From: a virus
Taxonomy: Duplodnaviria > Heunggongvirae > Uroviricota > Caudoviricetes
DNA: 48,404 nucleotides
Reading direction: 5' to 3' (one strand)
Virus record (IMG/VR): IMGVR_UViG_3300045988_155859
In this document: piece after piece, positions 1 through 48,404 of the stretch
Layout of the letters: each line of letters starts with the position of its first letter
How positions within the stretch are numbered: position 1 is the first letter of the stretch
Made by a program: the position numbers and the translations under genes
Notes under the pieces: generated by a model
Database searches by the model: none
Told to the model about the DNA's origin: nothing
Seen by the model: the letters and a program-made list of their open reading frames with translations, nothing else

Positions 1-55
1 AATCAATAAGTTATACCATAAACGTACGTTTTCGTTCCATTGGCCCTCAAACCCC
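1..55 (-). mobile_element. Tn3-family (gamma-delta/Tn1000-like) terminal inverted repeat, left copy: 35-bp IR at 21-55 plus 20 bp of element interior (1-20)
   Basis: 21-55 is the exact reverse complement of 48350-48384 (GGGGTTTGAGGGCCAATGGAACGAAAACGTACGTT). It carries the GGGG terminus and TGGAACGAAAAC...ACGTT core that I recall from Tn3-family IRs. GGGG end faces the phage DNA; the interior faces the window edge. Confidence 0.75.
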
Positions 56-1057
56 TAGCTTGAGCTGAGGATTCAGGTTTTCGTCAAAGCTGATAAGTGC
101 TCTGGCGTTTCTGAGCAGATCAAGAAGTAAGGCTGATATCACATTTTCCTGAGTCATTGCTGGCAGATTTAGCGCCGCTTTGGTTTTCCCTGTTGCCTTG
201 TCAAACGCCTTGATTAGTTCCTTCCTGTAGTTCGGTTCCGTTAATAGCCGATTATGCTCTGTTGCCGCGCGGATAATCGTTTTTTCCTGGTACAGTCGTT
301 TAGCCAGATCACGCTCGTACTGTGTTTTTAACACGCTGCTGATAGCGTTAAAGGCTTCAATGTAGGCCAGCTTGATATCTTTCACGCTTGGACCGTCGAT
401 GCTCTCCATGAGCAAGGTAAATCCGTCTTTTGTCATGCGATAGATTGTTATTTCGCGGTCGCTTCCTTCCAGCGGTCGTTGCTCTTTAAAGAAGTGACGC
501 GCCGCAGCCGTGCGAGGAATGCGTAGCGCATCGATGGCCATAACGATGGAATTGTTTGTGGTGCTGAATGCTTGGGCAACATCGGCTGAGGTTGTGAGTG
601 GCTCGTTGTTGCACACTTTAATGTAAAACATCGGTTTGGCGTTGAGCGTATCGACAACCTCACGAGCATTGTTTGGCGAGACGGTTACGGTCGCGGCCGT
701 TTGCGCGTTCTGGCTGAAATAGCAGTCTTCCAGCCGTTCGAATACATCCCACGCCTGATCGGTTTCGAGCATTTTGGCGTGACGTGCAGCCCCGCGTTCT
801 GTCCAGAGAATGAGGGAGCGGGCATTTTTACCAACTAACCCGATTGTTTCAGGTCTGTTCTTGAACTCGCGTAATTCGTTTTTTTCAATTTTAAAGTAAT
901 GCTTTCCGGCTATGAATCGCGTCGTGTTGTTCAGAAAGTTATCAGAAATGTTTTTGATTTTTGTTCCGTATAACTGCGCCAGAAGTTCAGTTGTAATAAC
1001 GGGGATCTGGTTATGCAAGATAGGCTGTAGGGTGTTAACGGTCGGAAGCGTTTTCAT
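47..1057 (-). CDS. Phage antirepressor (ORF6N-like N-terminal region, Ant/KilA-C-like C-terminal region); 3' end replaced by transposon IR sequence
   Basis: 336-aa ORF with RBS GGGAGGTG before the ATG and ATGA overlap with the upstream small ORF. The last two codons and TGA stop (47-55) lie inside the inverted repeat, so the native C-terminus is missing. Confidence 0.65.
   Translation of the reverse strand: MKTLPTVNTLQPILHNQIPVITTELLAQLYGTKIKNISDNFLNNTTRFIAGKHYFKIEKNELREFKNRPETIGLVGKNARSLILWTERGAARHAKMLETDQAWDVFERLEDCYFSQNAQTAATVTVSPNNAREVVDTLNAKPMFYIKVCNNEPLTTSADVAQAFSTTNNSIVMAIDALRIPRTAAARHFFKEQRPLEGSDREITIYRMTKDGFTLLMESIDGPSVKDIKLAYIEAFNAISSVLKTQYERDLAKRLYQEKTIIRAATEHNRLLTEPNYRKELIKAFDKATGKTKAALNLPAMTQENVISALLLDLLRNARALISFDENLNPQLKLGV
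56..60. repeat. 5-bp target-site duplication TAGCT (left copy); partner at 48345-48349
   Basis: TAGCT lies immediately outside both IR termini in direct orientation, the 5-bp duplication size expected for Tn3-family insertions. Confidence 0.7.
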
Positions 1058-1245
1058 TTTGCACCTCCCATAACTACTTTGGTTACGAGGGAGATTTTTG
1101 CGTCAGAAACAGCGTTATCGTTGCTGGCGATGCGCATAGCTTCGCGCTCGATGATTTCAGCTAGGCGGAATTTATCGGCGTATGAGGCTTTCTTGAGAAG
1201 GATCTTTACGAGGTTGACGTAATAGTCATGGGGTAAGTTTGTCAT
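1054..1245 (-). CDS. Hypothetical small protein, first gene of the antirepressor operon
   Basis: 63-aa ORF whose stop overlaps the antirepressor ATG (ATGA), suggesting translational coupling. Confidence 0.4.
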   Translation of the reverse strand: MTNLPHDYYVNLVKILLKKASYADKFRLAEIIEREAMRIASNDNAVSDAKISLVTKVVMGGAK

Positions 1246-1410
1246 GGTGATAGTTCCCTTAAAGGTTAAGGATACTCACCACCGTCTGGTTCCAATCATT
1301 GGGTGGTGAGACGTACAGGGTTGGAACTACCGGTCACCATGGAATCCGGCGAGTCTTACGACTCCCCCGCACGCCCCACCATAATTTGGGTGTAGCAGTG
1401 CTTTACGCAT

Positions 1411-1430
1411 AAAAAAACCGCTAACGCGGT
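1411..1430 (-). terminator. Candidate intrinsic terminator (minus strand)
   Basis: Minus-strand hairpin ACCGC-GTTA-GCGGT followed by TTTTTTT; short stem. Confidence 0.35.
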
Positions 1431-1577
1431 ATGCGCCATGATGATTATCGGGGTTCCAATCCCGACCGTAGATTTTGCTACGGCTCGGAAAGTGTCCACC
1501 AATGGCGCATTCATGTCAATACGGCGGGATTTTAACAGAGATAACCACATAGCGTGGGTTTATTGGTAGGCAGAAAC

Positions 1578-1602
1578 AAAAAAACCGCCCTATTGAGGAC
1601 GG
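1578..1602 (-). terminator. Candidate intrinsic terminator (minus strand)
   Basis: Minus-strand hairpin CCGTCC-TCAATA-GGGCGG followed by TTTTTTT. Confidence 0.45.
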
Positions 1603-2001
1603 TTCTTTCGTGCTGATCGGATTCGCGGTCCTTTCAGCATAACGTCGTTGTATAAACAACCACGCAAGCACAAGCAGCAAGTTAATTTTACCCAAAAGGT
1701 AATAATAGTCCACTATTATGCTTCAAAAAATTGTGGTTCTTGTTGTGCCTGCAAACTCACAGATTGTGGGTAGGTTACTGATTTTGTGAAAATAAACGAG
1801 TTTTTTCGTTTAATTTCTTTCCTATTACTAATCTTAAAATAATCGTAAAATACCTGTGGACCTTCCCGCCGATTCGCACCCGGGCACCGACTTTAGGGGA
1901 GGATTCTCCGTTGCCGTACATGCAAGCACAAGCAGCCGTGCTTGCTCTCGCGTTGTTTTCGTCGGTGGGGATGCCGTGAAACGGCCTGTAAGGGCCATAC
2001 A

Positions 2002-2124
2002 ATGAAAAAATACTGTATGTGTATTTTTATCGTTGTTACTGGGGCTTTGTTTACGCCACATGGGGAGGGTTGGAAGATTACTGATAACGCTCTGAATGTG
2101 ACGATAAACATTAGCAGCAAGTAG
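2002..2124 (+). CDS. Candidate small hydrophobic peptide (40 aa)
   Basis: MKKYCMCIFIVVTGALF... hydrophobic N-terminus, with a strong terminator immediately downstream; no recognisable family. Confidence 0.2.
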   Translation: MKKYCMCIFIVVTGALFTPHGEGWKITDNALNVTINISSK

Positions 2125-2129
2125 CGATT

Positions 2130-2153
2130 AGGCCCCTTCGGGGGCCTTTTTTA
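2130..2153 (+). terminator. Intrinsic terminator
   Basis: Perfect hairpin AGGCCCC-TTCG-GGGGCCT followed by TTTTTT. Confidence 0.7.
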
Positions 2154-2373
2154 TGGTTGAATTTAAACGCTGGAGCGCATTAAGCCTTTCAGAACTGCTT
2201 CACGTACCCATTCTGGCCTGGTGGATAGCAGGGCAAATAAGCGACCAGCTTTCAGCCGTTTGAGGTCGGTTAGACGAGTTTTCAGTAACCGTGTATATTG
2301 TTGCTCGGACATAACAAATACCCTTGTTGTGTCGCGACGGCCAACAGTTGGCGCTGGAGGCCGTCACCTTCTC

Positions 2374-2622
2374 TTACTTCTGGTTGTATTGAGCCTTGAG
2401 TAACTCAAAAGATTTTGTCAGCACTTCTTTCAATGACATATCCATTGAGCTGGCGAACGTTTTGTACTCGCGTTTAAATTCAGGGTCGACGTTAAACGCC
2501 ATTTGTGCCCCACCTGATTTGGTTCTGGTTGGCGTTTCAGTCGGGTCGAAAACCTGCGGTTGTTCGATCGATGGCGGTACGCCTTTGCTGTTCTTCTTTG
2601 GTGGTTTTGATGGTCCGGCCAT
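2374..2622 (-). CDS. parG: ParG-like ribbon-helix-helix centromere-binding partition protein
   Basis: 82 aa directly downstream of the ParA-like gene on the same strand. Basic, low-complexity N-terminal tail followed by AFNVDPEFKREYKTFASSMDMSLKEVLTKSFELL, which resembles the RHH region of TP228 ParG as I recall it. Confidence 0.65.
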   Translation of the reverse strand: MAGPSKPPKKNSKGVPPSIEQPQVFDPTETPTRTKSGGAQMAFNVDPEFKREYKTFASSMDMSLKEVLTKSFELLKAQYNQK

Positions 2623-2636
2623 GTGTATCCCCTCTT

Positions 2637-2665
2637 ATATAAATCTATAAAACTATAATTATATA
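2637..2665. repeat. AT-rich TATAAATCTATA-type motif cluster in the parF-parG intergenic region
   Basis: ATATAAATCTATAAAACTATAATTATATA; same motif family as 3341-3444, 7171-7200, 8388-8411, 13563-13600, 14708-14735 and 45995-46025. Confidence 0.6.
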
Positions 2666-3319
2666 TTACGCGGCAGTAGTCAGAGCCTCAAGCTGGTTGA
2701 TAATCCCCTGAATAACGTCGTCTGCCTTTTTGCGTGGCGCAACGTATGAGCATTCAATGAGGCTTAAGCCCTTATCCTGAGCTTTGCTCAGAGCTGGCTT
2801 GTGGGGAATGTACTTATCGACAACAAAGTATGGCGTATTAGCTAGGTACTCTTGGGCTTCAATGTAGTCGGCTTCGTTTTCAGCCGCGCCTGAGAACACC
2901 ATGCAAATTTTCTTGATTGGCACACCCTTTTTAACGATGCCGTGAGCTGTGTTAACGGTGGTTTCTAGGTCATCGGTAGAGAATCTGGTTGGCAAAATAA
3001 CCATATCCAGAAATTCAGAGAGCTTCGGTACTGATTCAGATGCGTAGGCACCGCCATCGACGATAACCAGGTCGTATACTTCTGATTCGATGATTTTCTG
3101 GACTTGTGATGGCGTGCCGCACGGCTGCGCCGCGATTGCAGGTTCGATATTGTTGGCCATTCTGCGTTGTACCCAACGCGTTACCGTTCCGTTAAGCACA
3201 TCCATATCGATCAGGCATACATTCCAGCCGGCCTTTGCATAAGCAACTGCTAAAGCACGGGCAATTGTTGATTTGGTTACGCCGCCTTTTCCGTTGAAAA
3301 TACCTACAGAGATAGTCAT
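2666..3319 (-). CDS. parF: ParF-like small ParA-family partition ATPase
   Basis: Deviant Walker A GKGGVTKST near the N-terminus and a length of about 217 aa. The second ATG (3319) has a GGAG RBS; the ORF track start at 3334 does not. Confidence 0.8.
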   Translation of the reverse strand: MTISVGIFNGKGGVTKSTIARALAVAYAKAGWNVCLIDMDVLNGTVTRWVQRRMANNIEPAIAAQPCGTPSQVQKIIESEVYDLVIVDGGAYASESVPKLSEFLDMVILPTRFSTDDLETTVNTAHGIVKKGVPIKKICMVFSGAAENEADYIEAQEYLANTPYFVVDKYIPHKPALSKAQDKGLSLIECSYVAPRKKADDVIQGIINQLEALTTAA

Positions 3320-3340
3320 TTGTCGAGACTCCATGTGTTT

Positions 3341-3444
3341 GGTTATATAATTCTATAAATCTATATTTATAGAACGAGGTAAGCATAACCAACTTTTTGG
3401 CGGATGAAAAGCGTTTTATATAATTATATAAATCTATAATCATG
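3341..3444. repeat. AT-rich iterated motif cluster upstream of parF (candidate centromere/operator)
   Basis: Two blocks, TATATAATTCTATAAATCTATATTTATAGA and TTTTATATAATTATATAAATCTATAATCA, immediately upstream of the parF start. Confidence 0.55.
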
Positions 3445-3469
3445 TAAGCGGGCGTTAGCCCGCTTTCAG

Positions 3470-3844
3470 TCAGAGGTCAGCTATCGTTGATATCAGTTGA
3501 TTTGCTAGCTGTCGCTGTTTACGTGAGAGGGTGAGAGCAGCTTCTGAGCGGTCGCTAAGAGGGGTGTTTTCATCAAGAATCATGAGGCATACAGAAATAA
3601 TAGCCCTGTTATATGCCATCAATGGCTGGCACAGCTTCGATATCGCTGGCACATCGTATTGTAAGGCCGTTTTGAGGCAGACTTTTTGTTCTGATGCCAG
3701 ATGAAGGATAGATTCTATCCAGTCGATATCTTTCTCATTATCAATGATTTGGCATAACATACACTCAATCGCTATGTTCAACGCTTGGATTTCGATTCCA
3801 GCAGTGATCAGAGTTTCGTTTTTATTGGCTGTATGTAATTCCAT
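3470..3844 (-). CDS. Hypothetical protein
   Basis: 124-aa ORF between the partition cassette and cI; operator-like palindrome in its upstream region. Confidence 0.45.
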   Translation of the reverse strand: MELHTANKNETLITAGIEIQALNIAIECMLCQIIDNEKDIDWIESILHLASEQKVCLKTALQYDVPAISKLCQPLMAYNRAIISVCLMILDENTPLSDRSEAALTLSRKQRQLANQLISTIADL

Positions 3845-3879
3845 GCGTAGCCTCTTTTATACTTTTACATGTTGTCAAA

Positions 3880-3894
3880 ACCACAAAATGTGGT
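3880..3894. promoter_or_regulatory. Operator-like palindrome ACCACAAAATGTGGT
   Basis: Perfect ACCACA-N3-TGTGGT dyad between the cI stop and the next minus-strand gene. Confidence 0.55.
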
Positions 3895-3936
3895 TTTTTT
3901 GAGCGTAGAAATGCACGGCTTTCGCCGTGCTGTGTA

Positions 3937-4593
3937 TCATAACCAGTTGACAACACTAACTACGCGGCCAAGAACTTTATAACGCTTAAATTCCTCGTTA
4001 TTCAGATGCTTAGTGTTCATTTCAGCATCCCTTTCGGTTGACAGCATAACAGCATTGTCACCCGGTATGACTCTACAGTGCCTCAAAACAACCAGGCCAT
4101 TTCTGTCTTCAAGGGCATAGATCCCCTCATGAATCTCTGTATCGTCTGTATTAATCAGGACTTGGGAGCCTGGGGATATTGTTGGTGACATTAACTCATC
4201 GTTGCTCTGGAGAACTGACAGAGACGATGGGTTGATGTTCTTGCTTCGTAGAATCTCCTGTTCTATCGCCAGCACTGGCTTTTCTCCGGCGTGCGATGCT
4301 ATGTCATTTTTTATAGCTACAAGCCCAGGAATAACAGGAGCGTTAGTATTCTGGGGTGGGAACGGGTTATCTGTTAAGCACGCGATATAAGGCGCTGATG
4401 CTTTCAGGGCGTGCGCGATTTTCTTGATGGCAGGTATAGATGGTTGTCTTAATCCGGCCTCATAGTTCTGCAAGGTGCTTAAGCCTATTCCAGTGACTTG
4501 CTGGAGATCTCCGGCAGTCATGCCGGATTGTTTCCGTAGAGTCTGAATGCGCAGACCTATTTCTTTCTTGATGTTCTCGTCGTTGCTTTTCAT
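3937..4593 (-). CDS. cI: CI-like repressor (N-terminal HTH, C-terminal LexA/S24-like domain)
   Basis: 218 aa: N-terminal HTH region (GMTAGDLQQVTGIGLSTLQNYEAG), linker, then a C-terminal domain with conserved Ser and Lys candidates. Divergent from the Cro-like gene across an operator-rich intergenic region. Confidence 0.8.
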   Translation of the reverse strand: MKSNDENIKKEIGLRIQTLRKQSGMTAGDLQQVTGIGLSTLQNYEAGLRQPSIPAIKKIAHALKASAPYIACLTDNPFPPQNTNAPVIPGLVAIKNDIASHAGEKPVLAIEQEILRSKNINPSSLSVLQSNDELMSPTISPGSQVLINTDDTEIHEGIYALEDRNGLVVLRHCRVIPGDNAVMLSTERDAEMNTKHLNNEEFKRYKVLGRVVSVVNWL

Positions 4594-4630
4594 GTCTCAT
4601 CAATCGTGAATGGTGGGTTATTTATACATT

Positions 4631-4645
4631 ACCACATTTAGTGGT
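4631..4645. promoter_or_regulatory. Operator ACCACATTTAGTGGT
   Basis: ACCAC-N5-GTGGT dyad in the cI-cro intergenic region. Confidence 0.6.
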
Positions 4646-4712
4646 TTTCACATGGTAAGACGAGAGGTGGACCACAAATAGAAGGTTATTTTTTGTTTCG
4701 CCCATTGAAAAA

Positions 4713-4727
4713 CTCACGATATGTGGT
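4713..4727. promoter_or_regulatory. Weaker operator-like site CTCACGATATGTGGT
   Basis: Right half-site TGTGGT conserved, left half degenerate. Confidence 0.4.
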
Positions 4728-4734
4728 TTTAATA

Positions 4735-4749
4735 CCACATATCGTGGTT
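4735..4749. promoter_or_regulatory. Operator ACCACATATCGTGGT
   Basis: ACCAC-N5-GTGGT dyad just upstream of the Cro-like gene RBS. Confidence 0.6.
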
Positions 4750-4767
4750 TTAACTGGAGTTCGTTAA

Positions 4768-5262
4768 ATGACCTTTCAGGAGTGGGTTGACGAAAATGGA
4801 GGCCAAATTGGTGTTGCCAGAAAGTTTGGCTTTACGTCATCACTGATTGGTGCCTGGTATCGCTTCGAGAGATTCCCTCGTGCGGATAACCTGACGCTGC
4901 TGGTGGCGTATTCGGAAGGCCGGATTAACGTCCAGCAATGGGCGGCAGATTTTGCCGAACGTCAGCGCCAGCGTAGCGATGGCACATCGGTTCGGCAGAA
5001 CAAGATCAAAGGGAATCTCCCTGTTAACTGCTTATCAAGGCTGAAAGCGGTTTTCTCTGAGCTGGGGATGCCTGCGGAGCGTTGCAATCTACGCGGTCCG
5101 CGATTCATTGCTCGCTGGAAACACTCACATGTAACCGTTTCAGAGGTTCGTGATGCGATTACCGTGCTGGAGCTTAAGAATAAAGATTCCAGCGATATCG
5201 AGCTGATTCATAAGGAGATTAGCAACGCCCGGCGTTCAGCACTTGGGAGGCTTGAGGAATGA
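4768..5262 (+). CDS. Cro-like or other early HTH regulator (164 aa)
   Basis: First rightward gene opposite cI, with GGAG RBS. N-terminal QIGVARKFGFTSSLIGAWYRFERFP resembles Cro/YdaS-type HTH; longer than a canonical Cro. Confidence 0.5.
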   Translation: MTFQEWVDENGGQIGVARKFGFTSSLIGAWYRFERFPRADNLTLLVAYSEGRINVQQWAADFAERQRQRSDGTSVRQNKIKGNLPVNCLSRLKAVFSELGMPAERCNLRGPRFIARWKHSHVTVSEVRDAITVLELKNKDSSDIELIHKEISNARRSALGRLEE

Positions 5263-5774
5263 TGATTCTGGCCTTCTTTGGTGATAATCACCAGATTCAA
5301 TCGCAGGTGGTGCACTACCTTGATCAAACGATTAAAGGATTTGTTATCGATCATATTGATAACGATAGCAAACGTCTATCTGTAGAGCAGAAAATTGGAG
5401 GTGTGCAGCGACTGGTTGCCAGCCGTAACAGACGTGACACCGTAACAGTCGTTACGGGGATTACGGAGGTCATGGAGTACCAGATGTTGCTGCATCGTGG
5501 AGCTGTTTTCTGCGTTCTTCCTGGTATTCTGCCAGCAATTCTTGCTCGTGGTTTTGTCCCTATTGATGAGTCGTTCTTATATGTAACCCCAAGCCGTTCC
5601 CTTCTGGATACGGAGGCGAAGCGTCGCATTTATATGATGCCGGACGAGGCATTTTCTGAATGTTACCGCCGTGAAATGAGGTTGGGTAAACGAGAAGTGT
5701 CTGTTGTTCGTGATGGCAGGTTTTTAAGAAGCCGCACGGTGAAAAGCACCAGAAATGACGGGGGCCATCAATGA
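5259..5774 (+). CDS. Hypothetical protein
   Basis: 171-aa ORF overlapping the neighbouring stop/start codons in the early-right operon. Confidence 0.4.
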   Translation: MMILAFFGDNHQIQSQVVHYLDQTIKGFVIDHIDNDSKRLSVEQKIGGVQRLVASRNRRDTVTVVTGITEVMEYQMLLHRGAVFCVLPGILPAILARGFVPIDESFLYVTPSRSLLDTEAKRRIYMMPDEAFSECYRREMRLGKREVSVVRDGRFLRSRTVKSTRNDGGHQ

Positions 5775-6004
5775 GTAGTTATGTTCGCGGTGCTGCGATG
5801 CATTGCCAGAATCCCCAATTCTGGCGCTTTCTGGTCAGTAAAACAGGGAAGAACGTTTCAAACAGTTCTGAGGCCTCTGTGATTCTGCGTGAGTTTTGCG
5901 GGATCTCATCCCGTAAAGAGCTGGCAAAGAACTACGCGGCCAGAAGCATGTATGTCCAGTTAATCAACGAGTTCAACCTCTTTATCAATGGTAAGGGGCG
6001 CTGA
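5771..6004 (+). CDS. Hypothetical protein
   Basis: 77-aa ORF, overlapping stop/start codons. Confidence 0.35.
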   Translation: MSSYVRGAAMHCQNPQFWRFLVSKTGKNVSNSSEASVILREFCGISSRKELAKNYAARSMYVQLINEFNLFINGKGR

Positions 6005-6408
6005 TGAACGGACGTACACCAACGAAGAAAGAGAAACTTTATATACAAGCGGTGCTCACTCACGTGGGTTGCATAGCTTGCATTATTGATGGCCGTGAAA
6101 TTGAGAATCCAGAGCTGTGGACGGAGCTACATCACGATCCTGATTACGGCAGCGTTGATGAGAATTGCCACTTCCATAGCTTTGGGTTGTGCGCACCACA
6201 TCATCGCGGTGTTGTGCCTGGTGGTGGGCGTGTGCCTCCGCATATTGCCGTTCGTCACCCTCCCCTGAGTAATTGTGCTCGCTTTGTTGAGCGTTATGGC
6301 ACAGATGAATTTTTGTGTGCGCAGACGTGGGAGCTGTTGCCGCAGTCAGTTAAAGACGAAATTGGGTTTGATCTTAGTCTTGGTGAAGTACCAGGGGATA
6401 CCAAATGA
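6004..6408 (+). CDS. Cys/His-rich protein, possibly a zinc-binding nuclease-like nin-region protein
   Basis: CIAC...CHFH...CAPHHRG pattern; family not confidently recognised. Confidence 0.3.
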   Translation: MNGRTPTKKEKLYIQAVLTHVGCIACIIDGREIENPELWTELHHDPDYGSVDENCHFHSFGLCAPHHRGVVPGGGRVPPHIAVRHPPLSNCARFVERYGTDEFLCAQTWELLPQSVKDEIGFDLSLGEVPGDTK

Positions 6409-6737
6409 GATATACCGGCTTTCGCAAACCAGCGACAAGGAAAAGCAAATACGGCAATAAAAAAACGGTTGTCGATGATATCGCTTTTGATAGCAAAAAA
6501 GAGGCTGATTACTACTGCGAACTGAAGCTACTGAGAAAAGCTGGCCGCGTTGTGACGTTTCTTATGCAGGTGCCTTTTCATCTGCCAGGTGGTGTCGTTT
6601 ATAAACTTGATTTCATGGTGTTTTATGACGATGGGACGATTGATTGTGTCGACACTAAAGGTGTGCGAACAGACGTCTACATCATGAAGAAAAAGCAGGT
6701 AGAGGCGCTTTATCCCGTCACGATACGGGAGATCTGA
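6405..6737 (+). CDS. DUF1064-like phage protein
   Basis: N-terminal KYGNKKTVVDDIAFDSKKEADYYCEL matches my recollection of the DUF1064 family. Confidence 0.45.
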   Translation: MRYTGFRKPATRKSKYGNKKTVVDDIAFDSKKEADYYCELKLLRKAGRVVTFLMQVPFHLPGGVVYKLDFMVFYDDGTIDCVDTKGVRTDVYIMKKKQVEALYPVTIREI

Positions 6738-6740
6738 ACA

Positions 6741-7118
6741 GTGAGACGCGATCTGGATAGCTTGTTTGAGCTATGGGCGCTGTGGGTGCGCAATGGCTGC
6801 AACGCCCGTAGCGGTTTCGCGTCGATGTTAGAAATGATGATGGTTACGCGCTGCCAGTTTACCGGAGGGGGCGGCGCACCAAATGACTCACTGGAAACCA
6901 GTATAGAGGGAGCGGTGACGGCCCTCACGGTAGTTGATGAGACTGCGGCGCTGGTTGTCCGAATTGAATACGGGGCGTGGGAGATTCGGGGCCTCGACAT
7001 AAATGCACCGCATATTGATAAAGCCCACGCCCTTTCTCTTAGCCTCAGACAGTATCGCCGGAAGCTGGCAAAAGCCAGGGCGTATGTTGTCGACTATTTG
7101 AAAAAGCGAAGAGAGTAA
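6741..7118 (+). CDS. Possible Q-like antiterminator or late-gene regulator
   Basis: GTG-start 125-aa ORF at the end of the early-right operon, immediately upstream of a repeated promoter/leader cassette (the syntenic position of Q in lambdoid phages); sequence similarity itself is weak. Confidence 0.3.
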   Translation: MRRDLDSLFELWALWVRNGCNARSGFASMLEMMMVTRCQFTGGGGAPNDSLETSIEGAVTALTVVDETAALVVRIEYGAWEIRGLDINAPHIDKAHALSLSLRQYRRKLAKARAYVVDYLKKRRE

Positions 7119-7170
7119 AAGTGTCATTTTGAGCTGTTTTGATGGTGTGTAGACATCGGGAACATCGAAA

Positions 7171-7287
7171 ATCTATAAATATATAATTATAGATTTATAT
7201 AAAAAGTGCTTTACAGGTGGGAAAAAATTTCCTAAGGTTATACCCGAAACCGAGCGATACCCGCCCTGGTTAAACCGGAGAAATCTG
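7171..7287 (+). promoter_or_regulatory. Repeated promoter/5'-leader cassette, copy A
   Basis: ATATAATTATAGATTTATATAAAAAG-GCTTTACAGGTGGGAAAAAATTTCCTAAGGTTATACCCGAAACCGAGCGATACCCGCCCTGGTTAAACCGGAG then ATG; near-identical to 14708-14818 and 45995-46110. Contains TTTACA (candidate -35) and GGAG RBS. Confidence 0.5.
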
Positions 7288-8355
7288 ATGAATAAACAAG
7301 TAATTATTTCTGACTGGATCAACAACCCTAACAGCCTGTTAAGCACTGATACTGGCTACCTATTACGCCATGTTAATGGTCGTATGGTCAAAAGCGATGA
7401 GCACGAAACCTTTTTCTTTGTTGAAGACGATGGGCGTATCTATGAGGATGGTTACTCTTATGAAGCCCAAACTGGTTGTATCCCTGCGGAGCTGGTGGAT
7501 GTAACAGAAGATCTGCGCAAAGCATGGCTTGAACAGCAGCAGCGCGGAGATGATTACGTAAACACCTATCAGGAACGCCAGAACGCGCGTCTTGCCCGAT
7601 ATATTGCTCGTGCAGAAAAAGCCAGAAAAGAAGGTGCGGTAGCGCATAAGCGAGCGCATGACCTGTTGGATGTGATCCCGTTAGGCCAGCCGATTTTAGT
7701 TGACCATTATAGCGCGAAAGGCCATCGCCGCCGTTTGTCTAAAGCTGATGCGTTATTCAGAAAAGCGTTTGTTGAATGCGAAAGTAAAGCATCACACTAC
7801 GAGAGCAAAGCCGCAGGTGTTGGTCGTAATGGAATTTCGTCTGATGATCCTGATGCGCTATTTAAGTTGCTTCGTAAGCTGCAAGGCTGCATGAAGTCAC
7901 ACGTCAAAATGAAGGCCGCAAATAAGGCCATTCGCAAATACAAAAAAGACCAAATACAGCAGCTTTCTGCATTAATCGATCTCAGGTTTACAGAAAGCGA
8001 AGCCAAAGAGTTACTGGCCGGAGATTTCTGTGGGCGCATCGGATTCCCTTCATACGCACTGAGCAACAATAACGCCGAAATCAAACGACTACAGAGCCGT
8101 ATTAAGGAGCTTGAATCGGTCAAGTCTGTAACAGGAGCACAGCGCGAAGAATACGACGGCTTTTCTATGGAGATAGATCCAGAGGATAACCGCATCCTGT
8201 TTTATTTCCCTGGCAAACCAGAGGCAAACATTCGTTCGCTGCTTAAATCACGCGCCTTTAAGTGGAGTCCAACCCGTAATGCATGGGTTCGCAAGATTAC
8301 TCCAAACGCCCTGGCTGATGCCCGATATCTGAAAGAATCGCTATTGAAAGCCTGA
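7288..8355 (+). CDS. DUF3560-like protein
   Basis: 355 aa with GQPILVDHYSAKGHRRR motif, which I associate with DUF3560; first gene downstream of cassette copy A. Confidence 0.45.
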   Translation: MNKQVIISDWINNPNSLLSTDTGYLLRHVNGRMVKSDEHETFFFVEDDGRIYEDGYSYEAQTGCIPAELVDVTEDLRKAWLEQQQRGDDYVNTYQERQNARLARYIARAEKARKEGAVAHKRAHDLLDVIPLGQPILVDHYSAKGHRRRLSKADALFRKAFVECESKASHYESKAAGVGRNGISSDDPDALFKLLRKLQGCMKSHVKMKAANKAIRKYKKDQIQQLSALIDLRFTESEAKELLAGDFCGRIGFPSYALSNNNAEIKRLQSRIKELESVKSVTGAQREEYDGFSMEIDPEDNRILFYFPGKPEANIRSLLKSRAFKWSPTRNAWVRKITPNALADARYLKESLLKA

Positions 8356-8387
8356 CAGTAAGCCTACGGCGGGATGTCTCCCGCCGT

Positions 8388-8411
8388 ATATAGAATTATA
8401 TATTTATATAA
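8388..8411. repeat. AT-rich motif cluster (ATAGAATTATATATTTATATAAATG)
   Basis: Same TATA-rich motif family, upstream of the 8412 ORF. Confidence 0.45.
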
Positions 8412-8714
8412 ATGTATAAGGACGCCTCGACAATGAAACGCAAAATTATTAACCCCCAAGATGTGATTAATTTCCTGACCGATCACCCATGTTCAAAAGT
8501 GGACGTAATCGCGGAGCACATTGGTGTGTCGCAGAACTCTATGCGTTGCAGACTGAGAAGCATGGTTGCCGAAGGACAGATAACAACCAGGAAAATAAAT
8601 GGTTGCCTGTACTACTCCGCTAAACCGGAATTGCCATTTGGCATGAATCCTAACTCCATGTTGTTTAACACCTTATTAGCCAAAGTTAAGCCGTTGAGAG
8701 GGGCTGTGGCATGA
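8412..8714 (+). CDS. Putative winged-helix DNA-binding protein
   Basis: 100-aa ORF with VDVIAEHIGVSQNSMRCRLRSMVAEGQI helix-turn-helix-like segment; true start may be the internal Met at 8433. Confidence 0.4.
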   Translation: MYKDASTMKRKIINPQDVINFLTDHPCSKVDVIAEHIGVSQNSMRCRLRSMVAEGQITTRKINGCLYYSAKPELPFGMNPNSMLFNTLLAKVKPLRGAVA

Positions 8715-9076
8715 GCATCAAAACACATACCGGAATAATCATTACCAATGATGGTGAGAAAAAAGTGAAGTTGCGCGAGACGCCGACAACCTGGTGTGTT
8801 GGTCCGAAAGAAACATATCGCAAGGAAGATGGCCGTCGTTGTGGGGCACCACTTTCCCGCCGTCGCCTCCTTTTGAGCACGATAAAACCTATCGGGCAGG
8901 TTGAGCAACCAACGACTCCGGTAACGAAGATTTCAGACAAGAGTCTGGCAAACCTGATCGCCGATGCGGACAAGGTGCTGGAGCGGAACACCCCAGTAGC
9001 CGATGAGGAATGGTGGCAGGATTTCCGAGCCGCAATGCTAGAGCTTCAGGAACGTCGTCGGGAGGAGTTGAAGTGA
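8711..9076 (+). CDS. Hypothetical protein
   Basis: 121-aa ORF with stop/start overlaps on both sides. Confidence 0.4.
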   Translation: MSIKTHTGIIITNDGEKKVKLRETPTTWCVGPKETYRKEDGRRCGAPLSRRRLLLSTIKPIGQVEQPTTPVTKISDKSLANLIADADKVLERNTPVADEEWWQDFRAAMLELQERRREELK

Positions 9077-9081
9077 GCAAG

Positions 9082-9702
9082 ATGAAAGAGCGCGGCATGA
9101 TTTTTAATGATGCGATGGTCAGGGCCATCCTCGAAGGCAGGAAGACGCAGACTCGTCGACCTGTAAAAAATGTCAGGGCCGATAACTGCCTGGTTATCCG
9201 TAAACCGACAAAGAAACGCAATGGTGTCTATACCCACGTTATGGATGCACCGGAACATGGTTTATGCCCGTTCGGTAACGTTGGTGATCGCATATGGGTC
9301 CGTGAAACATTCAACGCTTTTTGGCTGGATAACGATGTCATTCAGGAAATCAAAGATGGTGTCTCTCTGGCTTCTGAACTGTGTGATTACAAGGCTGATT
9401 ACTCAGATAGTAGCAAGCCAGCTGAGGGCTGGACCCCGTCGATTCACATGCCGCGCTGGGCTTCACGTATTTTGCTGGAAATTACCGACGTGCGTGTGGA
9501 ACGGCTGCATGACATGAGCGAGGCAGATGCTAAAGCGGAAGGCGCATCTCCGGCGACGTACAAGATTACACCGCCGGAAGCTGTTTATCGCGTTGGCTTT
9601 GGTGATATCTGGCGCGGTATTTACGGGCAAGAGAACTGGCTATCTAACCCGTGGGTATGGGTAATTGAGTTTAAACGTATTCAGGGGGCAACCAGTGAGT
9701 AA
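9082..9702 (+). CDS. ASCH/PUA-like domain protein (putative)
   Basis: MIFNDAMVRAILEGRKTQTRR N-terminal motif; start moved to the ATG at 9082, which has a GGAGGAG RBS. Confidence 0.4.
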   Translation: MKERGMIFNDAMVRAILEGRKTQTRRPVKNVRADNCLVIRKPTKKRNGVYTHVMDAPEHGLCPFGNVGDRIWVRETFNAFWLDNDVIQEIKDGVSLASELCDYKADYSDSSKPAEGWTPSIHMPRWASRILLEITDVRVERLHDMSEADAKAEGASPATYKITPPEAVYRVGFGDIWRGIYGQENWLSNPWVWVIEFKRIQGATSE

Positions 9703-9952
9703 TTCCGCACGGCTACAGCTTGGTTTTTCACCGCTATCAAAAACCATCGTGTTGGCCAAAATGCGCGATTTAGGTGACGGAACAAAACGCCGTGTAGGCA
9801 ATGATCGCGGTTGTGATGTAACCAACGAGGCCGCACAACTCGTTTGGCATCTTGTCATGGCAGAAGGCGGTGAAATCAATTGGGAGCTGGATGATGGTTC
9901 TCGCATGGTGTTAAGGGCAGAAAAGCAGGGGGCAAACGATGAAAAACCGTAA
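9695..9952 (+). CDS. Hypothetical protein
   Basis: In-frame GTG at 9695 with AGGGGG RBS and GTGA overlap of the upstream stop. Confidence 0.35.
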   Translation: MSNSARLQLGFSPLSKTIVLAKMRDLGDGTKRRVGNDRGCDVTNEAAQLVWHLVMAEGGEINWELDDGSRMVLRAEKQGANDEKP

Positions 9953-10130
9953 AGCAAAGATGCTTATTTCCCGTGTATACAGACTTTGCTACCCCAGCCA
10001 GTGGTTGAGAGTTAGCAATCGCCGTGTGGTGTTGTTTTCATTTTCTGGAATTGCCAGAGAGGGAGTCAAAGATAAGCGCAGCGCGGCGCAAAACCGCTGG
10101 AAAAACCACTTGCGTACTAAAGGAGAGTGA
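9939..10130 (+). CDS. Hypothetical small basic protein
   Basis: 63-aa ORF ending in the conserved junction GTGATATGG shared by downstream genes. Confidence 0.3.
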   Translation: MKNRKAKMLISRVYRLCYPSQWLRVSNRRVVLFSFSGIAREGVKDKRSAAQNRWKNHLRTKGE

Positions 10131-10131
10131 T

Positions 10132-10341
10132 ATGGCTGTTGCCGCAAGTTACACCATGCATCTCTACTGTGATTGTCGTCAGTGTACAAATGGTAAATAT
10201 CAGTCGCCAGACTTCGGTGAGTATATCGGTACGTCATGGGCAGGCTGTGCAAAAGAGGCGCGCAAGGATGGCTGGCGAATAAGCAAAGACAAAACGCGTG
10301 CTTTTGCGCCCGGGCATAAAGTTTTGAGGATTAATAAATGA
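10132..10341 (+). CDS. Hypothetical Cys-rich small protein
   Basis: Start at the internal Met with AAGGAGAG RBS; MAVAASYTMHLYCDCRQC... Confidence 0.4.
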   Translation: MAVAASYTMHLYCDCRQCTNGKYQSPDFGEYIGTSWAGCAKEARKDGWRISKDKTRAFAPGHKVLRINK

Positions 10342-10787
10342 CCACTATTACCAAAGAACGTGCGGAGATTAAATCATTCATCACAGGCTTCCTGAGCGAC
10401 CCGGCGCACGATAACCAATCTTCAAGCAGTCTGCTTGCCAATGTGTTTCGTATCGCACTGGCATCGTTGGAAGCAGAGCCAGTCGCGTGGCGATATCGCT
10501 ACGTGAAAAAAGGCGTTACGGACTCTCAGGGGGAGCCGTGGGTTGGTGACTGGAAATATGTACCGACAAAAGAGGATTGCAACGACAGGCCGAGCTATGA
10601 AATTCAGGCGTTATTCACTCCCCCGCCTGTGCCACTGATACCAGAAGGATTGATTAAAGCAGTGCGCTTCTATGAACAGGTTAAGCGTGAAAATCCGCCA
10701 GTCGAAACCGGAGCATGGAAAGACGCTGTTGACTGGGTTCTCGAAGAGGCTTGTCAGGCTGTAAACATTGGCATCAAAGGAGGGTGA
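10338..10787 (+). CDS. Hypothetical protein, member of the IALASLEAE paralogue family
   Basis: Contains FRIALASLEAEPVAW; related motifs in the 11080 and 11495 ORFs. Confidence 0.45.
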   Translation: MTTITKERAEIKSFITGFLSDPAHDNQSSSSLLANVFRIALASLEAEPVAWRYRYVKKGVTDSQGEPWVGDWKYVPTKEDCNDRPSYEIQALFTPPPVPLIPEGLIKAVRFYEQVKRENPPVETGAWKDAVDWVLEEACQAVNIGIKGG

Positions 10788-10788
10788 T

Positions 10789-11076
10789 ATGGCAACTTTG
10801 CAGGAATTAATCGACCTGACGCCAGAACAGGAAAAAGCGTGGAATCGCCTTGTAAAGGCTGTAAAGGATTTCAGGGCAGCCGGAGGAAAGTTTTATAGCG
10901 TCCTGGACACGCTGAGCGCATACAACGGCGAGCACGTTGCCAGCATTGATAACGATAAGGGCTACCACACTGCAAGCGTCTATATGCCTAGCATTGATGC
11001 GCCAGGGCTAACCAGTTGGGCTGATGATTGGCACGGCATCACGCTGAAAGATGGGGTTGAAGTGGATGAGGACTAA
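10789..11076 (+). CDS. Hypothetical protein
   Basis: Start at the Met following GGAGGGTGATATGG; 95 aa. Confidence 0.4.
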   Translation: MATLQELIDLTPEQEKAWNRLVKAVKDFRAAGGKFYSVLDTLSAYNGEHVASIDNDKGYHTASVYMPSIDAPGLTSWADDWHGITLKDGVEVDED

Positions 11077-11079
11077 CAC

Positions 11080-11493
11080 ATGACTACTTTTACCGACAAA
11101 GAACTGATTAAAGAAATCAAAGAGCGCATAGGCAGCCTGGACGTCCGAGACAATATTGAGCGTCGGGCTTATGAAATTGCTCTGGCATCGCTGGAAGCAG
11201 AGGCAGTTATGTTCTGTATATCAGGACAAAATGTAGATTCAGAAGAACATGTATCAACCAGCAAAGCGGTTGTTGATGCCTGGGTTGAAGAATGGAATCA
11301 GGTTGACGGAAGTCCTGGCGAACCACTGTACAAAACTATGCCACTCTACTATCACGCTGCCTTGCCAGCGCCGGTAGTGCCGGATGAAATGTATTGGCAG
11401 GATGCGCCAGTTGAAGGCAGCAGCAAAGCGGCTGCATACGCTACAGGCTGGAATGCCTGCCGCGCCGCCATGCTTCAGGGGAAAGGGAAGTGA
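11080..11493 (+). CDS. Hypothetical protein, IALASLEAE paralogue
   Basis: Contains AYEIALASLEAEAV. Confidence 0.45.
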   Translation: MTTFTDKELIKEIKERIGSLDVRDNIERRAYEIALASLEAEAVMFCISGQNVDSEEHVSTSKAVVDAWVEEWNQVDGSPGEPLYKTMPLYYHAALPAPVVPDEMYWQDAPVEGSSKAAAYATGWNACRAAMLQGKGK

Positions 11494-11494
11494 T

Positions 11495-11770
11495 ATGGCT
11501 ACTTTTACCAAAGAGCAATTGATTGCCCATATTCGTGAACGTAAGGAAGCGCGCCAGAGAATGTTGGATACGGTAACTATTAACCCCGGATTTCGTGAAT
11601 ATCTTGAAAGAGAGCTTGCTACAGATGAAATTGCACTGGCATCCCTGGCATCTGCACCTGTTGCATGGCTAGTTGGAGGGCGTTTGTTCACAACTGAGAT
11701 AGCTGCGGGGATGTACGCTAGTGAGGTGAGGAAAGCAGTTAAGCCGCTATTCTTTTCTGCACTACTGTGA
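11495..11770 (+). CDS. Hypothetical protein, IALASLEAE paralogue
   Basis: Start at MATFTKEQ after GGGAAGTGATATGG; contains EIALASLASAPVAW. Confidence 0.4.
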   Translation: MATFTKEQLIAHIRERKEARQRMLDTVTINPGFREYLERELATDEIALASLASAPVAWLVGGRLFTTEIAAGMYASEVRKAVKPLFFSALL

Positions 11771-11914
11771 GTATTGTTTTTTTATTGATCGATTAACCAC
11801 ATTTTGAAGGTTTTTTTATGGGGAAACCTTGTTTTAGGTGGTAACTGGGTGTAGTGTTTCATTTAACGTAGTAAAACTGCGTTAAGCGATTACCGCGTAA
11901 TTTGTTGCTTTATG

Positions 11915-11947
11915 AAGCCCTGCCTTTTTCGGCGGGGCTTTTTTTTT
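11915..11947 (+). terminator. Intrinsic terminator immediately upstream of the lysis cassette
   Basis: GAAGCCCTGCC-TTTTTC-GGCGGGGCTT hairpin followed by a run of 9 T; the holin ATG is 14 nt downstream. Confidence 0.7.
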
Positions 11948-11960
11948 AACGAGGATTTCA

Positions 11961-12356
11961 ATGTCAGCAGAACCAATTTCCGGTACGGCCGTTGCTGCTG
12001 GTGGCCTGATGGGTGCCAGCGTTTTTGGTATTGCAACTGGTATTGATTACGGCGTTGTATTCGGGGCATTTGCTGGCGCTGTTTTCTATGTTGCTACAGC
12101 GGTGAATATTAGCCGTCTCAAGCTGATTGGCTATTTCTTTACATCGTTCATTGTTGGAGTGATTGGAGCGCCGTTAGTTGGCTCATTTCTTGCCAAATGG
12201 ACCAGCTACAACGATCGACCTCTTGATGCGCTTGGTGCGGTTATTGTGGCTGCATTGACAATTAAAATCCTCACGTTCGTAAACAGCCAGGATCTCGGTA
12301 GCATCTTTGGAATACTTTCCCGCTTACGTGGAGGGGGTTCAAATGGTAAGCAGTGA
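11961..12356 (+). CDS. Holin-like membrane protein
   Basis: 131 aa with several hydrophobic segments; first gene of a cassette that continues with the endolysin and spanins. Confidence 0.5.
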   Translation: MSAEPISGTAVAAGGLMGASVFGIATGIDYGVVFGAFAGAVFYVATAVNISRLKLIGYFFTSFIVGVIGAPLVGSFLAKWTSYNDRPLDALGAVIVAALTIKILTFVNSQDLGSIFGILSRLRGGGSNGKQ

Positions 12357-12639
12357 CCCGTCAGCACTGATTAATGCGGTGCTTTGCACAGTAATAGTAA
12401 TGGCGCTGATGCTTTATCGACGGAAAGACTCCAGGCATCGTCCATTTGTTTCCTTTCTGGCTTATATCTACGTCATTGTATACGCCAATGTTCCCTTCCG
12501 TTATGTGTTCGGTCTTTATCAAGAATCCCACTGGCTGGTGGTTATTGGAAATCTGATTATCTGCATCGTTGTTCTGTATTTCAGGGGCAATCTGGCGCGG
12601 ATAGTTGACGCATTAGGATTTAATCATGACCAAAGATGA
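12343..12639 (+). CDS. Second small membrane protein (holin or antiholin-like)
   Basis: Start at the internal Met with GGAGGGGG RBS; hydrophobic segments; sits between the holin and the endolysin. Confidence 0.45.
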   Translation: MVSSDPSALINAVLCTVIVMALMLYRRKDSRHRPFVSFLAYIYVIVYANVPFRYVFGLYQESHWLVVIGNLIICIVVLYFRGNLARIVDALGFNHDQR

Positions 12640-13168
12640 GATTTTTAACAGCATTCTTGGAAAAGAGGGCGGCTATGTGGATCACCCTGACGACAAGGGA
12701 GGCCCAACAAAGTGGGGCATTACTCAGAACACTGCCCGTGCTCATGGATACCGTGGCGATATGCGCGATTTAACCCGCGAACAGGCACTAGAAATCCTTG
12801 AGGCTGATTACTGGTACGGACCACGCTTTGATCAGGTGGCCGCATTATCCTCTGATATTGCCGCAGAGCTGTGTGATACCGGTGTGAATATGGGGCCAAC
12901 AGTGGCGTCCAAAATGCTTCAACGCTGGCTGAATGTGTTCAATCTGCGTGGGAAGCTGTATCCCGATTTGGATGCAGATGGACGAATCGGTCCACGTACC
13001 ATTAATGCGCTGCGTGCTTATCTTGGGAATCGGGGAAAAGACGGCGAACGGGTGATGCTGACGTCGCTGAACTGTACGCAGGGCGAACGCTATCTGGAGT
13101 TGGCGGAGAAGCGCGAGGCGAATGAGTCGTTTGTCTACGGCTGGATGAAAGAGCGAGTGGTGGTATGA
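12626..13168 (+). CDS. Endolysin, GH108-type muramidase with peptidoglycan-binding domain
   Basis: N-terminal EGGYVDHPDDKGGPTKWGIT motif characteristic of GH108 lysozymes. Confidence 0.8.
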   Translation: MTKDEIFNSILGKEGGYVDHPDDKGGPTKWGITQNTARAHGYRGDMRDLTREQALEILEADYWYGPRFDQVAALSSDIAAELCDTGVNMGPTVASKMLQRWLNVFNLRGKLYPDLDADGRIGPRTINALRAYLGNRGKDGERVMLTSLNCTQGERYLELAEKREANESFVYGWMKERVVV

Positions 13169-13443
13169 CTGGTTTGAAGGCCGTTTTGTCATTTATTGGC
13201 ACAATTATATTGGTTGCATTCGGCGCGTTTGGTTTTGGTCGTATGAAGGGGCGAGAAAAGGCCGAAGATGAAGCTGAAAAGCAGCGCATTAATGAGAATG
13301 CAGCCGCCGTAAAAGCCACTGCGGAGCGGCGTATAGAAGTGACAAAAGAGGCGGGGAATGTACAGCAGAGTGTTAACCATATGGCTGATGACGATGTTGA
13401 TCGCGAGCTGCGGGAGTCGTGGAAGCGTCCCGGTGGTGGTTGA
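13165..13443 (+). CDS. Rz-like inner-membrane spanin
   Basis: 92 aa with an N-terminal transmembrane segment then a charged, coiled-coil-like region; directly after the endolysin. Confidence 0.6.
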   Translation: MTGLKAVLSFIGTIILVAFGAFGFGRMKGREKAEDEAEKQRINENAAAVKATAERRIEVTKEAGNVQQSVNHMADDDVDRELRESWKRPGGG

Positions 13444-13567
13444 TACCGCCTGTGATTGGGTAAAGCCCATCTACCTGACTGATCACGACATCGATGTTAT
13501 GGACCGCCAGACAAAGAAAGATATTCTGGCTCATAACAGGGCATGGGAAATCAACTGCCGAAAGTAA
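13358..13567 (+). CDS. Rz1-like outer-membrane lipoprotein spanin, overlapping Rz in another frame
   Basis: Lipoprotein-type signal with lipobox-like LIASC; starts inside the Rz gene and extends beyond it. Confidence 0.55.
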   Translation: MYSRVLTIWLMTMLIASCGSRGSVPVVVDTACDWVKPIYLTDHDIDVMDRQTKKDILAHNRAWEINCRK

Positions 13568-13600
13568 TATATATTTCTATAATTATATAAATATATAGTT
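13563..13600. repeat. AT-rich motif cluster (TATATATTTCTATAATTATATAAATATATAG)
   Basis: Same TATA-rich motif family, downstream of the lysis cassette. Confidence 0.45.
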
Positions 13601-13736
13601 ACAACATTCTATGCGCTTTTCTCATGGGCGCACGCATCAACCATGTTTGTCTGATATGCCGCCGCGCCCAAAAATCCTGAATTTATTGGCTGGGATTTTC
13701 GTGCGCGGCGCCACACCAGACAAACAAATCAAATAT

Positions 13737-13812
13737 GGCCCCTTAGCTTAGTGGTTAGAGCAGGCGACTCATAATCGCACGGTCATCGGTTCAAATCCGG
13801 TAGGGGCCACCA
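13737..13812 (+). tRNA. tRNA with anticodon CAU (Met, or Ile if lysidine-modified)
   Basis: 76 nt folding by hand into a cloverleaf: 7-bp acceptor stem (GGCCCCT/AGGGGCC), D-arm GCTT...GAGC, anticodon loop CTCATAA, T-loop TTCAAAT, encoded CCA end. Confidence 0.8.
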
Positions 13813-14119
13813 ATTCACCCTCACACATAAAGATAAGCGCGGTGGAGTTACTTCTTCGTGCTCATCTTTATGCGTGCCTGGTGCGCATTTCGGGCGAACG
13901 TGGGGCTAAGTTACAGGCAGGGCCTGTTATCCGCAAAGGGGTAAAAGCTGGAGCGGCACGGAACTGTAGCCGTGTTACCAAAACAGCGCTGTCGGGCGAT
14001 ATCCGGCACACAACAGGCAAGGGCATTAATCAGTCTGGTTAGTGCCCTTTTCGTTGTGTCTGCTGTAGAGCTGGTCAGCGTTATGACTGCCGGAGATAAG
14101 CGCCGGAGGCACAACTAAC

Positions 14120-14707
14120 ATGGAGGCAATTGCATTGTTTAATCTGATTTATGCAGATCCCCCCTGGGAATACAAAGATAAGTGTAAGGATGGGAATCGT
14201 GGAGCTGGTTTTAAGTATCCAACGATGAAAGCTGAGGATATTGCTCGTATTCCTGTCTGGCAGCTTGCTAATCCTGAATCGTGTTTGTTGGCCATGTGGT
14301 GGGTTCCGACTCAGCCAGAAGAAGCGTTGCTGGTGGTGAAAGCATGGGGATTCAGGCTTATGACCATGAAGGGCTTCACATGGAACAAATGTGGTAGCCG
14401 ACAACCAGATAAGCTGGTGATGGGGATGGGGCATATGACTCGTGCAAACAGTGAAGATTGCTTGTTTGCGGTAAAAGGCAAATTGCCGACCCGCCTTGAT
14501 GCGGGGATCATTCAGTCGTTTACATCGCCTCGTCTGGAGCATTCTCGGAAGCCTGATGTGGTTCGTGACAAGCTGGTAAGGCTGTTAGGTGATGTTCCTC
14601 GTATTGAGCTGTTTGCTCGCGGTGATTTACCTGATGGTTGGCATGGCTGGGGCAACCAGTGCAATGGAGGTATCCAGTTGCATGATGCTCTCTGGCAAGT
14701 GGCATAG
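14120..14707 (+). CDS. MT-A70-family DNA N6-adenine methyltransferase
   Basis: IYADPPWEY (DPPW catalytic motif) near the N-terminus; 195 aa. Confidence 0.8.
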   Translation: MEAIALFNLIYADPPWEYKDKCKDGNRGAGFKYPTMKAEDIARIPVWQLANPESCLLAMWWVPTQPEEALLVVKAWGFRLMTMKGFTWNKCGSRQPDKLVMGMGHMTRANSEDCLFAVKGKLPTRLDAGIIQSFTSPRLEHSRKPDVVRDKLVRLLGDVPRIELFARGDLPDGWHGWGNQCNGGIQLHDALWQVA

Positions 14708-14818
14708 AATTATATAATTATAGATTTATATAAAAAGCGCTTTACAGGTGGGAAAAAATTTCCTAAGGTTATACCCGAAACCGAGCGATACCCGCCCTGG
14801 TTAAACCGGAGAAATCTG
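14708..14818 (+). promoter_or_regulatory. Repeated promoter/5'-leader cassette, copy B
   Basis: Near-identical to copies A and C; begins directly after the methyltransferase stop and ends at the 14819 ATG. Confidence 0.5.
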
Positions 14819-15088
14819 ATGAAAGTACAAGACCGTGAAGTAGTAAAAAACCTCCTGCAATACCTGACCTCAAAAAACCTGACGGGCAGCGTTGAGTTCC
14901 GTGAAGCGTTAAAACATTTCAACGTCACTACGGTTTATCGTTGGGAAAACAAACATTCTGAAAGACCGTATGTGGTGGATGTTTTTGCGCCTGATATTGA
15001 GTGCGGTTTTGAGCGTCATTCGTTCAAGGAGAAACATTCTGCTGATTTTTTTTGTGAGGTTGTATGTGCGGCAGGAGATGATGAGTGA
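14819..15088 (+). CDS. Hypothetical protein
   Basis: 89-aa ORF directly downstream of cassette copy B. Confidence 0.4.
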   Translation: MKVQDREVVKNLLQYLTSKNLTGSVEFREALKHFNVTTVYRWENKHSERPYVVDVFAPDIECGFERHSFKEKHSADFFCEVVCAAGDDE

Positions 15089-15285
15089 TGCGTATTTCCT
15101 TCAAACGTGCGACTGAGCAGCAACGCAAAGAGTTCCTGGCTGATGATGTAGCGGCCGTTTATGACCTCATGAAAGAGGTTGTGGAATCAGGGAACTACAC
15201 GGCGGCAAAGATGCTTAAACTGCAATTCTTGCTGGGCGACCTGAAATACAAATCCGAAGTTGTCGCCGGACGACGCGAGCATTAA
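15085..15285 (+). CDS. Hypothetical protein
   Basis: 66-aa ORF overlapping the upstream stop codon. Confidence 0.35.
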   Translation: MMRISFKRATEQQRKEFLADDVAAVYDLMKEVVESGNYTAAKMLKLQFLLGDLKYKSEVVAGRREH

Positions 15286-15308
15286 ACCGTAACGATAACG
15301 AACAACGA

Positions 15309-15334
15309 GCCTCGGCAATTGCCGGGGCTTTTTT
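15309..15334 (+). terminator. Intrinsic terminator
   Basis: GCCTCGGC-AATT-GCCGGGGC hairpin followed by TTTTTT. Confidence 0.6.
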
Positions 15335-15359
15335 ACATCCAGACAAAGGAGAACATGGG

Positions 15360-15659
15360 ATGCCTTCGACAAGCACCAAAAAAGAAATGGCGGTTAGTGA
15401 TGTGCTTTACGCGCTTTCGACTATATGTGACGGAGCAATGATGAGGATGAAAGTCCTCCGTGAAGCATACGGAAAAAGTCACGATGAGGCAGCTAAAGAA
15501 TGCCTGAATGAGATTGTGGACTTCATTGATAACCATCGTTCAGTTATATCGCGTCAACCGACAGAGTCGTCCATCACGATTAGCGCACCGGTTATCAATA
15601 TATCAGTAACTGCGGCGTGTAAATCAGCAGCGGAAGATGATCGTGCTTATGCCGAGTGA
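15360..15659 (+). CDS. Hypothetical protein
   Basis: 99-aa ORF. Confidence 0.4.
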   Translation: MPSTSTKKEMAVSDVLYALSTICDGAMMRMKVLREAYGKSHDEAAKECLNEIVDFIDNHRSVISRQPTESSITISAPVINISVTAACKSAAEDDRAYAE

Positions 15660-15849
15660 TTTGTTCTGGTTTCCGCTTCCAATAAGAGATTTGTTGGTAT
15701 TTCTGGCTGGCGCTTACGTCTGGAGAAAAGCGAAAGATACCTCGTTATCTTTGAGGTTTGTCTTAGCTATATCGGTAGGAACCGCGCTGGGTACGGCGTA
15801 TCTCTTGATATTACTGGAGGTATTCATTGAAAAATGGATAGTTTCATGA
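15637..15849 (+). CDS. Small membrane protein
   Basis: 70 aa with two hydrophobic segments. Confidence 0.35.
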   Translation: MIVLMPSDLFWFPLPIRDLLVFLAGAYVWRKAKDTSLSLRFVLAISVGTALGTAYLLILLEVFIEKWIVS

Positions 15850-15998
15850 ATGGTCTTGGCATTTTTCTGATGGTTGTGGCTGTGTGTTTTTGTATCTCGC
15901 TGGTGGTTATTGCTGGTGTCCTGTGGCGCATCTTAGTGGCGCAGAGAGCTTTTCGGCTTAAGCGGGAGCAAATGCGCCTTGATTTCTATCGAAAGTAA
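15846..15998 (+). CDS. Candidate small membrane protein (50 aa)
   Basis: MNGLGIFLMVVAVCFCISLVVIAGVLW..., overlapping the upstream stop and followed by a terminator; below the ORF-track length cut-off. Confidence 0.25.
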   Translation: MNGLGIFLMVVAVCFCISLVVIAGVLWRILVAQRAFRLKREQMRLDFYRK

Positions 15999-16005
15999 CT
16001 CTTAC

Positions 16006-16034
16006 AGCCTCGCGTGTCGCGGGGCTTTTATTTT
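16006..16034 (+). terminator. Intrinsic terminator
   Basis: AGCCTCGCG-TGT-CGCGGGGCT hairpin followed by TTTTATTTT. Confidence 0.5.
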
Positions 16035-16045
16035 CAGGTGATGTT

Positions 16046-16456
16046 ATGGAAAAGAAAGAAGATAAACCGATTGCCATTGGTGCAGAGTCTGTTCCGTTTA
16101 AGTTTGAATTATCCCAACTGGTAACAATGCGTATCAGTGAAGAGTGGGGAGAAGTTCAAGCCCGTGCTCAGTATGCAAATGGCGAAAACCAGTATTTGAT
16201 TCACTATCAGGCGGCTGATGGTCGTGCTACCACAGAGTGGTTCGGTGAATCGATGTTGATTGCGATGGAAGATGATCGTTATCCAGGCTGCCCTGTTTTT
16301 GCCTGTGTTGATTTGCCAGAAGGCGCGGTACTTGAAGACGACAAAGAAGAATGCTCGTCTGATGGCGAACTTGTCATTACTGGAATCGTTGATGGTAAGC
16401 CGGAATACTCTCGTATTGAGGTAAATAACGGCCGCATCCGTTTGATCCCTGCGTAA
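16046..16456 (+). CDS. Hypothetical protein
   Basis: 136-aa ORF. Confidence 0.45.
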   Translation: MEKKEDKPIAIGAESVPFKFELSQLVTMRISEEWGEVQARAQYANGENQYLIHYQAADGRATTEWFGESMLIAMEDDRYPGCPVFACVDLPEGAVLEDDKEECSSDGELVITGIVDGKPEYSRIEVNNGRIRLIPA

Positions 16457-16690
16457 CGCATTACAGCAGCTCTTGTGCTTACCAGGGGCTGCGATAATGC
16501 GCAAACCAAAGCTGCCTCATTAACTCCAGCTCGCTGTGGAGTTAATGCTGGTGGCTTTTTTATTACTGGAAGGTGGGCGACCGCCGTCAGTTGCGACCTG
16601 ACGACAGTCATTCATACCCACAGGGTGCCGTGGATACAAACCGAGGCCCACTTGCTTGCACAAGCGAGGGGATTTTAGCGGATAAACGGC

Positions 16691-17314
16691 ATGACAAAAC
16701 ATCTTAATGTGGTTTCTTTACCACTTTCTGTGTTGATTGGTTATGAAAAGAACGCTCGCACACACTCCGTGGAGCAGGTAGATCAGATTGTTGCCAGCAT
16801 ACAGGAGTACGGATGGACTAATCCGATCCTGATAGACGAGAACAACGTTGTAATTGCTGGTCATGGTCGAATTGCTGCGGCCACTCAGTTGGGGATGGAT
16901 GATGTTCCCTGCATTGTTCTGGCTGGGCTAACGGAGAATCAGAAGAAGGCATATCGTCTGGCCGACAACCGTATTCCGCTGAATGCTGGTTGGGATGAAG
17001 AGTTGTTAAGCGCGGAGCTTGCAGATCTTGCGGCCGATGATTTTGCTCTGGACTCAATTGGTTTTACTCAGCGCGAACTGGATAACTTATTGAGTGCGGC
17101 GGTCTACGATGACACAGAGGGTATGGATATCCCATTTGAGAAGGATGAGGCCAAATCAGGCGTAAAAGTTCAGTACCTGTCATTTGGAGGTCATAAAATC
17201 CCGGCAACGGATGAGGAAGCGGATCGTTTTGACTGCGCGGTGTCTCGTTATGTTGATGATAATGGTAGCTATATCGGATTTGTATCCGCATTGCTGGCTG
17301 GGGAGGTGTGCTGA
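16691..17314 (+). CDS. ParB/Srx-fold (ParB N-terminal domain) protein, paralogue 1
   Basis: ...NPILIDENNVVIAGHGRIAAA...QKKAYRLADN..., clearly paralogous to the 19981 ORF; no obvious partition-type HTH region. Confidence 0.65.
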   Translation: MTKHLNVVSLPLSVLIGYEKNARTHSVEQVDQIVASIQEYGWTNPILIDENNVVIAGHGRIAAATQLGMDDVPCIVLAGLTENQKKAYRLADNRIPLNAGWDEELLSAELADLAADDFALDSIGFTQRELDNLLSAAVYDDTEGMDIPFEKDEAKSGVKVQYLSFGGHKIPATDEEADRFDCAVSRYVDDNGSYIGFVSALLAGEVC

Positions 17315-18687
17315 TGCTTCACCTGAATTACGACATAACGCACCTACGCGGCGCGGAATATAACCCGCGTTTTATCGGTGAGGATGATCTTGCGAGGCTG
17401 GCGGAAAGCGTCAGGGAGCTGGGGCTTGTGAAGCCATTGATAGTGCGCGGCGATTTGCTGGTGGCGGGACACCAAAGGACGAAGGCGCTACGTAAGTTGG
17501 GAATAACGCGTGCTGCGGTGTATGTGTTGCCCTGTGAAACGACGGTATACGACGAAGTACGGTTTAACCAACTGCATAACGGAACGGATTTTGATAGCGG
17601 AGATGAGCGTTGCAGGGTGTCCGGTCTGGAAGATAAGCATGGTTTTGTTCAGGTATCGGCAAGCCAGATCTCAGGCAATATGCGCGCGAAAATGGCATAT
17701 GTTCGAAAGAACATAGCGGAACTGGTTATCAAGTATGGTCCGTGGGGTGGTTGTGTTGCTACTCAGTCTGGTGAGGTTATTCACTGTGCTCAGTATGCAT
17801 TAGCAGCGAAAATGACGCGCACACCGCTAACGGTGTTTGTGATCCCTGATGTTGAGAAGGAAAAATACCAAAGTTATCTGAATAAAACTTATGGTGTATT
17901 TGAGTATTCTCATCTGGAGAAAACAACATACATCCAGACGTATGCGCAGCTTATGCGGTTGCGTAATGGTGGCAGCCTGAAATCAAACCTGTATGAGTCG
18001 TTGATCCTCCCGATCATTGCCAAGACGCCAAGAGGAATTGATTTTGGTTCGGGGCAGGGAGACTACGCGCGAATGCTCAGGGCAAAGGGATATAACCTGC
18101 ATGATCTCGAGCTTTTCCGCCGTAAGGGCGCTGGAAACACTCTGGATAGGACCGCAACAAACCGGATGATTGATACGCTGGTGGACGACTTAAAAACGCG
18201 AGGGCGTTACGACTACGTGATTTGCGATAGCGTTTTGAACTCGGTCGATAGTGTCGAGGCTGAATGGTCTGTTCTGACGGTTCTGAAAGGCCTGTGTAAA
18301 GCTGGTGGGTCAATATTCTTTTCTGGTCGTAGCCGTGGAGAGCTGGAAACAGTCCTGAAGCAAACACAAGCGGCGAGTTCCAAAAGCCGGCTTTATTTTA
18401 TTGATCATAACGGTTTTACCGCGTTGTACCGGAAGGGGCACTGGTTTTACCAGAAGTTTCACTCTGATGATGAAGTGAAGCAGTTGTGTCGTGTACATGG
18501 TTTCAGGATTAAGCGGTCAATATTCAACTGTAAGAGCTGGTATTTGCACGTTATTAACGATGATTCTCTTCGCTGGGAGAGTCTGGAGAAAGCTGTTCGT
18601 TTTGAGTTTGAGTTGCCGTTGCCTGGTGGTTCAACAATCGGACGATCTGATGATGTGCTGGCGGCTTTCCGGCCGTTGATTAAGTAG
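17308..18687 (+). CDS. ParB/Srx-like N-terminal domain fused to a class I SAM-dependent methyltransferase domain
   Basis: N-terminal ...LIVRGDLLVAGHQRTKALRKLG...; C-terminal GIDFGSGQGDYARML (motif I) and YDYVICDSVLNSV; no DPPY/NPPY motif seen. Confidence 0.6.
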   Translation: MLMLHLNYDITHLRGAEYNPRFIGEDDLARLAESVRELGLVKPLIVRGDLLVAGHQRTKALRKLGITRAAVYVLPCETTVYDEVRFNQLHNGTDFDSGDERCRVSGLEDKHGFVQVSASQISGNMRAKMAYVRKNIAELVIKYGPWGGCVATQSGEVIHCAQYALAAKMTRTPLTVFVIPDVEKEKYQSYLNKTYGVFEYSHLEKTTYIQTYAQLMRLRNGGSLKSNLYESLILPIIAKTPRGIDFGSGQGDYARMLRAKGYNLHDLELFRRKGAGNTLDRTATNRMIDTLVDDLKTRGRYDYVICDSVLNSVDSVEAEWSVLTVLKGLCKAGGSIFFSGRSRGELETVLKQTQAASSKSRLYFIDHNGFTALYRKGHWFYQKFHSDDEVKQLCRVHGFRIKRSIFNCKSWYLHVINDDSLRWESLEKAVRFEFELPLPGGSTIGRSDDVLAAFRPLIK

Positions 18688-18703
18688 TGTGTAGGAGGCG
18701 CTG

Positions 18704-19423
18704 GTGGCTGACAGAATTGAGATAAAGATGGATTTTTCTTCTCAGGATATTCAACGACAACTCCAGCGCCTTGAAGAACGTGAATTGCCATTCGCAATGG
18801 CGCTTGCGGCAACCAGAACGGCAAAGGCTTCTCAGGCTGCGATTAAGAATGAAATTAATCGGGTATTTGACAGGCCCACGCCGTGGATTCAGAACTCTAC
18901 TTACGTTTTGGCCGCAAAGAAGAGTGATCCTACAGCCATTGTGTATGCTCGTGAATGGGGAGGAACGCCAGCCCCTGTAACGTTGACTCCGCAAATCGAA
19001 GGTGGCCAACGACAGTACAAACGCTCAGAAGGGGCGCTAAGGGCTGGTGGATATTTGCCTAACGGCTGGCAGCTTGCTCCTGGTCCCGGCGCAAAGCTGG
19101 ACAAATACGGGAATATTTCGCGGGGGCAATTACAGCAGGTCTTATCTGGCCTAAGAGTTCAGCGAGATGCGCATCAAAATCGCCGTCAGGGCAAGCCTAC
19201 GGAGTTTTTTGTTGTTCGACCTGGTACAAGTAACCCGCTTCAACCAGGCGTCTGGCAGCGCGTTGGGCGGCGTCCTACGTTGATCCTTACGTTTATCCAG
19301 CAACCTAACTATTCGCAGCGTCTTGATTGGCATGGCGTGGCGCTACGTGCTGGTGAGGATGCGTTTGCTGATGAAGTCACAAAGGCTATTGATGACATTC
19401 TTTCTAAGACGTTCTCTCGTTAA
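18704..19423 (+). CDS. Hypothetical protein
   Basis: GTG start with GTAGGAGG RBS; 239 aa. Confidence 0.45.
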   Translation: MADRIEIKMDFSSQDIQRQLQRLEERELPFAMALAATRTAKASQAAIKNEINRVFDRPTPWIQNSTYVLAAKKSDPTAIVYAREWGGTPAPVTLTPQIEGGQRQYKRSEGALRAGGYLPNGWQLAPGPGAKLDKYGNISRGQLQQVLSGLRVQRDAHQNRRQGKPTEFFVVRPGTSNPLQPGVWQRVGRRPTLILTFIQQPNYSQRLDWHGVALRAGEDAFADEVTKAIDDILSKTFSR

Positions 19424-19614
19424 TCATCGTGTGGTTGATGGTGTTGTTATGCAGGGTGTATTCACTGTGTTCTGTAGCGTCGCTCGCTGGCTGTCTGTGG
19501 GTGAGCACGAGCATCGTTTCATCGTCCGGCAGAATTGGGTCCTTCTGGCCAAAAGCGTTGGATGCGGGTCATTCGAACCCCGATGTTCGGCTAGCTAAAC
19601 GTGAAAAAAGTTAG

Positions 19615-19980
19615 GTTAAAAGTTGCGGTAAAAGAAATTTACTCATCTCATTGAAAAATATCGGGAAAACGTGATTTTTTGCTGTATTTGTGCTGGTAAA
19701 AAGAAAGTAGAAAATTTTCTTTTAGATCATCAAGATACGCGCAGATCTTTAACCAATGTGATGTTGTTCTGATAAAAATCGTTATAAATCATGCAAATAC
19801 ATCCAATCTTTTAACCAAAACACCATCGCAAGATCCTTTTTACTTATAAAAACTTAATAAAATCAGATAATTATGCTGGTTTGTGTGATTTTTTATGAGT
19901 AAAAAGATCGTCATTTTTCTCTTTTAGTATCAATAAGTTAAACAGTTTTCTTTAACCTGTTGTGTTATGGTGGTTAAAAA
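19615..19980. promoter_or_regulatory. AT-rich non-coding region with iterated AGATC and GTGATTTTTT motifs (candidate late promoter and/or packaging-site region)
   Basis: 366 bp without a convincing ORF; four GATC sites within 185 bp (19725, 19744, 19832, 19906), each as AGATC; GTGATTTTTT occurs twice; CTTTAACC three times. Confidence 0.4.
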
Positions 19981-20571
19981 ATGACTCTAAAAATCGAATA
20001 TTTACCAGTCGGTAAGCTGCTCAGATATGCCAAAAATTCACGGACTCATTCAGATGAGCAAGTTGAACAGTTGGTGAACAGTATCCGTGAGTTCGGTTTC
20101 ACTAATCCTGTGCTGATCGATGAAAAGAATGAACTGATTGCGGGGCATGGTCGGCTTGCAGCAGCCGAAATTCTGGAAATGGATAAAGTTCCGGCGATTC
20201 GGTTGAGTAACCTTTCTGAAAAACAGAAGAAGGCTTACAGGATTGCAGATAACAAGCTGGCCTTAAATGCTGGCTGGGATATGCAGCTTCTGGCCGAAGA
20301 AGTCAAAGAGTTAATGGATGATGATTTTGATATTGATCTGCTTGGGTTTAATGATGCAGAGCTTGACGAAATGTTAAGCGATGAACAGCCGCAGGAAGAA
20401 GACGATAATTCTTCCCCTGTTGTTCAAATTAAGTACCTGGCTATTGATAAAGAACGTATTCCCGCGACGGATATGGAAATTGCATTGTTGCTGGATGTTT
20501 ATCGTCAGTACCACGACGCGCATGAAACGCATGAGGGATTTGTTCAGTATCTTGCTAATGGTTGCAAGTAA
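19981..20571 (+). CDS. ParB/Srx-fold protein, paralogue 2, immediately upstream of the terminase genes
   Basis: ...NPVLIDEKNELIAGHGRLAAA...QKKAYRIADN..., paralogous to 16691-17314. Confidence 0.65.
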   Translation: MTLKIEYLPVGKLLRYAKNSRTHSDEQVEQLVNSIREFGFTNPVLIDEKNELIAGHGRLAAAEILEMDKVPAIRLSNLSEKQKKAYRIADNKLALNAGWDMQLLAEEVKELMDDDFDIDLLGFNDAELDEMLSDEQPQEEDDNSSPVVQIKYLAIDKERIPATDMEIALLLDVYRQYHDAHETHEGFVQYLANGCK

Positions 20572-21122
20572 TGGCCATCGTCAGTAAGTCAGAGTTTGCC
20601 CGCCGGAAAGGTATTTCTCCGGCAATGGTTACGAAGCTCTGTCGTTCCGGTCGCATTCCAGTGCTGAAAAGCGGCAAGCTGGATTTTGATAAAGCCAGTG
20701 CGGCTTATGAAGCGAGCCGACAGGTTGGTCGTGAGGTATCTGCTGAAAATGGAAAAAGAGGGCATGGGATATCTTCGGAACAACCAGAGTTACCCGCTGA
20801 TGATGCCGGATTAGCTGGTGGTACTTCCGGTGTTGCGGTGCAATTCAACAAGGCTAAGACCGCAGAAAAAATTTATCAGGCAAAGCTGAAACGCCTTGAA
20901 TTTGAAGAAAAGGAAGGCTCTCTCATCGCTAAAGATGCGGTCAGGGATGATGCATTTCTGGCAGCTAATGAATTGCGTAGCCGCTTATTTAGTATTGCTC
21001 CAAGAGCAGCTCCCCGTTGTGAAGGCAAAACAGCCAGGGAGATCGAGCGCATTATTGAAGACGAGATTAATTTTGCGCTTCAGGCGCTCCAGGAATCCCG
21101 ATTTATTAAGCAGGAAGAATAA
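20571..21122 (+). CDS. Terminase small subunit (lambda Nu1-like)
   Basis: N-terminal HTH-like SKSEFARRKGISPAMVTKLCRSGRIPV; directly upstream of the large subunit; ATG at 20571 preferred over the upstream TTG. Confidence 0.7.
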   Translation: MAIVSKSEFARRKGISPAMVTKLCRSGRIPVLKSGKLDFDKASAAYEASRQVGREVSAENGKRGHGISSEQPELPADDAGLAGGTSGVAVQFNKAKTAEKIYQAKLKRLEFEEKEGSLIAKDAVRDDAFLAANELRSRLFSIAPRAAPRCEGKTAREIERIIEDEINFALQALQESRFIKQEE

Positions 21123-21127
21123 ACCTC

Positions 21128-22984
21128 ATGGGCGAAACAGTATGGAGCACCGCTTTTTTCCGTGCGCTTCGCCCTAAATCACGGCTAACTGTTTCCGAAT
21201 GGGCTGATAAGTATCGTCATGTAGCGCCGGGAACGTCTCCAGAGCCAGGGCCGTGGCGTACAAGCCGAGTGCCATATTTGCGTGAACCAATGGATGTTAT
21301 TGGTGACGCTGATACAGAAACAGTAGTGATGCAATGTAGCTCGCAAATTGGTAAATCCGAATTACAGCTAAATGTTATGGGTTACTTTGCAGATCAGGAG
21401 CCATCTCCTCAGTTGATGATTTATCCAACGGTAGAGGCGGCTGAGGCTTTTTCAAAAGAGCGTATTGATCCGACGTTCAAATATTCCCCTGGTTTGAAAC
21501 ACAAGCTGCATGAAGGGAAAGAGGGGCGCGGTGCAGCCAAAAAGTCCAGCACGACTATACGTATGAAGCATTACGCTGGTGGATATATAGCACTTGTTGG
21601 TGCTAATTCCCCAGCAGGTCTTGCATCCAGGCCAATTCGAATACTGTTAGCTGATGAGATTGATCGTTACGGTGTGACGCAGGAGGGCGACCCACTAAAA
21701 CTAGGTATTCAGCGTACTACCAACTTTCATAATCGTAAGAAAGTTTTTGTTTCTACTCCTGTTTTGGAGGAAACAAGCAAAATCCACAAGTGGTTTAAGC
21801 TCTCCGATCAGCGTTACTACCATGTTCCTTGCCCATGTTGTGGCACCATGCAGGTGATGAAATGGTCGCAAGTCAGATGGGATAAGAGCGATTCAGGTGA
21901 GGCGTTACCGGAAACGGCCAGATATGAGTGCTGTGAGTGCGGCGGGATTATGCGCGGATCTGGTAAACCAGACGTTGATTGGTTGGCGAAGGGGGTATGG
22001 ATAGCTGAACATACTGGAGTTAAAGGTATTGTTGGTTTTCATATTAACAGTCTTTACTCCCCGTGGGTTGCATTGTCAGAGCTGGTTGAAGAATTTACGG
22101 AAGCAACCAGAAACCGCGATAAAAATGGATTAATGGAGTTTATTAACCTTAAGCTGGGTGAGCCATGGAAAGAGGATGCTAAAGACGATATCGATCCTGA
22201 ATACTTGTTGCAACGCAGAATAAGGTTTGAAGAGTTTTTACCAGATGATGTTTTATTGTTAAGTGCTGGTGTTGACGTACAGGACACGTATTTAGTTTGT
22301 GAATTGGTCGGTTGGGGAAAAGGTAAGGAGTCATGGGGGATAGAATATAAAATATTCCCAGGTGATCCCGCACAAGATGTTGTCTGGAAACAACTTGATG
22401 AATACTTACTCCGTAGCTGGTCATTCCGTGACGGTCGAAAATTACAGATTTCTTCCGTTTGTATTGACTCTGGTGGGCATTTTACGACAGAGGTATATCG
22501 CTTTACTAAGCCGAGAGAATCAAGGCGAATATACTCTATCAGGGGGCGTGGTGGGGTAGGTTTACCATTTATAGGAAAGCCAAGTAATAATAACCGTGTG
22601 GGTGCTATGTTGTTTAATTTGGGGGTTGATGATGGTAAAGGGACCATCATGGCAAGAATTAAACTACATGATCCTGGTCCTGGTTATATGCATTTCCCAT
22701 TAGATTCTGACAGAGGATATGATACCGAATACTTTAAAGGATTATTATCAGAGAAAAAAATATTTGAATATAAAAATGGGCAGACAAAAGAAAAGTGGGT
22801 GAAAGTCTACGAGCGTAACGAGCCTCTTGATTGCCGTAACTATGCAACTGCCGCGATGGAAATTCTGAACCCTAATTTTAACTGGCTTGCCGAACAGGAA
22901 ATGCGAGGTAATGTGTATGTGCAGAACTCGTCAGGTATACGTAGAAGACGCCGTAGAGTTATAAGTAAAGGCGTAACCATATAG
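21128..22984 (+). CDS. Terminase large subunit (lambda gpA-like)
   Basis: 618 aa; N-terminal VSEWADKYRHV...PGPWRTSRVPYLREPMD pattern as in gpA-type terminases; ATPase and nuclease-length regions. Confidence 0.85.
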   Translation: MGETVWSTAFFRALRPKSRLTVSEWADKYRHVAPGTSPEPGPWRTSRVPYLREPMDVIGDADTETVVMQCSSQIGKSELQLNVMGYFADQEPSPQLMIYPTVEAAEAFSKERIDPTFKYSPGLKHKLHEGKEGRGAAKKSSTTIRMKHYAGGYIALVGANSPAGLASRPIRILLADEIDRYGVTQEGDPLKLGIQRTTNFHNRKKVFVSTPVLEETSKIHKWFKLSDQRYYHVPCPCCGTMQVMKWSQVRWDKSDSGEALPETARYECCECGGIMRGSGKPDVDWLAKGVWIAEHTGVKGIVGFHINSLYSPWVALSELVEEFTEATRNRDKNGLMEFINLKLGEPWKEDAKDDIDPEYLLQRRIRFEEFLPDDVLLLSAGVDVQDTYLVCELVGWGKGKESWGIEYKIFPGDPAQDVVWKQLDEYLLRSWSFRDGRKLQISSVCIDSGGHFTTEVYRFTKPRESRRIYSIRGRGGVGLPFIGKPSNNNRVGAMLFNLGVDDGKGTIMARIKLHDPGPGYMHFPLDSDRGYDTEYFKGLLSEKKIFEYKNGQTKEKWVKVYERNEPLDCRNYATAAMEILNPNFNWLAEQEMRGNVYVQNSSGIRRRRRRVISKGVTI

Positions 22985-22995
22985 AGGAAATATAA

Positions 22996-23235
22996 ATGAA
23001 CAATGAAGCATTTTCTCTGACTGAAGCCAGAGAGATGTTATCTGTCTGGCGGGAAGCATATCGCGCTATTGCTATTGGCGGTCAGTCATATAAATTTGGT
23101 ACGCGGCAGTTAACTCGTGCGGATTTATCAGAAGTCAGAAAAGAGATGGATTACTGGCGTAATGAAGTAGAAAGATTATCAGCAGGTGTACGCCGAGGCC
23201 CACGAATTAAACGAGTGGTGATAAGAGATTTATGA
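22996..23235 (+). CDS. Head-tail joining protein (lambda gpW-like)
   Basis: 79-aa ORF between TerL and portal, the position and size of gpW. Confidence 0.5.
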   Translation: MNNEAFSLTEAREMLSVWREAYRAIAIGGQSYKFGTRQLTRADLSEVRKEMDYWRNEVERLSAGVRRGPRIKRVVIRDL

Positions 23236-24806
23236 ATATTCTTGATCGAGTTATTGCGCCGTTTTCACCTCAGAGGGCATTAAATCGAGCTTTGGCAAGA
23301 AAACGGTTAGAAGCACTTGAAGGTATTAATAACCTTGGATATTCACGTCATGGTGCAAGCACTCATAAAAAATCATTAAGGGGTTGGTTTAGTAAAGCTG
23401 GTTCTCCTGATGATGATATTGTTAAAAATATAGATAAATTGCGTGAGCGTTCTCGTGATCTCTTCATGGGAAACCCGCTATCTGTTGGCGCAATAAAAAC
23501 TATCAGGACAAACGTTGTTGGTTCCGGTTTAAAACTAAATGCGAACATTGATGCCGATTTCTTGGGGATGACGCAGGAAGAAGCGCGAGCATGGGAAAAG
23601 CATGTTGAGCGTGAGTTTAGATTATGGGCTGATTCTCCAAATTGTGATGCATCAAGAATGTGTACTTTTGGACAATTGCAATCATTGGTCCAAATATCTG
23701 CGTTAACATCTGGCGATATATTTGCTGCGCTACCAGTTATTAAGCGTAAGGGTGTTATATATGATTTGTGCGTCTATTTAATTGAAGGTGATCGTGTTTG
23801 CAATCCAGAGGATCGTTTTATACCAAATCTTTACGGTGGCGTAGAGGTTGGTGAATTTAGCGAGCCTGTGGCGTACTGGGTTGCAAAACATCACCCAGCC
23901 GGGACTTCTGGTTTTGTAACCCGCAAGTGGGAACGTATTCCCGCATATGGGAGTAAAACAGGAAGAAGAAATATTCTGCATGTCATGCAGGATTTTGAAA
24001 GGCCTGGGCAACGCCGTGGCGTTCCTGTCCTTGCTCCTGTAATTGAAGCATTGAAGCAGTTAGGACGATACACCGATGCTGAATTGGTTGCTGCGGTTGT
24101 GTCAGGGATGTTTACTGTCTTTATTAAAACAGACGCTCCTGATGGGCCAGTCGGTGAATCGGGTGTCCCTCAGTACGAGCAGATCGATAACCATGATAAT
24201 AACACCCAAGAAATGGGGAATGGCTCCATAGTAAGTTTGGGTGAAGGTGAGTCGATAGATACAGCAAATCCCGGGCGACCAAATACGGCATTTGATGGTT
24301 TTGTTGTCGCCATATGCCGTCAAATTGGGGCTGCTTTAGAACTCCCTTACGAACTCTTGGTAAAGCATTTTACAGCAAGTTATAGCGCAAGCAGGGCCGC
24401 ATTACTTGAAGCCTGGAAAATGTTCCGTATGCGACGTGACTGGATGGTTCAGTCATTTTGCCAACCGATCTATGAGGAATGGTTGGCCGAAGCCGTTGCT
24501 AAAGGTCGTGTTATTGCCCCTGGTTTTTTTTATGGGCCTGAATATCGCGCTGCATGGAGTGGCGCTCAATGGTATGGCCCATCACAAGGCCAATTAGATC
24601 CCCTTAAAGAAGTCAAAGCTGCAAAACTGCGTGTTGAGGAAACATTCTCTACCCGTGAAAAAGAAGCGGCTGAAATGTCAGGTCTTAACTGGGAAGAAAC
24701 CGCACAAATCTGTGGCAGAGAAGAGAATGCTCGCCGTGAGTTGGGGCTTATTACACCTCCTGTTTCTGAGGTAAATGAACAAAATATGGAGACTGATGAT
24801 GCCTAA
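23232..24806 (+). CDS. Portal protein (lambda gpB-like)
   Basis: 524 aa, in the position between gpW-like and protease. Confidence 0.85.
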   Translation: MNILDRVIAPFSPQRALNRALARKRLEALEGINNLGYSRHGASTHKKSLRGWFSKAGSPDDDIVKNIDKLRERSRDLFMGNPLSVGAIKTIRTNVVGSGLKLNANIDADFLGMTQEEARAWEKHVEREFRLWADSPNCDASRMCTFGQLQSLVQISALTSGDIFAALPVIKRKGVIYDLCVYLIEGDRVCNPEDRFIPNLYGGVEVGEFSEPVAYWVAKHHPAGTSGFVTRKWERIPAYGSKTGRRNILHVMQDFERPGQRRGVPVLAPVIEALKQLGRYTDAELVAAVVSGMFTVFIKTDAPDGPVGESGVPQYEQIDNHDNNTQEMGNGSIVSLGEGESIDTANPGRPNTAFDGFVVAICRQIGAALELPYELLVKHFTASYSASRAALLEAWKMFRMRRDWMVQSFCQPIYEEWLAEAVAKGRVIAPGFFYGPEYRAAWSGAQWYGPSQGQLDPLKEVKAAKLRVEETFSTREKEAAEMSGLNWEETAQICGREENARRELGLITPPVSEVNEQNMETDDA

Positions 24807-25863
24807 TTGGTGGGAAATAAAAAATAGCACGGGTGAAGATGACTCTCCGGCTGAACTTTTAATTTACGGGTATATTGGTGAATTTGATGAGGTTTCTTCT
24901 TCTGACATAGTTAATAAATTAAAGGATATTTCATCAAATACTATCAACGTAAAAATTAATAGTTATGGTGGTTCTGTTTTTACTGCTCAAGCTATTCTTT
25001 CATCATTAAAGCGTCATAAGGCGAATATTACGGTTTATATCGACGGGATTGCTGCATCGGCTGCAACTATTATTGCAATGGCGGGTGATAAAATTATTAT
25101 CCCATCTAATGCTATGATGATGATCCATAATCCGTGGATATTTGCTGCTGGCGATGCGGATGAATTGCGTGATATTGCTGAGATGATGGATAAGATACGC
25201 AATAGTATTTTATCTGCATATAAGGAGAAAACAGGGCTTTCTGAGGATAAATTAATTGAACTAATGGATCAGGAAACATGGCTAAATGCAGAAGAGGCTG
25301 TAGAGCTTGGATTTGCTGACGAAGTTGAAAAACCAATACGCTTATCCGCTTCTATAAAGGAAGGGATGCTTTCGCTTAATGGAATAACTTTTGAAGCATC
25401 AAGGTTTTCAAAATTACCTGATTCACTCGCAAAGTTGCCGCAAAATAAAAATGAGTTATCTACTGAATCAAATGAACAAAATGAGGACGATATTGTGACT
25501 CTTGATGAATTAAAAAATAAATATCCAGAATTATACAATCAGGTTTTTAATGCTGGTAAAGACGAGGGCGTTAAATCAGAACGCGAGCGCATTGAAACAA
25601 TCGAGAATAGCGTGATTCCTGGTCATGACGACCTGGTTAAGAATGCAAAATTCAAAACAGGAGTTTCTGCGGCTGAACTTGCTTTGGAAATTATGAATGC
25701 AGAGCGAGCGCGTAACAAAAACTTTCTTAATCAACGGCAAGAAGACGCAAGTGAGGTGAATGATTCAGTTGATGTTAATCAACCAGAAAACAACGGCAAC
25801 AAACAGGCTGAAGCAGTAAAAAATGTTATTGGGTCAGTATTTAAAAACCGCGATAAAAATTAA
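24775..25863 (+). CDS. Prohead protease (ClpP/S49-like) with C-terminal scaffold-like region
   Basis: YGYIGEF...INSYGGSVFTAQAI...GIAASAATIIAMAGDK serine-protease-type core, followed by a charged low-complexity C-terminus; true start may be the ATG pair near 24796. Confidence 0.75.
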   Translation: MNKIWRLMMPNWWEIKNSTGEDDSPAELLIYGYIGEFDEVSSSDIVNKLKDISSNTINVKINSYGGSVFTAQAILSSLKRHKANITVYIDGIAASAATIIAMAGDKIIIPSNAMMMIHNPWIFAAGDADELRDIAEMMDKIRNSILSAYKEKTGLSEDKLIELMDQETWLNAEEAVELGFADEVEKPIRLSASIKEGMLSLNGITFEASRFSKLPDSLAKLPQNKNELSTESNEQNEDDIVTLDELKNKYPELYNQVFNAGKDEGVKSERERIETIENSVIPGHDDLVKNAKFKTGVSAAELALEIMNAERARNKNFLNQRQEDASEVNDSVDVNQPENNGNKQAEAVKNVIGSVFKNRDKN

Positions 25864-25872
25864 GGTGAGTTT

Positions 25873-26256
25873 ATGCGAGAGTCTTTTTCATTTGAACCAG
25901 ATAATCTGATTATTTCTGGTGGTATGCCAGCAATTCCGACAAGTATTAAACTTGCCAGCGGTAAAGTAAAACGGGGTGAGTTACTTGCTTTTGTCAGTAT
26001 TGATCAGACAACAAATGTTGTCACTGTGGCGCCAATAAATCTCTCTGGTGAAGGGGAGGCAAAAGAACCGTATTGTATCGCTCAACACAATATTGATGCG
26101 ACTGATTCAGCGCAAGTCGGAACAGCATGGCTGACCGGAATGTTCAATGCACATGCGGTTATCCTTCCTGAATCAGCAAAAGTTGCCGATGTATATCTGG
26201 CTTGCCGGAAGGTTGGAATATTCCTTAATACCGCACAACAAAATCCATCTGCATAA
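25873..26256 (+). CDS. Head decoration protein (gpD-like)
   Basis: 127-aa ORF immediately upstream of the major capsid gene. Confidence 0.5.
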   Translation: MRESFSFEPDNLIISGGMPAIPTSIKLASGKVKRGELLAFVSIDQTTNVVTVAPINLSGEGEAKEPYCIAQHNIDATDSAQVGTAWLTGMFNAHAVILPESAKVADVYLACRKVGIFLNTAQQNPSA

Positions 26257-26276
26257 TATAAAGAGGTCGTATTTTT

Positions 26277-27320
26277 ATGCCGAATATTGATATTTTTGAA
26301 CGACGTACGATGCTTGAGCCTGTTATTCAGAATTTCAAGGCTCGTCGTTTTCTTCTTCGTACCTTTTTTCCTGGTGTTCAGACCTTTAATACAAAGAAAG
26401 TTGATCTGGATTTTGTTCGCGGTGGCCGTACTATGGCTCCGTTTGTTGGTAAAGGTTTTGGCTCAAAAACCGTTGAGCGACGCGGCTTTGTAACGAGAAC
26501 TCTGGAGCCACCACTTGTTGCACCTGATTTGGTAACAACAGCCGAGCTGCTTTTAAACAGGCTTCCGGGTGAGAATATTTACAACGCAAAATCGCCAGCA
26601 GAACGAGCCGCCGAGCAATTAGGTAAAGATTTGCTTGAGCTTGATGAAATGGTTAACCGCCGTGAAGAATGGATGTGTGCACAAGTCTTGTTTACGGGGC
26701 AGGTTGATATTGTTGGTGAAGGAGTGGATGACACAGTTTATTTTTGGCCTGAAGAGGAAGGAGATAAACCATATCTTGAACTGACAGGTGATGATTTATG
26801 GAGTGCAGCAAAATCAGATCCGTTAGTCAATGTTCGCAACTGGAAACGTCGGGTATCACTAACTTCAGGTTTTACACCTCGTGTTGCCGTAATGGGCGCA
26901 AAAGTTGTTGATGCCTTCGTTAAAAATGAAGCAGTAACTAAATATCTTGATAATCGCCGAAAAGAGCTTGGGTATATTGAGCCTAAAGAGTTAGAAGAAG
27001 GCGTAACTCATTATGGCAATCTTGAAGGTGTCGATTTTTATGGTTACGACGAACTTATTCGCAATGATAAAACAGGAAAACCTGAACCATTAGTACCGGA
27101 AGATAAGATCCTCTTTGGCTCTCCTGGTCGAGGAACGATGCTGTATGGTGCTGTAGAGCTTGTAGATGACGCCGAAAAGACTCTAACGATTGTTGAGTCA
27201 CCACGAGTTCCAGACACTTGGGTAACTCGTAAGCCGGCTGGCCGTTATGTTGCCATGAAGTCATCTCCACTGCCTAATCCTGGTGTGGCTGATGCCTATC
27301 TGGTGGCTAAGGTGGTTTAA
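26277..27320 (+). CDS. Major capsid protein (lambda gpE-like)
   Basis: 347 aa, lambda E-like N-terminal pattern (...FLLRTFFPG...TKKVDLDF...), positioned after protease and decoration genes. Confidence 0.8.
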   Translation: MPNIDIFERRTMLEPVIQNFKARRFLLRTFFPGVQTFNTKKVDLDFVRGGRTMAPFVGKGFGSKTVERRGFVTRTLEPPLVAPDLVTTAELLLNRLPGENIYNAKSPAERAAEQLGKDLLELDEMVNRREEWMCAQVLFTGQVDIVGEGVDDTVYFWPEEEGDKPYLELTGDDLWSAAKSDPLVNVRNWKRRVSLTSGFTPRVAVMGAKVVDAFVKNEAVTKYLDNRRKELGYIEPKELEEGVTHYGNLEGVDFYGYDELIRNDKTGKPEPLVPEDKILFGSPGRGTMLYGAVELVDDAEKTLTIVESPRVPDTWVTRKPAGRYVAMKSSPLPNPGVADAYLVAKVV

Positions 27321-27713
27321 ATGGCCAGACTGATTAAAAACATTGATACGATAAGCCACGGCTCGCTAAAAGCGGGCCGTTTGCTTAATGGGCTAATGGA
27401 TAACTCCAGAATTGCCGAACTGATTGCGTCAGGACATGCTATTGCCACCGAAGAGGATGGTGATTTGGCATCGGCTGGGGGCTATGATGCTGCTAAGTTA
27501 GCTTTTGAGCATGGATACGCATCTGCTGTTAATGATGCTGTGGACGCGGGGTTGATTACGCGAACGGAGGCGGGTAGCTGTGTATTCGAGGTTGAGTTTG
27601 AGGATGATGGCGGCAATGAGGAAATGGTTGCTGATGATTCATCTGAATCTGTAGCTACTTCTGATACCAGTAATGCGAAAAAATCAACGCAAAAAAAAGG
27701 TAATAAGAAGTAA
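27321..27713 (+). CDS. Hypothetical head-associated protein
   Basis: 130 aa with an acidic, low-complexity C-terminus. Confidence 0.35.
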   Translation: MARLIKNIDTISHGSLKAGRLLNGLMDNSRIAELIASGHAIATEEDGDLASAGGYDAAKLAFEHGYASAVNDAVDAGLITRTEAGSCVFEVEFEDDGGNEEMVADDSSESVATSDTSNAKKSTQKKGNKK

Positions 27714-28057
27714 TGAACTCCTTCAAAGAGGTTATAGCGCAAGATATTTCTGCAATATTCCTCAATGAAAAAGAGTTTGCCGATACATATAACATAGACG
27801 GCAAGGATATCCTTGCCGTTATTGATACAGACCTTATTCATGAGCGGAATAAACGCTCATATGCTGAGTTTGCAGAGGGAATAAATCAGGGGCAAATAAT
27901 ATTATTTGTTTCAAGAAAAGATTTTCCTGTTCTCCCTGTCAAAGACCAGTCAATGAAAATCAACGGTAAAAATTATATTGTTGATGAAGTATCAGATAAT
28001 GTTGGTGTATTGGAAATAACTCTCACTGTTAATACTAACAGAGGAATGCCGATTTGA
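27713..28057 (+). CDS. Putative head completion / head-tail joining protein
   Basis: 114-aa ORF in the connector region; assignment by position only. Confidence 0.3.
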   Translation: MNSFKEVIAQDISAIFLNEKEFADTYNIDGKDILAVIDTDLIHERNKRSYAEFAEGINQGQIILFVSRKDFPVLPVKDQSMKINGKNYIVDEVSDNVGVLEITLTVNTNRGMPI

Positions 28058-28539
28058 TTAATCTTTTGATAGATGCAATAAAAAATCGGTTGGAACATGA
28101 GGTTTTCCATGATTTATTAGTGCAGGGGCCTCCTTATGATGAAACAGACAGCGATATTAAATTGTTTGTTCCAACAATATTTAAAGGGTACTTGCCTCCT
28201 AAATCACAACCATCTCCAGATAAACCGCCAGAATTTCCTCATGTGATTATCAGGCCCACGGAAGGAGGAATGCAGCCTGAAACGGATGAAGTTAAGGTTA
28301 AGTTTCTTCTAGGTGGTTTTTGTGAGGACCATACTGGATATGAATGGGTAATGGCTCTTCTTGAAAGGATGATGTTTCATTTTCAGGAGAAGCCTTTACT
28401 TGAAGAGAAATTTCTCTTTCAGGGTGATATCAGATGGCGAATGTTTGATGATCAACCATATCCATATTGGATAACGGAAGCAACTGGAACGTGGCTAGTA
28501 TTAAAGCCTCAGAATATTCAGTCTCAGGAGTTTATCTAA
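28054..28539 (+). CDS. Putative neck or tail completion protein
   Basis: TTG start overlapping the upstream stop; 161 aa; assignment by position. Confidence 0.3.
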   Translation: MINLLIDAIKNRLEHEVFHDLLVQGPPYDETDSDIKLFVPTIFKGYLPPKSQPSPDKPPEFPHVIIRPTEGGMQPETDEVKVKFLLGGFCEDHTGYEWVMALLERMMFHFQEKPLLEEKFLFQGDIRWRMFDDQPYPYWITEATGTWLVLKPQNIQSQEFI

Positions 28540-28830
28540 ATGGCTAATAAGAAAAGTAGTAAAGAAGATATAGAAAAGAAGGAAGATGTTGCTCAAACAT
28601 TTGTATATATAGGGCCAACAATCCCTCAACTCTCAATTTTGAAGCATAAACTATTTAAGAATGGCTTATCTCCAGAGTGTGAAAAATTAATATCACATAT
28701 TCCTGGTGCAAAGTGTTTGTTTGTGGCAACCAGTGATTTTTCAGATGCAGAAAAAAGACTTTCTGATAAAACCAGTGTCGAGTATGTAATGTACTCTAGA
28801 GTTTCTTCTTCTATCATGGAGATTAAATAA
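28540..28830 (+). CDS. Hypothetical protein
   Basis: 96-aa ORF immediately upstream of the sheath gene. Confidence 0.35.
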   Translation: MANKKSSKEDIEKKEDVAQTFVYIGPTIPQLSILKHKLFKNGLSPECEKLISHIPGAKCLFVATSDFSDAEKRLSDKTSVEYVMYSRVSSSIMEIK

Positions 28831-30293
28831 TGGGATATCGCCACGGTATTTATATATCTGAGCTGGCTACATCTATAACTCCTCCAGTACAAGTTAGTGC
28901 TGGGTTGATTGTCGCATTTGGTACAACTCCTGTTAATCAGTTAGAAGATCCAGCCTCAGCGGTAAATAAACCTATCATTGCTTATACATACGCAGAGGCC
29001 GTATCTAAAATAGGATATAGCACAAACTTCGAGAAATATACTTTAAGCGAAGTAATTAAAGTCGCATTTGGAATATATGGTGTTGCGCCAGTTGTATTTA
29101 TCAATGTGCTTGATCCAGCAAAGCATAAGAAAGACGTAACTGATGAGGTAGTAAAACTTTCTGGCGGGAAAGGTACGCTCTCTAACGATGGTGTCTTATA
29201 TAAATCTGTTGTTGTGAAAAAAGCAGATGGTGATTCTCCAGGGTTAACGGTTGATACAGATTATGTACTGGCGCTGGATGATAATGGCTATACGGTCATT
29301 ACCGCTATTAGCGGAGGAAAAATTACTGAAAAAGACGCCACTCTTAAGGTTAGTTATACGCATCTTGATCCCGGGGCTGTAACTAAAAACGATATTATTG
29401 GTGGTGTGGATTCCAACACTAAAGCGAATACGGGGCTTGAGTTACTGTCGGATGTTTATCCCCGCTTCAAACTAGTTCCAGGACAAGTGATTGCGCCTGG
29501 ATTTAGTTCTGATAGTGAAGTTGGCCAGCTAATGGCGGCTAAAGCTGCGCTGATTAGTGAATTGTTCAAAGCAGAAGCTATCACCGATGCGCCGACTGAT
29601 AAATCTACTATCAGTGATTATTCTGCTGTTCCTGAATGGAAGCAGAACAATAATCATATGGCAGCTAACCAGACAGTGTGCTGGCCGATGGTGAAACTTG
29701 GTGACAATATTTACCATCACTCAACCCATTTAGCGGCAGCAACATGCTTGCTGGATAGTCAGTATGGTGATATTCCATCACGTTCTCCGTCAAATATAAA
29801 ACTACAGATGGACGGTGCTGTACGTAAAGATGGCAGTGAGGTATGGCTTAACATTAGCCAGGCAAACTACTTAAATGGACAGGGGATTGTAACAAGCCTT
29901 AATTTTGATGGTTGGAAATCATGGGGAAACCGTAATGCTATTTATCCAACATCTACAGACCCCAAAGACGCATTTCGTGTTTGCCGACGTATGTTTAACT
30001 GGGTGGGTAATACGTTAATTCTTTCGCATTGGTCAAAAATAGACAATCCTGCAAACCGTCGATTAATTGAATCGATTGTTACTAGTGCGAATATTTGGCT
30101 TAACGGCCTCACTGGTAATCAGGATATTGCAGGTGGTGTTGTTACCTTTGATCAGTCTGAAAACACGATTACGTCATTGATGGACGGGATTGTTAAATTC
30201 CATGTGAAAATGACACCATTCTCACCTGCCAGAGATATAGAGTTCGTCATGGAATATAATCCTGATTATCTGCTGAACTTGTTTTCTGAATAA
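28830..30293 (+). CDS. Contractile tail sheath protein (P2 FI-like)
   Basis: 487 aa; N-terminal GYRHGIYISE and C-terminal GWKSWGNR... resemble the P2 FI sheath pattern; followed by tube and chaperone genes. Confidence 0.8.
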   Translation: MGYRHGIYISELATSITPPVQVSAGLIVAFGTTPVNQLEDPASAVNKPIIAYTYAEAVSKIGYSTNFEKYTLSEVIKVAFGIYGVAPVVFINVLDPAKHKKDVTDEVVKLSGGKGTLSNDGVLYKSVVVKKADGDSPGLTVDTDYVLALDDNGYTVITAISGGKITEKDATLKVSYTHLDPGAVTKNDIIGGVDSNTKANTGLELLSDVYPRFKLVPGQVIAPGFSSDSEVGQLMAAKAALISELFKAEAITDAPTDKSTISDYSAVPEWKQNNNHMAANQTVCWPMVKLGDNIYHHSTHLAAATCLLDSQYGDIPSRSPSNIKLQMDGAVRKDGSEVWLNISQANYLNGQGIVTSLNFDGWKSWGNRNAIYPTSTDPKDAFRVCRRMFNWVGNTLILSHWSKIDNPANRRLIESIVTSANIWLNGLTGNQDIAGGVVTFDQSENTITSLMDGIVKFHVKMTPFSPARDIEFVMEYNPDYLLNLFSE

Positions 30294-30309
30294 ATAATAG
30301 GAGGTTGCT

Positions 30310-30831
30310 TTGAGCAATCAAATTCCTGAGAGACTTATTAACTTTACAGTATACGGTGAAGGAAACCGTATTATCGGTGTTGCTGACGCAAAGCTGCCAT
30401 CAATTGAGATGATGACAGAAACTGTTAGTGGTGCAGGTATCGCTGGAGAGCTTGAGAGCGGAACGCTGGGGCATTTCAAACCAATGACTGTCTCTCTTAA
30501 ATGGCGAACTCTGACCTCTGCTGGTACAAAATTATTTCTATCCTCATCGCATCAGGTAGATTTTCGCGGTAGCCAGCAGGTTTATGATGCAGGAACAGGA
30601 AAATATAAAACGGTTCCTATTCGGGCTTCAATGAAGCTAAACCCTAAAAAACTGGATTTAGGTTCGCTACAGGTGGCAAAGGCTACTGATTCAGAGAATG
30701 AATTTGAAGTTCTCTATATCAAATTATTTATTGATGGAAAAGAAGTCCTGGAAATTGATAAGTTGAACTTTATTTGTATCTTTGATGGTGAAGATATATT
30801 AAAAAGCGTTCGTGATGATTTAGGTTTATAA
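30310..30831 (+). CDS. Tail tube protein (P2 FII-like)
   Basis: TTG start with TAGGAGG RBS; 173 aa; sits between sheath and chaperone. Confidence 0.75.
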   Translation: MSNQIPERLINFTVYGEGNRIIGVADAKLPSIEMMTETVSGAGIAGELESGTLGHFKPMTVSLKWRTLTSAGTKLFLSSSHQVDFRGSQQVYDAGTGKYKTVPIRASMKLNPKKLDLGSLQVAKATDSENEFEVLYIKLFIDGKEVLEIDKLNFICIFDGEDILKSVRDDLGL

Positions 30832-30840
30832 GGTGACAAA

Positions 30841-31122
30841 ATGGAAACCGTTAAATTAAGTAAAGAATATCGTTTTGAAGACTTTGAGCCGGTGACTGAA
30901 CTCAACCTTGATTTAGACAACCTAAAAGGCAGTGATATTTTAGAGGTATCTGACTTACTGCAATCTCAAGGGCATGTTTCAGTTCAAACATCACTTGATA
31001 ATAAAGTCCATGCAGCCTTGGCTGCTCGCTGTATTGGTCGTCCAATAGAGTATCTGAATGGATTACCAGCGAAAGACTTTGTTAAAGTTTGTCAAAAGGT
31101 ACAGAATTTTTTGCTCTCGTAG
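30841..31122 (+). CDS. Tail assembly chaperone (P2 gpE-like)
   Basis: 93-aa ORF ending just after a T-TTT-TTG slippery heptamer. Confidence 0.6.
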   Translation: METVKLSKEYRFEDFEPVTELNLDLDNLKGSDILEVSDLLQSQGHVSVQTSLDNKVHAALAARCIGRPIEYLNGLPAKDFVKVCQKVQNFLLS

Positions 31123-31271
31123 GTTTTGATGAGCAAAAACCTATTGATAAGCAAATAATGAGGGCCGCGAGTTCTCTATCTCAATCATCTCAATCAACAC
31201 CTATATCCTACTGGCTTTCGCTTCGGTTGAGGCGAATCGTCGCATGGATTGACGTGTTTAATGAGGATTAA
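30841..31271 (+). CDS. Tail assembly chaperone, -1 frameshift extension product (E+E'-like)
   Basis: A -1 shift at TTTTTTG (31107-31113) continues into the 31089-31271 frame (FFALVGFDEQK...), ending 6 nt before the tape measure start. Confidence 0.5.
31107..31113 (+). other. Programmed -1 ribosomal frameshift heptamer T-TTT-TTG
   Basis: Slippery sequence 3 codons before the zero-frame stop of the chaperone gene. Confidence 0.55.
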
Positions 31272-31276
31272 TACTA

Positions 31277-34069
31277 ATGGCCAGCAATAAGAACTTTAAG
31301 CTGGCTTTTGAAATTGGCGGCAAAGTTGCCGCCTCTCTCCCCAAAAGTTTTACTACAGCTAATCAGGCTGTTGCTAAATTAAATGCAGAGCTTGCTGGAT
31401 TAACGAAAGAACATGGGGAAATTCAAAAGCTACAATCTGTAAAAGTAAAGGTTGGACAGACTGCCCTCGAATATCATAAAGCTGCCGCTCGCGTTGAAGA
31501 GTTACAGAAGCAAATAAAAAACACGGCCAATCCAACCAGAGCGATGCTTCGTGACTTTGAGAAGGCAAAAACACATTCATCAAATTTACGAGCATCACTA
31601 CGTTCTCAGCGTGAAGAACTGGCCGCTTTAAAGTCTGCCTATCAGGGAGCTGATACATCTGCCAGAGCTTTGGCCTCAAGAGAGAAAGAGCTTAAAGCCA
31701 GCATTGATCGTAATCGTGAGGCTCAGGCCCGTAGCGTTGAGCAGGTTAACCGCTACAGAACGGCTTTGGCTTTAGCCAGAGCAAATGTTCAGCAAGTGAA
31801 AAAACAGCAGGAGGAACTTAACCGGGCATTAGAAAAACAACGTATTGATAAAATTAACAGCTATAAAAATGCGTTGGCTGAAGCACGGAAAAATGTTCTT
31901 GCAGTAAAACGTGCTCAGGAGGAGTTAAACCGCGCGTTGGAAAGGCAGCGTGAATTGAAGCGAGAGCATCTTGGTGAGGCAAAGAGTCAACTTGTAAGGT
32001 CAGGATTACAAACTGGTGCTGTAGCGGCTGGTGCATTTGCTGCTGCTAACAATGCAGCAAATTTCAATCGTGAAAACAAAATGATTGGTCTTACGGCAGA
32101 TATGAAGCCGGAAGAAGTTCAGGCGATGGGGCAGGCGATGCTTGTTACCGGAACGGCTACCAACCAGTTTGCATCTGATATTCAGGCCGCTCAGGGTTTT
32201 CTCGTCGCTGCTGGGCAGGATTATAAAGAGGCTCAGGCGAATCTACTAACTATTGGGCGAACAGCTACAGCTACTGGCTCTGATATCCTCGATGTCTCGA
32301 AAGCATCATTTACATTAAGTGACTCATTGAAGATTGATCCATCTCAAATGAAGTCTGCAATGGGGATTCTGGTTCAGGCAGGGAAAGAGGGGAACTTTGA
32401 ATTTAAAGATATGGCCAAAAATCTTCCTGTGCTTGGTGCTCAGTTCCAGGCATTAAAAATGGGAGGTAAAGAAGCAGCCGCGACGATGGGTGCAGCTTTG
32501 CAGATAGCTCGCAAGGGGGCTGCAACTTCGGATGAGGCTGCTAATAATATGAACAACTTTTTGGCAAAAATACTTTCCCCTGAAACACTAAAAAAAGCAA
32601 AGAAAAATTTCGGTGTAGATTTATATAAAATTGTTACAACAGCGCAGAAAAAAGGGAAGAATCCATTCGAAGCTGCAATGCATTCTGTCATGAAAATGAC
32701 TAAGAACGGAGATCAGAAGTTACTTGGTGAACTATTTGGCGATATGCAGGTTCAGAACTTTGTTCGTCCGATGATTCAAAACTGGAAGGAATACCAGAGA
32801 ATCAAAGCAACATCTCTTGGAGCTGGAAGTGCTGTTATTGACCGCGATTTTGCCAACATAACGAAAGATAATGCGGAGCGATTGAAACAATTACGTATTC
32901 AGGCTAGCAATGCATCATTAAGTTTTGGTCAGGCCTTGCAACCTGCTTTGAATGCCGCGCTTAGTGTTTTGGTTCCGCTGATTACAAAAATTAGTGAATT
33001 TGTAGCTAACAACCCCAATTTTGTGTCTCAGATAGTGATGGCGGCAGGTGCGTTTCTAACCATGAAAAGTGTGGTTATAGCGTGTAGGGTAGCTATGCTG
33101 GCTTTATCTGTAGCGACAAAGCTAACACCCTTCGGGTGGATTCAGATGGCTATATCTGCGCTGGTTGCCGCAGGAATATTGCTCTATCAGAATTGGGATA
33201 AGATCAGAGATTATGCTGTCAGAGTTTGGCCTTCTGTTAAGGAATATACAGTTAAATCATTTGAGGCTATAAAAAACTTTATCTTAAACTTTGACCTCAA
33301 TGGATGGATTATATCTATGTTTGGTAAAGCATGGGATTATCTTTCCAACATAAACTGGAGTTCGGCAGGAGTAAGAATTTACAGTACATTAATTAGTGCT
33401 TTTAAATGGATGTCTCCGCTTCCGTTCTTAATTAAAGCATTTAAAATTACAACAAATTACCTTTCTGGCATTAACTGGAGCGAAACAGGAAAGAAAATCA
33501 TAGATACACTGGTATCTGTTTTTATGCGTTTTTCACCAGTTGGACTCTTTATAAGAGCATTCCAATCTGTAACGACTTATTTATCTGGAATAAACTGGAG
33601 TGAGTCAGGCGCAAAAATAATTGAGACGTTAATCACTGGGATAAAATCAAAAGCAAATGCTTTAATTAATGAAGTGAAAGGCGTTTTTTCTTCTGTACGT
33701 GAGTATTTACCGTTCTCTGACGCGAAAAAAGGTCCATTCTCACAGCTAACAAAGTCAGGTGGTGCAATAATGACTACTCTGGCATCAGGTGTTAGCAGGA
33801 ATAACAGCTTACAGAATGCAATAGCAAGCAAGTTCGGGCAATCAAATTTATCACCTCACGGGATATCTGCCGCTGGGACTTCTGGACCTCGCCAGAACGT
33901 TAACGCTGTGACTGGTGGAATAACCTATTCACCTGTAATCAATCTTCCGGCTGGTTCACCAAAGGAAACTGAGGCGGCAGCTAAAAGAGCATTAGATGCG
34001 GGATATTCTGATTTTGAGAAGAAATTGAGTGCTCATATGTTCCAACAACGGAGATTAAGTTTTGGATGA
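31277..34069 (+). CDS. Tail tape measure protein
   Basis: 930 aa; coiled-coil-rich N-terminal third with repeated QEELNRALE segments, central hydrophobic stretch, position after the chaperone pair. Confidence 0.85.
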   Translation: MASNKNFKLAFEIGGKVAASLPKSFTTANQAVAKLNAELAGLTKEHGEIQKLQSVKVKVGQTALEYHKAAARVEELQKQIKNTANPTRAMLRDFEKAKTHSSNLRASLRSQREELAALKSAYQGADTSARALASREKELKASIDRNREAQARSVEQVNRYRTALALARANVQQVKKQQEELNRALEKQRIDKINSYKNALAEARKNVLAVKRAQEELNRALERQRELKREHLGEAKSQLVRSGLQTGAVAAGAFAAANNAANFNRENKMIGLTADMKPEEVQAMGQAMLVTGTATNQFASDIQAAQGFLVAAGQDYKEAQANLLTIGRTATATGSDILDVSKASFTLSDSLKIDPSQMKSAMGILVQAGKEGNFEFKDMAKNLPVLGAQFQALKMGGKEAAATMGAALQIARKGAATSDEAANNMNNFLAKILSPETLKKAKKNFGVDLYKIVTTAQKKGKNPFEAAMHSVMKMTKNGDQKLLGELFGDMQVQNFVRPMIQNWKEYQRIKATSLGAGSAVIDRDFANITKDNAERLKQLRIQASNASLSFGQALQPALNAALSVLVPLITKISEFVANNPNFVSQIVMAAGAFLTMKSVVIACRVAMLALSVATKLTPFGWIQMAISALVAAGILLYQNWDKIRDYAVRVWPSVKEYTVKSFEAIKNFILNFDLNGWIISMFGKAWDYLSNINWSSAGVRIYSTLISAFKWMSPLPFLIKAFKITTNYLSGINWSETGKKIIDTLVSVFMRFSPVGLFIRAFQSVTTYLSGINWSESGAKIIETLITGIKSKANALINEVKGVFSSVREYLPFSDAKKGPFSQLTKSGGAIMTTLASGVSRNNSLQNAIASKFGQSNLSPHGISAAGTSGPRQNVNAVTGGITYSPVINLPAGSPKETEAAAKRALDAGYSDFEKKLSAHMFQQRRLSFG

Positions 34070-34280
34070 TTATAGAACGGTTCAAGGGGACTCATGGGAT
34101 AGTATCGCTTTAAAGTTGTATGGTAATGAGTACCTGTCTTATCTTCTTATTGATGCTAATACTGAGCACCGCTTTACGGTGCTTTTTTCTGCGGGAATTA
34201 TTCTTAAAGTTCCTGATGCTCCGGTTATGCCAATATCAGTAAACAATTTTCCTCCGTGGAGACGCAATAGTGTTACGTAA
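34062..34280 (+). CDS. Tail protein X-like (LysM-like small protein)
   Basis: YRTVQGDSWDSIALKLYGNE pattern typical of P2 gpX-family proteins. Confidence 0.6.
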   Translation: MDDYRTVQGDSWDSIALKLYGNEYLSYLLIDANTEHRFTVLFSAGIILKVPDAPVMPISVNNFPPWRRNSVT

Positions 34281-35271
34281 AACGCTTTTTGATGTTATAT
34301 ATCAGAATGTAAATATTACCGCTCATATGTCACCTGATGTTTTGTCAATGTCTTATACAGATAATGAAGATGGTCAGGTCGATGATATTTCTATTATATT
34401 AAAAAATGATGATGGGAAATGGTCTGGAGACTGGACACCTAAAAAGGGTGATTTTATTGATTTGAGCTTTAAGCCTATAAATCAAATCGTCCTTGAGTGC
34501 GGGAAATTCCAGGTAGATGGCATAACTTGCTCTGGACCACCTTCTGTGGTTGAGGTAACTGCTGTTTCTGTTCCTGTTTCATCAGGCATTAGACGTGATT
34601 TAAAAAGTAATGCATGGGAAAAAACAACTCTTAAAGATATAGCAACTTCTATAGCTAAATTAGCTAACCTTGAACTGTTGTTTCTTATTGATGGTGATAG
34701 TAATCCATATTATGCGCGTGAAGATCAAATGGAGGAAAGCGATTTAAAATTTCTCCATCGACTTTGCCAGGATGAAGGGTTGTCGTTAAAGGTCACTGAT
34801 AGCCAATTAATAATATTTGCTCAAGAGATGTTTGAGCAAAAAGATCCTATCGCTACGCTTACGTTAGGTATTGATGAGATAATCAGATATAGCTTTAGCA
34901 CACAATCTACAGATTTGTATAAAAGTTGCACGTGCAAATATCGCGTACCTAAAAAAAGAAAGTCGCTTTCGTATACTTGGGTAGATCCATCCGTAGAAGA
35001 AGGGTCGAATCTTAAGATAAGAAAACTGGTAGCTAATTTAGATGAAGCAAAACGTAAGGCAAAGGCTGCTTTGCGGCTTAAAAATAGATATCAAAATACC
35101 GGATCTTTAGTATTGGTTGGAGACACCAGATTGGTAGCTGGTGTAACTATAAATCTGGAGGGATTCGGTTCATTTTCTGGAAAATATCTTATATCGAAAG
35201 CTGTGCATTCAATTGGGACTAGTGGTTATACCACCTCGATTGATGTCCGAAGAGTAATTAATGGGTATTAA
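34270..35271 (+). CDS. Tail/baseplate hub protein (P2 gpD-like)
   Basis: GTG start; 333 aa; position between X and the spike gene. Confidence 0.5.
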   Translation: MLRKTLFDVIYQNVNITAHMSPDVLSMSYTDNEDGQVDDISIILKNDDGKWSGDWTPKKGDFIDLSFKPINQIVLECGKFQVDGITCSGPPSVVEVTAVSVPVSSGIRRDLKSNAWEKTTLKDIATSIAKLANLELLFLIDGDSNPYYAREDQMEESDLKFLHRLCQDEGLSLKVTDSQLIIFAQEMFEQKDPIATLTLGIDEIIRYSFSTQSTDLYKSCTCKYRVPKKRKSLSYTWVDPSVEEGSNLKIRKLVANLDEAKRKAKAALRLKNRYQNTGSLVLVGDTRLVAGVTINLEGFGSFSGKYLISKAVHSIGTSGYTTSIDVRRVINGY

Positions 35272-35273
35272 TT

Positions 35274-35894
35274 ATGAATGATTTAGAAACATTATTACGT
35301 CAGACTATAAGAGTTGGCGTTGTTTCTGATATTGATGATGGTGATGTTACAGCAAGAGTTACTTTCGATGATCAGGATAACGTCACTTCGGCAAAGTTAT
35401 CAGTTATTGTGAAAAATACAGATAAGAATGCTGATTACTGGATGCCAGATATTGGTGAGCAAGTTTTGTGTATCTTTCATCCCGCGGGGCCGCAACAAGG
35501 TTTTATTCTTGGTAGTTTTTATGATGAAACACAGAAGCCGCCATCTAATACTGTTAATAAACGCGTCATTAGATTTAATAACGGAACTCGTATTGAGATA
35601 GACAGAGAATCTAATTTACTCCTTGTTGATGCTGTCGGAGATGTAACCATTAAGGCTACAGGAACCGTAACTATTGATGCTCCAGAAACCATCATTACCG
35701 GAAATGCTACAGTTGAAGGATTACTAACCTTCAAAGGTGGAATGAAAGGATCTTCTGCTGGAGGTGTTGCAGCTACAATTTCTGGGAATGTTAAGGTTGT
35801 TGGTGGTGATATAGATGTTGATGGGATTAAATCTAAAGGCCACCATCACACAGCTCAGGGGGAATACGCTCCGACAACGGAGGCTCAGGCATGA
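35274..35894 (+). CDS. Baseplate central spike protein (gpV-like)
   Basis: 206 aa with an N-terminal OB-fold-like region, a repetitive beta-rich middle (VDAVGDVTIKATGTVTIDAPE...) and C-terminal GHHHTAQG. Confidence 0.65.
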   Translation: MNDLETLLRQTIRVGVVSDIDDGDVTARVTFDDQDNVTSAKLSVIVKNTDKNADYWMPDIGEQVLCIFHPAGPQQGFILGSFYDETQKPPSNTVNKRVIRFNNGTRIEIDRESNLLLVDAVGDVTIKATGTVTIDAPETIITGNATVEGLLTFKGGMKGSSAGGVAATISGNVKVVGGDIDVDGIKSKGHHHTAQGEYAPTTEAQA

Positions 35895-36358
35895 TTGTGG
35901 GTATGCTTGGTACAATGCCTTTTGTTGCCTCATCAATAGTGGTGAATACGTTCAACAATTTTAAAAGGACGTCAAAGCGTCGTGTAGCGCGCCATGATGT
36001 TATTGGGCTTAAACCTGTTCTGGAGGATATAGGTCCAGATCTGGATGAAGTTAGTTTTAATATGCGGTTGGATACAACACTTGGCATTGTTCCATTGGCT
36101 GCGCTTTCATTACTTAGGACAATGCAATCAATTCAGGAAGTAAATCCTGTTGTAATTGGTATTCAGTATTTTGGTAATTTTATAATTACAGATATAGAGG
36201 AATCATGGACTTATTTCGGTCCAACTGGGAATCCACGAGTGATTATCGTCGGCATTAAATTACAGGAAGTCGGACAGACCTCTCTGAAAGAAGCATTAGT
36301 TGATATTGCTGGCAATATAGAGTCAAAAACTAGAAGTGCGTTAGGTAAATTATTATGA
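35891..36358 (+). CDS. Putative baseplate/tail component
   Basis: 155-aa ORF between the spike and gpW-like genes; no confident family. Confidence 0.35.
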   Translation: MIVGMLGTMPFVASSIVVNTFNNFKRTSKRRVARHDVIGLKPVLEDIGPDLDEVSFNMRLDTTLGIVPLAALSLLRTMQSIQEVNPVVIGIQYFGNFIITDIEESWTYFGPTGNPRVIIVGIKLQEVGQTSLKEALVDIAGNIESKTRSALGKLL

Positions 36359-36675
36359 ATAATACGTTTACCATATCATCACCTTCTTACTCGATTGATT
36401 GGTCGCCCAAAACAGTTGTAGAAGAAGTTTTGCAAAATGTCTCTACTATTATTAATACTCAAATTGGCACTGTACCATATGCCAGAAAATTAGGAATTAA
36501 TTCAAGTCTTGTTGATAGCCCTAGTCCAATTTTTATTGCTACAGCAACACGAGAAATAATTCAAAAAATTAGTGAGTTTGAGCCTAGAGCGATTATCCAT
36601 TCTGTTACTTTTGAAAGAACGGACGTTTCTGATGGTTTTATTATGCCAAAACTTGTGATAGGAGTTAGAGAATGA
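36355..36675 (+). CDS. Baseplate wedge protein (gpW / gp25-like)
   Basis: 106 aa; size, position before gpJ, and ...GTVPYARKLGINSSLVDSP... pattern. Confidence 0.65.
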   Translation: MNNTFTISSPSYSIDWSPKTVVEEVLQNVSTIINTQIGTVPYARKLGINSSLVDSPSPIFIATATREIIQKISEFEPRAIIHSVTFERTDVSDGFIMPKLVIGVRE

Positions 36676-37796
36676 CGTTGCCGCGTGGTGGTTTGCCAGA
36701 TATTACTTTCGCAGATTCTAACCCGACTGATATAACAACTCGTTCAATCAGGGCTTTTGAGAGTATAACAGGTGAAACATTAGCACCTGCTGATCCACGT
36801 AGATTATTCATCTTATCATTGTGTGAGATTATTATACAGCAAAGAAAAGCTATCGATTTTTCTGCAAAACAAAACCTTCTTACATATGGTGAAGGTGAAT
36901 ATCTCGACCATATAGGCTATCTGACGGATACGCCTAGGCTGGAAGCTCAATCTGCCTTGACTACATTTGAGTTTAATCTGTCAACAAAATTATCGGGGAT
37001 ATATACAATACCTGCTGGCACTCAAGTTTCAACTGGAAATGGTGTTATTTTCCAAACAGATATTTTGTTGGAAATACCTGCTGGGAAAACAGTTGGTACA
37101 GTCTCAGGATATGCTGTTATACCTGGTTTATCTGGGAATGGCTTTTTACCAGGGCAAATAAATGAGTTGGTGACTCCGTTGCCGTATGTTTCCAGAGTAA
37201 GGAATGTAACAACATCTAATTCTGGTGCTGATACGGAGTCAGATGATAATTATGCTGAAAGAATAAAACTGTCGCCGGAAAAACTGTCTACAGCAGGGCC
37301 GGAGGATTCTTATAAATATTGGACAAGAACAGCCAATCAGAATATAAAAGATGTGAATGTATATACACCATCGCCCGGAATTGTAGAAATCCGTTCTTTG
37401 TTAGAGAACGGAGATATACCTTCTGATGAACTATTAGAGCAGATAAATAGCGTTCTCTCTGCAACTAATATTCGACCATTCACAGATAAAGTTCTTGTTA
37501 AGAAACCAGAGAGCATTGAATACGATATAATAATTAAATACTGGATTAACTCATCGGACAAAAACAGAACAACTTTAATTCAAAGTGAGGTTGAGAAAGC
37601 TATTGATGAGTATAAACAATGGCAACGTTCGGTTATGGGAAGAGATATAAATCCAGATGAAATTATTCAACGTTTAAAAAATGCTGGGGCTAAAAGATTA
37701 GAAATATCAAGTCCTGTTTTTAATGTGGTTGGAGAGACACAGGTCGCCAGAGAGAGAAATATAAATTGCCAGTATGCGGGGTTAGAGGATGGCTGA
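36672..37796 (+). CDS. Baseplate protein J-like
   Basis: 374 aa following the gpW-like gene with overlapping stop/start. Confidence 0.75.
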   Translation: MTLPRGGLPDITFADSNPTDITTRSIRAFESITGETLAPADPRRLFILSLCEIIIQQRKAIDFSAKQNLLTYGEGEYLDHIGYLTDTPRLEAQSALTTFEFNLSTKLSGIYTIPAGTQVSTGNGVIFQTDILLEIPAGKTVGTVSGYAVIPGLSGNGFLPGQINELVTPLPYVSRVRNVTTSNSGADTESDDNYAERIKLSPEKLSTAGPEDSYKYWTRTANQNIKDVNVYTPSPGIVEIRSLLENGDIPSDELLEQINSVLSATNIRPFTDKVLVKKPESIEYDIIIKYWINSSDKNRTTLIQSEVEKAIDEYKQWQRSVMGRDINPDEIIQRLKNAGAKRLEISSPVFNVVGETQVARERNINCQYAGLEDG

Positions 37797-38370
37797 TATC
37801 TTTAATGTTAGCTTGTTGGATGTTTTACCTCCTAACTTAGCTAGCGATCCCAACGTGATAGCTATGTCGAAAGCTATTGATGATGAACTACAAGCAATTA
37901 ACAATTTAATATATAAGACAGAAATATATAGCGTTGTTGATAACCTGGACTCAGTTGTTCTCGATCATTTAGCTTGGCAATGGAATGCTGATACATGGAG
38001 GGATAGTTGGCCTGTATCGTTAAAGCGTTCTGTTTTTAAATCAATAATACGAACAAAGCGAATAAAGGGTACAAGGGCAGCGGTTGAAGATGTAGTAAAT
38101 AGCTTGGGTGGAGAGGTAAACATAACAGAATGGTTTGAAACATCACCACCTGGCGAACCATATACAGCCTCAATTGTTGCTTCGATTAACTCTTTTGATG
38201 GTGCTGTTCCTTCGAAAGAGATGTTGGAGGATACGTTAAGAAGTATCAAGAGTGCAAAGTCGGCAAGAACACTATTTACATTTTCGCAAGCAACCAATGT
38301 TTCAGGTGGTGTTGGTATTGTCGGTGCTTTCCAGCCTGTGTCTTATGTACGATTAATTGGTGAGTGCTAA
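37789..38370 (+). CDS. Tail protein I-like
   Basis: 193 aa between J and the tail fibre. Confidence 0.6.
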   Translation: MADIFNVSLLDVLPPNLASDPNVIAMSKAIDDELQAINNLIYKTEIYSVVDNLDSVVLDHLAWQWNADTWRDSWPVSLKRSVFKSIIRTKRIKGTRAAVEDVVNSLGGEVNITEWFETSPPGEPYTASIVASINSFDGAVPSKEMLEDTLRSIKSAKSARTLFTFSQATNVSGGVGIVGAFQPVSYVRLIGEC

Positions 38371-38400
38371 TTTGCGATTTGTTAATCCAAGGAATTAAGC

Positions 38401-41247
38401 GTGAGTAAATTATTATTTACGATGACTGACGCCGGGCGTAAGGCGCTGGTTAATGCCAACAAGACTGGAACAAATAAAGTTGAGATCGTTTCTGTTGGTT
38501 TAGGTAGTAGATATTATGCCACATCAACCACACAAACAAAAATAACAGATGAAATAAAGCGACTTACCACAATAGGAGGCAAAGTCGTTTCTCCTGATAC
38601 CATTCATGTAACTGCGAAGGATGATAGTAAAGATGAGTATGTTGTCCATACAATAGGTTTGTATACAAATAAAGGAACATTGTTTGCTGTATACTCGCAA
38701 GAACAAGTAATAATAAATAAAGCATCTTCTACAATTGCTTTAATATCAAGTGATATAGCAATTAAAAATCTTGATACTAAAAACATTACATTTGGTGATG
38801 TTGAGTTTATTAACCCTCCCGCAACCGAAACTGTTGTTGGAGTAGCAAGATTTGCTAATGAACAAGAAATTGATGCAGGTACAGATGATTCCCTGGCTGT
38901 TTCAGCAAAGCGGCTTAAGCAAGCTATTGTAAAACATGAGCAATCACGTAATCATCCTGATGCAACTTTAACATCAAAAGGCATTGTTCAACTCAGTAAT
39001 GCCACCAATAGCACGTCTGAAAAGCTCGCAGCGACGCCTAAGGCTGTTAAGGCTGCATATGACCTGGCTAACGCTAAATACACCGCACAGGACGCTACCA
39101 CGGCGCGAAAAGGGATTGTTCAGCTCAGTAGTGCCACTAACAGTACGTCTGAAACGCAGGCGGCAACGCCAAAAGCGGTCAAGGCAGCAAATGACAACGC
39201 AAATTCACGTCTGGCGAAAAATCAGAACGGTGCAGATATCCAGGATAAATCAGCTTTTCTGGACAATGTTGGCGTTACCAGCCTGACGTTTATGAAAAAC
39301 AATGGCGAAATGCCGCTTGATGCTGATCTGAATACGTTTGGTCCTGTTAAGGCTTATTCAGGTATCTGGTCTAAAGCAACATCCACCAACGCAACACTGG
39401 AGAAAAATTTCCCGGAAGATAATGCTGTCGGTGTGCTTGAGGTTTTTGCTGCCGGCAATTTTGCAGGTACGCAACGCTTTACCACGAGAGACGGCAATGT
39501 ATACATGCGTAAACTCGCCAATAAGTGGAATGGCACTGATGGTCCGTGGGGCGTATGGCGTCACACTCAATCTGCTACCCGCCCTTTGAGTACGACTATA
39601 GACCTGAATACGCTTGGAGCCGCCGAGCATCTTGGTTTATGGCGTAACAGTAGCTCAGCTATAGCTTCATATGAACGCAATTATCCAGAGGAAGGCGGCT
39701 TTGCTCAGGGGATGCTTGAGATCCTCGAAGGCGGAAATTATGGAAGAACGCAACGTTATACCACTCGCCGTGGAAATATGTATGTCCGCTGTCTTGCGGC
39801 AAGCTGGGATGCATCAAATCCGCAGTGGGAACCGTGGTTAAGAGTCGGTCATCAGTCAGAGAGTCGTTATTACGACGGTGATTTGAATGATGTAACCTCA
39901 CCAGGTATTTACAGCGTTACAGGTAAAGCGACCAACGGTCCAATACTGGACGGAAACGGCGTGACAGTCCTCGGTATTCTGGAGGTGTTGAGGCGCTTTG
40001 ATGGTGTTAATGTATGGCAGCGTTATACAACTGCCGGAACAGGTACAACCCTTAAAGGCCGCACCTTTGAGCGCGTCTTTACCGGCAGCTCATGGAGCGA
40101 ATGGCGGGAAGTCTACACCTCGTATTCACTTCCCCTGAATCTGGGTATCGGCGGTGCTGTGGCAAAGCTCACCAGCCTGGACTGGCAGACCTACGATTTT
40201 GTGCCGGGCAGTCTGATAACCGTTCGGCTTGATAACATGACCAATATTCCCGACGGTATGGACTGGGGCGTCATTGATGGCAACCTGATAAACATCTCAG
40301 TCGGTCCGAGTGATGATTCTGGTTCGGGACGCTCAATGCATGTATGGCGCAGCACTGTAAGTAAAGCCAACTACCGCTTTTTTATGGTTCGCATTTCAGG
40401 AAATCCGGGAAGCCGCACGATCACGACAAGACGTGTGCCAATTATCGACGAAGCTCAGACATGGATGGCGAAACAGACATTCAGCGGTGGTCTTTCAGGC
40501 GAACTATCCGGCAATGCTGCTACAGCAACAAAGCTGAAAACGGCAAGGACAATTAACGGCGTAAAATTTGACGGCTCGGCAAATATTGAAGCGTTTCCGC
40601 CAGGTGTTCCGCTGCCGTGGCCATCAGATACGCCACCTGCAGGTTATGCAATCATGCTGGGGCAGACGTTTGATAAGGCAGCATATCCGAAACTGGCTAT
40701 TGCCTATCCTTCTGGTGTTATTCCAGATATGCGCGGCTGGACAATCAAGGGCAAACCCGCCAGTGGTCGGGCCGTATTGTCTCAGGAACAGGATGGCATT
40801 AAATCGCACACCCACAGTGCCAGCGCATCCAATACGGATTTGGGTACGAAAACCACATCGTCGTTTGATTACGGTACTAAATCAACGAATAACACAGGTG
40901 CACATACCCATAATGTATCTGGTACTGCAAATAGTGCTGGCGCACATACTCATACCGTTCCATTAAGGAGACCAAACAGTGGCGGTATGAATTTCGACTG
41001 GCTGGATGGTTCATCAAGTGGCACGGTGGTGGGGAATGGAACTGTGCCTTCTTCTGGCGCACATACCCACTCAGTATCAGGTACCGCTACAAGTGCTGGG
41101 GCACATGCACACACTGTTGGTATTGGCGCTCATACGCACTCTGTTGCGATTGGTTCACATGGACACACCATCACCGTTAACGCTGCTGGTAACGCGGAAA
41201 ACACCGTTAAAAACATCGCATTTAATTATATTGTGAGGCTTGCATAA
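38401..41247 (+). CDS. Tail fibre protein
   Basis: GTG start; 948 aa; tandem KGIVQLS(N/S)ATNSTSE...[10 protein letters not shown] repeats; C-terminal His-rich GAHTHxV repeats; followed by the assembly chaperone. Confidence 0.8.
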
Positions 41248-41864
41248 TGGCATTCAGAATGAGTGAACAATCACGTACCGTAAAAATTTATAACCTGCTG
41301 GCCGGAACTAATGAGTTTATTGGTGAAGGTGACGCATATATTCCACCTCATACAGGGCTGCCAGCTAATTCTACAGATATCGCCCCACCGGAAATTCCTG
41401 CTGGCTTTGTGGCAGTTTTTAACAGTGAAAATGAATCGTGGAATATTGTTGAAGACCATCGTGGTAAAACGGTCTATGACGTGGCGTCGGGGGACGCATT
41501 GTTTATTTCTGAACTCGGACCGCTACCAGAGAATGTCACCTGGTTGTCGCCAGCAGGGGAGTATCAGAAGTGGGACGGCGTATCCTGGGTGAATGATGAG
41601 GAAGCAGAAAAACTGTTTCGGATACGGGAAGCGGAAGAGAAAAAGGCAAGGTTGATCCAGGAAGCAACAGATAACATCGCAATTCTGCAGGATGCAGTTA
41701 ATCTTGAAATAGCAACAAACGAGGAAAATTCACAACTGGATTCCTGGAGAAAATACAGAGTATTAGTGAGTAGAATTGACACCAGTACAGCTCCGGATAT
41801 CGTATGGCCAGAGCTGATGAATCAGGGTTATGTTCGGGAGGACGAGCAGATAACTTCAGACTGA
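41247..41864 (+). CDS. Tail fibre assembly chaperone (Tfa-like)
   Basis: 205 aa with the C-terminal ...[24 protein letters not shown] motif typical of Tfa proteins. Confidence 0.7.
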
Positions 41865-42391
41865 AATTTAGTGATGAATGTTGAATCATCAGGAATATCA
41901 TGCAATACCAATGCATGAGCACCTATTGTGACATTGTTTCCTATACGCACTTTGCCACCAAGAATGGTGGCATTACAACCAATGGTCACATTATGCCCTA
42001 TAACAATATCCATATCATTAAATTCCCCGCGAAGTCCAATAGTTACTCCGGGCTTAATTGAACAATTTTCACCGATTGTTACTTTGTGACCGATAACAAC
42101 ACTGTTGAGATAAGAAATATCAAAGCCTTTCCCTATATTTACAGTTAAAGGGACTGTTACATTATATTTATCAAGAATGAAACGTTCTATTTTTCCCGCA
42201 ATCTTCCGACAGTATCCGCCTTTATCAAAAAGGTATTTGGCTATGCGCCACCAAAATAAATAACGAACCCTTCTATGTTTTATTGCGCGAACAATTGCCT
42301 TTTGCCAGGAGAAAGGACGCTCGCTACCGATTACTTCATAGTGAATACAGTCTTTAAGTTCATTAATATTCATATCTTTATTATTCAGCAT
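41828..42391 (-). CDS. Hexapeptide-repeat acyltransferase (left-handed beta-helix family), candidate lysogenic-conversion gene
   Basis: Repeated [LIV]-G-x-x-x-x hexads ([23 protein letters not shown]...[34 protein letters not shown]); convergent with Tfa and overlapping its 3' end by 37 bp. Confidence 0.7.
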
Positions 42392-42806
42392 AAGATAATC
42401 ATGTGACCAATTATTGTAATAATTTTAATGGTATGTTTCTACTGGCTATCCAGCGTGTCTGATATCCAGTAACAAATCGTCAACACGGGTGCAATCAAAT
42501 AGTGAGTGTTAAGACTGACCACTTATTACCAGGTATGAGTGGCCAGCATTAAATCAGAACAGCCCTTTAACTGAACTGGCCGCGCTGTTAAGGGATGATG
42601 TCACCTTATCTTTGAAGCCGGACAGCATATTGCTGAACGATGAGTTTACCGCAGGTTTCTGGCTGGGAATCATTGACTGGAGTTAGGCCAGTAGTATGAT
42701 GCTCGCAAAACGAGATCCAATTTAGATCCTTTTACTGGTGGATTATCGTTCGATCAGTGAGAGACTTCGTGCATGACCGAAAGTGTTGTGGTAGAGTTCT
42801 CTTAAA

Positions 42807-42821
42807 ACCACGTAACGTGGT
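42807..42821. promoter_or_regulatory. Operator-like palindrome ACCACGTAACGTGGT upstream of repA
   Basis: Same ACCAC-N5-GTGGT dyad as the sites in the cI-cro region. Confidence 0.45.
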
Positions 42822-42861
42822 TATGATTGTGGGTGTCTGGTTGGAAAGTGACCAGATATGG

Positions 42862-42975
42862 AAACAAAAAGCCCGCAGATAAATCTGCGGGCTTCTTGCG
42901 ACATCCACGGAAAACCAACAACAACAATCCATGGGCGCCTCGACAACTCCCATTATACGTTGGTTTTCCGTGGAC
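42862..42975 (-). ncRNA. Candidate CopA-like antisense RNA over the repA leader
   Basis: Minus-strand terminator hairpin (11-bp stem AGCCCGCAGAT/ATCTGCGGGCT, 42870-42893) followed on the minus strand by a T-run; a 13-bp long-range inverted repeat (42904-42916 with 42962-42974) in the leader. Boundaries approximate; no promoter identified. Confidence 0.35.
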
Positions 42976-42989
42976 GCAAGAGCGAACAT

Positions 42990-43838
42990 ATGGATAGACC
43001 AATGCCGTCTCTACGTTCAGCTTACGTTTGTAATTTGTCGCCGGAGTTCCAGCCTCCAAAGCACCATACGCACAAGCTGCCGCTGGTGTTATCTGATGCT
43101 TTACAGCGCATTAATGGGCGTGATCTTACGTGTGAGGTTGCGTTCTACGTTAATCAACCGTCAGAGCGGAAGCGCCGGATAAACGAGCATCGTCGTCGGG
43201 CGATTAATGCTGTGATCGCTGCGATTTTGCACCATGTAAACATCATTTCTAAGCGGGTTCTGGCTAGTGCTGAGGCGTTGGCTGATTTTTGCGGCCTGTC
43301 TACCGTATCCGAAGCTGGGAACAAGTCTATAACGCGCTGTACAAGGGCGTTGTCGCAACTGAAAGCGTTAGGTTTTATTGATTATGAACGTCGCTGGGAT
43401 CGGGTGAATAAACAGTATTGGCCAGCGAAAATAGAGATTCGTGATCAACTGCTGGAAACCGTTGGTATTACTGAACAAGCATGGAGACGTGCGGTTAGCC
43501 AGAAACTTAATTACTTCAATGCGAAGAATAGCGAACGGCTTAAAAAAGCGATAACGGAGGCTGATTATAAGCGTATTGTTATTCAGGAGCAGATGGAGAA
43601 TGTATGGCGTCAGAGGAAGACGGCCAGAGAGATAAAGGCAAAACAGAAAGCAGCGGAGAGAGCTGCGCGTCTTGTTCGGGAAAAGGGAGAGGCCGAACTT
43701 CGTCATCAAATCACCAGAGAGGTTAGTCAGGAATTTGCTGATGGCATGTATCCTGGTGCTGACCTTGCATATTTACGATCCCTCGTTGAGCAGCGTTATA
43801 ACAGGTTAAGAAAGACCTGGAAATCACTCCAACATTAA
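42990..43838 (+). CDS. repA: Replication initiator RepA (IncFII RepA1-like)
   Basis: ...RRAINAVIAAILHHVNI...CGLSTVSEAGNKSITRCTRALSQLKALGFIDYE... parallels R100 RepA1 as I recall it. Start set at the Met where the similarity begins; the frame is open upstream to 42858. Confidence 0.75.
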   Translation: MDRPMPSLRSAYVCNLSPEFQPPKHHTHKLPLVLSDALQRINGRDLTCEVAFYVNQPSERKRRINEHRRRAINAVIAAILHHVNIISKRVLASAEALADFCGLSTVSEAGNKSITRCTRALSQLKALGFIDYERRWDRVNKQYWPAKIEIRDQLLETVGITEQAWRRAVSQKLNYFNAKNSERLKKAITEADYKRIVIQEQMENVWRQRKTAREIKAKQKAAERAARLVREKGEAELRHQITREVSQEFADGMYPGADLAYLRSLVEQRYNRLRKTWKSLQH

Positions 43839-43979
43839 CCCACCTGAATGATGAATCCGGTTTTACCGGAGGATTATCTACGTCGCAATAAAATATCTGT
43901 TCAAAAAACAATCTAAATTAATTTTCTCTAAACCTGAACACAGCAAAAATATCGCCTTTACAGGCATCGGCTAATAAAG

Positions 43980-43988
43980 TTATCCACA
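43980..43988 (+). promoter_or_regulatory. DnaA box TTATCCACA in the candidate origin region
   Basis: Perfect consensus 9-mer about 140 bp downstream of repA, in AT-rich DNA. Confidence 0.55.
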
Positions 43989-44481
43989 GTTCTGATATAT
44001 ATATGCAAATGGTTTTTTATAATAGATGCACTAAACAAATAAATGCAAAATCACTTTCTTTTATTAAGACTTTCTTTATTTAACTTACGCAGGCTTTGCC
44101 TGTGAATATGTTCGCCCTTGCAGCGAGCTAAAGCTCGCGCCGGTTCGAGTCGCTACGCTCAAATATACCTCCTCCGGCACTTGCCGGAGGCATGGAGCAG
44201 CCTGATCATCCTTTTCGAAACGGCACGTTTCGAACTATACAAAATCAATTTATATAAGGCCGAAATAAGGCCTACGGCCGGGCTTTGCAGGAGGAAGGGG
44301 CGAGCCTTATCAATAAACGTCGATAAATACGCACACAGTAGCCATCAGAACGCGATAAAATGTAAGAAACATCATTTCCTATTAGACATAGAAAACTTGT
44401 CTTATACGCAATGTAGTAAATTTCTATTGCCACATAGGAAAAGATTTCCTACCATCGTAGATATAATAAATGGAGATGGTT

Positions 44482-44769
44482 ATGGATAAAGATACTGTTT
44501 TAAAAATGTTGAATCCGGCTTGTTTAAAAAAAGCGGATGAATGGGAATCTCCTACATGTGGAGAAGTTCGGGCAGTCATTGGCCTGACCGGAATGAGCGG
44601 CTCGCAGTTAGCCAAAAAACTAGGCTTAAAAGATAGTCGCAATGTTCGCAACTGGCAGATGTTAAAGGAGTCCACATCCAGATCCAGCATTCCGTATGCA
44701 GCCTGGGCGCTGCTGTGTTACTTCGCTGGGTTAGGGTTAATCTTCATTGATAACAAAACAGATGTTTGA
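44482..44769 (+). CDS. Putative HTH DNA-binding protein with a hydrophobic C-terminus
   Basis: ...VRAVIGLTGMSGSQLAKKLGLKDSRNVRNWQ...; start at the third ATG, which has a GGAG RBS. Confidence 0.4.
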   Translation: MDKDTVLKMLNPACLKKADEWESPTCGEVRAVIGLTGMSGSQLAKKLGLKDSRNVRNWQMLKESTSRSSIPYAAWALLCYFAGLGLIFIDNKTDV

Positions 44770-44792
44770 AACATGCAAATATGAGGTTTGTT

Positions 44793-45056
44793 ATGGAACT
44801 TGTACGCAAAACACGCAAAGAGTTCTTGGACCTGTATCGCATGGGAGCTTTCACTTGTGTTGTGGCTACCCAGGACGAAGTGACAAAAAGCTGGCGGCTT
44901 TTTGCTCTCAATAAAAAAGGGATTGCCGTTTTCATTGAAAAAGCCCGTGGTGGTATCCGCGAATGGGCGGGATTGAATTATGTGGCTGATTTTTGCGCAG
45001 CTATGGGGATTCGTCGCTGGGAAGTCCATATGCCAGGAGTAAAGTCACAAAAATAG
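44793..45056 (+). CDS. Hypothetical protein
   Basis: ATG with GAGG RBS; 87 aa. Confidence 0.35.
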   Translation: MELVRKTRKEFLDLYRMGAFTCVVATQDEVTKSWRLFALNKKGIAVFIEKARGGIREWAGLNYVADFCAAMGIRRWEVHMPGVKSQK

Positions 45057-45300
45057 GGCTTTCGCGTCGAAAATGAGGCGAAACTGAAAACGAGATTTCA
45101 TTAACAAATAAGCAACATAAAAAACGGTGGAAAACGCCCAGGAAAACATGATCTTTTGAGCGGATTTTTTAGATCCGACAATGAACGGTGATCCGGTGGT
45201 GCCGATAACGTCCATTATGTTAAATAGCCCCGTTTTTCTTGAAATTATAACTCACAGGTTATATAGTTAGTGATATAAACTACAGGTTATAGGATTGAGC

Positions 45301-45648
45301 ATGTGGACGGTACTTTTTAGCCAGCGATTTGACGACTGGCTAAATGAGCAAGAAGACGCTCTTCAGGAAAAGGTTTTGGCTGATTTGAAAAAGCTACAGG
45401 TTTACGGACCTGAGTTACCCAGGCCATATGCCGATACCGTAAAAGGTTCTCGGTACAAAAATATGAAAGAGCTTCGCGTTCAGTTTTCTGGCCGTCCGAT
45501 AAGAGCCTTTTATGCGTTCGATCCGATTCGCCGGGCCATCGTTCTTTGTGCAGGAGACAAAAGTAACGATAAGCGGTTTTATGAAAAACTGGTGCGTATA
45601 GCTGAGGATGAGTTTGCAGCACATCTGAACACACTGGAGAGCAAGTAA
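45301..45648 (+). CDS. RelE/ParE-superfamily toxin (HigB-like)
   Basis: ...DTVKGSRYKNMKELRVQFSGRPIRAFYAFDPIRRAIVLCAGDKSNDKRFYE... typical of this toxin family; stop overlaps the antitoxin start. Confidence 0.75.
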   Translation: MWTVLFSQRFDDWLNEQEDALQEKVLADLKKLQVYGPELPRPYADTVKGSRYKNMKELRVQFSGRPIRAFYAFDPIRRAIVLCAGDKSNDKRFYEKLVRIAEDEFAAHLNTLESK

Positions 45649-45947
45649 TGAGAACATTAGATGAGGCGATTGCCAGCCGTTCACCTGAAAGCCAGGCGCG
45701 AATTAAAGAAATGGCAGATGAGATGATTCTTGAGGTCGGCTTGCAGATGATGCGTGAAGAACTCCAGTTATCACAAAAACAGGTTGCTGAGGCGATGGGT
45801 ATAAGCCAGCCAGCAGTAACAAAGCTGGAGCAGCGCGGAAATGATTTAAAGCTGGCGACATTAAAGCGTTACGTTGAAGCTATGGGAGGCAAATTAAGCC
45901 TGGATGTTGAGCTTCCCACAGGAAAACGAATAGCGTTTAACATCTGA
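45648..45947 (+). CDS. HTH (XRE-type) antitoxin, HigA-like
   Basis: ...LQLSQKQVAEAMGISQPAVTKLEQ... HTH; ATGA overlap with the toxin gene. Confidence 0.75.
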   Translation: MRTLDEAIASRSPESQARIKEMADEMILEVGLQMMREELQLSQKQVAEAMGISQPAVTKLEQRGNDLKLATLKRYVEAMGGKLSLDVELPTGKRIAFNI

Positions 45948-45962
45948 TCAGAACGAATGATA

Positions 45963-45988
45963 AGCCCCTGTTGCAAAGGGGCTTTTTT
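45963..45988 (+). terminator. Intrinsic terminator
   Basis: AGCCCCT-GTTGCAA-AGGGGCT hairpin followed by TTTTTT. Confidence 0.7.
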
Positions 45989-45994
45989 GCGCTC

Positions 45995-46110
45995 ATAGAA
46001 TTATATAATTATAGATTTATATAAAAAGTGCTTTACAGGTGGGAAAAAATTTCCTAAGGTTATACCCGAAACCGAGCGATACCCGCCCTGGTTAAACCGG
46101 AGATAACCCG
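45995..46110 (+). promoter_or_regulatory. Repeated promoter/5'-leader cassette, copy C
   Basis: Near-identical to copies A and B over about 100 bp; differs only in the last 10 nt before the ATG. Confidence 0.5.
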
Positions 46111-46491
46111 ATGAGCATGATTAAAATCCGCAAAAACGCTTTCCTTAAAATTCAAACTATCCTGGCTGGTTCTGTTGGCGTGATTTGCCGTTCTTCTTCA
46201 AGCCGCATCGATGACGGCTACGATGATGAGTATCGTTTGTCCTCGTGCGATGAGGCTTTAACCTGGCTGAAGGAGAATCAGGAACGTGCCCAGGTATATC
46301 TGGAAACAGAGAACGGCAATCAGATGCTCCGTATTAGCGGTCGTTATGGATTTGAAACCACATTCATGGCCTATTTTAATCAGGCTTACTTTGACAAGGA
46401 GTTGGCCTGGTACACTGATCGCATGAGCAAAAGCGAGCCAGCCCCGATTACACCGCCGAACGATAAACCATTTTTATTCCTCGTTAAGTAA
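46111..46491 (+). CDS. Hypothetical protein
   Basis: 126-aa ORF directly downstream of cassette copy C. Confidence 0.45.
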   Translation: MSMIKIRKNAFLKIQTILAGSVGVICRSSSSRIDDGYDDEYRLSSCDEALTWLKENQERAQVYLETENGNQMLRISGRYGFETTFMAYFNQAYFDKELAWYTDRMSKSEPAPITPPNDKPFLFLVK

Positions 46492-46594
46492 ACACAATGC
46501 GCAAAGTGTCAAAATGACACTTTGCGAGTGTTAATATAGGGGGCGTTTGAAGATAGATAACTTATTGTGGGGCAAGCCGATAACTTACATTGGG

Positions 46595-47020
46595 TTAGCT
46601 TGAATAGGTAGTTGGTATTTTGAGCATATGGCCAATCTCTTCGAGATGCTTAGATGGATTCTCCCCAGTCTTACCTTCATGTATTGACGCTATATAGTTC
46701 AAATTTTGAGCTGCCCCAAGAATCTCGGTGGCTGATGGAACAAGACGAAAGCCGATATGTAACTTTTTGATATAGAAAGGTAAAGTGGAATATTTCGCCA
46801 TTAACTGTGCTGCGGAATCTTTTAGATCATGAATGATTTCTGGCTTTAAGTTCGAGCCAGGATTCACTATTTTTGCTTGGTTACACAATAACAGATTGGA
46901 TATTTTCCCTAGCTGTTCCCTGAATGAAATGTAAGGCTCAATAGCTCCTTTGACGATGAGTTGGCCTAGAACAAAAACACTTACACCAGTGACCACGGTG
47001 ACAAAAGCAGATGAACTCAT
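46595..47020 (-). CDS. Hypothetical membrane-anchored protein
   Basis: 141 aa with an N-terminal hydrophobic segment (AFVTVVTGVSVFVLGQLIV); lone minus-strand gene. Confidence 0.45.
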   Translation of the reverse strand: MSSSAFVTVVTGVSVFVLGQLIVKGAIEPYISFREQLGKISNLLLCNQAKIVNPGSNLKPEIIHDLKDSAAQLMAKYSTLPFYIKKLHIGFRLVPSATEILGAAQNLNYIASIHEGKTGENPSKHLEEIGHMLKIPTTYSS

Positions 47021-47121
47021 TTTTTACCTAAAGCCTAAAGATTGGATTGTTAATACATCTTATTTTGTCGTGAGTGGCTATGTCTAATTTATTGAATATC
47101 TAGGGAAAGGTAGAGGATGTA

Positions 47122-47382
47122 ATGACGGGTTACGAATTGAAATTATGGCGTCGTGGGATGAACTGGACGCAGGAGCGAGCCGCCGAAGAGTTTGGGATAT
47201 CGTTGGCTACATATAAGCGATATGAGAAGGGTGAGCCGCCGAGGGTCATTGAGATGGCCATTCGCGTTCTGTCGTTTGACGATATGGTTAAGGATCTTTC
47301 ACACCTTGATAAAGATGTGATTCTGTTAAGGCTGCAAACCCTTGTATGGGAAAAGGTTAAAGTGTCGTCAGAATTGGAATAA
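47122..47382 (+). CDS. HTH (XRE-type) DNA-binding protein
   Basis: ...WTQERAAEEFGISLATYKRYEKG...; divergent from the 46595-47020 gene. Confidence 0.5.
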   Translation: MTGYELKLWRRGMNWTQERAAEEFGISLATYKRYEKGEPPRVIEMAIRVLSFDDMVKDLSHLDKDVILLRLQTLVWEKVKVSSELE

Positions 47383-47442
47383 GGGATCAAATGATCCTTT
47401 ACGGATCGTTTTATGGTGGTGTAATGTAAGCGCCAGAAAGAC

Positions 47443-47467
47443 AAAAACCGCCTTGCCGGGCGGTTTT
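47443..47467. terminator. Candidate bidirectional intrinsic terminator
   Basis: AAAACCGCC-TTGCCG-GGCGGTTTT: GC stem flanked by A-run and T-run. Confidence 0.5.
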
Positions 47468-48004
47468 CAGTCTGAAATTTAAATCTTGCTTGGTAGGCTG
47501 GATTTAAAAAGACACCTCTTGATTGGGGCGGCTTTCTTGCGTCTAAAGATAATCAAATCTTTTTGCGCCTGCAACCCCTTTTTTACTGGTGCCCATTTCA
47601 GACTCACGCTCGCGTCGTTGTCTTTGCCACTTCGTTGGGTTCGGTGTTTTTGGGCGAAGTGGCGCGCGGGTATGCGTACAAGGGGAAAGTGTGCTGACGC
47701 AAGCCAGGAACAGCGATCTAAACTAAGTCGAGTCTGAGAAAGGCAGGAGTGCGACAACTCGCCTGTGCTCTATGAGCAGAAGAAGGTATATCAGACGACC
47801 AATGGCATGATTGTGGGCCACAGGGCGCACACGGCGGCGAAGCATTGGAAACAATGTGGAGCTATCTGGTGGCATGAGTTCCGGTACTCGATCTCGAGCT
47901 TTTTTTGATGCTTTTGAGAAGGGGCCGGAACTCCGGTAAAGGGCACCCTGTATGGGGGGAGGGGGGGGTGTGTCTGAAGGGTGGTTATCGGTTATGGTGG
48001 AATT

Positions 48005-48193
48005 ATGATGCGTAGAAAAGCGAGTTTGCTGCAAGCTATTGGGTCCATTATTTCTTTGTTTCCGGCAGTTGATCATTTTCGTCATATGGCGACGCGTTCC
48101 AGTATGGGCTTGGCGCGTGATGCTGACGCTATTCGAAAGGATTTTCAGAAAGTCTCTGGCGTTGATAAGAGAGAAAAGAGTAAGGGGCCGTAG
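48005..48193 (+). CDS. Candidate small ORF
   Basis: 62-aa ORF from the ATG at 48005, convergent with the displaced antirepressor 3' end and sharing the hairpin at 48183-48201; weak support. Confidence 0.2.
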   Translation: MMRRKASLLQAIGSIISLFPAVDHFRHMATRSSMGLARDADAIRKDFQKVSGVDKREKSKGP

Positions 48194-48203
48194 CCCCTTG
48201 TAG

Positions 48204-48349
48204 TTATGGTCTGCTTTTCTGTGCCAGCTTATCAGCACATGTTTTTATCAGATCCTGTAGTGTCTTGGCTGGCAGGTTTGCATCCAGTACGCTGAGTATG
48301 CTGTTGTGATCAGCTTGGTCGACTACTTTGCCTGTCGGTGGTAGTAGCT
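48204..48349 (-). pseudogene. Displaced 3' fragment of the antirepressor gene (about 46 codons)
   Basis: Deleting the element and one TAGCT copy joins 48349 to 61 and extends the antirepressor frame by ...LPPTGKVVDQADHNSILSVLDANLPAKTLQDLIKTCADKLAQKSRP to a TAA at 48204-48206, followed by a hairpin at 48183-48201. Confidence 0.6.
48345..48349. repeat. 5-bp target-site duplication TAGCT (right copy)
   Basis: Identical pentamer to 56-60, abutting the GGGG terminus of the right IR. Confidence 0.7.
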
Positions 48350-48404
48350 GGGGTTTGAGGGCCAATGGAACGAAAACGTACGTTAAGGAGATAATTCGTT
48401 GTTT
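48350..48404 (+). mobile_element. Tn3-family (gamma-delta/Tn1000-like) terminal inverted repeat, right copy: 35-bp IR at 48350-48384 plus 20 bp of element interior
   Basis: GGGGTTTGAGGGCCAATGGAACGAAAACGTACGTT followed by AAGG, close to the Tn3 IR as I recall it (GGGGTCTGACGCTCAGTGGAACGAAAACTCACGTTAAG). Perfect inverted copy of 21-55. Confidence 0.75.

Follow-up and report, generated by a model that had tools for sequence, protein, structure and literature searches.

A putative transcriptional gate before the lysis cassette of a plasmid-prophage, and a remote relative of phage 21 Q as its candidate antiterminator

Introduction

The lambdoid Q cassette is arranged in the order Q gene, PR', terminator and late genes, and the Q protein of phage 21 (Q21; PDB 6P18, 6JNX) resembles sigma region 4 (doi 10.1101/651190). 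In the AlpA-alpBCDE system of Pseudomonas aeruginosa, an antiterminator loaded at a DNA site acts where a terminator lies a few tens of nucleotides past the promoter and before self-lysis genes (PMC7969949, PMC9371919); in that system the bypassed terminators stand immediately before the lysis genes, 26-54 nt downstream of the transcription start (PMC7969949). The segment from PR' to tR' can also yield an RNA of its own, as is the case for StxS of the Stx phages and for lambda 6S RNA (PMC7547250).

We analysed a stretch of DNA of 48,404 nucleotides, referred to here as the window, whose replicon, unlike the lambdoid phages, is a plasmid-prophage that combines a P2-like tail with c4/antirepressor immunity of the P1 type. 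The window resembles the lambdoid Q cassette, especially that of phage 21, in having an intrinsic terminator upstream of the lysis genes, a long co-directional late array holding further terminators, and a small protein of predicted Q21 fold or superfamily that is encoded by the last gene of the early operon, after which comes a promoter element. It differs in that the protein is only distantly similar to Q21, in that the terminator that would be gated lies 4.8 kb downstream of the Q-like gene rather than adjacent to it, and in the lack of a recognisable Q-binding or pause element. The AlpA layout is matched by the promoter-terminator-holin order of four relatives of the window (L017, L018, L005 and L020). 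As with StxS and 6S RNA, the region before the holin gene is non-coding, is conserved as a unit of about 80-190 nt and ends in a strong terminator ahead of late genes; unlike them, it has no evident strong constitutive promoter, and any RNA made from it is a predicted one.

Results

A preliminary description of the window had proposed that a lysis cassette consisting of two membrane proteins, a GH108 endolysin and an overlapping Rz/Rz1 pair is preceded by a 190-nt non-coding leader that ends in a strong terminator. Pfam and PHROG searches bore out the composition of the cassette (Table 1), and the holin start at 11961 is correct because the Phage_holin_8 profile aligns from residue 3. The start annotated in relatives for the Phage_holin_3_7 gene is equivalent to about position 12343. 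The non-coding stretch before the holin ATG (11771-11960, 190 nt) begins right after the TGA that closes the preceding reading frame (11768-11770), and the open reading frames within it are chance ones only. The accessory block before it includes a MarR-like PHROG and ead/Ea22-like genes, and varies among relatives.

Table 1. Features of the window and pre-lysis terminators of its relatives
Feature	Position	Strand	Evidence or remark
Candidate antiterminator, 125 aa	6741-7118	+	remote phage 21 Q relative; sigma region-4-like HTH and N-terminal helices
P1 promoter/operator element	7168-7238	+	directly 3' of Q-like gene
GC-rich hairpin without T run	8362-8385	+	precedes P2
P2 AT-rich element	8387-8419	+	nearest upstream promoter-like element before lysis genes
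Small accessory genes, contiguous, no non-coding gap	8433-11770	+	ORF list, PHROGs, annotated relatives
Conserved non-coding leader, 143 nt	11771-11913	+	alignment of 26 distinct variants
Weak leader hairpin	11807-11830	+	z -1.6
Invariant leader core, 58 nt	11826-11883	+	alignment of 26 variants
Best sigma-70-like match in leader, TTGTTT-17-TAGTGT	11829-11857	+	PWM score 7.3, 99.94th percentile
9-bp stem-loop	11863-11885	+	28 nt upstream of terminator
Variable spacer of leader	11886-11913	+	least conserved leader part
Intrinsic terminator	11914-11947	+	11-bp stem, 6-nt loop, nine T
SD-like GAGGA of holin	11951-11955	+	sequence
Holin, Phage_holin_8, ATG 11961	11961-12356	+	Pfam E 1e-37
Second membrane protein, Phage_holin_3_7	12307-12639	+	Pfam E 1e-17
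Endolysin, GH108 and PG_binding_3	12626-13168	+	Pfam
Rz spanin	13165-13443	+	PHROG 1026 / 1275 for Rz/Rz1 pair, E about 1e-32
Rz1 spanin, overlaps Rz	13358-13567	+	PHROG 1026 / 1275 for pair, E about 1e-32
P3 AT-rich element	13565-13601	ambiguous	directly after lysis cassette
Second strong intrinsic terminator	15307-15336	+	75-nt gap, genes ending 15285 / starting 15360
Third strong intrinsic terminator	16006-16034	+	48-nt gap, genes ending 15998 / starting 16046
Long hairpin (-23.5 kcal/mol) and TTTTTTAT	16511-16562	+	gap before ParB/Srx-like gene and structural genes
L004 pre-lysis terminator	6145-6171
L015 pre-lysis terminator	11585-11613
L005/L021 pre-lysis terminator	8132-8151
L018 pre-lysis terminator	18016-18040
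L017 pre-lysis terminator	17165-17183
L020 pre-lysis terminator	15394-15425		small ORF between terminator and holin

The terminator has the sequence GAAGCCCTGCC-TTTTTC-GGCGGGGCTTT followed by Ts (the nine-T run occupies 11939-11947), and 7 of its 11 stem pairs are G-C. When folded in isolation, the hairpin (11914-11941) reached -20.5 kcal/mol (z = -5.4), and none of 200 shuffles folded as well. It was the only site on the + strand of the window to pass a stringent filter (a hairpin of -15 kcal/mol or better, then at least 7 T in 9), for which 40 first-order Markov shuffles gave a chance expectation of 0.025 sites per strand on average. Only 13 nt separate the end of the T run from the holin ATG. 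A PWM scan detected no sigma-70-like -10/-35 pair able to start transcription downstream of the hairpin, and a separate promoter scan returned no + strand promoter within 5500-15000; neither scan found a promoter overlapping or 3' of the terminator. Since there is neither space nor signal for a promoter after the terminator, holin expression is predicted to need read-through, as the preliminary description had argued.

Six further, more divergent relatives also have a terminator immediately before the lysis cassette (Table 1), although the hairpin sequences differ and so do some of the cassettes. Because relatives with other hairpins, and even with other lysis cassettes, keep a terminator just before the lysis genes, these results support the conclusion that the terminator at 11914-11947 is real, strong and selected, termination itself being predicted from the sequence. 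In L017, L018, L019, L005 and L020, an AT-rich promoter-like element is located 0-16 nt upstream of the pre-lysis terminator, and this promoter-terminator-lysis order can accommodate only a factor loaded at promoter DNA. Farther downstream in the window, the terminators at 15307 and 16006 lie inside the same co-directional gene array as the lysis cassette, and their placement within gaps of 75 and 48 nt argues that read-through is a general requirement here. The relatives' terminators homologous to that at 15307 have changed stems.

The gene at 6741-7118, whose product had been put forward as possibly involved in an antitermination mechanism, comes last in the early rightward operon, a series of overlapping open reading frames (4768-7118) downstream of a divergent XRE repressor gene; the overall order is repressor, early operon, Q-like gene, promoter element and late genes. 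A search of the PDB with the family profile of the product retrieved Q21 (E 4.4e-5), and hhalign gave a probability of 93%; the alignment takes in the N-terminal half and not the HTH alone. The protein has about 22% identity with Q21 over 90 aligned residues. No direct sequence match of the product to the PDB was found. Pfam PF06530 (Phage_antitermQ) gave no match to the product at E 0.01, so that its gathering threshold was not reached, and matched 10 of 109 family representatives weakly (best E 1e-4). The NCBIfam model of the PA0613 family, NF051483, aligned with the product over its full length at 21.3 bits (E 2.5e-4), which falls short of the curated cut-off of 100 bits, yet 57 of the 109 representatives matched it at E below 1e-3 (best E 6.7e-9). 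PA0613 presumably lies just upstream of the holin gene in the R/F-pyocin cluster. Computationally, the proposed role in antitermination is supported by this distant relationship to Q21 and by the place of the gene at the end of the early operon; the product itself failed every curated family threshold. We conclude that, at the level of profile and fold, the evidence supports remote homology between the 6741-7118 product and the antiterminator Q of phage 21. Many ordinary DNA-binding regulators share the sigma region-4 fold. The protein family comprises about 130 clusters at 50% identity and carries the NCBI label 'hypothetical'; its distant members lie on metagenomic contigs too short to inform on gene context. 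In the literature searched, we found no published work on PA0613 function or on this phage-plasmid family.

One could envisage instead that the terminator is a passive insulator shielding the lysis genes from upstream accessory transcription, that the small fraction of polymerases reading through unaided supplies the holin, and that 6741-7118 encodes an ordinary activator or repressor of the sigma region-4 type. We regard this as unlikely, given that the similarity to Q21 includes the N-terminal half and that a hairpin of such stability with nine U is expected to halt most polymerases; moreover, with at least three strong terminators in series before the structural genes, unaided leak would multiply to very little.

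P1 is composed of an AT-rich array with 8-bp periodicity (7168-7205) and a sigma-70-like promoter, TTTACA-17-TAAGGT (7210-7238; PWM score 8.9, 99.98th percentile). The repeats of the array belong to families D1/D2 (motif count 19 versus 0.38 expected), and a three-copy alignment identified three near-identical copies of P1, the other two beginning at 14705 and 45996. P2-type elements are found directly 3' of the Q-like gene in distant relatives. Neither promoter scan detected a strong sigma-70 promoter in the leader or P2; no Q-binding element was recognised in P1, P2 or the leader core, nor was a clear -10-like pause element seen there on inspection. AT-rich elements can also be found in the promoter region of parA and in the early region, and L023 and L025 lack them despite having a Q-like gene. 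For these reasons we rejected them as Q-binding sites, and they are probably operators of another lineage-specific protein.

The leader is 96-99% identical across 58 plasmids and three Yersinia phages, and no match was found in phages other than the Yersinia ones. Chromosomal matches in complete E. coli genomes occur at only three places, the one listed spanning just 35 nt of the terminator part. Homology to relatives stops exactly at the stop codon at 11770, and the Salmonella-type relatives keep the leader core with different flanking genes on both sides. The leader is a separately conserved module that moves between different flanking genes, and it may bear a weak promoter of its own; its best promoter match is weak, with three of six positions in each hexamer. 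The whole leader folds better than shuffles (z -4.1), and its two hairpins are 32 nt apart. The core contains the repeats GGTGGTAA and GGTGTAGT at 11837 and 11848, which are speculative as a Q-binding element. A mini-ORF at 11818 (MGKPCFRW) was rejected as a conserved peptide, since its second codon varies freely and is a stop in L015, and since L004 lacks the ATG.

No Rfam family reached its threshold in the leader, and there was no match to put. In permissive mode, RF00022 (GcvB) matched 11789-11946 at 32.4 bits (E 1e-5 in 300 nt), below its gathering score of 42 bits, and the leaders of L004 and L015 did not reach E 0.05. We dropped a GcvB-like small RNA because of this score and because Salmonella-type leaders with the same core had no match; the similarity is read as generic sRNA-like architecture plus a terminator. 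Another interpretation, which is compatible with a gate function, is that the leader is mainly a small-RNA gene with a promoter in or before the core, whose product of 80-160 nt ending at 11947 would act in trans during plasmid carriage, like StxS; the terminator would then serve primarily as the 3' end of this RNA. The conservation of the leader as a unit independent of its neighbours, the long U tail with stem-loop architecture, the sub-threshold GcvB match and the position of the best promoter-like match in the invariant core are all in keeping with such a gene. Against it stand the shortcomings of the GcvB similarity just described, the weakness of the promoter match, a single-stranded spacer that should hold any seed site yet is less conserved than every other part, and the lack of a PGAP RNA annotation at the leader; we think it improbable that this is the main role of the region.

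The put sites of phage HK022 form two adjacent stem-loops in the nascent RNA just past the promoter, which act in cis on polymerase. In the window, pairing is predicted between the leader core and the 5' arm of the terminator (-12.6 kcal/mol; p 0.015 versus shuffled arms), but the corresponding duplexes in L004 (p 0.16) and L015 (p 0.26) were no better than shuffles, and the G/U-rich core pairs about equally well with unrelated terminators, leaving an attenuator of this kind unsupported. The pairing in L004 shows an apparent compensatory change from G-C to A-U. A leader RNA that makes polymerases started upstream resistant to termination in cis, either put-like or through a structure competing with the hairpin and with no promoter-loaded protein, would accord with the leader's folding and with the way in which the invariant core and its 9-bp stem-loop accompany the terminator between different flanking genes, but is very improbable because the full-length minimum free energy structure always contains the terminator, no Rfam family was matched at threshold, and distant relatives do without such a leader, having a promoter-like element adjoining the terminator.

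Discussion

A terminator before the lysis genes, together with a distant and unannotated relative of phage 21 Q, looks like an ordinary lambda-style late switch. The parallel with the lambda late leader drawn in the preliminary description gains support from the location of the terminator between a late promoter element and the lysis genes, a position kept in the six relatives. We favour, with reasonable though not high confidence, the interpretation that the 11914-11947 terminator gates transcription into the lysis cassette as the counterpart of the lambdoid tR' and is opened by a Q21-like antiterminator. In the plasmid-prophage state, or early after induction, polymerase arriving from upstream would halt before the holin start, so that no holin would be made. 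Induction would derepress the early rightward operon and yield the Q21-like protein as its last product. By analogy with Q21, this protein would join RNA polymerase at a DNA site close to the promoter and then travel with it, and the polymerase so modified, being resistant to hairpins, would pass the gate into the holin, endolysin and spanin genes and, on its way to the structural genes, also pass the terminators at 15307, 16006 and 16511. We infer that the 6741-7118 product is an antiterminator and that it acts on the 11914-11947 terminator. Candidates for the loading site are the weak promoter of the leader core and the upstream P1 and P2 elements; in the former case, transcription would start near 11865 and give an RNA of about 80 nt ending at the terminator.

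A broader interpretation, which we offer tentatively and consider rather doubtful as a whole, is that the 125-aa protein is part of a large branch of the Q21 superfamily that has gone unannotated, with many clusters matching the PA0613 family, and that this branch uses promoter-proximal terminators to gate lysis cassettes in phage-plasmids and perhaps also in the R/F-pyocin locus of Pseudomonas. The leader of the window would then be a self-contained PR'-tR' unit, giving a StxS-like RNA of about 80 nt during plasmid carriage.

The mechanism itself would not be new; it would be a lambda-style switch in an unstudied phage family. Matches were found in 72 of 5,426 complete genomes, with 70 of these lying on plasmids; a near-identical plasmid is carried by the E. 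coli quality-control strain ATCC 25922. The gate could account for holin silence in a phage-plasmid that is common in E. coli. It provides a testable function for a protein family that is annotated as hypothetical, and raises the prospect that the PA0613 gene of the pyocin locus works by the same switch.

Results

The region before the lysis genes is non-coding for 190 nt (11771-11960), from the stop codon of the ead/Ea22-like gene to the holin ATG, and ends in a hairpin (fold -20.5 kcal/mol, z -5.4) whose T run is separated from the ATG at 11961 by AACGAGGATTTCA. The preliminary description had placed a strong terminator directly before the holin, and this is borne out by the hairpin, the run of nine T and its uniqueness under a stringent filter (hairpin of -15 kcal/mol or better, then at least 7 T in 9): it is the sole + strand site of the window to pass, while Markov shuffles yield 0.025 sites per strand. 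The cassette is also composed as claimed, with Phage_holin_8, Phage_holin_3_7, a GH108 + PG_binding_3 endolysin and overlapping Rz/Rz1 spanins, and promoter scans agree that no promoter separates terminator and holin, placing no sigma-70-like promoter 3' of the hairpin. Between the cassette and an MT-A70 methyltransferase lies a 34-nt inverted repeat whose arms are 85% complementary across a 15-nt gap, directly upstream of a tRNA-Met(CAT) gene (13644-13812); another terminator-like hairpin is found at 14019-14049.

Relatives were gathered both through the product of 6741-7118, hereafter the Q-like protein, and through the leader core (11826-11883). In all lineages whose lysis cassette could be located, a terminator sits a short way before it, and the hairpin sequences differ (see table; L numbers denote divergent relatives). 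L004 and L015 have another holin and a lysozyme-type endolysin, and the arrangement is nevertheless retained. Since the position is constant while the sequence varies, the comparison indicates selection on the stop signal itself. Farther into the array there are two more strong + strand terminators and a -23.5 kcal/mol hairpin, and relatives carry homologous terminators with changed stems, so expression of the array would need read-through at several points. Processive antitermination supplies read-through at multiple terminators. That the pre-lysis terminator is instead an insulator with passive leak seems improbable to us.

Features of the window and of its relatives
Feature	Position	Strand	Remarks
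ORF6N-Rha antirepressor gene	47-1057		adjoins C4/isrK/ryfA RNAs
C4 antisense RNA, isrK, ryfA	1299-2152		Rfam
AT-rich elements, 8-bp periodicity	2646-2668, 3354-3371, 3414-3440, 7168-7205, 8387-8419, 13565-13601, 14708-14736, 45999-46027		
Pre-lysis terminator	11914-11947	+	GAAGCCCTGCC-TTTTTC-GGCGGGGCTTT, then nine T at 11939-11947
Strong terminator	15307-15336	+	75-nt gap, genes ending 15285 / starting 15360
Strong terminator	16006-16034	+	48-nt gap, genes ending 15998 / starting 16046
Hairpin, -23.5 kcal/mol	16511-16562		with TTTTTTAT; upstream of ParB-like gene and structural genes
L004 (Salmonella plasmid) terminator			AAGCCTCGCTT-TGACC-AAGCGGGGCTT
L015 terminator			AAAGCCTCGCTGATATCAAGCGGGGCTTT
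L005/L021 (Pantoea) terminator			AAGCCCGCGCATGTGGGCTT
L018 terminator			AAAGCCTCGCAATTAGCGGGGCTTT
L017 terminator			GCCCGCTTATATAGCGGGT
L020 terminator			followed by 91-codon ORF, then holin
5' UTR motif (G)ACCTCGACAATG/ACGCCTCGACAATG	window 8418-8435; L017 9850-9872; L018 10400-10428; L024 10405-10425		

Similarity between the window and its relatives starts exactly at the stop codon 11770, and the gene upstream varies. Upstream of this switch (11768-11771) the relatives mostly have a 64-66-aa gene (motif ...QWH-G-YYG...) and the window the ead/Ea22-like gene; the switch looks like a precise recombination junction. Leader identity is 96-99% across 58 plasmids, and Salmonella-type relatives keep 11774-11883 at ~85-96% identity, even though their terminator, their 30-nt spacer and the genes on either side are unlike those of the window. 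Judged from these alignments, the leader is a module in its own right. An alignment of 26 distinct variants shows next to no change in 11826-11883; variation sits mainly in a weak first hairpin, where the loop and the 3' arm carry purine-to-purine changes only, and at a few positions of a would-be promoter spacer.

The top sigma-70-like match of the leader, TTGTTT-17-TAGTGT (11829-11857), has a PWM score at the 99.94th percentile and agrees with the consensus at just 3/6 positions per hexamer. A candidate start at ~11865 would give a ~80-nt RNA with a 9-bp stem-loop (11863-11885) at its beginning and the terminator at its end, which would match the PR'-6S-tR' pattern (lambdoid late promoter and terminator) that produces StxS (PMC7547250). 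A small-RNA gene whose terminator doubles as a gate is an unlikely account, compatible with a tR'-like gate. Identity of 11789-11946 with the GcvB sRNA, whose R1 and SL2 were matched to a G/U-rich stretch and a stem-loop, was rejected (Rfam 32.4 bits, below the gathering score of 42; absent in Salmonella-type relatives). We give very little credence to a leader RNA acting in cis; antiterminator pairing of the core with a terminator arm was dropped after controls.

The Q-like protein (125 aa) had no Pfam match and no direct PDB sequence match, and matched the NCBIfam 'PA0613 family' weakly over its full length. The top Foldseek matches of its AlphaFold model (mean pLDDT 77) were chains of Q21, the phage 21 antiterminator, at a probability of up to 0.94, but with E ~0.3. 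An exhaustive profile search returned 130 cluster representatives; a 109-member family profile found Q21 in the PDB at E 4.4e-5 (Q21 residues 12-95, LELWG-W motif included), and hhalign gave 93% probability for the link to Q21. Ten members touched Pfam PF06530 and 57 matched PA0613_fam. The most conserved family segment, residues 23-46 (SGFASMLEMMMVTRCQF-GGGG-P), is modelled at pLDDT <50 and might fold only when bound to a partner, RNA polymerase for example. The Q-like gene is the last of an overlapping-ORF operon that begins opposite the XRE repressor, and the distal end of such an early operon is the usual location of Q. Yin et al. (doi 10.1101/651190) described Q21 as sigma region-4-like and the cassette order as Q gene, PR', pause element, terminator and late genes.

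The AT-rich elements are near-palindromic and composed of 8-bp units (TATAGAAT / TATATAAT / TATAAATA); their motif was counted 19 times, where 0.38 would be expected. The elements are always intergenic and just 5' of genes, parA and the small gene that follows it among them. A ~127-nt element in three near-identical copies (7174-7300, 14705-14831, 45996-46122) is fused to the start codons of three unrelated genes (a DUF3560 gene, an 89-aa ORF and a 126-aa ORF); it comprises an AT-rich array (those at 7168, 14708 and 45999) and, after it, an identical ~90-nt stretch with TTTACA-17-TAAGGT and a shared 5' UTR/ribosome-binding site. The motif variant differs lineage by lineage, as would be expected if the elements were operators bound by a global regulator that co-evolves with them. 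In L017, L018, L019, L005 and L020, one element lies 0-16 nt 5' of the pre-lysis terminator and another directly 3' of the Q-like gene. This compact promoter-terminator-holin layout leaves no space for an RNA signal and is therefore in line with a factor that loads at the promoter DNA, like Q and the Pseudomonas aeruginosa antiterminator AlpA (PMC7969949). Because the elements also flank parA and are absent from L023 and L025, we assign them to a different regulator, as its promoter/operator sites, and do not favour them as Q sites. A 5' UTR motif is common to several otherwise divergent lineages, at the start of the gene after elements of the type at 8387.

The window is a 48.4-kb phage-plasmid, complete or nearly so. 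Over the tested region, E. coli plasmid pMS21199B and the 48.5-kb ATCC 25922 plasmid are ~99% identical to it, and Yersinia myophages vB_YpM_39, 41 and 44 (n=3) show ~98% identity. An annotated relative encodes RepA, ParA and an XRE repressor; its early, lysis and terminase genes form a long co-directional array, and it also has head genes and genes for a contractile tail that is P2-like. With C4 antisense RNA, isrK and ryfA beside an ORF6N-Rha antirepressor, immunity resembles P1 immI; the antirepressor control module is alike, and the gene order, by contrast, is lambdoid. A palindrome with a perfect 14-bp stem (4714-4747; TCACGATATGTGGT...ACCACATATCGTGG) separates the XRE repressor gene from the early operon; listed by the terminator scan as a bidirectional terminator-like site, it is likely an operator.

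Discussion

The reading that we consider most likely, and hold with some reserve, is that the pre-lysis terminator is a tR'-like gate opened by an antiterminator of the Q21 superfamily. The lysis gate would be a sound instance of lambdoid late control, of an ordinary kind, and the novelty is modest, lying in an unannotated Q-like family and a mobile leader module.

Follow-up and report, generated by a model that had tools for sequence, protein, structure and literature searches.

A solo ParB protein of phage origin is required for the activity of its cognate thymine dioxygenase on double-stranded DNA (PMC13229309). This protein comprises an NBD, a helix-helix region, a linker and a C-terminal domain, with no obvious DNA-binding domain, and because mutations in its nucleotide-binding residues do not abolish activation of the enzyme, a nucleotide-gated clamp is unestablished even for this precedent (PMC13229309). 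Loci combining ParB and terminase genes have been predicted to modify phage DNA during packaging (Iyer et al., as quoted in the review PMC4738411), a prediction that by the review's account concerned N6-adenine methylases. A ParB-SAM-methyltransferase fusion with the Box II sequence GHQRTKA binds ATP according to a 2025 survey (PMC12704722), and the architecture of the fusion protein described below is already catalogued, both in that survey and as PHROG 5475.

Three open reading frames with ParB/Srx domains lie within positions 16691-20571 of the window (the whole 48,404 nt stretch of viral DNA analysed here), all on the + strand, as the initial annotation had described from the ORF list (Table 1). 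Two are standalone paralogues, ParB-1 and ParB-2, which had been judged by eye to be roughly half identical and share 48% identity over 201 aa (E = 4e-62). The third, proposed to be fused to a class I SAM methyltransferase, is indeed such a fusion, with a C-terminal half matching Methyltransf_23 (32.6 bits; cut-off 27) and a full-length match to phrog_5475 (E = 4e-265). The count of three ParB/Srx folds needs correction to four, as an additional cryptic fold is present between the ParB domain of the fusion and its methyltransferase. With the Pfam ParB_N cut-off at 26.3 bits, ParB-2 scores above it, and ParB-1 and the fusion N-terminal domain (24.3 bits) just below; the PHROG matches are unambiguous for all three. 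ParB-1 has an NTP-binding-type N domain with N-x-R, GHGR and ADN boxes, a helix-helix region, an acidic linker and a conserved small C-terminal domain, and no DNA-binding domain was detected in the protein; the conservation profile of ParB-2 gives the same architecture. ParB-1 is under strong purifying selection (dN/dS 0.05-0.07), as is the fusion (dN/dS 0.03).

Table 1. Coordinates of the ParB-domain genes and of other features discussed in the window.
Feature	Coordinates	Strand	Description
ParA-type ATPase	2666-3334	-	81-aa partner downstream; ~13 kb from the ParB genes
MT-A70-family DNA methyltransferase	14120..14707	+	Pfam MT-A70 E = 3e-23; same late region
ParB-1	16691..17314	+	Solo ParB-type, 207 aa; phrog_620 E = 4e-74; Pfam ParB_N 23.9 bits
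Fusion enzyme	17314..18687	+	Three domains: ParB, degenerate ParB/Srx and class I SAM methyltransferase
Fusion domain 1	17308..17607	+	Residues 1 to ~100; ParB N-type fold
Fusion domain 2	17620..17892	+	Residues ~105-192; cryptic, degenerate ParB/Srx fold
Fusion domain 3	17992..18684	+	Residues ~229-459; divergent class I SAM methyltransferase
Neighbour gene	18704..19423	+	239 aa; phrog_1924, labelled 'minor tail protein'
Putative cosN	19567..19578	.	GGTCATTCGAAC; between cassette and ParB-2
AT-rich stretch, ~390 bp	19590-19980		Follows putative cosN
ParB-2	19981..20571	+	Solo ParB-type, 196 aa; phrog_620 E = 5e-75; ParB_N 33.7 bits
TerS (small terminase)	20571..21122	+	phrog_57 E = 7e-42; HTH-like N terminus
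TerL, lambda GpA type	21128..22984	+	Assigned via a 100% identical protein

The three genes had initially been treated as a single cluster, and this does not hold: they form two units, of which ParB-1 plus the fusion is portable and dispensable and ParB-2 belongs with terS and terL. Among 23 close relatives with the same terminase (TerL at least 76% identical), the ParB-1/fusion cassette is carried by only 4-5, with a 62-aa remnant in one, and is absent from 18 of the 23, whose terminases are 77-91% identical; it is therefore an accessory cassette that is not needed for packaging. Relatives that lack it retain the homologue of the 18704..19423 gene, which thus lies outside the cassette. ParB-1 and the fusion are translationally coupled, with a TGATG junction in the window. 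The fusion could be 459 aa long from GTG 17308 or 457 aa from ATG 17314, and the ATG, which the ParB-1 stop codon overlaps, is the likelier start; PGAP places the start there too in a plasmid that is 99% identical. The pairing is conserved: in 52 of 58 diverse viral loci with enough sequence upstream of the fusion, an orthologous solo ParB (~200 aa) ends less than 500 nt 5' of the fusion gene, and it overlaps or abuts that gene in 46 of the 52. Loci with at least four different TerL families have the pair ahead of their packaging genes. Of the same 58 loci, ~33 give a large-terminase family match for the largest ORF downstream, and portal, Mu-F or capsid families add 17 family matches. A Cys-rich 143-aa third gene accompanies the pair in ~50 of 77 loci and is missing from the window, so the cassette here may be incomplete or work differently. 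The phage's own tRNA gene is located ~3 kb upstream.

Every one of the 23 relatives, with or without the cassette, has a ParB-2 homologue upstream of terS; in two of them it is broken into two ORFs by apparent frameshifts. The ParB-2 stop codon overlaps the terS start as TAATG, so that the two genes are translationally coupled, and its dN is low (0.11-0.13), with dS saturated. TerS itself has weak AbiEi_4 and Cox-like HTH matches, and the identical twin of TerL contains GpA_ATPase (E = 7e-76) and GpA_nuclease (E = 1e-84) domains. Three Yersinia phage records are linearised at this point: their last base corresponds to window position 19566 or 19578 and their first to 19567 or 19579. The 12 nt between these alternatives suggest a putative cohesive-end site at 19567..19578. 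ParB-2 is a core gene of the phage lineage and the first gene after the putative cos.

This genome organization raises the possibility that each of the three ParB proteins assists packaging as an accessory factor, either a nucleotide-regulated DNA-nicking or a cos-binding protein that helps the terminase to recognise or cut concatemers, much as HNH proteins do for HK97-type terminases. The genes closely surround cos, terS and terL; ParB-2, coupled to terS, is universal in the lineage; terminases co-occur with ParB in modification loci; and DNA nicking has been reported for the ParB domain of Bce_0392, a ParB-methylase from B. cereus (as cited in PMC5512222). However, the absence of the cassette from most same-terminase relatives, its position upstream of unrelated TerL families, and the nuclease domain that a GpA-type TerL has of its own make this explanation distinctly unlikely, and it leaves the methyltransferase without a role. 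Domain and profile searches with the three paralogues also returned no match to a defined packaging factor. For ParB-2 alone, a packaging function is a live option.

Neither partition nor silencing provides a convincing alternative. The ParB proteins might partition the phage-plasmid or silence its transcription over long distances, as KorB or VirB do, but no HTH, parS-binding or partition-type domain was detected in the three ORFs, as initially noted for a partition-type HTH (TIGR00180 scores of 16-40 bits; cut-off 58.45), and no parA adjoins them. Partition had been attributed to ParF/ParG; the separate ParA-type ATPase is present, but its small partner has no Pfam match and the 'ParG' label is unverified. 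Moreover, many viral contigs, and integrated prophages of diverse bacteria, contain the same pair, and relatives without it have contigs of similar size, which suggests that the cassette is dispensable for the element. We consider a partition or silencing function hardly credible.

Another alternative is that the cassette is a prophage defence or exclusion module acting in the lysogen, with an orphan or RM-like methylase and a ParB regulator that protect the host or plasmid. The phage is a phage-plasmid common in E. coli: among 5426 complete genomes of the species, 71 contain the plasmid prophage on which the cassette is carried. The cassette is patchily distributed among close relatives, and PADLOC gives a single match for it, against the N-terminal portion of a 'Type II methyltransferase' model. 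That match, however, is confined to the shared ParB module, there is no nuclease or effector partner, and the pair shares the strand of the late genes, where it sits between the lysis genes and cos; no separate promoter-like site was detected for it. The prospects of this explanation therefore seem remote.

The fusion protein belongs to a large and uniform family, with more than 716 homologues and the same architecture across 205 clusters (50% identity, E <= 1e-30), the matches starting at residue ~76-82. Its AlphaFold2 model is of high confidence (pLDDT 94.3, pTM 0.90), and an alignment of 57 homologues has 64 invariant residues, which take in all three nucleotide boxes of the ParB domain as well as motifs I and II of the methyltransferase. 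Domain 1 (residues 1-74 are 28% identical to ParB-1, E = 2e-6) aligns to Spo0J/ParB structures by HMMER, and its boxes, N19-P-R21, G54-H-Q-R57-T-K-A and F86-N-Q..N91, are all invariant in the alignment. Box II (residues 54-60) is identical to that of the ATP-binding protein GA118 as listed in Dataset S6 of PMC12704722; from construct order GA118 would be the Methyltransf_23 construct, and we infer that the construct tested there belongs to exactly the family of the window fusion. In domain 2 the phosphate-binding arginine of GxxR is missing, and an invariant H159..Q162-Y163 takes its place. The methyltransferase contains motif I, DFGSGQG (residues 245-251), E268 after strand 2, and a post-strand-4 motif D307-x-V-x-N-S. 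As first reported, it has no DPPY or NPPY motif; there is no PP dipeptide anywhere in the fusion, and so no (D/N/S)PP(Y/F/W) motif of any kind. No catalytic Cys-Pro, PCQ or ENV motif is conserved and no target-recognition domain is recognisable. The active-site motifs exclude the usual N6-adenine/N4-cytosine and C5-cytosine mechanisms, and a domain search found no match to a characterised DNA methylase family, in keeping with the initial suggestion that the enzyme may not be conventional. The nearest folds are Trm9 and small-molecule methyltransferases, and the best structural neighbours act on tRNA, small molecules and lipids.

The enzyme might accordingly have a substrate that is not DNA: tRNA of the host or phage, a protein such as a component of the virion or terminase, a nucleotide or a small molecule, with the ParB/Srx folds serving as ATP-binding or kinase-like modules (compare sulfiredoxin and serine kinase) in a cassette for host takeover or anti-defence. 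The missing DPPY and PCQ motifs, the nearby phage tRNA gene, and the binding of ATP rather than CTP by a fusion with the same Box II (PMC12704722) favour this, but class I methyltransferase fold similarity is a poor predictor of substrate, the packaging-proximal position of the pair is kept across unrelated terminase families, and solo ParBs of the same subfamily adjoin or are fused to DNA base-modifying enzymes in a large majority of sampled loci. On balance a non-DNA substrate is unlikely.

A connection to base modification is seen in the relatives of ParB-1 and ParB-2. The NBD and helix-helix regions of these two proteins share 60-63% identity with the N-terminal part of a ParB-N6_N4 DNA methylase whose gene adjoins TerL in related phages, and such fusions make up 34 of their 65 closest relatives. 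Among 27 non-redundant solo relatives, the next gene encodes a TET-associated glycosyltransferase (7), a Mom-family protein (6), an N6/N4 methylase (3), a C5 methylase (1) or a D12 methylase (1). The role of the window genes, initially left open, is less so when the neighbours of solo ParBs in this subfamily are overwhelmingly base-modifying enzymes acting on DNA. Because neighbours modify bases and activation by a ParB has been published (PMC13229309), DNA modification is favoured over packaging for ParB-1 and the fusion. The MT-A70 methyltransferase, also encoded in this late region, probably has no dependence on the ParB genes: 74 of 79 loci of its homologues have no ParB-1/2-like gene in their flanks.

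The favoured scenario, to which we give about an even chance, is that the locus consists of two units with one common module, a late ParB-assisted DNA-modification cassette and a terS-coupled ParB-2. ParB-1 would activate the enzyme whose translation follows its own, or load that enzyme onto DNA; the N-terminal ParB fold of the fusion probably binds ATP, and the ParB-type N domains of both proteins may engage double-stranded DNA in a nucleotide-dependent manner. The methyltransferase would then mark replicated phage DNA prior to packaging, and the mark could protect progeny DNA against host nucleases. ParB-2 probably acts with TerS at cos or is a general ParB cofactor. The evidence linking ParB-2 to TerS consists of gene order and the start/stop overlap, and we note that the dissimilarity of the methyltransferase to known DNA methylases speaks against this scenario.

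Comparison with described systems places the locus between several of them. ParB-1 and ParB-2 have the layout of ParB176 in the ParB176/5mYOX176 system (O'Toole et al., PNAS 2026, PMC13229309), in a comparison by layout, and there too a solo ParB adjoins a post-replicative DNA-modifying enzyme, often near terminase genes. In place of an Fe/2-oxoglutarate dioxygenase, however, the partner in the window is a SAM methyltransferase with two ParB-type folds; no TET/JBP gene occurs in the window, and activation by ParB-1 is a proposal by analogy. ParB-N6_N4 methyltransferase fusions (PHROG 498, Bce_0392, and the plasmid M.EcoGIX/M.BceJIII type) share the NBD and helix-helix of ParB-1 and ParB-2 (E = 1e-50 to 1e-52 against phrog_498), but ParB-1 and ParB-2 end in a small domain and not a methylase, and the ParB domain of the window fusion is less closely related, at 28% identity, while its methyltransferase is of a different class, without DPPY. 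The phage-enriched ParB-CTPase fold with Methyltransf_23 of Kaljevic et al. (PNAS 2025, PMC12704722) has the same Pfam architecture, PF02195 plus PF13489; the accessible text describes no second ParB/Srx fold, solo-ParB neighbour or Cys-rich gene and assigns no substrate, and PHROG 5475, which the fusion matches over its full length, is of unknown function. As in the predicted ParB-terminase locus of the quoted account, ParB-domain genes adjoin terminase genes in phages and prophages, although here the catalytic domain belongs to a different class and one of the ParB copies has no enzyme beside it. The canonical CTP-dependent clamps ParB/Spo0J, Noc and KorB have the N-domain fold and positions of Boxes I-III in common with the window proteins, in which, by contrast, Box II is GHGR or GHQR rather than GERR; the window proteins also lack an HTH, a ParA-binding motif, a parA neighbour and parS, and are much shorter or fused to an enzyme. 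Finally, the fusion methyltransferase is only 10-19% identical to Trm9-type and small-molecule class I SAM methyltransferases, and a Trm112 homologue is absent; the fusion family has conserved substrate-side residues of its own, R341, F364-x-D366 and R375-x-G-x-W379..Q382..H385.

The three ParB/Srx reading frames proposed in the initial annotation are all found in place, and the observation is genuine, standing well above chance. The two solo proteins, ParB-1 and ParB-2, had been judged about half identical by eye, and they align with 48% identity over 201 residues (E = 4e-62). The third protein (the fusion) carries a ParB fold whose residues 1-74 share 28% identity with ParB-1, followed by a class I SAM methyltransferase with the motif I (DFGSGQG) that had been reported; since the protein has no PP dipeptide it also lacks a DPPY-type motif, again as described. 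This description stands, but the grouping into one three-gene ParB cluster does not: the genes form two units, ParB-1 with the fusion and ParB-2 with the terminase genes, and one ParB/Srx domain had been overlooked.

Features of the ParB and terminase region and related genes (window coordinates)
Feature	Coordinates	Strand	Remarks
IncFII RepA			elsewhere in the window, away from the ParB/terminase region
ParA-type ATPase	2666-3334	minus	about 13 kb from the ParB genes; own 81-aa partner
tRNA, CAT anticodon	13737-13812		tRNA-Met by ARAGORN; tRNA-Ile by PGAP on the identical ATCC 25922 gene
MT-A70-family DNA methylase	14120-14707		same late region as the cassette
ParB-1	16691-17314	plus	207 aa
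Fusion	17308/17314-18687	plus	457 or 459 aa
PHROG 1924 gene	18704-19423		labelled 'minor tail protein'; between the fusion and cos; no Pfam match
Putative cohesive-end site	19567-19578		GGTCATTCGAAC; 12-nt offset between the three Yersinia phage record ends
AT-rich stretch, about 390 bp	19590-19980		after the putative cos
15-nt direct repeats	19688, 19764, 19838		three copies in the AT-rich stretch; spacing 74-76 nt
ParB-2	19981-20571	plus	196 aa
terS-terL	20571-22984		adjoining ParB-2

A role in partition or silencing is unlikely for these proteins. The ParB nucleotide boxes N-x-R, GH(G/Q)R and (D/Q)N are conserved, and the Pfam ParB_N model (PF02195) recognizes ParB-2 above its cut-off, with ParB-1 and the fusion 2 bits under it and clear in PHROG profiles. 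The partition model TIGR00180 scores 29.8, 16.4 and 40.0 bits for the three proteins against a cut-off of 58.45, the solo ParBs have only about 100 residues beyond the N domain, and no parA gene is in an operon with the ParB genes, the sole ParA-type gene being the distant one in the table. The absence of a partition-type HTH noted at the outset is borne out, with no HTH family found in the three proteins in Pfam, NCBIfam or PHROGs. In a conservation profile built from 63 solo ParBs akin to ParB-1 and ParB-2, the nucleotide-binding N domain (residues 1-95) and the C-terminal domain (about 160-200) are conserved; between them lie a helix-helix segment (about 96-135) and an acidic, variable linker. 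A protein-database search with ParB-2 returned only sequences 98-100% identical to it. Prophage defence is likewise unlikely: PADLOC matches no defence model over a functional domain, and its MTase_II match is limited to the ParB-like part, at about positions 8-158 of 436.

The window amounts to a phage-plasmid that is complete or nearly so. Its 16.0-21.2 kb region is 99.4% identical to a plasmid of 48,488 bp in E. coli ATCC 25922, a strain in standard laboratory use, and 62 PLSDB plasmids match. The stretch with ParB-1 and the fusion is present in 71 of 5,426 complete E. coli genomes, with 75 of the 76 places being plasmids, and the isolated Yersinia phages vB_YpM_39, 41 and 44 are 98-99% identical to the 16.0-21.2 kb region over the 60-68% of it that precedes the end of each record. 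The PGAP annotation of the ATCC 25922 plasmid gives, on one strand, early genes, holins with an endolysin, a tRNA, the MT-A70 methylase, small open reading frames, a ParB/Srx gene, a 'ParB N-terminal domain protein', a hypothetical gene, a second ParB/Srx gene, terS and terL, followed by the portal, head genes and a P2-like tail. The PHROG 1924 gene of the window bears a label that may be unreliable, as the tail genes are at the far end of the genome and no Pfam family matches. A tRNA with a CAT anticodon would read isoleucine codons after lysidine modification. The G+C content, in 2-kb bins, is 0.46-0.49 over 1-22 kb (replication, lysis and ParB genes) and drops to 0.37-0.43 over 22-38 kb (head and tail genes), which suggests that the two halves are of mosaic origin. 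A promoter and terminator scan around ParB-1 and the fusion was uninformative, with three promoter-like sites where 10.8 are expected by chance. We also note that the annotation of the ATCC 25922 plasmid (NZ_CP009073.1) places opposed tail-fibre assembly genes beside a recombinase, together with a RelE/ParE toxin-antitoxin pair, at 10150-12887 and 15512-16158; whether the tail-fibre and recombinase stretch is an invertible host-range segment can be put only as a query.

The Yersinia phage records locate the probable ends of the packaged genome. The three records end at window position 19566 or 19578 and start at 19567 or 19579, and the 12 nt between these positions fit a lambda-like cohesive end, consistent with a terminase of the GpA type. 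As the records are linearized at this putative cos, the packaged genome would carry ParB-1 and the fusion near its right end and ParB-2 as the first gene at its left. The direct repeats in the adjoining AT-rich stretch may be TerS-binding sites.

Comparison with close relatives separates the two units. Among 23 loci with TerL 76-100% identical and an available upstream region, all 23 have a homologue of ParB-2 with terS and terL next in order. It is split into two open reading frames in two of these (L086, 4859-5450; L101, 3461-4061), which is due to a frameshift or to a sequencing error and might mean that function is occasionally lost. ParB-1 and the fusion are present in only four of the relatives besides the window, of which L081 is the same contig as L004. 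One further relative (L082, 3363-3551) retains a 62-aa C-terminal piece of the fusion, 87% identical and just upstream of the phrog_1924 gene, with the rest of the cassette missing, and this looks like a deletion scar. In the remaining 18 a phrog_1935 gene is followed directly by the phrog_1924 gene with no cassette, and a cassette-less relative has endolysin and spanin genes upstream but no methylase gene there. We conclude that ParB-1 and the fusion form a dispensable, mobile cassette, and that ParB-2 is a core gene of the packaging module. The cassette is under purifying selection, with dN/dS of 0.05-0.07 for ParB-1 and 0.03 for the fusion; for ParB-2, with cassette-less relatives included, dN is low (0.11-0.13) and dS saturated. 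A recent duplication within this lineage is not supported for the two solo genes, as ParB-1 and ParB-2, at 48% identity, are no closer to one another than ParB-1 is to the partner ParBs of the next fusion lineages (48-53%).

These distributions bear on a role in DNA packaging. That all three ParB proteins serve packaging is distinctly improbable, the involvement of ParB-1 and the fusion being contradicted by their absence from relatives with the same terminase. For ParB-2 alone such a role is reasonable: its gene comes first after the putative cos, overlaps terS (TAATG) and is so coupled to an HTH-bearing TerS. A pairing of ParB-2 with the MT-A70 methylase was considered and rejected, since no ParB lies near the MT-A70 homologue in 74 of 79 loci and relatives bearing ParB-2 lack MT-A70 at the syntenic position; the PHROG 21315 profile does match ParB-1 and ParB-2 with its N-terminal part and the MT-A70 protein with its C-terminal part. 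Other viral contigs very commonly carry homologues of this methylase (75-79% identity; 585 matches), nearly all with no nearby ParB.

The cassette itself is a conserved pairing. Of 77 viral loci with fusion homologues at 32-99% identity, 58 have enough upstream sequence, and 52 of these have a solo ParB (about 200 aa) whose end is less than 500 nt 5' of the fusion, which it overlaps or abuts in 46; the junction in the window is TGATG. Partner-ParB identity follows fusion identity (Spearman 0.77), which is expected of linked genes and says only that the pair travels together. The largest open reading frame within 4.5 kb downstream belongs to a large-terminase family in about 33 of the 58 loci (GpA 19, Terminase_6 7, TerL_ATPase 4, Terminase_3 2 and T7-type 1), and there are 17 further matches to portal, Mu-F or capsid families, so that the pair keeps close to packaging genes whichever of at least four unrelated terminase families is present. 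About 50 of the 77 loci (among L013-L077, for example L013, 1610-2041) have, directly beside the fusion, a gene for a Cys-rich protein of about 143 aa, mostly overlapping the stop codon of the fusion and sometimes convergent. This family has a conserved pattern of W..K, HCxxC, YxCGV, NxH and CRN and matches nothing in Pfam, PHROG or the PDB. Neither the window nor the enterobacterial clade L001-L012 has the gene. Most of the fusion family may thus be a three-gene system, of which the window would have a reduced version, and the Cys-rich protein may be a third subunit, perhaps metal-binding.

The fusion has a fixed architecture. The phrog_5475 profile matches residues 3-459 (E = 4e-265), more than 716 homologues range from Enterobacteria to Bradyrhizobium, and most contain both Pfam domains (PF02195 and PF13489). 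An exhaustive search with residues 78-459 gave 205 clusters at 50% identity (E <= 1e-30), whose full-length members are 450-490 aa and in which the match always starts at about residue 76-82, and thus the three-part organization is constant. Across 57 aligned homologues 64 positions are invariant, including the nucleotide boxes of the ParB fold (N19-P-R21, A53-G-H-Q-R57 and F86-N-Q..N91), the SAM-binding motifs (D245-F-G-x-G249 and E268), and D307-x-V-x-N-S, R341, F364-x-D366 and R375-x-G-x-W379..Q382..H385. The overlooked domain is visible only by structure. In the AlphaFold2 model (pLDDT 94.3, pTM 0.90) residues 112-179 repeat the secondary-structure pattern of residues 4-73, and on this model the fusion has a second, degenerate ParB/Srx fold without the GxxR arginine. 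An internal duplication at the level of sequence was rejected, with hhalign of residues 1-100 against 101-225 giving no signal (probability 0.2%).

The C-terminal half has the Rossmann-like fold, glycine-rich motif I and acidic residue after strand 2 of class I SAM methyltransferases, and matches only generic models of that class (Methyltransf_23). Searches for solved structures likewise gave only generic ParB and methyltransferase matches, at E > 1e-3. The (D/N/S)PP(Y/F/W) motif is not found after strand 4, where the sequence reads D307-S-V-L-N-S, and Pfam gives no match to N6_N4_Mtase, MethyltransfD12 or MT-A70. The signature of C5-cytosine methylases is also lacking, with no PF00145 match and no conserved Pro-Cys, C306 not being conserved among homologues. 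The chemistry of the fusion differs from that of m6A, m4C and m5C enzymes.

The relatives of the solo ParBs provide a context for this enzyme. The N domain and helix-helix segment of ParB-1 and ParB-2 share 60-63% identity with the N-terminal end of a ParB-N6_N4 DNA methylase (412 aa) encoded between terL and a gpW-like gene in two loci (L103 and L108, both 7861-9099) with TerL 55-56% identical; for ParB-2, identity to the first 132 residues of this methylase is 63%. Such N6_N4 methylase fusions make up 34 of the 65 closest relatives of ParB-1 and ParB-2 in viral contigs, the others being solo proteins of 190-275 aa. The gene directly 3' of 27 non-redundant solo relatives (L192-L267) encodes a TET-associated glycosyltransferase (TAGT) in seven, a Mom-family protein in six, an N6/N4 methylase in three, a GNAT acetyltransferase in three, and a C5 methylase, a D12 adenine methylase and a Methyltransf_23 fusion in one each. 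Guilt by association makes a strong case, in our view, that such solo ParBs act as partners to enzymes that modify DNA bases after replication, by many chemistries; the literature consulted contains no report of ParB dependence for Mom-type or TAGT enzymes. ParB-1 has the fusion, a candidate DNA-modifying enzyme, as its neighbour (52 of 58 loci) and ParB-2 has terS, an arrangement of terS directly after a solo ParB that is seen only in the window's own clade.

We consider the chances about even that ParB-1 and the fusion constitute a late-operon DNA-modification cassette. The analysis shows their folds and motifs, the coupling of the genes, their synteny, the accessory distribution and the purifying selection, and the interaction, DNA substrate and timing are our proposal. 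ParB-1 would activate the tri-domain enzyme or load it on double-stranded DNA, its N domain perhaps pairing in a nucleotide-dependent manner with the enzyme's own ParB domain, and the methyltransferase would then mark progeny DNA ahead of packaging. Box II of the fusion (residues 54-60, GHQRTKA) is the same as that of GA118, an ATP-binding construct in Dataset S6 of PMC12704722, and by analogy its ParB fold probably binds ATP; the order of constructs suggests to us that GA118 is itself a Methyltransf_23 fusion, a mapping that the paper does not give. The main alternative is that the substrate of the methyltransferase is tRNA, a protein or a nucleotide, as its Trm9-like structural neighbours and the kinase-like relatives of the ParB/Srx fold might indicate; set beside the DNA-modifying associations of the solo ParBs, we rate this as unlikely. 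A more specific form of the DNA-modification proposal, possible though doubtful, is that the pair installs a nucleic-acid methyl mark new to phage DNA, other than m6A, m4C or m5C, through a Trm9-like class I methyltransferase that an ATP-dependent heteromeric ParB clamp loads or switches on, with the Cys-rich protein as third subunit in most lineages.

If true, ParB-fold cofactors would be a general, modular means of delivering oxidation, glycosylation, Mom-type acylation and methylation to double-stranded phage DNA shortly before packaging, and experimental confirmation would establish a previously undescribed DNA mark or anti-defence methylation target. The locus is compact and conserved, and combines a ParB-type protein and an enzyme with two further ParB folds, an uncharacterized methyltransferase chemistry, and a cassette naturally present or absent among otherwise near-identical phages; the ParB-2/terS pairing could bear on whether a ParB fold has a part in cos recognition. 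ParB-fold proteins beyond chromosome segregation are only now coming under experiment, with a survey in 2025 and the first ParB-dependent DNA-modifying enzyme in 2026.

The locus is not categorically new, as its architecture is catalogued and both ParB genes beside terminases and ParB-assisted modification are published. As quoted in PMC4738411, Iyer and colleagues gave the name 'ParB-terminase large subunit loci' to such loci of phages, with the prediction that the methylases encoded there modify DNA as a step of packaging. Kaljevic et al. (PMC12704722), in a survey of the ParB-CTPase fold, list N6N4-Mtase and Methyltransf_23 fusions as phage-enriched, with no role assigned, and report ATP or GTP binding by some members of the fold. 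PMC5512222 cites a report that DNA is nicked by the ParB domain of a ParB-methylase from B. cereus. The locus is an uncharacterized variant, without a studied counterpart for its enzyme class or for its tandem ParB folds. A parallel to ParB-1 is the solo phage ParB of O'Toole et al. (PMC13229309), which consists of a nucleotide-binding domain, helix-helix, linker and C-terminal domain with no obvious DNA-binding domain, and is required by its cognate thymine dioxygenase for action on double-stranded DNA. Mutation of its nucleotide-binding residues did not abolish this activation, and neighbours of such dioxygenases include ParBs (27%) and terminases (19%) (PMC13229309). By description, the 63 relatives of ParB-1 and ParB-2 show the same four-part layout in their conservation profile. 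More speculatively, ParB-2 and the HTH-bearing TerS would resemble KorB-KorA (discussed in PMC13229309) in likewise combining a solo ParB with a separate DNA-binding partner.

Follow-up and report, generated by a model that had tools for sequence, protein, structure and literature searches.

What is the function of the AT-rich stretch with iterated short motifs that occupies positions 19615-19980 of the window (the whole 48,404-nt DNA analyzed here), directly upstream of the packaging genes? The window represents a ~48 kb E. coli phage-plasmid of the myovirus type with RepA/ParA, and among complete E. coli genomes this group is present in 72 of 5,426, one of them being that of the reference strain ATCC 25922. 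A sequence-only reading had suggested either a methylation-sensitive promoter or a part of the packaging recognition site. The AT-richness that it noted is real (28% GC in the stretch vs. 44.6% across the window), and the clustered AGATC sites and repeated motifs are found where it placed them:

19725, 19744, 19832, 19906: GATC sites, all of them AGATC, spanning exactly 185 bp
19671, 19885: copies of GTGATTTTTT
19747, 19950: copies of CTTTAACC
19748, 19810, 19951: TTTAACC, the shorter form of the CTTTAACC motif
19614, 19972: GGTTAAAA, the reverse complement of TTTAACC

The GATC contexts are AGATCA, AGATCT, AGATCC and AGATCG, and TTTAACC/GGTTAAA amounts to five copies in total. According to first-order Markov simulations of the region 19580-19985, 0.82 GATC sites are expected against the four observed (P=0.013), 0.22 AGATC against four (a number reached in 0 of 2000 simulations), and 0.12 GGTTAAA, counted on both strands, against five. 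Four GATC sites within 185 bp occur at only one other location in the window, 47220-47477. A post-hoc test for any 7-mer present at least five times gives P of about 0.1 in the AT-rich flagged DNA, so that the repetition alone is borderline.

As to the boundaries, the gap was said to begin at 19615, a position that merely marks the end of a 61-codon ORF (19429-19614); this ORF has no family matches and is spurious. The true non-coding gap is 19424-19980 (557 bp), and its left part contains a cosQ/cosN core that the earlier reading had missed. The Rfam search of the whole window gave zero matches inside 19424-19980, and for GGGTCATTCGAACCC, T-arm-like in appearance, the tRNA scan found no tRNA at that place. 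The core comprises the following features:

19537-19543, plus strand: cosQ-like heptamer GGGTCCT, 30 nt upstream of the predicted left nick
19567-19578, plus strand: putative cosN with the predicted 12-nt cohesive end GGTCATTCGAAC, the top strand being nicked before 19567 and the bottom strand after 19578
19579-19613, plus strand: conserved block CCCGATGTTCGGCTAGCTAAACGTGAAAAAAGTTA, at the position of the lambda I2 segment

The heptamer is invariant in 24 relatives and recurs in XM1, X29, and Rostov 7, all of them Vibrio phages; GGGTCCT is reportedly the cosQ of lambda, as described by Wieczorek and Feiss in 2001. cosQ is a highly conserved 7-bp site (PMC4669245). The first 10 positions of the cosN 12-mer are invariant across the 24 relatives. 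The block to the right has the pattern CCCG...TTCG.CTAGCT, which recalls CGCGGGTTTTCGCTA of lambda and recurs in the relatives from Salmonella and Vibrio as well as in L047 and L050.

The position of the cut is suggested by the ends of related records. The records of the Yersinia phages vB_YpM_41 and vB_YpM_39 begin at 19567 and that of vB_YpM_44 at 19579, i.e., 12 nt apart, all three being ~99% identical to the window and flagged as circular, with the choice of start position unstated. The record of the Vibrio phage XM1 carries the homologous 12-mer GGTGCTCGCGAC at both ends, as expected for a filled-in 5' overhang, and it is from this duplication that we infer the overhang polarity at cosN. 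For the Vibrio phage X29, defined ends were established by read coverage (PMC5690320), and they fall at the position homologous to cosN. Taken together, the record ends of these relatives (Yersinia, XM1, X29) point to cos-type 12-nt cohesive ends. A pattern scan of viral contigs for ends at cosN gave 29 matches, the majority in assemblies of bacterial genomes and every one internal, and thus provided no independent evidence of the ends; a literature search for the cohesive-end 12-mers and their complements retrieved no relevant paper.

We consider it probable that the flagged stretch is the cosB-like terminase-binding arm of a lambda-type cohesive-end site, with the cut point most likely about 40 bp to its left. 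The suggestion of a packaging recognition site is thus supported: the region follows directly on a lambda-like cosQ/cosN, where cosB lies in lambda, and its iterated sites and IHF-consensus site are conserved (see below). Virion ends mapping elsewhere had been named as an outcome that would speak against this suggestion; the predicted ends do lie outside the stretch, about 36-48 bp to the left, which agrees with the suggestion in spirit, the stretch being the putative arm and not the cut.

The genes that follow are consistent with a cos-type system:

19981-20571, plus strand: protein with a ParB/Srx N-terminal domain, 196 aa (Pfam ParB_N 3.8e-8, phrog_620)
20571-21122, plus strand: TerS, 183 aa (phrog_57 1.4e-41)
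21128-22984, plus strand: TerL of the lambda gpA family (Pfam GpA_ATPase 7e-76, GpA_nuclease 1e-84)

Along ~600 aa TerL shares 28% identity with lambda gpA (E 2e-62), and downstream of it the portal, head-tail adaptor and ClpP-type protease genes are arranged in lambda order. This gpA-family TerL and the conserved 7-bp cosQ upstream of cosN would place the locus, as far as sequence allows, among the lambda-type cos sites. The small subunit differs from that of lambda, as TerS has no detectable sequence similarity to Nu1 (BLASTP E 0.4) and the Phage_Nu1 Pfam match is absent, i.e., homology to gpNu1, another mark of lambda-type cos systems, was not found. The DNA-binding domain of Nu1 belongs to the MerR/Xis-type winged-helix class. 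In TerS, an N-terminal winged helix-turn-helix is followed by a disordered linker and a helical C-terminal part; its AlphaFold2 model, with a pLDDT of about 90 over residues 1-50, shows a resemblance of the first ~55 residues to winged helix-turn-helix domains of the MerR/Xis/RacA type, as well as to a chain of 6hn7 from a PICI packaging-redirection study (TM 0.5-0.7, target-normalised, with weak E-values of 0.3 or more).

To the right of cosN, about nine sites of the GGTWAAAAG type are distributed in both orientations over ~400 bp:

19614-19622, plus strand: S1, GGTTAAAAG, 48 nt from the left nick, at approximately the lambda R3 position
19627-19634, plus strand: S2, GGTAAAAG, 90% conserved in the alignments
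19695-19703, plus strand: S3, GGTAAAAAG, a 91% conserved island with diverged flanks
19746-19754, minus strand: S4, GGTTAAAGA, containing CTTTAACC, 89% conserved as TTTAACC/TTTTACC
19808-19816, minus strand: S5, GGTTAAAAG, 69% conserved, the weakest site
19831-19843, minus strand: S6, AGATCCTTTTTAC, 93% conserved, with GATC 19832 inside it; forms the left arm of an inverted repeat
19861-19873, plus strand: AATCAGATAATTA (WATCARNNNNTTR), matching the IHF consensus and enclosed by S6 and S7 as inverted arms
19899-19909, plus strand: S7, GTAAAAAGATC, 98% conserved, with GATC 19906 inside it; forms the right arm opposite S6
19949-19957, minus strand: S8, GGTTAAAGA, containing the second CTTTAACC, 89% conserved
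19972-19980, plus strand: S9, GGTTAAAAA, overlapping the ribosome-binding region of the ParB-like gene and therefore doubtful as a binding site

S1, 100% conserved in the relatives, is the best conserved site of the array and has counterparts after cosN in L047 and L050 (TTAGGTTAA) and in the Vibrio phages (AGTTAACAC). At the position of S5 Salmonella has TTTTTTTACTCA, and at S8 an A/T swap gives CTTTTACC with the GGTWAAAG consensus preserved. The arms of the inverted repeat are GATCCTTTTTAC and GATCTTTTTAC. Of the 11 IHF-consensus matches in the window two fall in the array region; in the one between the arms AATAAAATCAG..AATTATG is kept in all three lineages, and the other, at 19928-19940, is unconserved. 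The AA/TT periodicity in the region peaks at 10.5-10.75 bp, relative to the lenient null of mononucleotide shuffles.

Across 24 distinct relatives from three diverged lineages, identity to the window is 88% at the sites, the IHF site included, vs. 54% at the other positions (0 of 5000 permutations), a contrast inflated by the fact that the sites were partly delimited after the alignment had been viewed. Conservation is the decisive support for the reality of the motifs, and it divides those originally listed. All of them are present, but GTGATTTTTT is conserved in neither copy, for which reason we rejected it as a functional repeat (at its second position Salmonella has a copy of the CTTTTACC site), and GATC is widely conserved only at 19832 and 19906. 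The former is kept in 21 of the 24 distinct relatives; the latter is lost in six (L030, L036, L040, L049, L054, and the window-type ATCC copy L003). GATC 19744, in the flank of S4, is not conserved, unlike S4 itself. If the arm is cosB-like, CTTTAACC would be a copy of the predicted binding site, two of the GATC sites a mere part of the flanks of two sites, and the remaining two, as well as GTGATTTTTT, lineage-specific sequence.

In more distant relatives arrays of the GTTAAC type occupy the same position, their sequence being lineage-specific: three copies of GGTTAACAAA followed by about nine of TTTGTTAACC in L047, five copies of GGTTAACA(C/G)TT in the Vibrio phages, GTTAACAC repeats at a Methyloprofundus locus, and TTAGGTTAAC in L050. 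The position of the array relative to cosN and the terminase genes is fixed in all relatives. In the Acinetobacter phage HFM1, which has a PhageTerm-annotated 11-nt 5' cohesive end, inverted repeats of the GTTAA type directly precede TerS and the ParB-like gene is absent there. A scan of genome contigs by TerS alignment yielded only five distant loci, one of them useful (L019).

The likeness to lambda is close in the core. The lambda-type order cosQ-cosN-cosB is also known from phages 21, phi80, N15, and Gifsy-1. In lambda, as here, GGGTCCT stands 30 nt upstream of the left nick: the junction (nick marked by a slash) reads ACGGGTCCTTTCCGG...TTACG/GGGCGGCGACCT in lambda and TTGGGTCCTTCTGG...ATGCG/GGTCATTCGAAC in the window, with the same heptamer and the same spacing. 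Common to both are a cohesive end of 12 nt (predicted for the window), CG before the nick, a C.CG..TTTCG.CTA block after it, a gpA-family TerL directly following, and a recognition arm (putative in the window) between cosN and the packaging genes. The cosB of lambda comprises 120 bp with the order R3-I1-R2-R1, within a cosQ/cosN/cosB organisation with a conserved CG flank (PMC4669245). Like R3-I1-R2, the window has repeated sites in both orientations with an IHF-consensus site between an inverted pair, and its first site, ~48 nt from the nick, is near the R3 position. At the sequence level, a cosB-like anatomy (repeats, IHF-consensus site, placement between cosN and the terminase genes) is present and conserved. 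The differences are in the cohesive-end sequence itself (GGTCATTCGAAC vs. GGGCGGCGACCT), in the length of the arm (~400 bp with about nine sites vs. 120 bp with three), in the site sequence (GGTWAAAAG and not the lambda R sequence), in the ParB/Srx-like gene between cosB and terS, which lambda lacks, and in the host element, a myovirus-type phage-plasmid with RepA/ParA, unlike lambda. The Vibrio phages X29, phi 2, Rostov 7, and vB_VpaM_XM1 share the core GGGTCCT...GCG/GGTGCTCGCGAC/CCCG..TTTCGTCTAGCTA, directly followed by a repeat array; their TerS is 42% identical, the synteny of the ParB-like, TerS and TerL genes is the same, and their linear records start at the homologous sequence. Unlike that of the window, the Vibrio array is compact (the five direct repeats take about 100 bp, in one orientation), and the left-end sequences contain zero GATC sites. 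Neither the cos site nor the repeats of the Vibrio relatives are described in PMC11432961 and PMC5690320.

A GATC cluster beside packaging genes, with two GATC sites symmetrically flanking the centre of the element, also recalls the pac site of P1, which, from Sternberg's work, is said to consist of seven TGATCA/G hexamers and to serve PacA/PacB in the headful packaging of terminally redundant DNA. The window differs from it in the gpA-type terminase, the defined ends of the relatives, the AGATCN flanks and the variable number of GATC sites (1-5 among relatives). A methylation-dependent pac of the P1 type was rejected, as the contexts are AGATCN instead of TGATCA/G and only two of the four sites are widely conserved; headful packaging with permuted DNA is at odds with the defined ends of the relatives and the cos-type terminase.

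In the proposed mechanism, TerL would nick at cosN with a 12-nt stagger, producing the cohesive end GGTCATTCGAAC. TerS would bind the GGTWAAAAG-type sites through its N-terminal winged-helix domains, while IHF, at its site between the inverted pair AGATCCTTTTTAC and GTAAAAAGATC, and phased A-tracts would bend the DNA; both the identity of the binder and the role of IHF are what we infer. Such a complex could place TerL on cosN, with packaging running rightwards into the ParB-like/terS/terL side, and cosQ would act in termination at the next cos of the concatemer. That the HFM1 repeats lie beside TerS where the ParB-like gene is missing points to TerS as the binder. L054, whose cosB is identical and whose TerS shows 48% identity, was dropped as a test of the binder, its TerS being a frameshifted copy. 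At ~400 bp the arm has 3-4 times the length of lambda cosB or of the corresponding Vibrio segment and hence may hold additional functions, e.g., an activator-dependent late promoter or binding of the ParB-like protein.

Among the alternatives, the one that survives best, although we consider it unlikely, is that the region is or contains a late promoter of the ParB-like/terS/terL operon whose activity depends on Dam methylation of the GATC sites. The region does immediately precede the opening gene of a long late operon whose genes all run in one direction, GATC is enriched in it and two sites are kept in most relatives, phage-encoded DNA methyltransferases are situated just upstream, and in the Vibrio relatives cosQ is preceded by a hairpin resembling a terminator and by a TATAAT, so that the packaging operons of these Vibrio phages probably need a promoter of their own near cos. 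However, a scan for sigma-70-like promoters scoring at least 9/12 found none, with 2.1 expected in shuffles, and a relaxed scan gave at best candidates of 8/12 with poor -35 or -10 hexamers. No terminator was detected by the scan between the upstream genes and the packaging operon, so lambda-style read-through across cos is possible. The methylation part of the earlier suggestion finds no support either, the GATC pattern being variable: one to five sites are present among close relatives, the nearest pair (19725 and 19744) is absent from the L011-type Salmonella lineage, the Vibrio counterpart has none, and the conserved sites lie in the repeated site motif and not in a recognisable -10/-35 hexamer. 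When the genes at 9-16.5 kb were inspected for a late regulator, their PHROG annotation gave unknown-function families only.

Also unlikely is the idea that the array is bound not by TerS but by the adjacent ParB/Srx-like protein, the array being a parS-like loading site for an accessory factor of packaging, for a nuclease or for a module that targets the phage methyltransferases. The array and terS are indeed separated by a ParB_N-domain gene, both in the E. coli element and in the relatives from Salmonella, Methyloprofundus, and Vibrio as well as L047 and L050, and two more ParB_N paralogues, one of them fused to a methyltransferase, are located just upstream of cos. On the other hand, the ParB/Noc structure matches of this protein are limited to the N-terminal (CTP-binding/nuclease-like) domain, and neither domain nor structure comparison detected a helix-turn-helix DNA-binding domain in it, whereas TerS carries a predicted N-terminal winged helix and HFM1 has its GTTAA-type repeats beside TerS with no ParB-like gene between cos and TerS. 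A ParB-parS centromere proper was rejected: ParA is far off (2666-3334, minus strand), the sites are not 16-bp palindromes, and the helix-turn-helix is undetected. An equally doubtful variant combines the two ideas: the long cosB would be a three-protein platform in which the conserved ParB/Srx-like protein loads at the GGTWAAAAG array as a third, packaging-specific factor, and cos cleavage would be gated by methylation of the conserved GATC pair on either side of the IHF site. Dam or the phage's own methyltransferases are candidate methylators here, and such gating, if true, could tell lytic DNA under replication apart from the copy that resides as a plasmid. Finally, a replication origin or DNA-unwinding element of the oriC or P1 oriR kind, to which the 28% GC, the GATC enrichment, the iterated short motifs and the plasmid replication of the element might be attributed, is very hard to reconcile with the lack of any DnaA box in the region at one mismatch or fewer, with repA 23 kb away (42858-43838), with the same array architecture at the physical ends of the Vibrio phages and HFM1, deposited as linear virion genomes, and with the constancy of the array position described above.

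The cosB-like arm and its core most likely represent an ordinary kind of phage packaging signal that was previously undescribed for this E. coli phage-plasmid family; papers on the vB_YpM phages, XM1, and the ATCC 25922 phage-plasmids contain no description of a cos site for it. The understanding of cos packaging is unchanged. What the analysis provides is the placement of the cohesive-end site of a widespread ~48 kb E. coli/Salmonella phage-plasmid group, its predicted cohesive-end sequence (GGTCATTCGAAC), and a testable map of putative terminase recognition sites, which may be of use in the annotation of such elements, the prediction of transducible DNA, the building of cosmids, and packaging assays. 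In addition, Vibrio myoviruses whose small terminase is, by sequence, unrelated to Nu1 share the cosQ-cosN core of lambda, down to the exact spacing of 30 nt.

The AT-rich stretch 19615-19980 is probably the arm by which a lambda-type cos is recognised; the cut site, missed by the sequence-only reading, lies just to its left. The window is an essentially complete phage-plasmid: of 5,426 complete E. coli genomes, 72 contain a plasmid of ~47-52 kb matching this region and its flanks at 97-99.8% identity. One of them is E. coli ATCC 25922, whose copy encodes, according to the RefSeq annotation, RepA, ParA, an XRE repressor, lysis genes, methyltransferases and a myovirus tail module. Further matches are the Yersinia pestis phages vB_YpM_39, _41 and _44 and two partial Escherichia phage records. 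Rfam matches a P1-type C4 antisense RNA in the window; the matches to C4, isrK and ryfA (1299-1386 on the minus strand, 1411-1484 on the minus strand and 1856-2152 on the plus strand) suggest a P1/P7-like immI-type immunity region. The gene at 13737-13812, called tRNA-Met with anticodon CAT by ARAGORN and tRNA-Ile in the ATCC 25922 copy (RefSeq), presumably encodes a lysidine-modified tRNA-Ile2.

The true non-coding gap is 19424-19980, the left boundary at 19615 having been set by the end of a 61-codon ORF (19429-19614) without family matches. Directly upstream, at 18704-19423, a 239-aa protein without matches in Pfam or NCBIfam falls into phrog_1924, whose label is "minor tail protein", while a Salmonella plasmid has the homologue under the name glycosyltransferase. 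For a gene in this place both labels appear doubtful. The large terminase shares 28% identity with lambda gpA across ~600 residues (E 2e-62) and is followed by genes of a head-tail adaptor, a lambda-family portal and a ClpP-type protease. The candidate sites in the gap (consensus GGTWAAAAG) and the genes downstream are as follows.

Candidate sites of the cosB-like arm and adjacent packaging genes
19614, plus strand: S1, GGTTAAAAG
19627, plus strand: S2, GGTAAAAG
19695, plus strand: S3, GGTAAAAAG
19746-19754, minus strand: S4, TCTTTAACC
19808-19816, minus strand: S5, CTTTTAACC
19831-19843, minus strand: S6, AGATCCTTTTTAC
19861-19873, plus strand: IHF consensus, AATCAGATAATTA
19899-19909, plus strand: S7, GTAAAAAGATC
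19949-19957, minus strand: S8, TCTTTAACC
19972, plus strand: S9 (doubtful), GGTTAAAAA, over the ribosome-binding region
19981-20571: ParB_N-domain protein, downstream of the AT-rich region
20571-21122: small terminase (TerS), phrog_57
21128-22984: large terminase (TerL), lambda gpA family

The predicted cut site is placed by the ends of related genomes. At cos, the Yersinia phage records share ~99% identity with the window; those of vB_YpM_41 and _39 begin at window position 19567 (GGTCATTCGAAC CCCG...), and that of vB_YpM_44 at 19579, exactly 12 nt further, its last bases being ...GCGGGTCATTCGAAC. TerS homologues with 42% identity occur in the Vibrio phages X29, phi 2, Rostov 7, XM1 and others, which have the ParB-like/TerS/TerL order of the window and whose linear records begin ~140 bp upstream of the ParB-like gene. 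The XM1 record starts with GGTGCTCGCGAC/CCCGCGTTTCGTCTAGCTA and ends with ...GAGCG/GGTGCTCGCGAC(A); the presence of the 12-mer at both ends is expected if a 5' overhang was filled in during library preparation. The X29 record, the ends of which were defined from read coverage (PMC5690320), is broken at the same junction, which is uninterrupted in the permuted Rostov 7 record. The annotation of Acinetobacter phage HFM1 (TerS 35% identical, beginning at base 183) gives an 11-nt 5' cohesive end that PhageTerm identified.

The joined ends of lambda read ACGGGTCCTTTCCGGTGATCCGACAGGTTACG/GGGCGGCGACCT/CGCGGGTTTTCGCTA, and the window reads TTGGGTCCTTCTGGCCAAAAGCGTTGGATGCG/GGTCATTCGAAC/CCCGATGTTCGGCTAGCTA. 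In both, GGGTCCT, the cosQ of lambda (Wieczorek and Feiss 2001), begins exactly 30 nt upstream of the left nick, CG directly precedes the nick and a similar block stands right of the cohesive end. The cos site comprises a highly conserved 7-bp cosQ, cosN with conserved CG dinucleotides on both sides of the nicks, and a 120-bp cosB, where in lambda the TerS sites R3, R2 and R1 are located, with the IHF site I1 between R3 and R2 (Feiss et al., PMC4669245). From the record ends and the match with lambda we conclude that 19567-19578 is the putative cosN and 19537-19543 the putative cosQ. The AT-rich stretch, extending from 36 nt right of cosN to the first gene of the packaging operon, is by analogy at the cosB position.

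All the motifs noticed in the sequence-only reading are indeed there: GATC at 19725, 19744, 19832 and 19906, each as AGATC, GTGATTTTTT at 19671 and 19885, and CTTTAACC at 19747 and 19950; there are also three copies of TTTAACC and two of its complement GGTTAAAA. The GC content is 28% versus 44.6% in the whole window. Under a first-order Markov model of the region, the excess of GATC is modest (4 versus 0.82 expected, P=0.013) and that of GGTTAAA large (5 versus 0.12); since, however, an unbiased test for any 7-mer reaching five copies gives P about 0.1, repetition by itself is unconvincing.

Decisive support comes from conservation in 24 distinct versions of the gap, representing three lineages. 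They were drawn from IMG/VR relatives and from Salmonella phage-plasmids, whose TerS reached tblastn identities of 88% and 64% (the latter in a copy with an in-frame stop). The gap aligns nearly without indels, yet is diverged, with conserved islands. In representatives of the three lineages, identity to the window is 88% at the site and IHF positions versus 54% at the remaining positions, a contrast matched by none of 5000 random placements of equal-sized blocks, some site boundaries having been set after the alignment was seen. S8 is CTTTTACC in the Salmonella lineage versus CTTTAACC in the window, the consensus being kept. S6 and S7 are the arms of an inverted repeat (GATCCTTTTTAC, GATCTTTTTAC) enclosing the IHF-consensus site, which recalls the inverted R3/R2 around I1 of lambda; of 11 IHF-consensus matches in the window two are in the AT-rich region, and only the first of these is conserved. 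The AA/TT periodicity of 10.5-10.75 bp is weak evidence for intrinsic bending of the arm.

Each of the 24 gaps has from 1 to 5 GATC sites. Only the E. coli lineage has those at 19725 and 19744, save one of them in the related locus L028; those at 19832 (21/24) and 19906 (18/24) are located in the flanks of S6 and S7. Beside S1, Salmonella has an extra, different GATC, and the left-end sequences of the Vibrio counterpart have none. As number and positions vary, the GATC cluster as such is not conserved, and at most two of the sites are part of an extended site sequence. Both GTGATTTTTT copies are unconserved; at the second position Salmonella has a CTTTTACC site, palindromic with the next GGGTAAAAAG, and L047 (IMGVR_UViG_640753048_000002) has GTGATTTGTTAACC, so that the window copy looks like a decayed site. 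The sole other place in the window reaching four GATC per 185 bp is 47220-47477 (~47293, 47385, 47393, 47405), where three GATC stand inside ~25 bp (GGGATCAAATGATCCTTTACGGATCG) of a short intergenic stretch, followed by a terminator-like hairpin.

Two functions had been proposed for the motifs. The packaging site is supported by the cosB position beside cosN, whereas a Dam-methylation-dependent promoter seems unlikely given the variable GATC pattern: a consensus scan of 19300-20100 revealed no sigma-70-like promoter, the best candidates of a relaxed scan scoring only 8/12, and no terminator. Because all genes from ~4.8 to 41.9 kb are co-directional, lambda-like read-through across cos is possible. 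The arm is, on the other hand, longer than in the Vibrio phages and has room for an activator-dependent promoter, which is possible there. As to the Vibrio relatives, the last ~150 bp of the XM1 and X29 right ends contain a terminator-like hairpin with a T-run and a conserved TTTATAAT box just upstream of cosQ, and XM1 has more GTTAACGCC copies left of cosQ; a late promoter may lie upstream of cos there, with transcription crossing cos.

Binding of the array by the ParB-like protein is rather improbable: its gene is conserved between the array and TerS, but only the ParB N-terminal domain and no DNA-binding helix-turn-helix was detected, and HFM1, which has no such gene between cos and TerS, nevertheless has GTTAA-type inverted repeats. 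The latter favours TerS as the predicted binder. In the structural model of TerS, the N-terminal domain (residues 1-50) has pLDDT about 90, the linker 53-84 is disordered and the C-terminal part is helical. Structural matches to its first ~55 residues are winged-helix DNA-binding domains of the MerR, Xis, RacA and BldC types and one chain of 6hn7, from a PICI packaging-redirection study (TM 0.5-0.7 normalised to target, with weak E-values); a profile search matched the P2 Cox helix-turn-helix (E 0.026). This TerS has no sequence similarity to lambda Nu1, which would make the system lambda-like with a TerS outside the Nu1 family. Three ParB/Srx N-terminal-domain paralogues (16691-17314, 17308-18687 and 19981-20571), one fused to a methyltransferase domain (phrog_5475), and an MT-A70-type DNA methyltransferase just upstream (14120-14707) together bracket cos; in the distant relatives L052 and L019, ParB_N or ParB_N-methyltransferase genes adjoin TerS. 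An origin of replication is hardly credible here, as a search for DnaA boxes found none, repA is 23 kb distant and linear virion genomes carry the same array at their ends.

In distant relatives the architecture is kept and the repeated sequence changed, the most constant feature being the first site, ~36-48 nt right of cosN. In L047 (TerS 57% identical), cosN GGTCATTCGTAC is followed by TTAGGTTAACAAA and two more GGTTAACAAA-type sites, and then by about nine TTTGTTAACC copies over ~570 bp, several preceded by an AATCA....ATTA element. At 1400-1900 of this locus a ~60-70 bp unit, the A-rich AATCA....ATTA element and then GATTTGTTAACC, is repeated several times, suggesting that the arm may have grown as a module pairing a bend site with a TerS site was duplicated in tandem. 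Five GGTTAACA(C/G)TT repeats lie within ~100 bp in the Vibrio phages, a Methyloprofundus locus has GTTAACAC repeats, and in the related locus L050 a cosN block, TTAGGTTAACGC, can be recognised, with only ~70 bp to the ParB-like gene. The TerS genes of L054 (IMGVR_UViG_2880350357_000007; 2501-3060) and of another relative, L013 (3001-3543), contain frameshifts or an in-frame stop, the cos regions being intact; these are either sequencing errors or decaying phage-plasmids.

The putative cos of the phage-plasmid is a known kind of site; in the literature consulted we found no description of a cos site or cohesive-end sequence for this family.

Follow-up and report, generated by a model that had tools for sequence, protein, structure and literature searches.

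A predicted hexapeptide-repeat acyltransferase moron that travels with a tail-fibre tip among temperate phages of Escherichia coli

What does a single acyltransferase gene do at the very end of a phage tail operon, facing the genes that determine host range? The locus considered here lies in a stretch of 48,404 nucleotides (IMG/VR virus record IMGVR_UViG_3300045988_155859; Caudoviricetes), which is referred to as the window throughout. An initial annotation made from the letters alone had described a left-handed β-helix acyltransferase, encoded on the opposite strand directly after the tail-fibre module, and had viewed it as accessory cargo that might modify the surface of lysogens. The genes that frame the question are the following.

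41247..41864, plus strand: tfa, tail-fibre assembly (chaperone) gene, 205 aa (Caudo_TAP, E=1e-39)
41828..42373, minus strand: acetyltransferase coding sequence, 181 aa from the second ATG; the longest open reading frame extends to 42391 (187 aa) (ORF list, Pfam, phrog_2154)
42858-43838: RepA (PF02387, E=1e-43)

The acetyltransferase gene is thus placed between tfa, the last tail gene, and repA. A 2-kb region around it is 100% identical to non-mobilizable E. coli plasmids of ~48-50 kb, e.g., NZ_CP032259, in which a complete set of myovirus genes for head, tail and lysis is accompanied by an IncFII-type RepA, ParA and a toxin-antitoxin pair. Phage genes combined with these plasmid functions in the matching replicons, and RepA in the window itself, identify the window by its gene content as a ~48-kb E. 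coli phage-plasmid.

The RefSeq entry starts the acetyltransferase at the second ATG (42373), giving 181 aa. The first ATG lies only ~15 nt from the predicted -10 box and is replaced by TAC in one related allele, and because of this replacement the second ATG is the more likely translation start, rather than 42391. The protein matches Pfam Hexapep (PF00132, E=1.1e-12, 47.5 bits vs. a cut-off of 27) and contains eight matches to the hexapeptide repeat pattern [LIV]-[GAED]-x2-[STAV]-x at residues 89-150 of the 181-aa form. CysE structures are matched at E=3e-12 with the single sequence and at 1e-37 with a 100-sequence family profile, and among the PHROGs there is a full-length match (263 bits) to phrog_2154, a family without assigned function. 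An AlphaFold monomer model built from a 100-sequence alignment (pLDDT 89.1, pTM 0.81) features four N-terminal helices followed by a left-handed β-helix, and Foldseek aligns it with CysE structures at TM 0.72-0.74 (E=5e-8). An earlier model from a 35-sequence alignment was dropped, as its pLDDT was 74 and its fold search meaningless. The open reading frame, PF00132, the CysE matches and the model bear out the fold, strand and position given in the initial annotation, and the modelled protein is best described as a soluble left-handed β-helix (CysE-fold) hexapeptide-repeat acyltransferase, which presumably forms a trimer.

Is this protein, then, the serine acetyltransferase that its RefSeq and GenBank product names suggest? 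A true serine O-acetyltransferase would act as an auxiliary metabolic gene boosting the supply of O-acetylserine and cysteine, and CysE is indeed the nearest solved fold: the C-terminal helices of its N-domain and its β-helix both align. E. coli CysE employs a catalytic dyad of Asp143 and His158 and binds serine through Asp157, Arg192 and His193. In the window protein, however, Thr replaces Asp143, Ser replaces Asp157, Tyr replaces His158, Met replaces Arg192 and Asp replaces His193, leaving none of the five in place, and the CysE models score far below their cut-offs (TIGR01172, 71.4 bits vs. 210.65; NF008349, 44.7 vs. 397). Hexapep-type models were the sole Pfam matches and SATase_N was not found; the profile match covers CysE from about chain residue 100 onwards, and the first ~100 CysE residues have no counterpart. 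Since the catalytic and serine-binding residues are absent and the scores lie so far below the cut-offs, the protein is judged not to be a serine acetyltransferase and the database label to be wrong, and an auxiliary metabolic role is very unlikely. The gene is already annotated and widespread as a phage moron, mislabelled as CysE.

The spread of the gene is considerable. Its 90%-identity cluster comprises 783 member sequences, and the gene is found in 184 of 5426 complete E. coli genomes (3.4%), at 158 chromosomal and 58 plasmid places. Differences between alleles are mostly synonymous, with dN/dS values of 0.04-0.12 at dS up to 0.5. Cluster size, distribution and dN/dS together argue that the acetyltransferase is a real gene under purifying selection and no chance open reading frame. 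Disrupted copies occur occasionally, as exemplified by an IS1 insertion in strain E8. The carriers include ETEC, STEC O121, APEC and bloodstream isolates, and the O types named among the matches listed are O6:H16, O121:H19 and O139:H1. All contexts examined for the gene are phage or phage-plasmid, and this pattern, together with the low frequency, does not fit a conserved housekeeping-type acetyltransferase, which the initial annotation had named among the outcomes that would speak against its view. A literature search for functional studies of the family yielded annotations only, plus a remark on its homologue sacF in the P1-like phage JL22, the role of which is stated as unknown (PMC9603915).

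The active site deviates from that of most relatives. Tyr94 (numbering of the 187-aa form) lies in the loop that follows the IGKG coil, at the site of the catalytic His in the family (CysE His158), and the alignment is gap-free between the invariant IGKG and IGENC anchors. Across 118 relatives this column holds His in 100 proteins, Asn in three and Tyr in 15 that form one clade, which unites the window protein with all its relatives as far as Hafnia phage yong2 at 52% identity. The glycine/asparagine framework of the β-helix is conserved, and the strong purifying selection shows that the Tyr clade is not in decay. The role of the base may have passed to Tyr or to another residue, the reaction may be base-free, or acyl transfer may have been lost. 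The last of these options would leave a pseudo-enzyme whose role is the binding of CoA, a sugar or another protein, with no acyl transfer. This explanation draws on the loss of the general-base His throughout the sub-clade, on the Thr at the position of its CysE partner Asp143, and on the fact that all β-helix acyltransferases crystallised up to the NeuO structure paper possess the catalytic His (PMC3046976). Yet purifying selection and a conserved framework suit an active enzyme equally well. Moreover, loss of the His need not abolish activity: Thoden and Holden are said to have found in 2009/2010 that the β-helix N-acetyltransferases QdtC and WlbB work without a catalytic base. A pseudo-enzyme is therefore considered unlikely, while O-acetyl transfer by the standard mechanism is not assured, because the catalytic His is Tyr in the whole sub-clade.

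The nearest named families point towards glycans. The best NCBIfam matches are EpsC (80.8 bits; cut-off 150), CysE and WcaB (62 bits; NF007564, 61.9 vs. 196; TIGR04016, 59.8 vs. 194.65), all of them below cut-off. Enzymes of the WcaB/EpsC type share a similar size (~160-190 aa) and architecture with the window protein, and related cellular homologues reside in glycan loci, whereas the window gene is part of a phage tail module outside any polysaccharide or wca cluster. The conserved His of WcaB lies in a "TIHHG" motif and corresponds to the Tyr of the window protein. A phage-borne precedent is NeuO of the E. coli K1 prophage CUS-3, a polysialic-acid O-acetyltransferase of the K1 capsule that raises phage resistance (PMC3046976, PMC13001214). 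Both proteins are soluble left-handed β-helices and accessory prophage cargo, but NeuO belongs to the MAT/OatWY branch, has a catalytic His/Trp pair and is phase-variable through a 5' heptanucleotide repeat, whereas the window protein is of CysE type and has the Tyr; a search for tandem repeats that could support NeuO-like phase variation in 41000-43200 found none. The match to the OatWY structure 2wlc is marginal (E=0.0019, residues 125-173 only), and Pfam finds no PF01757 (Oac/NeaT-type) domain in the window protein.

Is the gene an autonomous unit within the phage? Two further features lie upstream of it.

42413..42441, minus strand: predicted sigma-70-like promoter of the acetyltransferase (-35 TAGAAA at 42441-42436, 17-bp spacer, -10 TACAAT at 42418-42413)
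42560..42578, minus strand: terminator-like hairpin at the end of a gene-U remnant (see below), upstream of the acetyltransferase promoter

The predicted promoter agrees with the consensus at 9/12 positions and is conserved in an alignment of the upstream regions from four phage backbones, two of which have TATAAT as the -10 box; the homology among the backbones stops 1 nt upstream of the -35 box. The GC content of the gene is 0.375 (GC3 0.30), compared with 0.456 for tfa, 0.50 for the fibre tip and 0.446 for the window. No terminator-like site was found on the minus strand below 41828, and folding of 41700-41850 gave z=-0.45. An inverted repeat (41972-41994 / 42398-42420) was considered as a regulatory pairing and set aside, since only ~9 nt of its upstream arm would be present in the transcript and two-copy matches often arise by chance. 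In sibling 48-kb phage-plasmids the slot holds repA directly after tfa, or an invertible segment instead. In P2-like prophages the acetyltransferase lies in the variable slot that separates gene G from the tail-sheath operon and corresponds to "moron position 2" of Wiles et al. (PMC3573123). The same position is used by NeaT of a P2-like prophage in E. coli CFT073, for which an effect on virulence and fitness and an altered surface behaviour have been shown (PMC3573123). NeaT likewise is a single AT-rich acyltransferase gene that runs opposite to the fibre genes, and its own promoter has a predicted counterpart at the window gene; it differs in being an integral-membrane protein of an unrelated family (Acyl_transf_3, PF01757), whereas the window protein is a soluble hexapeptide-repeat protein. 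One gene behind one predicted promoter has the hallmarks of a classic phage moron, and low GC, predicted promoter, presence or absence among siblings and the P2 moron slot all agree with the accessory cargo postulated at the outset.

The acetyltransferase moves between phages together with the genes it faces. The following features define the mobile unit.

40596..41247, plus strand: distal tail-fibre tip (aa 732-948, with the Collar domain and a His-rich tip), left-hand portion of the mobile block
40596..42442, no strand assigned: minimal block common to four phage backbones, comprising fibre tip, tfa, acetyltransferase and predicted promoter (BLAST)
42554..42634, minus strand: orphan remnant of the P2-type tail gene U, last 26 codons and stop (…MLSGFKDKVTSSLNSAASSVKGLF, stop); DNA homology extends to 42644

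The block was mapped by BLAST of window positions 38000-43200 against other backbones. A P2-like prophage shares 40596-42644 (95.6% identity), a P1-like phage-plasmid 40615-42461 (93.7%) and another myovirus prophage 40594-42442 (82%). These matches indicate that recombination placed the fibre tip/tfa/acetyltransferase block in four temperate-phage backbones, namely the phage-plasmid of the window, P2-like prophages, P1-like phage-plasmids and another myovirus prophage. In the P2-like prophage, gene U sits just upstream of the acetyltransferase and finishes with exactly the sequence of the remnant; the persistence of these 26 codons beside the block shows that the window copy was imported from such a prophage. 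Sibling phage-plasmids have the baseplate genes, the fibre N-terminus and repA in common and differ in the content of the tfa slot. The ATCC 25922 plasmid and pGMI14-004_3 harbour a Cin/Gin-type recombinase, two opposed tfa genes and an alternative tip, and in other siblings the fibre differs and repA comes straight after tfa. The invertible tfa/tip segment in this slot indicates that, in the lineage of the window, a fixed λ-Stf-type tip plus the acetyltransferase replaced the usual host-range switch.

Does the convergent overlap of the two genes serve a regulatory purpose? The 37-bp overlap with the 3' end of tfa reported by the initial annotation is confirmed, as 41828-41864 is common to both genes. 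Comparison with a related allele accounts for its origin.

41817..41864, plus strand: derived 15-codon extension of tfa and stop (comparison with the related allele; Caudo_TAP ends at residue 189)

In the related prophage allele (L021), tfa ends with …CCAGAGCTG TGA (…WPEL, stop), 10 bp short of the acetyltransferase stop codon, whereas the window reads CCAGAGC--TGATGAAT… at this site and thus has a 2-bp deletion. The deletion removes the ancestral tfa stop, and tfa thereby gains 15 codons that are read antisense to the 3' end of the acetyltransferase gene. The ancestral end position is also kept by other Tfa proteins and by the Pfam domain, and the homologous tfa/acetyltransferase pairs of phages yong2, phiNP and JL22 do not overlap. 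Because a 2-bp deletion destroyed the old stop codon, the overlap is an incidental by-product and not a regulatory device.

The convergent arrangement itself recurs far beyond this lineage. IMG/VR holds 307 relatives of the protein, and neighbourhoods were counted at the best 80 loci. Among these 80, a convergent Tfa gene lies within ~100 bp at 41 of 43 loci with close homologues and at at least 15 of 35 loci with distant homologues (33-51% identity), including Mu-U-type chaperones; other loci border on fibre-like genes, integrases or repressors. Homologues convergent with tfa are present in Hafnia phage yong2 (52% identity), Citrobacter phage phiNP (39%) and the P1-like JL22 (36%). The latter two, sat of phiNP (PMC6456863) and sacF of JL22 (PMC9603915), are members of the same protein family, at 36-39% identity, and lie behind a λ-Stf-type tip as well; unlike the window protein, they keep the catalytic His, and the function of both is given by annotation. 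A λ-Stf-type fibre tip is found in 7/8 phage or prophage contexts examined. Since tfa genes of the λ-Stf type are present in half of the E. coli genomes, this constant tip type beside the acetyltransferase is only suggestive. In P2-like ESSI2 phages the homologue is flanked by int on one side and the end of the tail operon on the other. The contexts of two further homologues (P0009 and P0014) were uninformative, being short contigs or an orphan gene next to a transposase. Near a distant homologue (L082), a GT9-like gene was considered as a lead to the LPS core and discarded, as its match was borderline (21.5 bits vs. 22) and the locus is a scrambled island.

Such tight linkage raises the question of whether the acetyltransferase is a mere passenger, without any role in the phage-plasmid and kept only by lying inside a recombining host-range block. 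The boundaries of the shared block always take in the acetyltransferase, every E. coli tfa allele with at least 90% identity is accompanied by it, and the IS-disrupted copies fit dispensability. Drift of a passenger would nevertheless not be expected to yield the dN/dS values observed, which point to selection on the protein itself. Likewise, the predicted promoter is kept and in some alleles even improved to TATAAT, and distant homologues recur at the same position beside unrelated Tfa types, suggesting repeated independent retention. Overall, a passenger without function is improbable, and the acetyltransferase is best seen as a moron with a function of its own.

Which function this might be depends on how the neighbourhoods are weighed. 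The P2 slot after gene G coincides with the Z/fun hotspot, a known site of anti-phage systems (10.1101/2024.10.15.618418). The protein could hence serve intracellular defence, counter-defence or the modification of a small molecule, such as a metabolite, an antibiotic, a nucleotide signal or a component of an incoming phage. In keeping with this notion, the homologue of ESSI2_ev040 adjoins an abortive-infection gene and int, there is weak similarity to the Vat/CatB xenobiotic acetyltransferases (E ~1e-6), and orphan chromosomal homologues occur without polysaccharide context. On the other hand, the PADLOC defence models gave 0 families at E<=0.01 for the acetyltransferase, by far the strongest similarities are to the CysE/WcaB/EpsC type and not to the xenobiotic class, and cellular homologues sit within glycan loci. 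A role in defence or small-molecule modification thus seems rather unlikely.

The glycan loci provide the most informative context. Homologues of the same length and ~30% identity are located inside Flavobacterium polysaccharide loci together with NeuB, an epimerase, a CMP-transferase, glycosyltransferases and Wzy. Based on these relatives, on the nearest named families and on the precedents of NeuO and NeaT, we favour the view that the gene is a self-contained moron encoding a lysogen-expressed acyltransferase of an envelope-glycan precursor, a proposal by analogy to which we give about an even chance of being correct. In the carrier state, lysogenic or plasmid, the acetyltransferase would be transcribed from its own predicted promoter. 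During lytic growth, late tail-fibre transcription would run antisense through the gene and oppose its expression, and the acetyltransferase transcript, with no terminator downstream, would in turn run antisense into tfa, resulting in mutual interference. The enzyme would use an acyl-CoA, probably acetyl-CoA, and might transfer the acyl group to a cytoplasmic sugar nucleotide or to a lipid-linked envelope-glycan intermediate (LPS core, O unit, ECA or colanic acid). No companion glycosyltransferase or flippase gene is present. Since the carriers differ in O antigen, a particular O unit is disfavoured as the acceptor, and the diversity of O types argues for a conserved one. The modified cell surface would amount to lysogenic conversion and might influence phage adsorption or host interaction.

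Can the envelope-glycan reading also account for the linkage to the fibre tip? The linkage may reflect simple physical hitch-hiking. A more ambitious proposal, which we regard as rather unlikely, is that the acetyltransferase provides self-protection as one half of a mobile cassette joining host range to exclusion and operates with a His-free active site, either Tyr-based or base-independent, e.g., in amino-sugar N-acetylation. The enzyme would then mask the envelope glycan, for instance the LPS core, that is used by the co-transferred λ-Stf-type tip, and a phage that gains the tip by recombination would at the same time gain receptor masking in its own lysogens. Receptor-blocking exclusion genes tied to receptor-binding genes are known from T5 (llp beside pb5) and from phi80/N15-type phages (cor). 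These genes resemble the acetyltransferase in that an accessory gene is physically tied to, and moves with, a host-range determinant, but they encode small lipoproteins that block FhuA directly, whereas the receptor link of the window gene is hypothetical.

For the phage family, the label "serine acetyltransferase" is wrong, and the gene should not be taken as a metabolic gene. Two points deserve note, the travel with a host-range cassette and the histidine-free active site, and the exchange of His for Tyr would make the protein a useful test case for the mechanism of β-helix acyltransferases. Should the enzyme modify the envelope of the cells that carry it, an unrecognised phage-borne surface modification would be present in ~3% of E. 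coli isolates and could affect serotyping, the host range of therapeutic phages and immune recognition. The fixed linkage to a swappable fibre tip, if true, would be a clean example of host range and exclusion moving together.

The tail-fibre gene of the phage-plasmid (window 38401-41247) is a mosaic, with a GC content of 0.34 over its initial 400 bp, rising to about 0.49-0.50 thereafter, and with internal direct repeats of 88 nt at 38976 and 39108 that are 81% identical. A recombination joint lies at approximately 40596, directly ahead of the Collar domain, and is common to three other phage backbones.

Compared with the canonical P2 gene order, the tail sheath-tube-E-T-U operon has an inverted orientation in three chromosomal P2-like prophages of E. 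coli (L007, L008 and L022; locus 9735-15320). As a result, the acetyltransferase gene follows U in the same orientation and is flanked by two convergent late operons. In the P1-like phage JL22 (L006, 773-5120) the homologue sacF is flanked by the U chaperone, which belongs to the cin-associated S/U set, and by the opposed tfa/stf set. This arrangement places sacF beside or within the invertible host-range region of JL22, where the strand reading into sacF could differ between the two orientations.

Within the window, an inverted repeat of 23 nt (41972-41994 and 42398-42420; 83% complementary) connects the promoter/leader region of the acetyltransferase gene with a segment inside the coding sequence 400 nt downstream, a match that may be due to chance. 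A few records carry IS elements in or near the acetyltransferase/tfa block: the gene is split by IS1 in the chromosome of E. coli strain E8 (NZ_CM180514.1, 2069568-2070908), and plasmids CP125027.1 and NZ_CP040921.1 harbour an IS3/IS2 insertion inside the searched 7.3-kb region. Thus, the acetyltransferase is occasionally inactivated.

Further features of the phage-plasmid are Rfam matches to RNAs (the first three at gathering level) and hairpins within the 5' portion of the repA ORF as annotated:

1299-1386 (-), C4 antisense RNA
1411-1484 (-), isrK
1856-2152 (+), ryfA
13737-13809 (+), tRNA gene (RF00005, 65.8 bits)
42865-42898, hairpin, 16-nt arms (94%), 2-nt gap
42904-42974, hairpin, 16-nt perfect arms, 39-nt loop

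The C4, isrK and ryfA matches suggest an immunity region of the P1/P7 c4-ant type. Both repA-internal hairpins are strong, and the match to the RepA family model starts only at residue 58. This part of the ORF looks like a candidate IncFII-style antisense-RNA/leader control region, and the real repA start may be located downstream of the annotated one.

At L082, 3021-4124 (-), the gene next to a distant homologue of the acetyltransferase (38% identity) is a convergent ORF with a borderline match to glycosyltransferase family 9 (heptosyltransferase; 21.5 bits, cut-off 22). Both genes reside in an island of 28-30% GC, with toxin/immunity genes and a fragment of a terminase gene as neighbours; the family 9-like neighbour is a weak hint at LPS-core chemistry. 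Finally, some 20 Streptococcus thermophilus phages of the 987-group encode a conserved, 32%-identical “serine acetyltransferase/transferase” at an identical genome position across phages (about 17.2 kb), and hence the carriage of a short CysE-like acetyltransferase extends to phages of Gram-positive bacteria, too.

Follow-up and report, generated by a model that had tools for sequence, protein, structure and literature searches.

A 48-kb phage-plasmid with an IncFII-superfamily replicon and a predicted two-stem-loop antisense RNA

The initiator gene and the region 3' of it

The window analysed here, by which we mean the whole stretch of 48,404 nucleotides, is a complete circle that is collinear with the complete plasmid CP032259. 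Its plus strand encodes a replication initiator, RepA, in a frame that ends at 43838; the product has 282 aa if translation starts at ATG 42990 and 278 aa if it starts at the conserved ATG 43002. Homologues are 274-284 aa long, and those of 277 aa begin at the position of ATG 43002. When genome contigs were scanned with the RepA alignment, the sole hit was an unrelated one in Streptomyces. The 42990-43838 product matches the Pfam family IncFII_repA (PF02387) with residues 9-275 of 282 (150.5 bits, cut-off 22.9) and the NCBIfam family RepA_IncFII_LM (NF040977) along the entire profile (positions 1-266 of 266; 232.2 bits, cut-off 70). It fails the IncFII equivalog TIGR03474 (79.2 bits, cut-off 446.9), and tblastn against IncFII RepA gives about 31-41% identity across only 29-45% of the protein. 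On these matches RepA is a true initiator of the IncFII superfamily that belongs to the RepA_IncFII_LM branch and not to IncFII proper. The initial annotation had likened the product to IncFII RepA1 and proposed a protein search of this candidate; the PF02387 match (150.5 bits) confirms the superfamily, whereas the name RepA1 proved too specific, given 79 against the required 447 bits for TIGR03474 and 232 bits for RepA_IncFII_LM.

Just 3' of the repA stop codon, a plus-strand hairpin (43856-43872; TCCGG-TTTTA-CCGGA, then GG) is conserved in 8 of 8 aligned replicons, including pYV and IncFII. Its GGAGG is invariant and its stem has compensatory variants (CCAG/CTGG) among these eight. Judged by position only, this hairpin would be CIS-like, located where the CIS region of R1 lies. 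Further downstream the DnaA box TTATCCACA (43980-43988, plus strand) is the sole TTATNCACA in the window. By count alone it is not significant (2.2 expected by chance in the window), and it carries weight because its position aligns with the DnaA boxes of five related replicons, namely pYV, R1-type IncFII, L018, L020 and L021; in the Salmonella relatives it reads TTATTCACA. The aligned IncFII row has the same flanks as the tested DnaA-box1 of the R1 oriR (PMC5883639). The perfect box reported earlier at this place is thus present. It is followed on the same strand by three ATGCA motifs (44003, 44026 and 44043) within 44000-44052, a segment free of variation in the E. coli lineage. The motifs are kept in 6 of 6 L/M-type replicons and are recognisable as TGCAA in IncFII and pYV; this is the putative RepA-binding region. 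The adjoining plus-strand stretch 44053-44089 is a candidate unwinding element; AT-rich DNA lies at the same place in every aligned replicon.

To the right of the AT-rich stretch lies a conserved block (44090-44147, plus strand) that consists of the palindrome CAGGCTTTGCCTG, CGCCCTTGCAGCG, the hairpin GCGAGC-TAAA-GCTCGC (44123-44138) and GCCGGTTCG. It is without a variable site in the E. coli lineage, and the 44123-44138 stem covaries (GCGACG/CGTCGC, GCGAAC/GTTCGC, GCGGCG/CGCCGC). By blastn the block recurs 270-400 bp 3' of repA in 222 plasmids with a wide range of replicon types, and it may be a priming or loading site. A run of further conserved hairpins (44148-44300, e.g. 44171-44190 and 44211-44233) ends with GCAGGAGGAAGGGG, shows loop-only changes in Salmonella and is partly common to the pKPC_UVA01-type, L020 and L021 replicons. 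A G4-type primase site was considered for the hairpins in 44090-44340 and discarded, as they have no G4 similarity and no Rfam match; they resemble no phage beyond the same element. The predicted origin thus lies 3' of repA and comprises a DnaA box, a predicted RepA-binding region and AT-rich DNA, as IncFII and L/M origins do. The DnaA box and the flanking blocks align with pYV, IncFII, pKPC_UVA01-type, L018, L020 and L021, and the layout is common to pYV, IncFII and pKPC_UVA01-type replicons. Initiator and predicted origin are ordinary for the IncFII/IncL-M superfamily.

The repA leader and the predicted antisense RNA

Homology with relatives that carry different cargo upstream starts at 42645, just 5' of the repA promoter, and the left 250 bases of the region proposed initially (42392-42644) therefore lie outside the replicon. 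At the other end the origin reaches beyond 44120, to about 44300. Hence the plasmid-type replicon that had been placed at 42392-44120 stands, but with limits of about 42645 to about 44300, and these now set the clonable minimal replicon. The predicted repA promoter (42673-42700, plus strand; TTGACT, 16 nt, TATGAT) scores 10/12 in a promoter scan; its -10 is in register in 5 of 5 leader lineages and its -35 is kept in 4 of 5. The transcript would start near 42707 and have a leader of about 285-295 nt (42707-43001) with a plus-strand fold of z = -7.0. Compared with relatives that share 74% DNA identity across the replicon region, this leader is more conserved than the coding region that follows. 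Part of this conservation could reflect recent spread or recombination and not selection, and covariation counts are small because only about five independent lineages carry the leader. A small conserved hairpin (AACCACGT..ACGTGGTT, 42806-42822, plus strand) is kept in other lineages with changes within and beside its stem.

The interval from the promoter to repA lacks a CopB-like ORF, and the layout fits countertranscript-type control without CopB, as had been suggested. No small leader ORF is conserved across the lineages, where indels are not multiples of 3 and stop positions differ, and none has a stop overlapping the repA start. Several candidates were rejected. The invariant ATG at 42931, at the hairpin apex, opens 83 codons and has no Shine-Dalgarno sequence, and its stop is widely shifted in other lineages; in relatives, both the frame that ends with TAG at 42995-42997 and the one from TTG 42960 are either disrupted or have a different end. 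An activator pseudoknot was likewise discarded, as inspection of the lineage alignments revealed no conserved complement of the loop sequence GGGCGCCUCGAC near the ribosome-binding site and the pairing AGAGCG/CGCCU is lost in L022. An inverted repeat of 42976-43002 with 44095-44121, considered as a RepA operator or link to the origin, is a chance match, since complementarity of the downstream arm is not preserved in Salmonella.

The sense leader contains a long plus-strand hairpin (42904-42974) with a 39-nt interior. A 13-bp repeat had been described here (42904-42916 with 42962-42974), and this repeat is real but extends to a perfect stem of 16 bp (42904-42919 with 42959-42974), which folds lengthen at its base (about 42893-42898 with 42976-42981). 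Across 13 variants the stem is paired to 96.5%, three pairs are changed on both sides and no shuffle equalled the observed score. The earlier idea that the repeat is placed to occlude the repA start needs changing: the end of the stem is still 8-16 nt short of ATG 42990 and 20-28 nt short of ATG 43002, and the stem does not itself reach over the start codon. Within the hairpin lies a hypervariable segment of 15 nt (42914-42928). In the near-identical E. coli lineage, of which 15 alleles were compared, it has substitutions plus indels of -1, +2 and -3, while 42849-42913 and 42929-43018 are without a variable site; loop alleles include AACAACAAT and AACTAA. The segment corresponds to the loop of stem-loop 1 of the predicted antisense RNA and to the complementary unpaired stretch of the target hairpin, and is a candidate specificity (incompatibility) determinant.

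The predicted countertranscript is a minus-strand RNA of about 85-89 nt (42860-42948) consisting of a 5' tail, stem-loop 1, a terminator stem-loop 2 and a U-tail. All 13 variants fold alone into this two-stem-loop shape at about -40 kcal/mol, and the RNAalifold consensus is the same fold. In its helices 99.1% of cells are paired across the 13 variants and three pairs are changed on both sides; on the plus strand the same helices reach 80.1%, and stem-loop 1 only 68.5%. Stem-loop 2 is the terminator hairpin (42865-42898, minus strand), followed by UUUUUGUUU. The strong minus-strand hairpin seen earlier at 42870-42893 is genuine and larger, with arms of 16 nt (42865-42880 and 42883-42898). A simple terminator scan missed it because its stem runs into the T-run. 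It has one compensatory A-U to G-C change in L032 and G-U pairs that are valid on the minus strand only, its loop is without UUGGCG, and in Rfam it matches, below threshold, the terminator portions of CsrC and of the Thr leader. Read on the plus strand, its tail is an interrupted UUCUUGCG, which allows read-through of the repA mRNA. The predicted antisense promoter (42952-42979, minus strand) has a -35 TTGCGT (42979..42974), a 16-nt spacer and a perfect -10 TATAAT (42957..42952). None of the 13 variants alters either hexamer or the length of the spacer, although the bases within the spacer differ; with only 3/6 matches in its -35, the site escaped the promoter scan. In L018 (RepA 63% identical) TTGAAA-16-TATAAT is found on the minus strand at the corresponding place. 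As the promoter sits inside the 3' arm of the long inverted repeat, this repeat would be mainly a structure of the sense leader and not of the antisense RNA.

We searched 42300-44300 for Rfam CopA (RF00042) with E up to 10 and the window for PK-repBA (RF01089) and PK-repZ (RF01087), and obtained no match, while the positive controls scored well (pYV CopA 88.5 bits; PK-repBA 56.7 bits in L005 and 49.3 bits in L018, threshold 45). The predicted antisense control region is, by these searches, one that matches no described family.

An antisense transcript over 42862-42975 had been anticipated earlier. A minus-strand RNA is indeed predicted, but its start is probably further in, at about 42944-42948, as set by the invariant promoter. 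A longer countertranscript of about 115-125 nt, starting at about 42975-42985 and holding the 16-bp long hairpin together with the terminator, seems to us rather unlikely. Such an RNA would be very stable (-68 kcal/mol and z = -9.0 for minus strand 42858-42985), the long stem has compensatory changes of Watson-Crick type that suit either strand, and weak Rfam matches of the type hairpin plus terminator span 42862-42975. However, its promoter would have to sit at 42985-43025, which is unconserved between E. coli and Salmonella and has no good hexamers, and the invariant, perfect TATAAT with its fixed spacing to TTGCGT would lie inside the supposed transcript. Moreover, stem-loop 1 of the short RNA covaries in its own right and works on the minus strand only, and the sole wobble of the long stem, a U-G pair of the Salmonella Concord type, is valid on the plus strand only. 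The shorter transcript of about 85 nt, from TTGCGT-16-TATAAT to the 42865-42898 terminator, is the more likely form of the predicted antisense RNA.

That there is no antisense RNA at all, with 42865-42898 serving as an insulator or as a terminator in both directions, and with a cis-acting role of the long hairpin in repA translation or mRNA stability, appears improbable. The weak antisense -35 would fit this explanation, and the sense hairpin is well supported by itself. Yet the terminator lies within the repA leader, 3' of the conserved repA promoter, it has a proper U-tail on the minus strand only, and the helices of this hairpin carry G-U pairs that are likewise valid only there. Relatives with CopA or PK-repBA have an antisense gene at the same place and share the terminator start AAACAAA(A)AGCCC and a minus-strand TATAAT promoter, and a single hypervariable loop in an otherwise invariant leader is the pattern of antisense specificity loops. 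The RefSeq/PGAP model, in which the supposed leader is coding and RepA has 326 aa from ATG 42858, draws on a frame that is open from 42858 in the window and is annotated in E. coli plasmids (cluster P0001, 525 members), but it is highly unlikely, because very close relatives have -1 and +2 nt in 42914-42928 that break the frame, in L022 a stop precedes the ATG by 24 nt and L032 is frame-shifted, homologues have 274-284 aa and the Pfam match starts only at residue 53 of the long form, and the extension would cross the conserved RNA hairpins; the RefSeq RepA start is thus corrected here.

Maintenance as a phage-plasmid

We show here that the replicon resides on plasmids. It is present in 71 of 5426 complete E. 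coli genomes, in 82 places on plasmids and none on chromosomes, and the same replicon is found in the phage isolates vB_YpM_39, 41 and 44. The element contains structural and lysis genes, and PGAP annotated no integrase on the collinear complete plasmid. It is thus a complete phage genome on a circular plasmid that is never integrated in the 71 genomes and of which phage isolates exist, and maintenance as a plasmid is strongly supported. The extrachromosomal prophage without integrase that had been proposed initially is borne out by the plasmid locations, the complete circle and the annotation. The partition and toxin-antitoxin genes named at that time as ParF/ParG and HigBA-like modules were also recovered: the window encodes a ParA-like ATPase and its 82-aa partner as well as a Gp49/HigB-like toxin and its HTH antitoxin. 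At 1299-1386 there is also a P1-type C4 antisense immunity RNA. The phage isolates of the element were recovered on Yersinia pestis.

Taken together, 42645 to about 44300 is probably an autonomous theta-type replicon of a 48-kb myovirus-like phage-plasmid, with copy number most likely set by an antisense RNA.

Proposed copy number control and comparison with known replicons

From the computed protein family, origin layout, two covarying RNA structures, strand bias and plasmid location we infer how the replicon might work, including the synthesis of the antisense RNA, its repressive effect and the mode of repression. The promoter at 42673-42700 would produce repA mRNA whose leader measures about 290 nt, and RepA most likely acts on the origin immediately 3' of its gene, in which the CIS-like hairpin, the DnaA box, the ATGCA repeats, the AT-rich stretch and the conserved structured block follow each other in this order. 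By analogy with R1, RepA would bind beside the DnaA box and, together with host DnaA, open the AT-rich stretch so that replication proceeds in one direction. The element most likely to set copy number would be an antisense RNA of about 85 nt that is made constitutively. Its 5' tail and the 16-nt loop of stem-loop 1 are complementary to unpaired parts of the leader hairpin, and pairing of the two would reduce RepA synthesis. With its predicted 5' end 46-58 nt 5' of the start codons, the antisense RNA would be too distant to block them directly by steric hindrance. Our best guess is that the duplex frees the 3' arm of the long hairpin, which could refold over both candidate start codons; as an alternative or added step, RNase III might cut the long duplex. 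The refolding switch is a low-confidence guess: in five lineages the alternative hairpin is no stabler than shuffled sequence (z -0.4 to -1.6), and the predicted drop in start-codon accessibility is absent in L022.

The basic replicon of the IncFII plasmids R1/R100 comprises copB, copA/CopT, tap, repA, CIS and oriR. It shares with the window the Pfam family of RepA, an origin 3' of repA and a hairpin after the repA stop, and in the IncFII origin the DnaA box lies at the homologous place and is followed by TGCA-type motifs and AT-rich DNA. Both have a leader-encoded two-stem-loop antisense RNA of about 85-90 nt with a stem-loop terminator, which for the window is a prediction. However, the window is without a CopB gene and without a tap-like peptide ending at the repA start, and its variable recognition loop would lie in the first stem-loop and not in the terminator stem-loop. 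The Yersinia plasmid pYV, with annotated copB and tap genes, has a replicon that closely copies that of IncFII. In IncL/M plasmids (pMU604, pCTX-M3) and the I-complex, control involves RNAI, a leader peptide (repB or repY) and an activator pseudoknot (for IncL/M summarised in PMC8125031). RepA_IncFII_LM is the best protein-family match of the window RepA, but IncL/M and I-complex antisense RNAs have a single stem-loop whereas two are predicted in the window. The replicons L005 (pKPC_UVA01-type, RepA 37% identical) and L018 (63%) share the origin layout with the window, including the conserved right-hand block, and produce an antisense RNA from a minus-strand TATAAT promoter in the leader; PK-repBA is above threshold in both and absent from the window. 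Of interest to RNA biology, one initiator family would be combined in nature with three leader designs: CopA with tap, the pseudoknot, and the design predicted here.

Like P1/P7, D6, SSU5/pHCM2 and N15, the element is a temperate tailed phage that exists as a plasmid of low copy number equipped with partition and toxin-antitoxin modules. Replication of P1, SSU5 and N15 is iteron-type or linked to a protelomerase, whereas this element has a replicon of the IncFII/L-M superfamily with predicted antisense control. In the literature searched, on the phage isolates of this element, on its plasmids and on antisense-controlled IncFII phage-plasmids, we found no description of the replicon. Public plasmids of the family number roughly 130; MOB-suite assigns the replicon no type, and replicon-typing schemes would overlook it. 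Antisense control is a long-established principle among IncFII-type replicons, and for this reason the pay-off of adding a further case is moderate. Nevertheless, copy number, stability and compatibility with other elements depend on this replicon in a phage-plasmid that is carried by about 1.3% of complete E. coli genomes, including the quality-control strain ATCC 25922, and the 15-nt loop is a likely compatibility marker. More tentatively, and as a possibility to which we give well under even chances, this lineage may have replaced IncL/M-type control with an undescribed two-stem-loop design that is free of a leader peptide and attacks the open interior of the long leader hairpin, with diversifying selection on the hypervariable segment 42914-42928 allowing related phage-plasmids to escape mutual replication control. 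If this were true, the loop would act as an immunity type at the level of the replicon, deciding whether a superinfecting phage genome establishes as a plasmid.

Phage-plasmid, initiator and origin

The complete circular E. coli plasmid NZ_CP032259.1 is collinear with all 48,404 bases of the window, with an IS21 insertion in the plasmid as the sole break, and it carries capsid, tail, tail-fibre, lysis and terminase genes together with a ParA-family gene, a toxin-antitoxin pair and repA; no integrase is annotated on it. Near-identical replicon regions are present in at least 54 PLSDB plasmids of 46-52 kb, all typed as non-mobilizable and none assigned a replicon type, in three Yersinia phage isolates (vB_YpM_39, 41 and 44) and in 71 of 5426 complete E. 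coli genomes, ATCC 25922/Seattle 1946 among them, where each of the 82 matching places is on a plasmid and the chromosomes have none. Thus, the element is a phage-plasmid. The replicon described in the initial annotation is real and its interpretation mostly good; the extrachromosomal upkeep proposed there is well supported as a plasmid lifestyle. As the window is the entire circle, the refuting condition considered there, an integrase in flanking sequence, falls away.

Elsewhere in the window, Rfam matches above threshold mark a C4 antisense RNA (1299-1386, minus strand, 84 bits), isrK (1411-1484, minus strand, 70 bits) and ryfA (1856-2152, plus strand, 142 bits). The C4 match hints at antisense immunity of the P1/P7 type, encoded beside the partition genes. 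The phage-plasmid also contains a tRNA gene (13737-13809, plus strand; Rfam, 65.8 bits). Three copies of a 115-bp cassette, about 95-100% identical (7175-7291, 14703-14823 and 45996-46114), share TTTACA-17-TAAGGT-like hexamers and a conserved 5' leader and end in GGAGA..ATG at a gene start; the cassette resembles a promoter-leader unit that is repeated at the head of three operons, which it would co-regulate.

The protein encoded at 42990-43838 scores 150.5 bits against Pfam IncFII_repA and 232 bits against NCBIfam RepA_IncFII_LM (cut-off 70), but its 79 bits against the IncFII equivalog model fall short of the cut-off of 447. Judged by these profiles, RepA is a member of the IncFII superfamily and not the IncFII RepA1 that it was first said to resemble. 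A search for relatives with a solved structure found none. The RefSeq call of 326 aa, starting at 42858, is wrong: the Pfam match opens at residue 53 of that form, homologues are 274-284 aa long, the frame is broken in very close relatives (-1 or +2 nt within 42914-42928), and in other lineages it is stopped or shifted. This PGAP protein, WP_224158527.1 (42858-43838), on which a cluster of 525 member sequences rests, has an N-terminal extension of 44-48 residues that overlies conserved RNA hairpins and is very likely an annotation artefact. Translation starts either at ATG 43002 (MPSLRS...), a position common to all lineages, or at the in-frame ATG 42990, which is specific to the lineage of the window.

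Downstream of repA, we aligned the window with Salmonella relatives, a pKPC_UVA01-type replicon, the Yersinia plasmid pYV, an IncFII plasmid and three metagenomic relatives, and the order of origin parts is common to them. Directly after the repA stop follows a hairpin ending in GGAGG (43856-43872), then the DnaA box at 43980-43988; beyond it lie three ATGCA motifs (44003-44047), AT-rich DNA and a block (44090-44147) composed of CAGGCTTTGCCTG, CGCCCTTGCAGCG, a covarying hairpin and GCCGGTTCG. The DnaA box, already noted initially, draws its weight from this shared position and not from its count, which is not significant (1 found, 2.2 expected by chance). The IncFII row has GGGGAATTTTGCTTATCCACATTTA, the sequence context of DnaA-box1 in the oriR of the IncFII model plasmid R1, which has been mutated experimentally (PMC5883639). 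Because R1 RepA binds directly downstream of this box (PMC5883639), the ATGCA region is likely the RepA site in the window. The 44090-44147 block occurs in 222 plasmids, which represent many replicon types, and lies there 270-400 bp 3' of repA (blastn); a search of this right-hand block for similarity to G4-type primase sites found none. Further conserved hairpins continue to about 44300, and the functional origin therefore probably runs past 44120, the right end first assigned to the replicon.

The repA leader and its predicted antisense RNA

At the left, the replicon begins at 42645 and not at 42392 as first placed, because homology with relatives that bear a DNA invertase gene, where the window has a hexapeptide transferase gene, begins there. 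Between the transferase gene and the replicon lies a 96-bp fragment (42549-42644) that shares 96-99% identity with genes annotated 'tail protein' in P88-like and other phages; relatives have a Hin-type DNA invertase at this place. The fragment is a variable cargo junction, possibly the remnant of an invertible tail-fibre segment.

A promoter scan places a promoter-like site, TTGACT-16-TATGAT, at 42673-42700, with its -10 in register across all five leader lineages. Directly 3' of the predicted repA transcription start are two GATC (Dam) sites, 11 nt apart (42714-42734), kept in four of the five lineages, which may link repA transcription to methylation state. Further downstream, the inverted repeat initially given as 13 bp is real and measures a perfect 16 bp (42904-42919 with 42959-42974); in folds a few pairs extend its base (about 42893-42898 with 42976-42981). 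Among 13 distinct leader versions from plasmids, viral contigs and metagenomes this stem of the predicted long sense hairpin is 96.5% paired, 3 of its 16 pairs are changed on both sides, and its score is equalled by no shuffle and no slid register.

On the minus strand, a terminator hairpin (42865-42898) has a clean U-tail, UUUUUGUUU, while its plus-strand tail is the interrupted UUCUUGCG. Upstream on the same strand, a candidate promoter is read from the sequence, with a perfect -10 TATAAT (42957..42952) and a -35 TTGCGT (42979..42974) 16 nt before it. Both hexamers and their spacing are invariant in 13 of 13 variants, while the spacer, which doubles as 3' arm in the sense hairpin, varies in sequence; L018, a relative with a 63% identical RepA, has a minus-strand TTGAAA-16-TATAAT at the corresponding position. 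Transcription would start near 42944-42948 and yield an RNA of 85-89 nt. For every one of the 13 variants folded singly, and in the RNAalifold consensus, the predicted RNA adopts one common fold, in which a short tail at the 5' end is followed by stem-loop 1, built of a 7-bp and a 4-bp helix and a loop of about 16 nt, and then by the terminator as stem-loop 2. In these helices 99.1% of cells are paired, with three pairs changed on both sides and five pair positions G-U, whereas read on the plus strand 80.1% pair (68.5% in stem-loop 1), an asymmetry that would be the expected product of selection on a minus-strand RNA. The sequence fits the countertranscript layout of the initial annotation, including the minus-strand terminator, but the extent of 42862-42975 and beyond proposed for it is improbable beside the 85-89-nt RNA: such a longer transcript would need a promoter in the 5' end of repA, where conservation is poor, and would itself contain the invariant TATAAT.

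Loop variation and proposed repression of repA

Variable sites were compared among 15 E. coli-lineage alleles, every one of which shares more than 97.9% identity with the window across 1.7 kb; on average the region has one such site in about 16-18 nt. None falls in 42849-42913 or 42929-43018, and most alleles have substitutions and indels in the intervening 15 nt (42914-42928). These 15 nt form the loop of the predicted antisense stem-loop 1, and the complementary bases lie unpaired on the 5' side of the target hairpin interior. In IncF plasmids, copA alleles act as incompatibility determinant. By analogy, 42914-42928 likely serves in recognition as a kissing loop and so determines incompatibility; the dull alternative is relaxed constraint combined with slippage in an (AAC)n run.

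Every studied superfamily member uses antisense repression (PMC8125031; PMC5883639), and by analogy the 85-89-nt RNA would repress RepA. For the route, refolding of the leader and RNase III cleavage of the long antisense/leader duplex seem equally plausible. When the leader was folded computationally with the target held single-stranded, the freed 3' arm paired with the AUGGA...CCAAUG region, which has both candidate ATGs inside, and the probability of the conserved ATG being unpaired fell from 0.77 to 0.23 in the window. Such refolding is a guess, because the loss of accessibility, smaller in three lineages, is absent in the relative L022 and the alternative hairpin is no more stable than shuffled sequence (z -0.4 to -1.6). 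A direct steric block is unlikely, because the predicted antisense 5' end lies 46-58 nt from the candidate start codons.

Control regions in the family

Rfam searches of 42300-44300 found none of the control RNAs CopA, PK-repBA and PK-repZ, even at E = 10. This absence is informative, because the same search detects CopA at 88.5 bits in pYV, a close copy of the IncFII R1/R100 basic replicon, and PK-repBA above threshold in L018 and in the pKPC_UVA01-type L005 (RepA 37% identical). By eye, L018 has a loop with UUGGCG, a leader ORF of 15 codons with its TGA overlapping the GTG start, and CCGCCA as pseudoknot partner; the leader type of the window has no such loop, ORF or partner. Other relatives show further arrangements, for example a 162-aa ORF upstream that overlaps repA. 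In a sister group with about 60% identical RepA, a 158-162-aa ORF (L019 and L021, 2016-2504; L023, 112-588) stands in place of the antisense-type leader; its end overlaps the repA start, and it matches IncFII_repA weakly, as though it were an upstream duplicate of a piece of RepA.

L022 combines the leader type of the window with a 62% identical RepA. Its leader and first ~18 RepA codons (840-1100) are alike to 42858-43060 of the window, and beyond these codons its RepA is like that of the 60%-identity group. The pattern suggests recombination near the start of repA, with the control region exchanged as a module. Across the family, control region and initiator are thus reshuffled. The superfamily of the replicon is already known; what appears to be undescribed is the leader design, with a predicted two-stem-loop countertranscript, a long target hairpin and a hypervariable loop, and with no CopB, leader peptide or pseudoknot.
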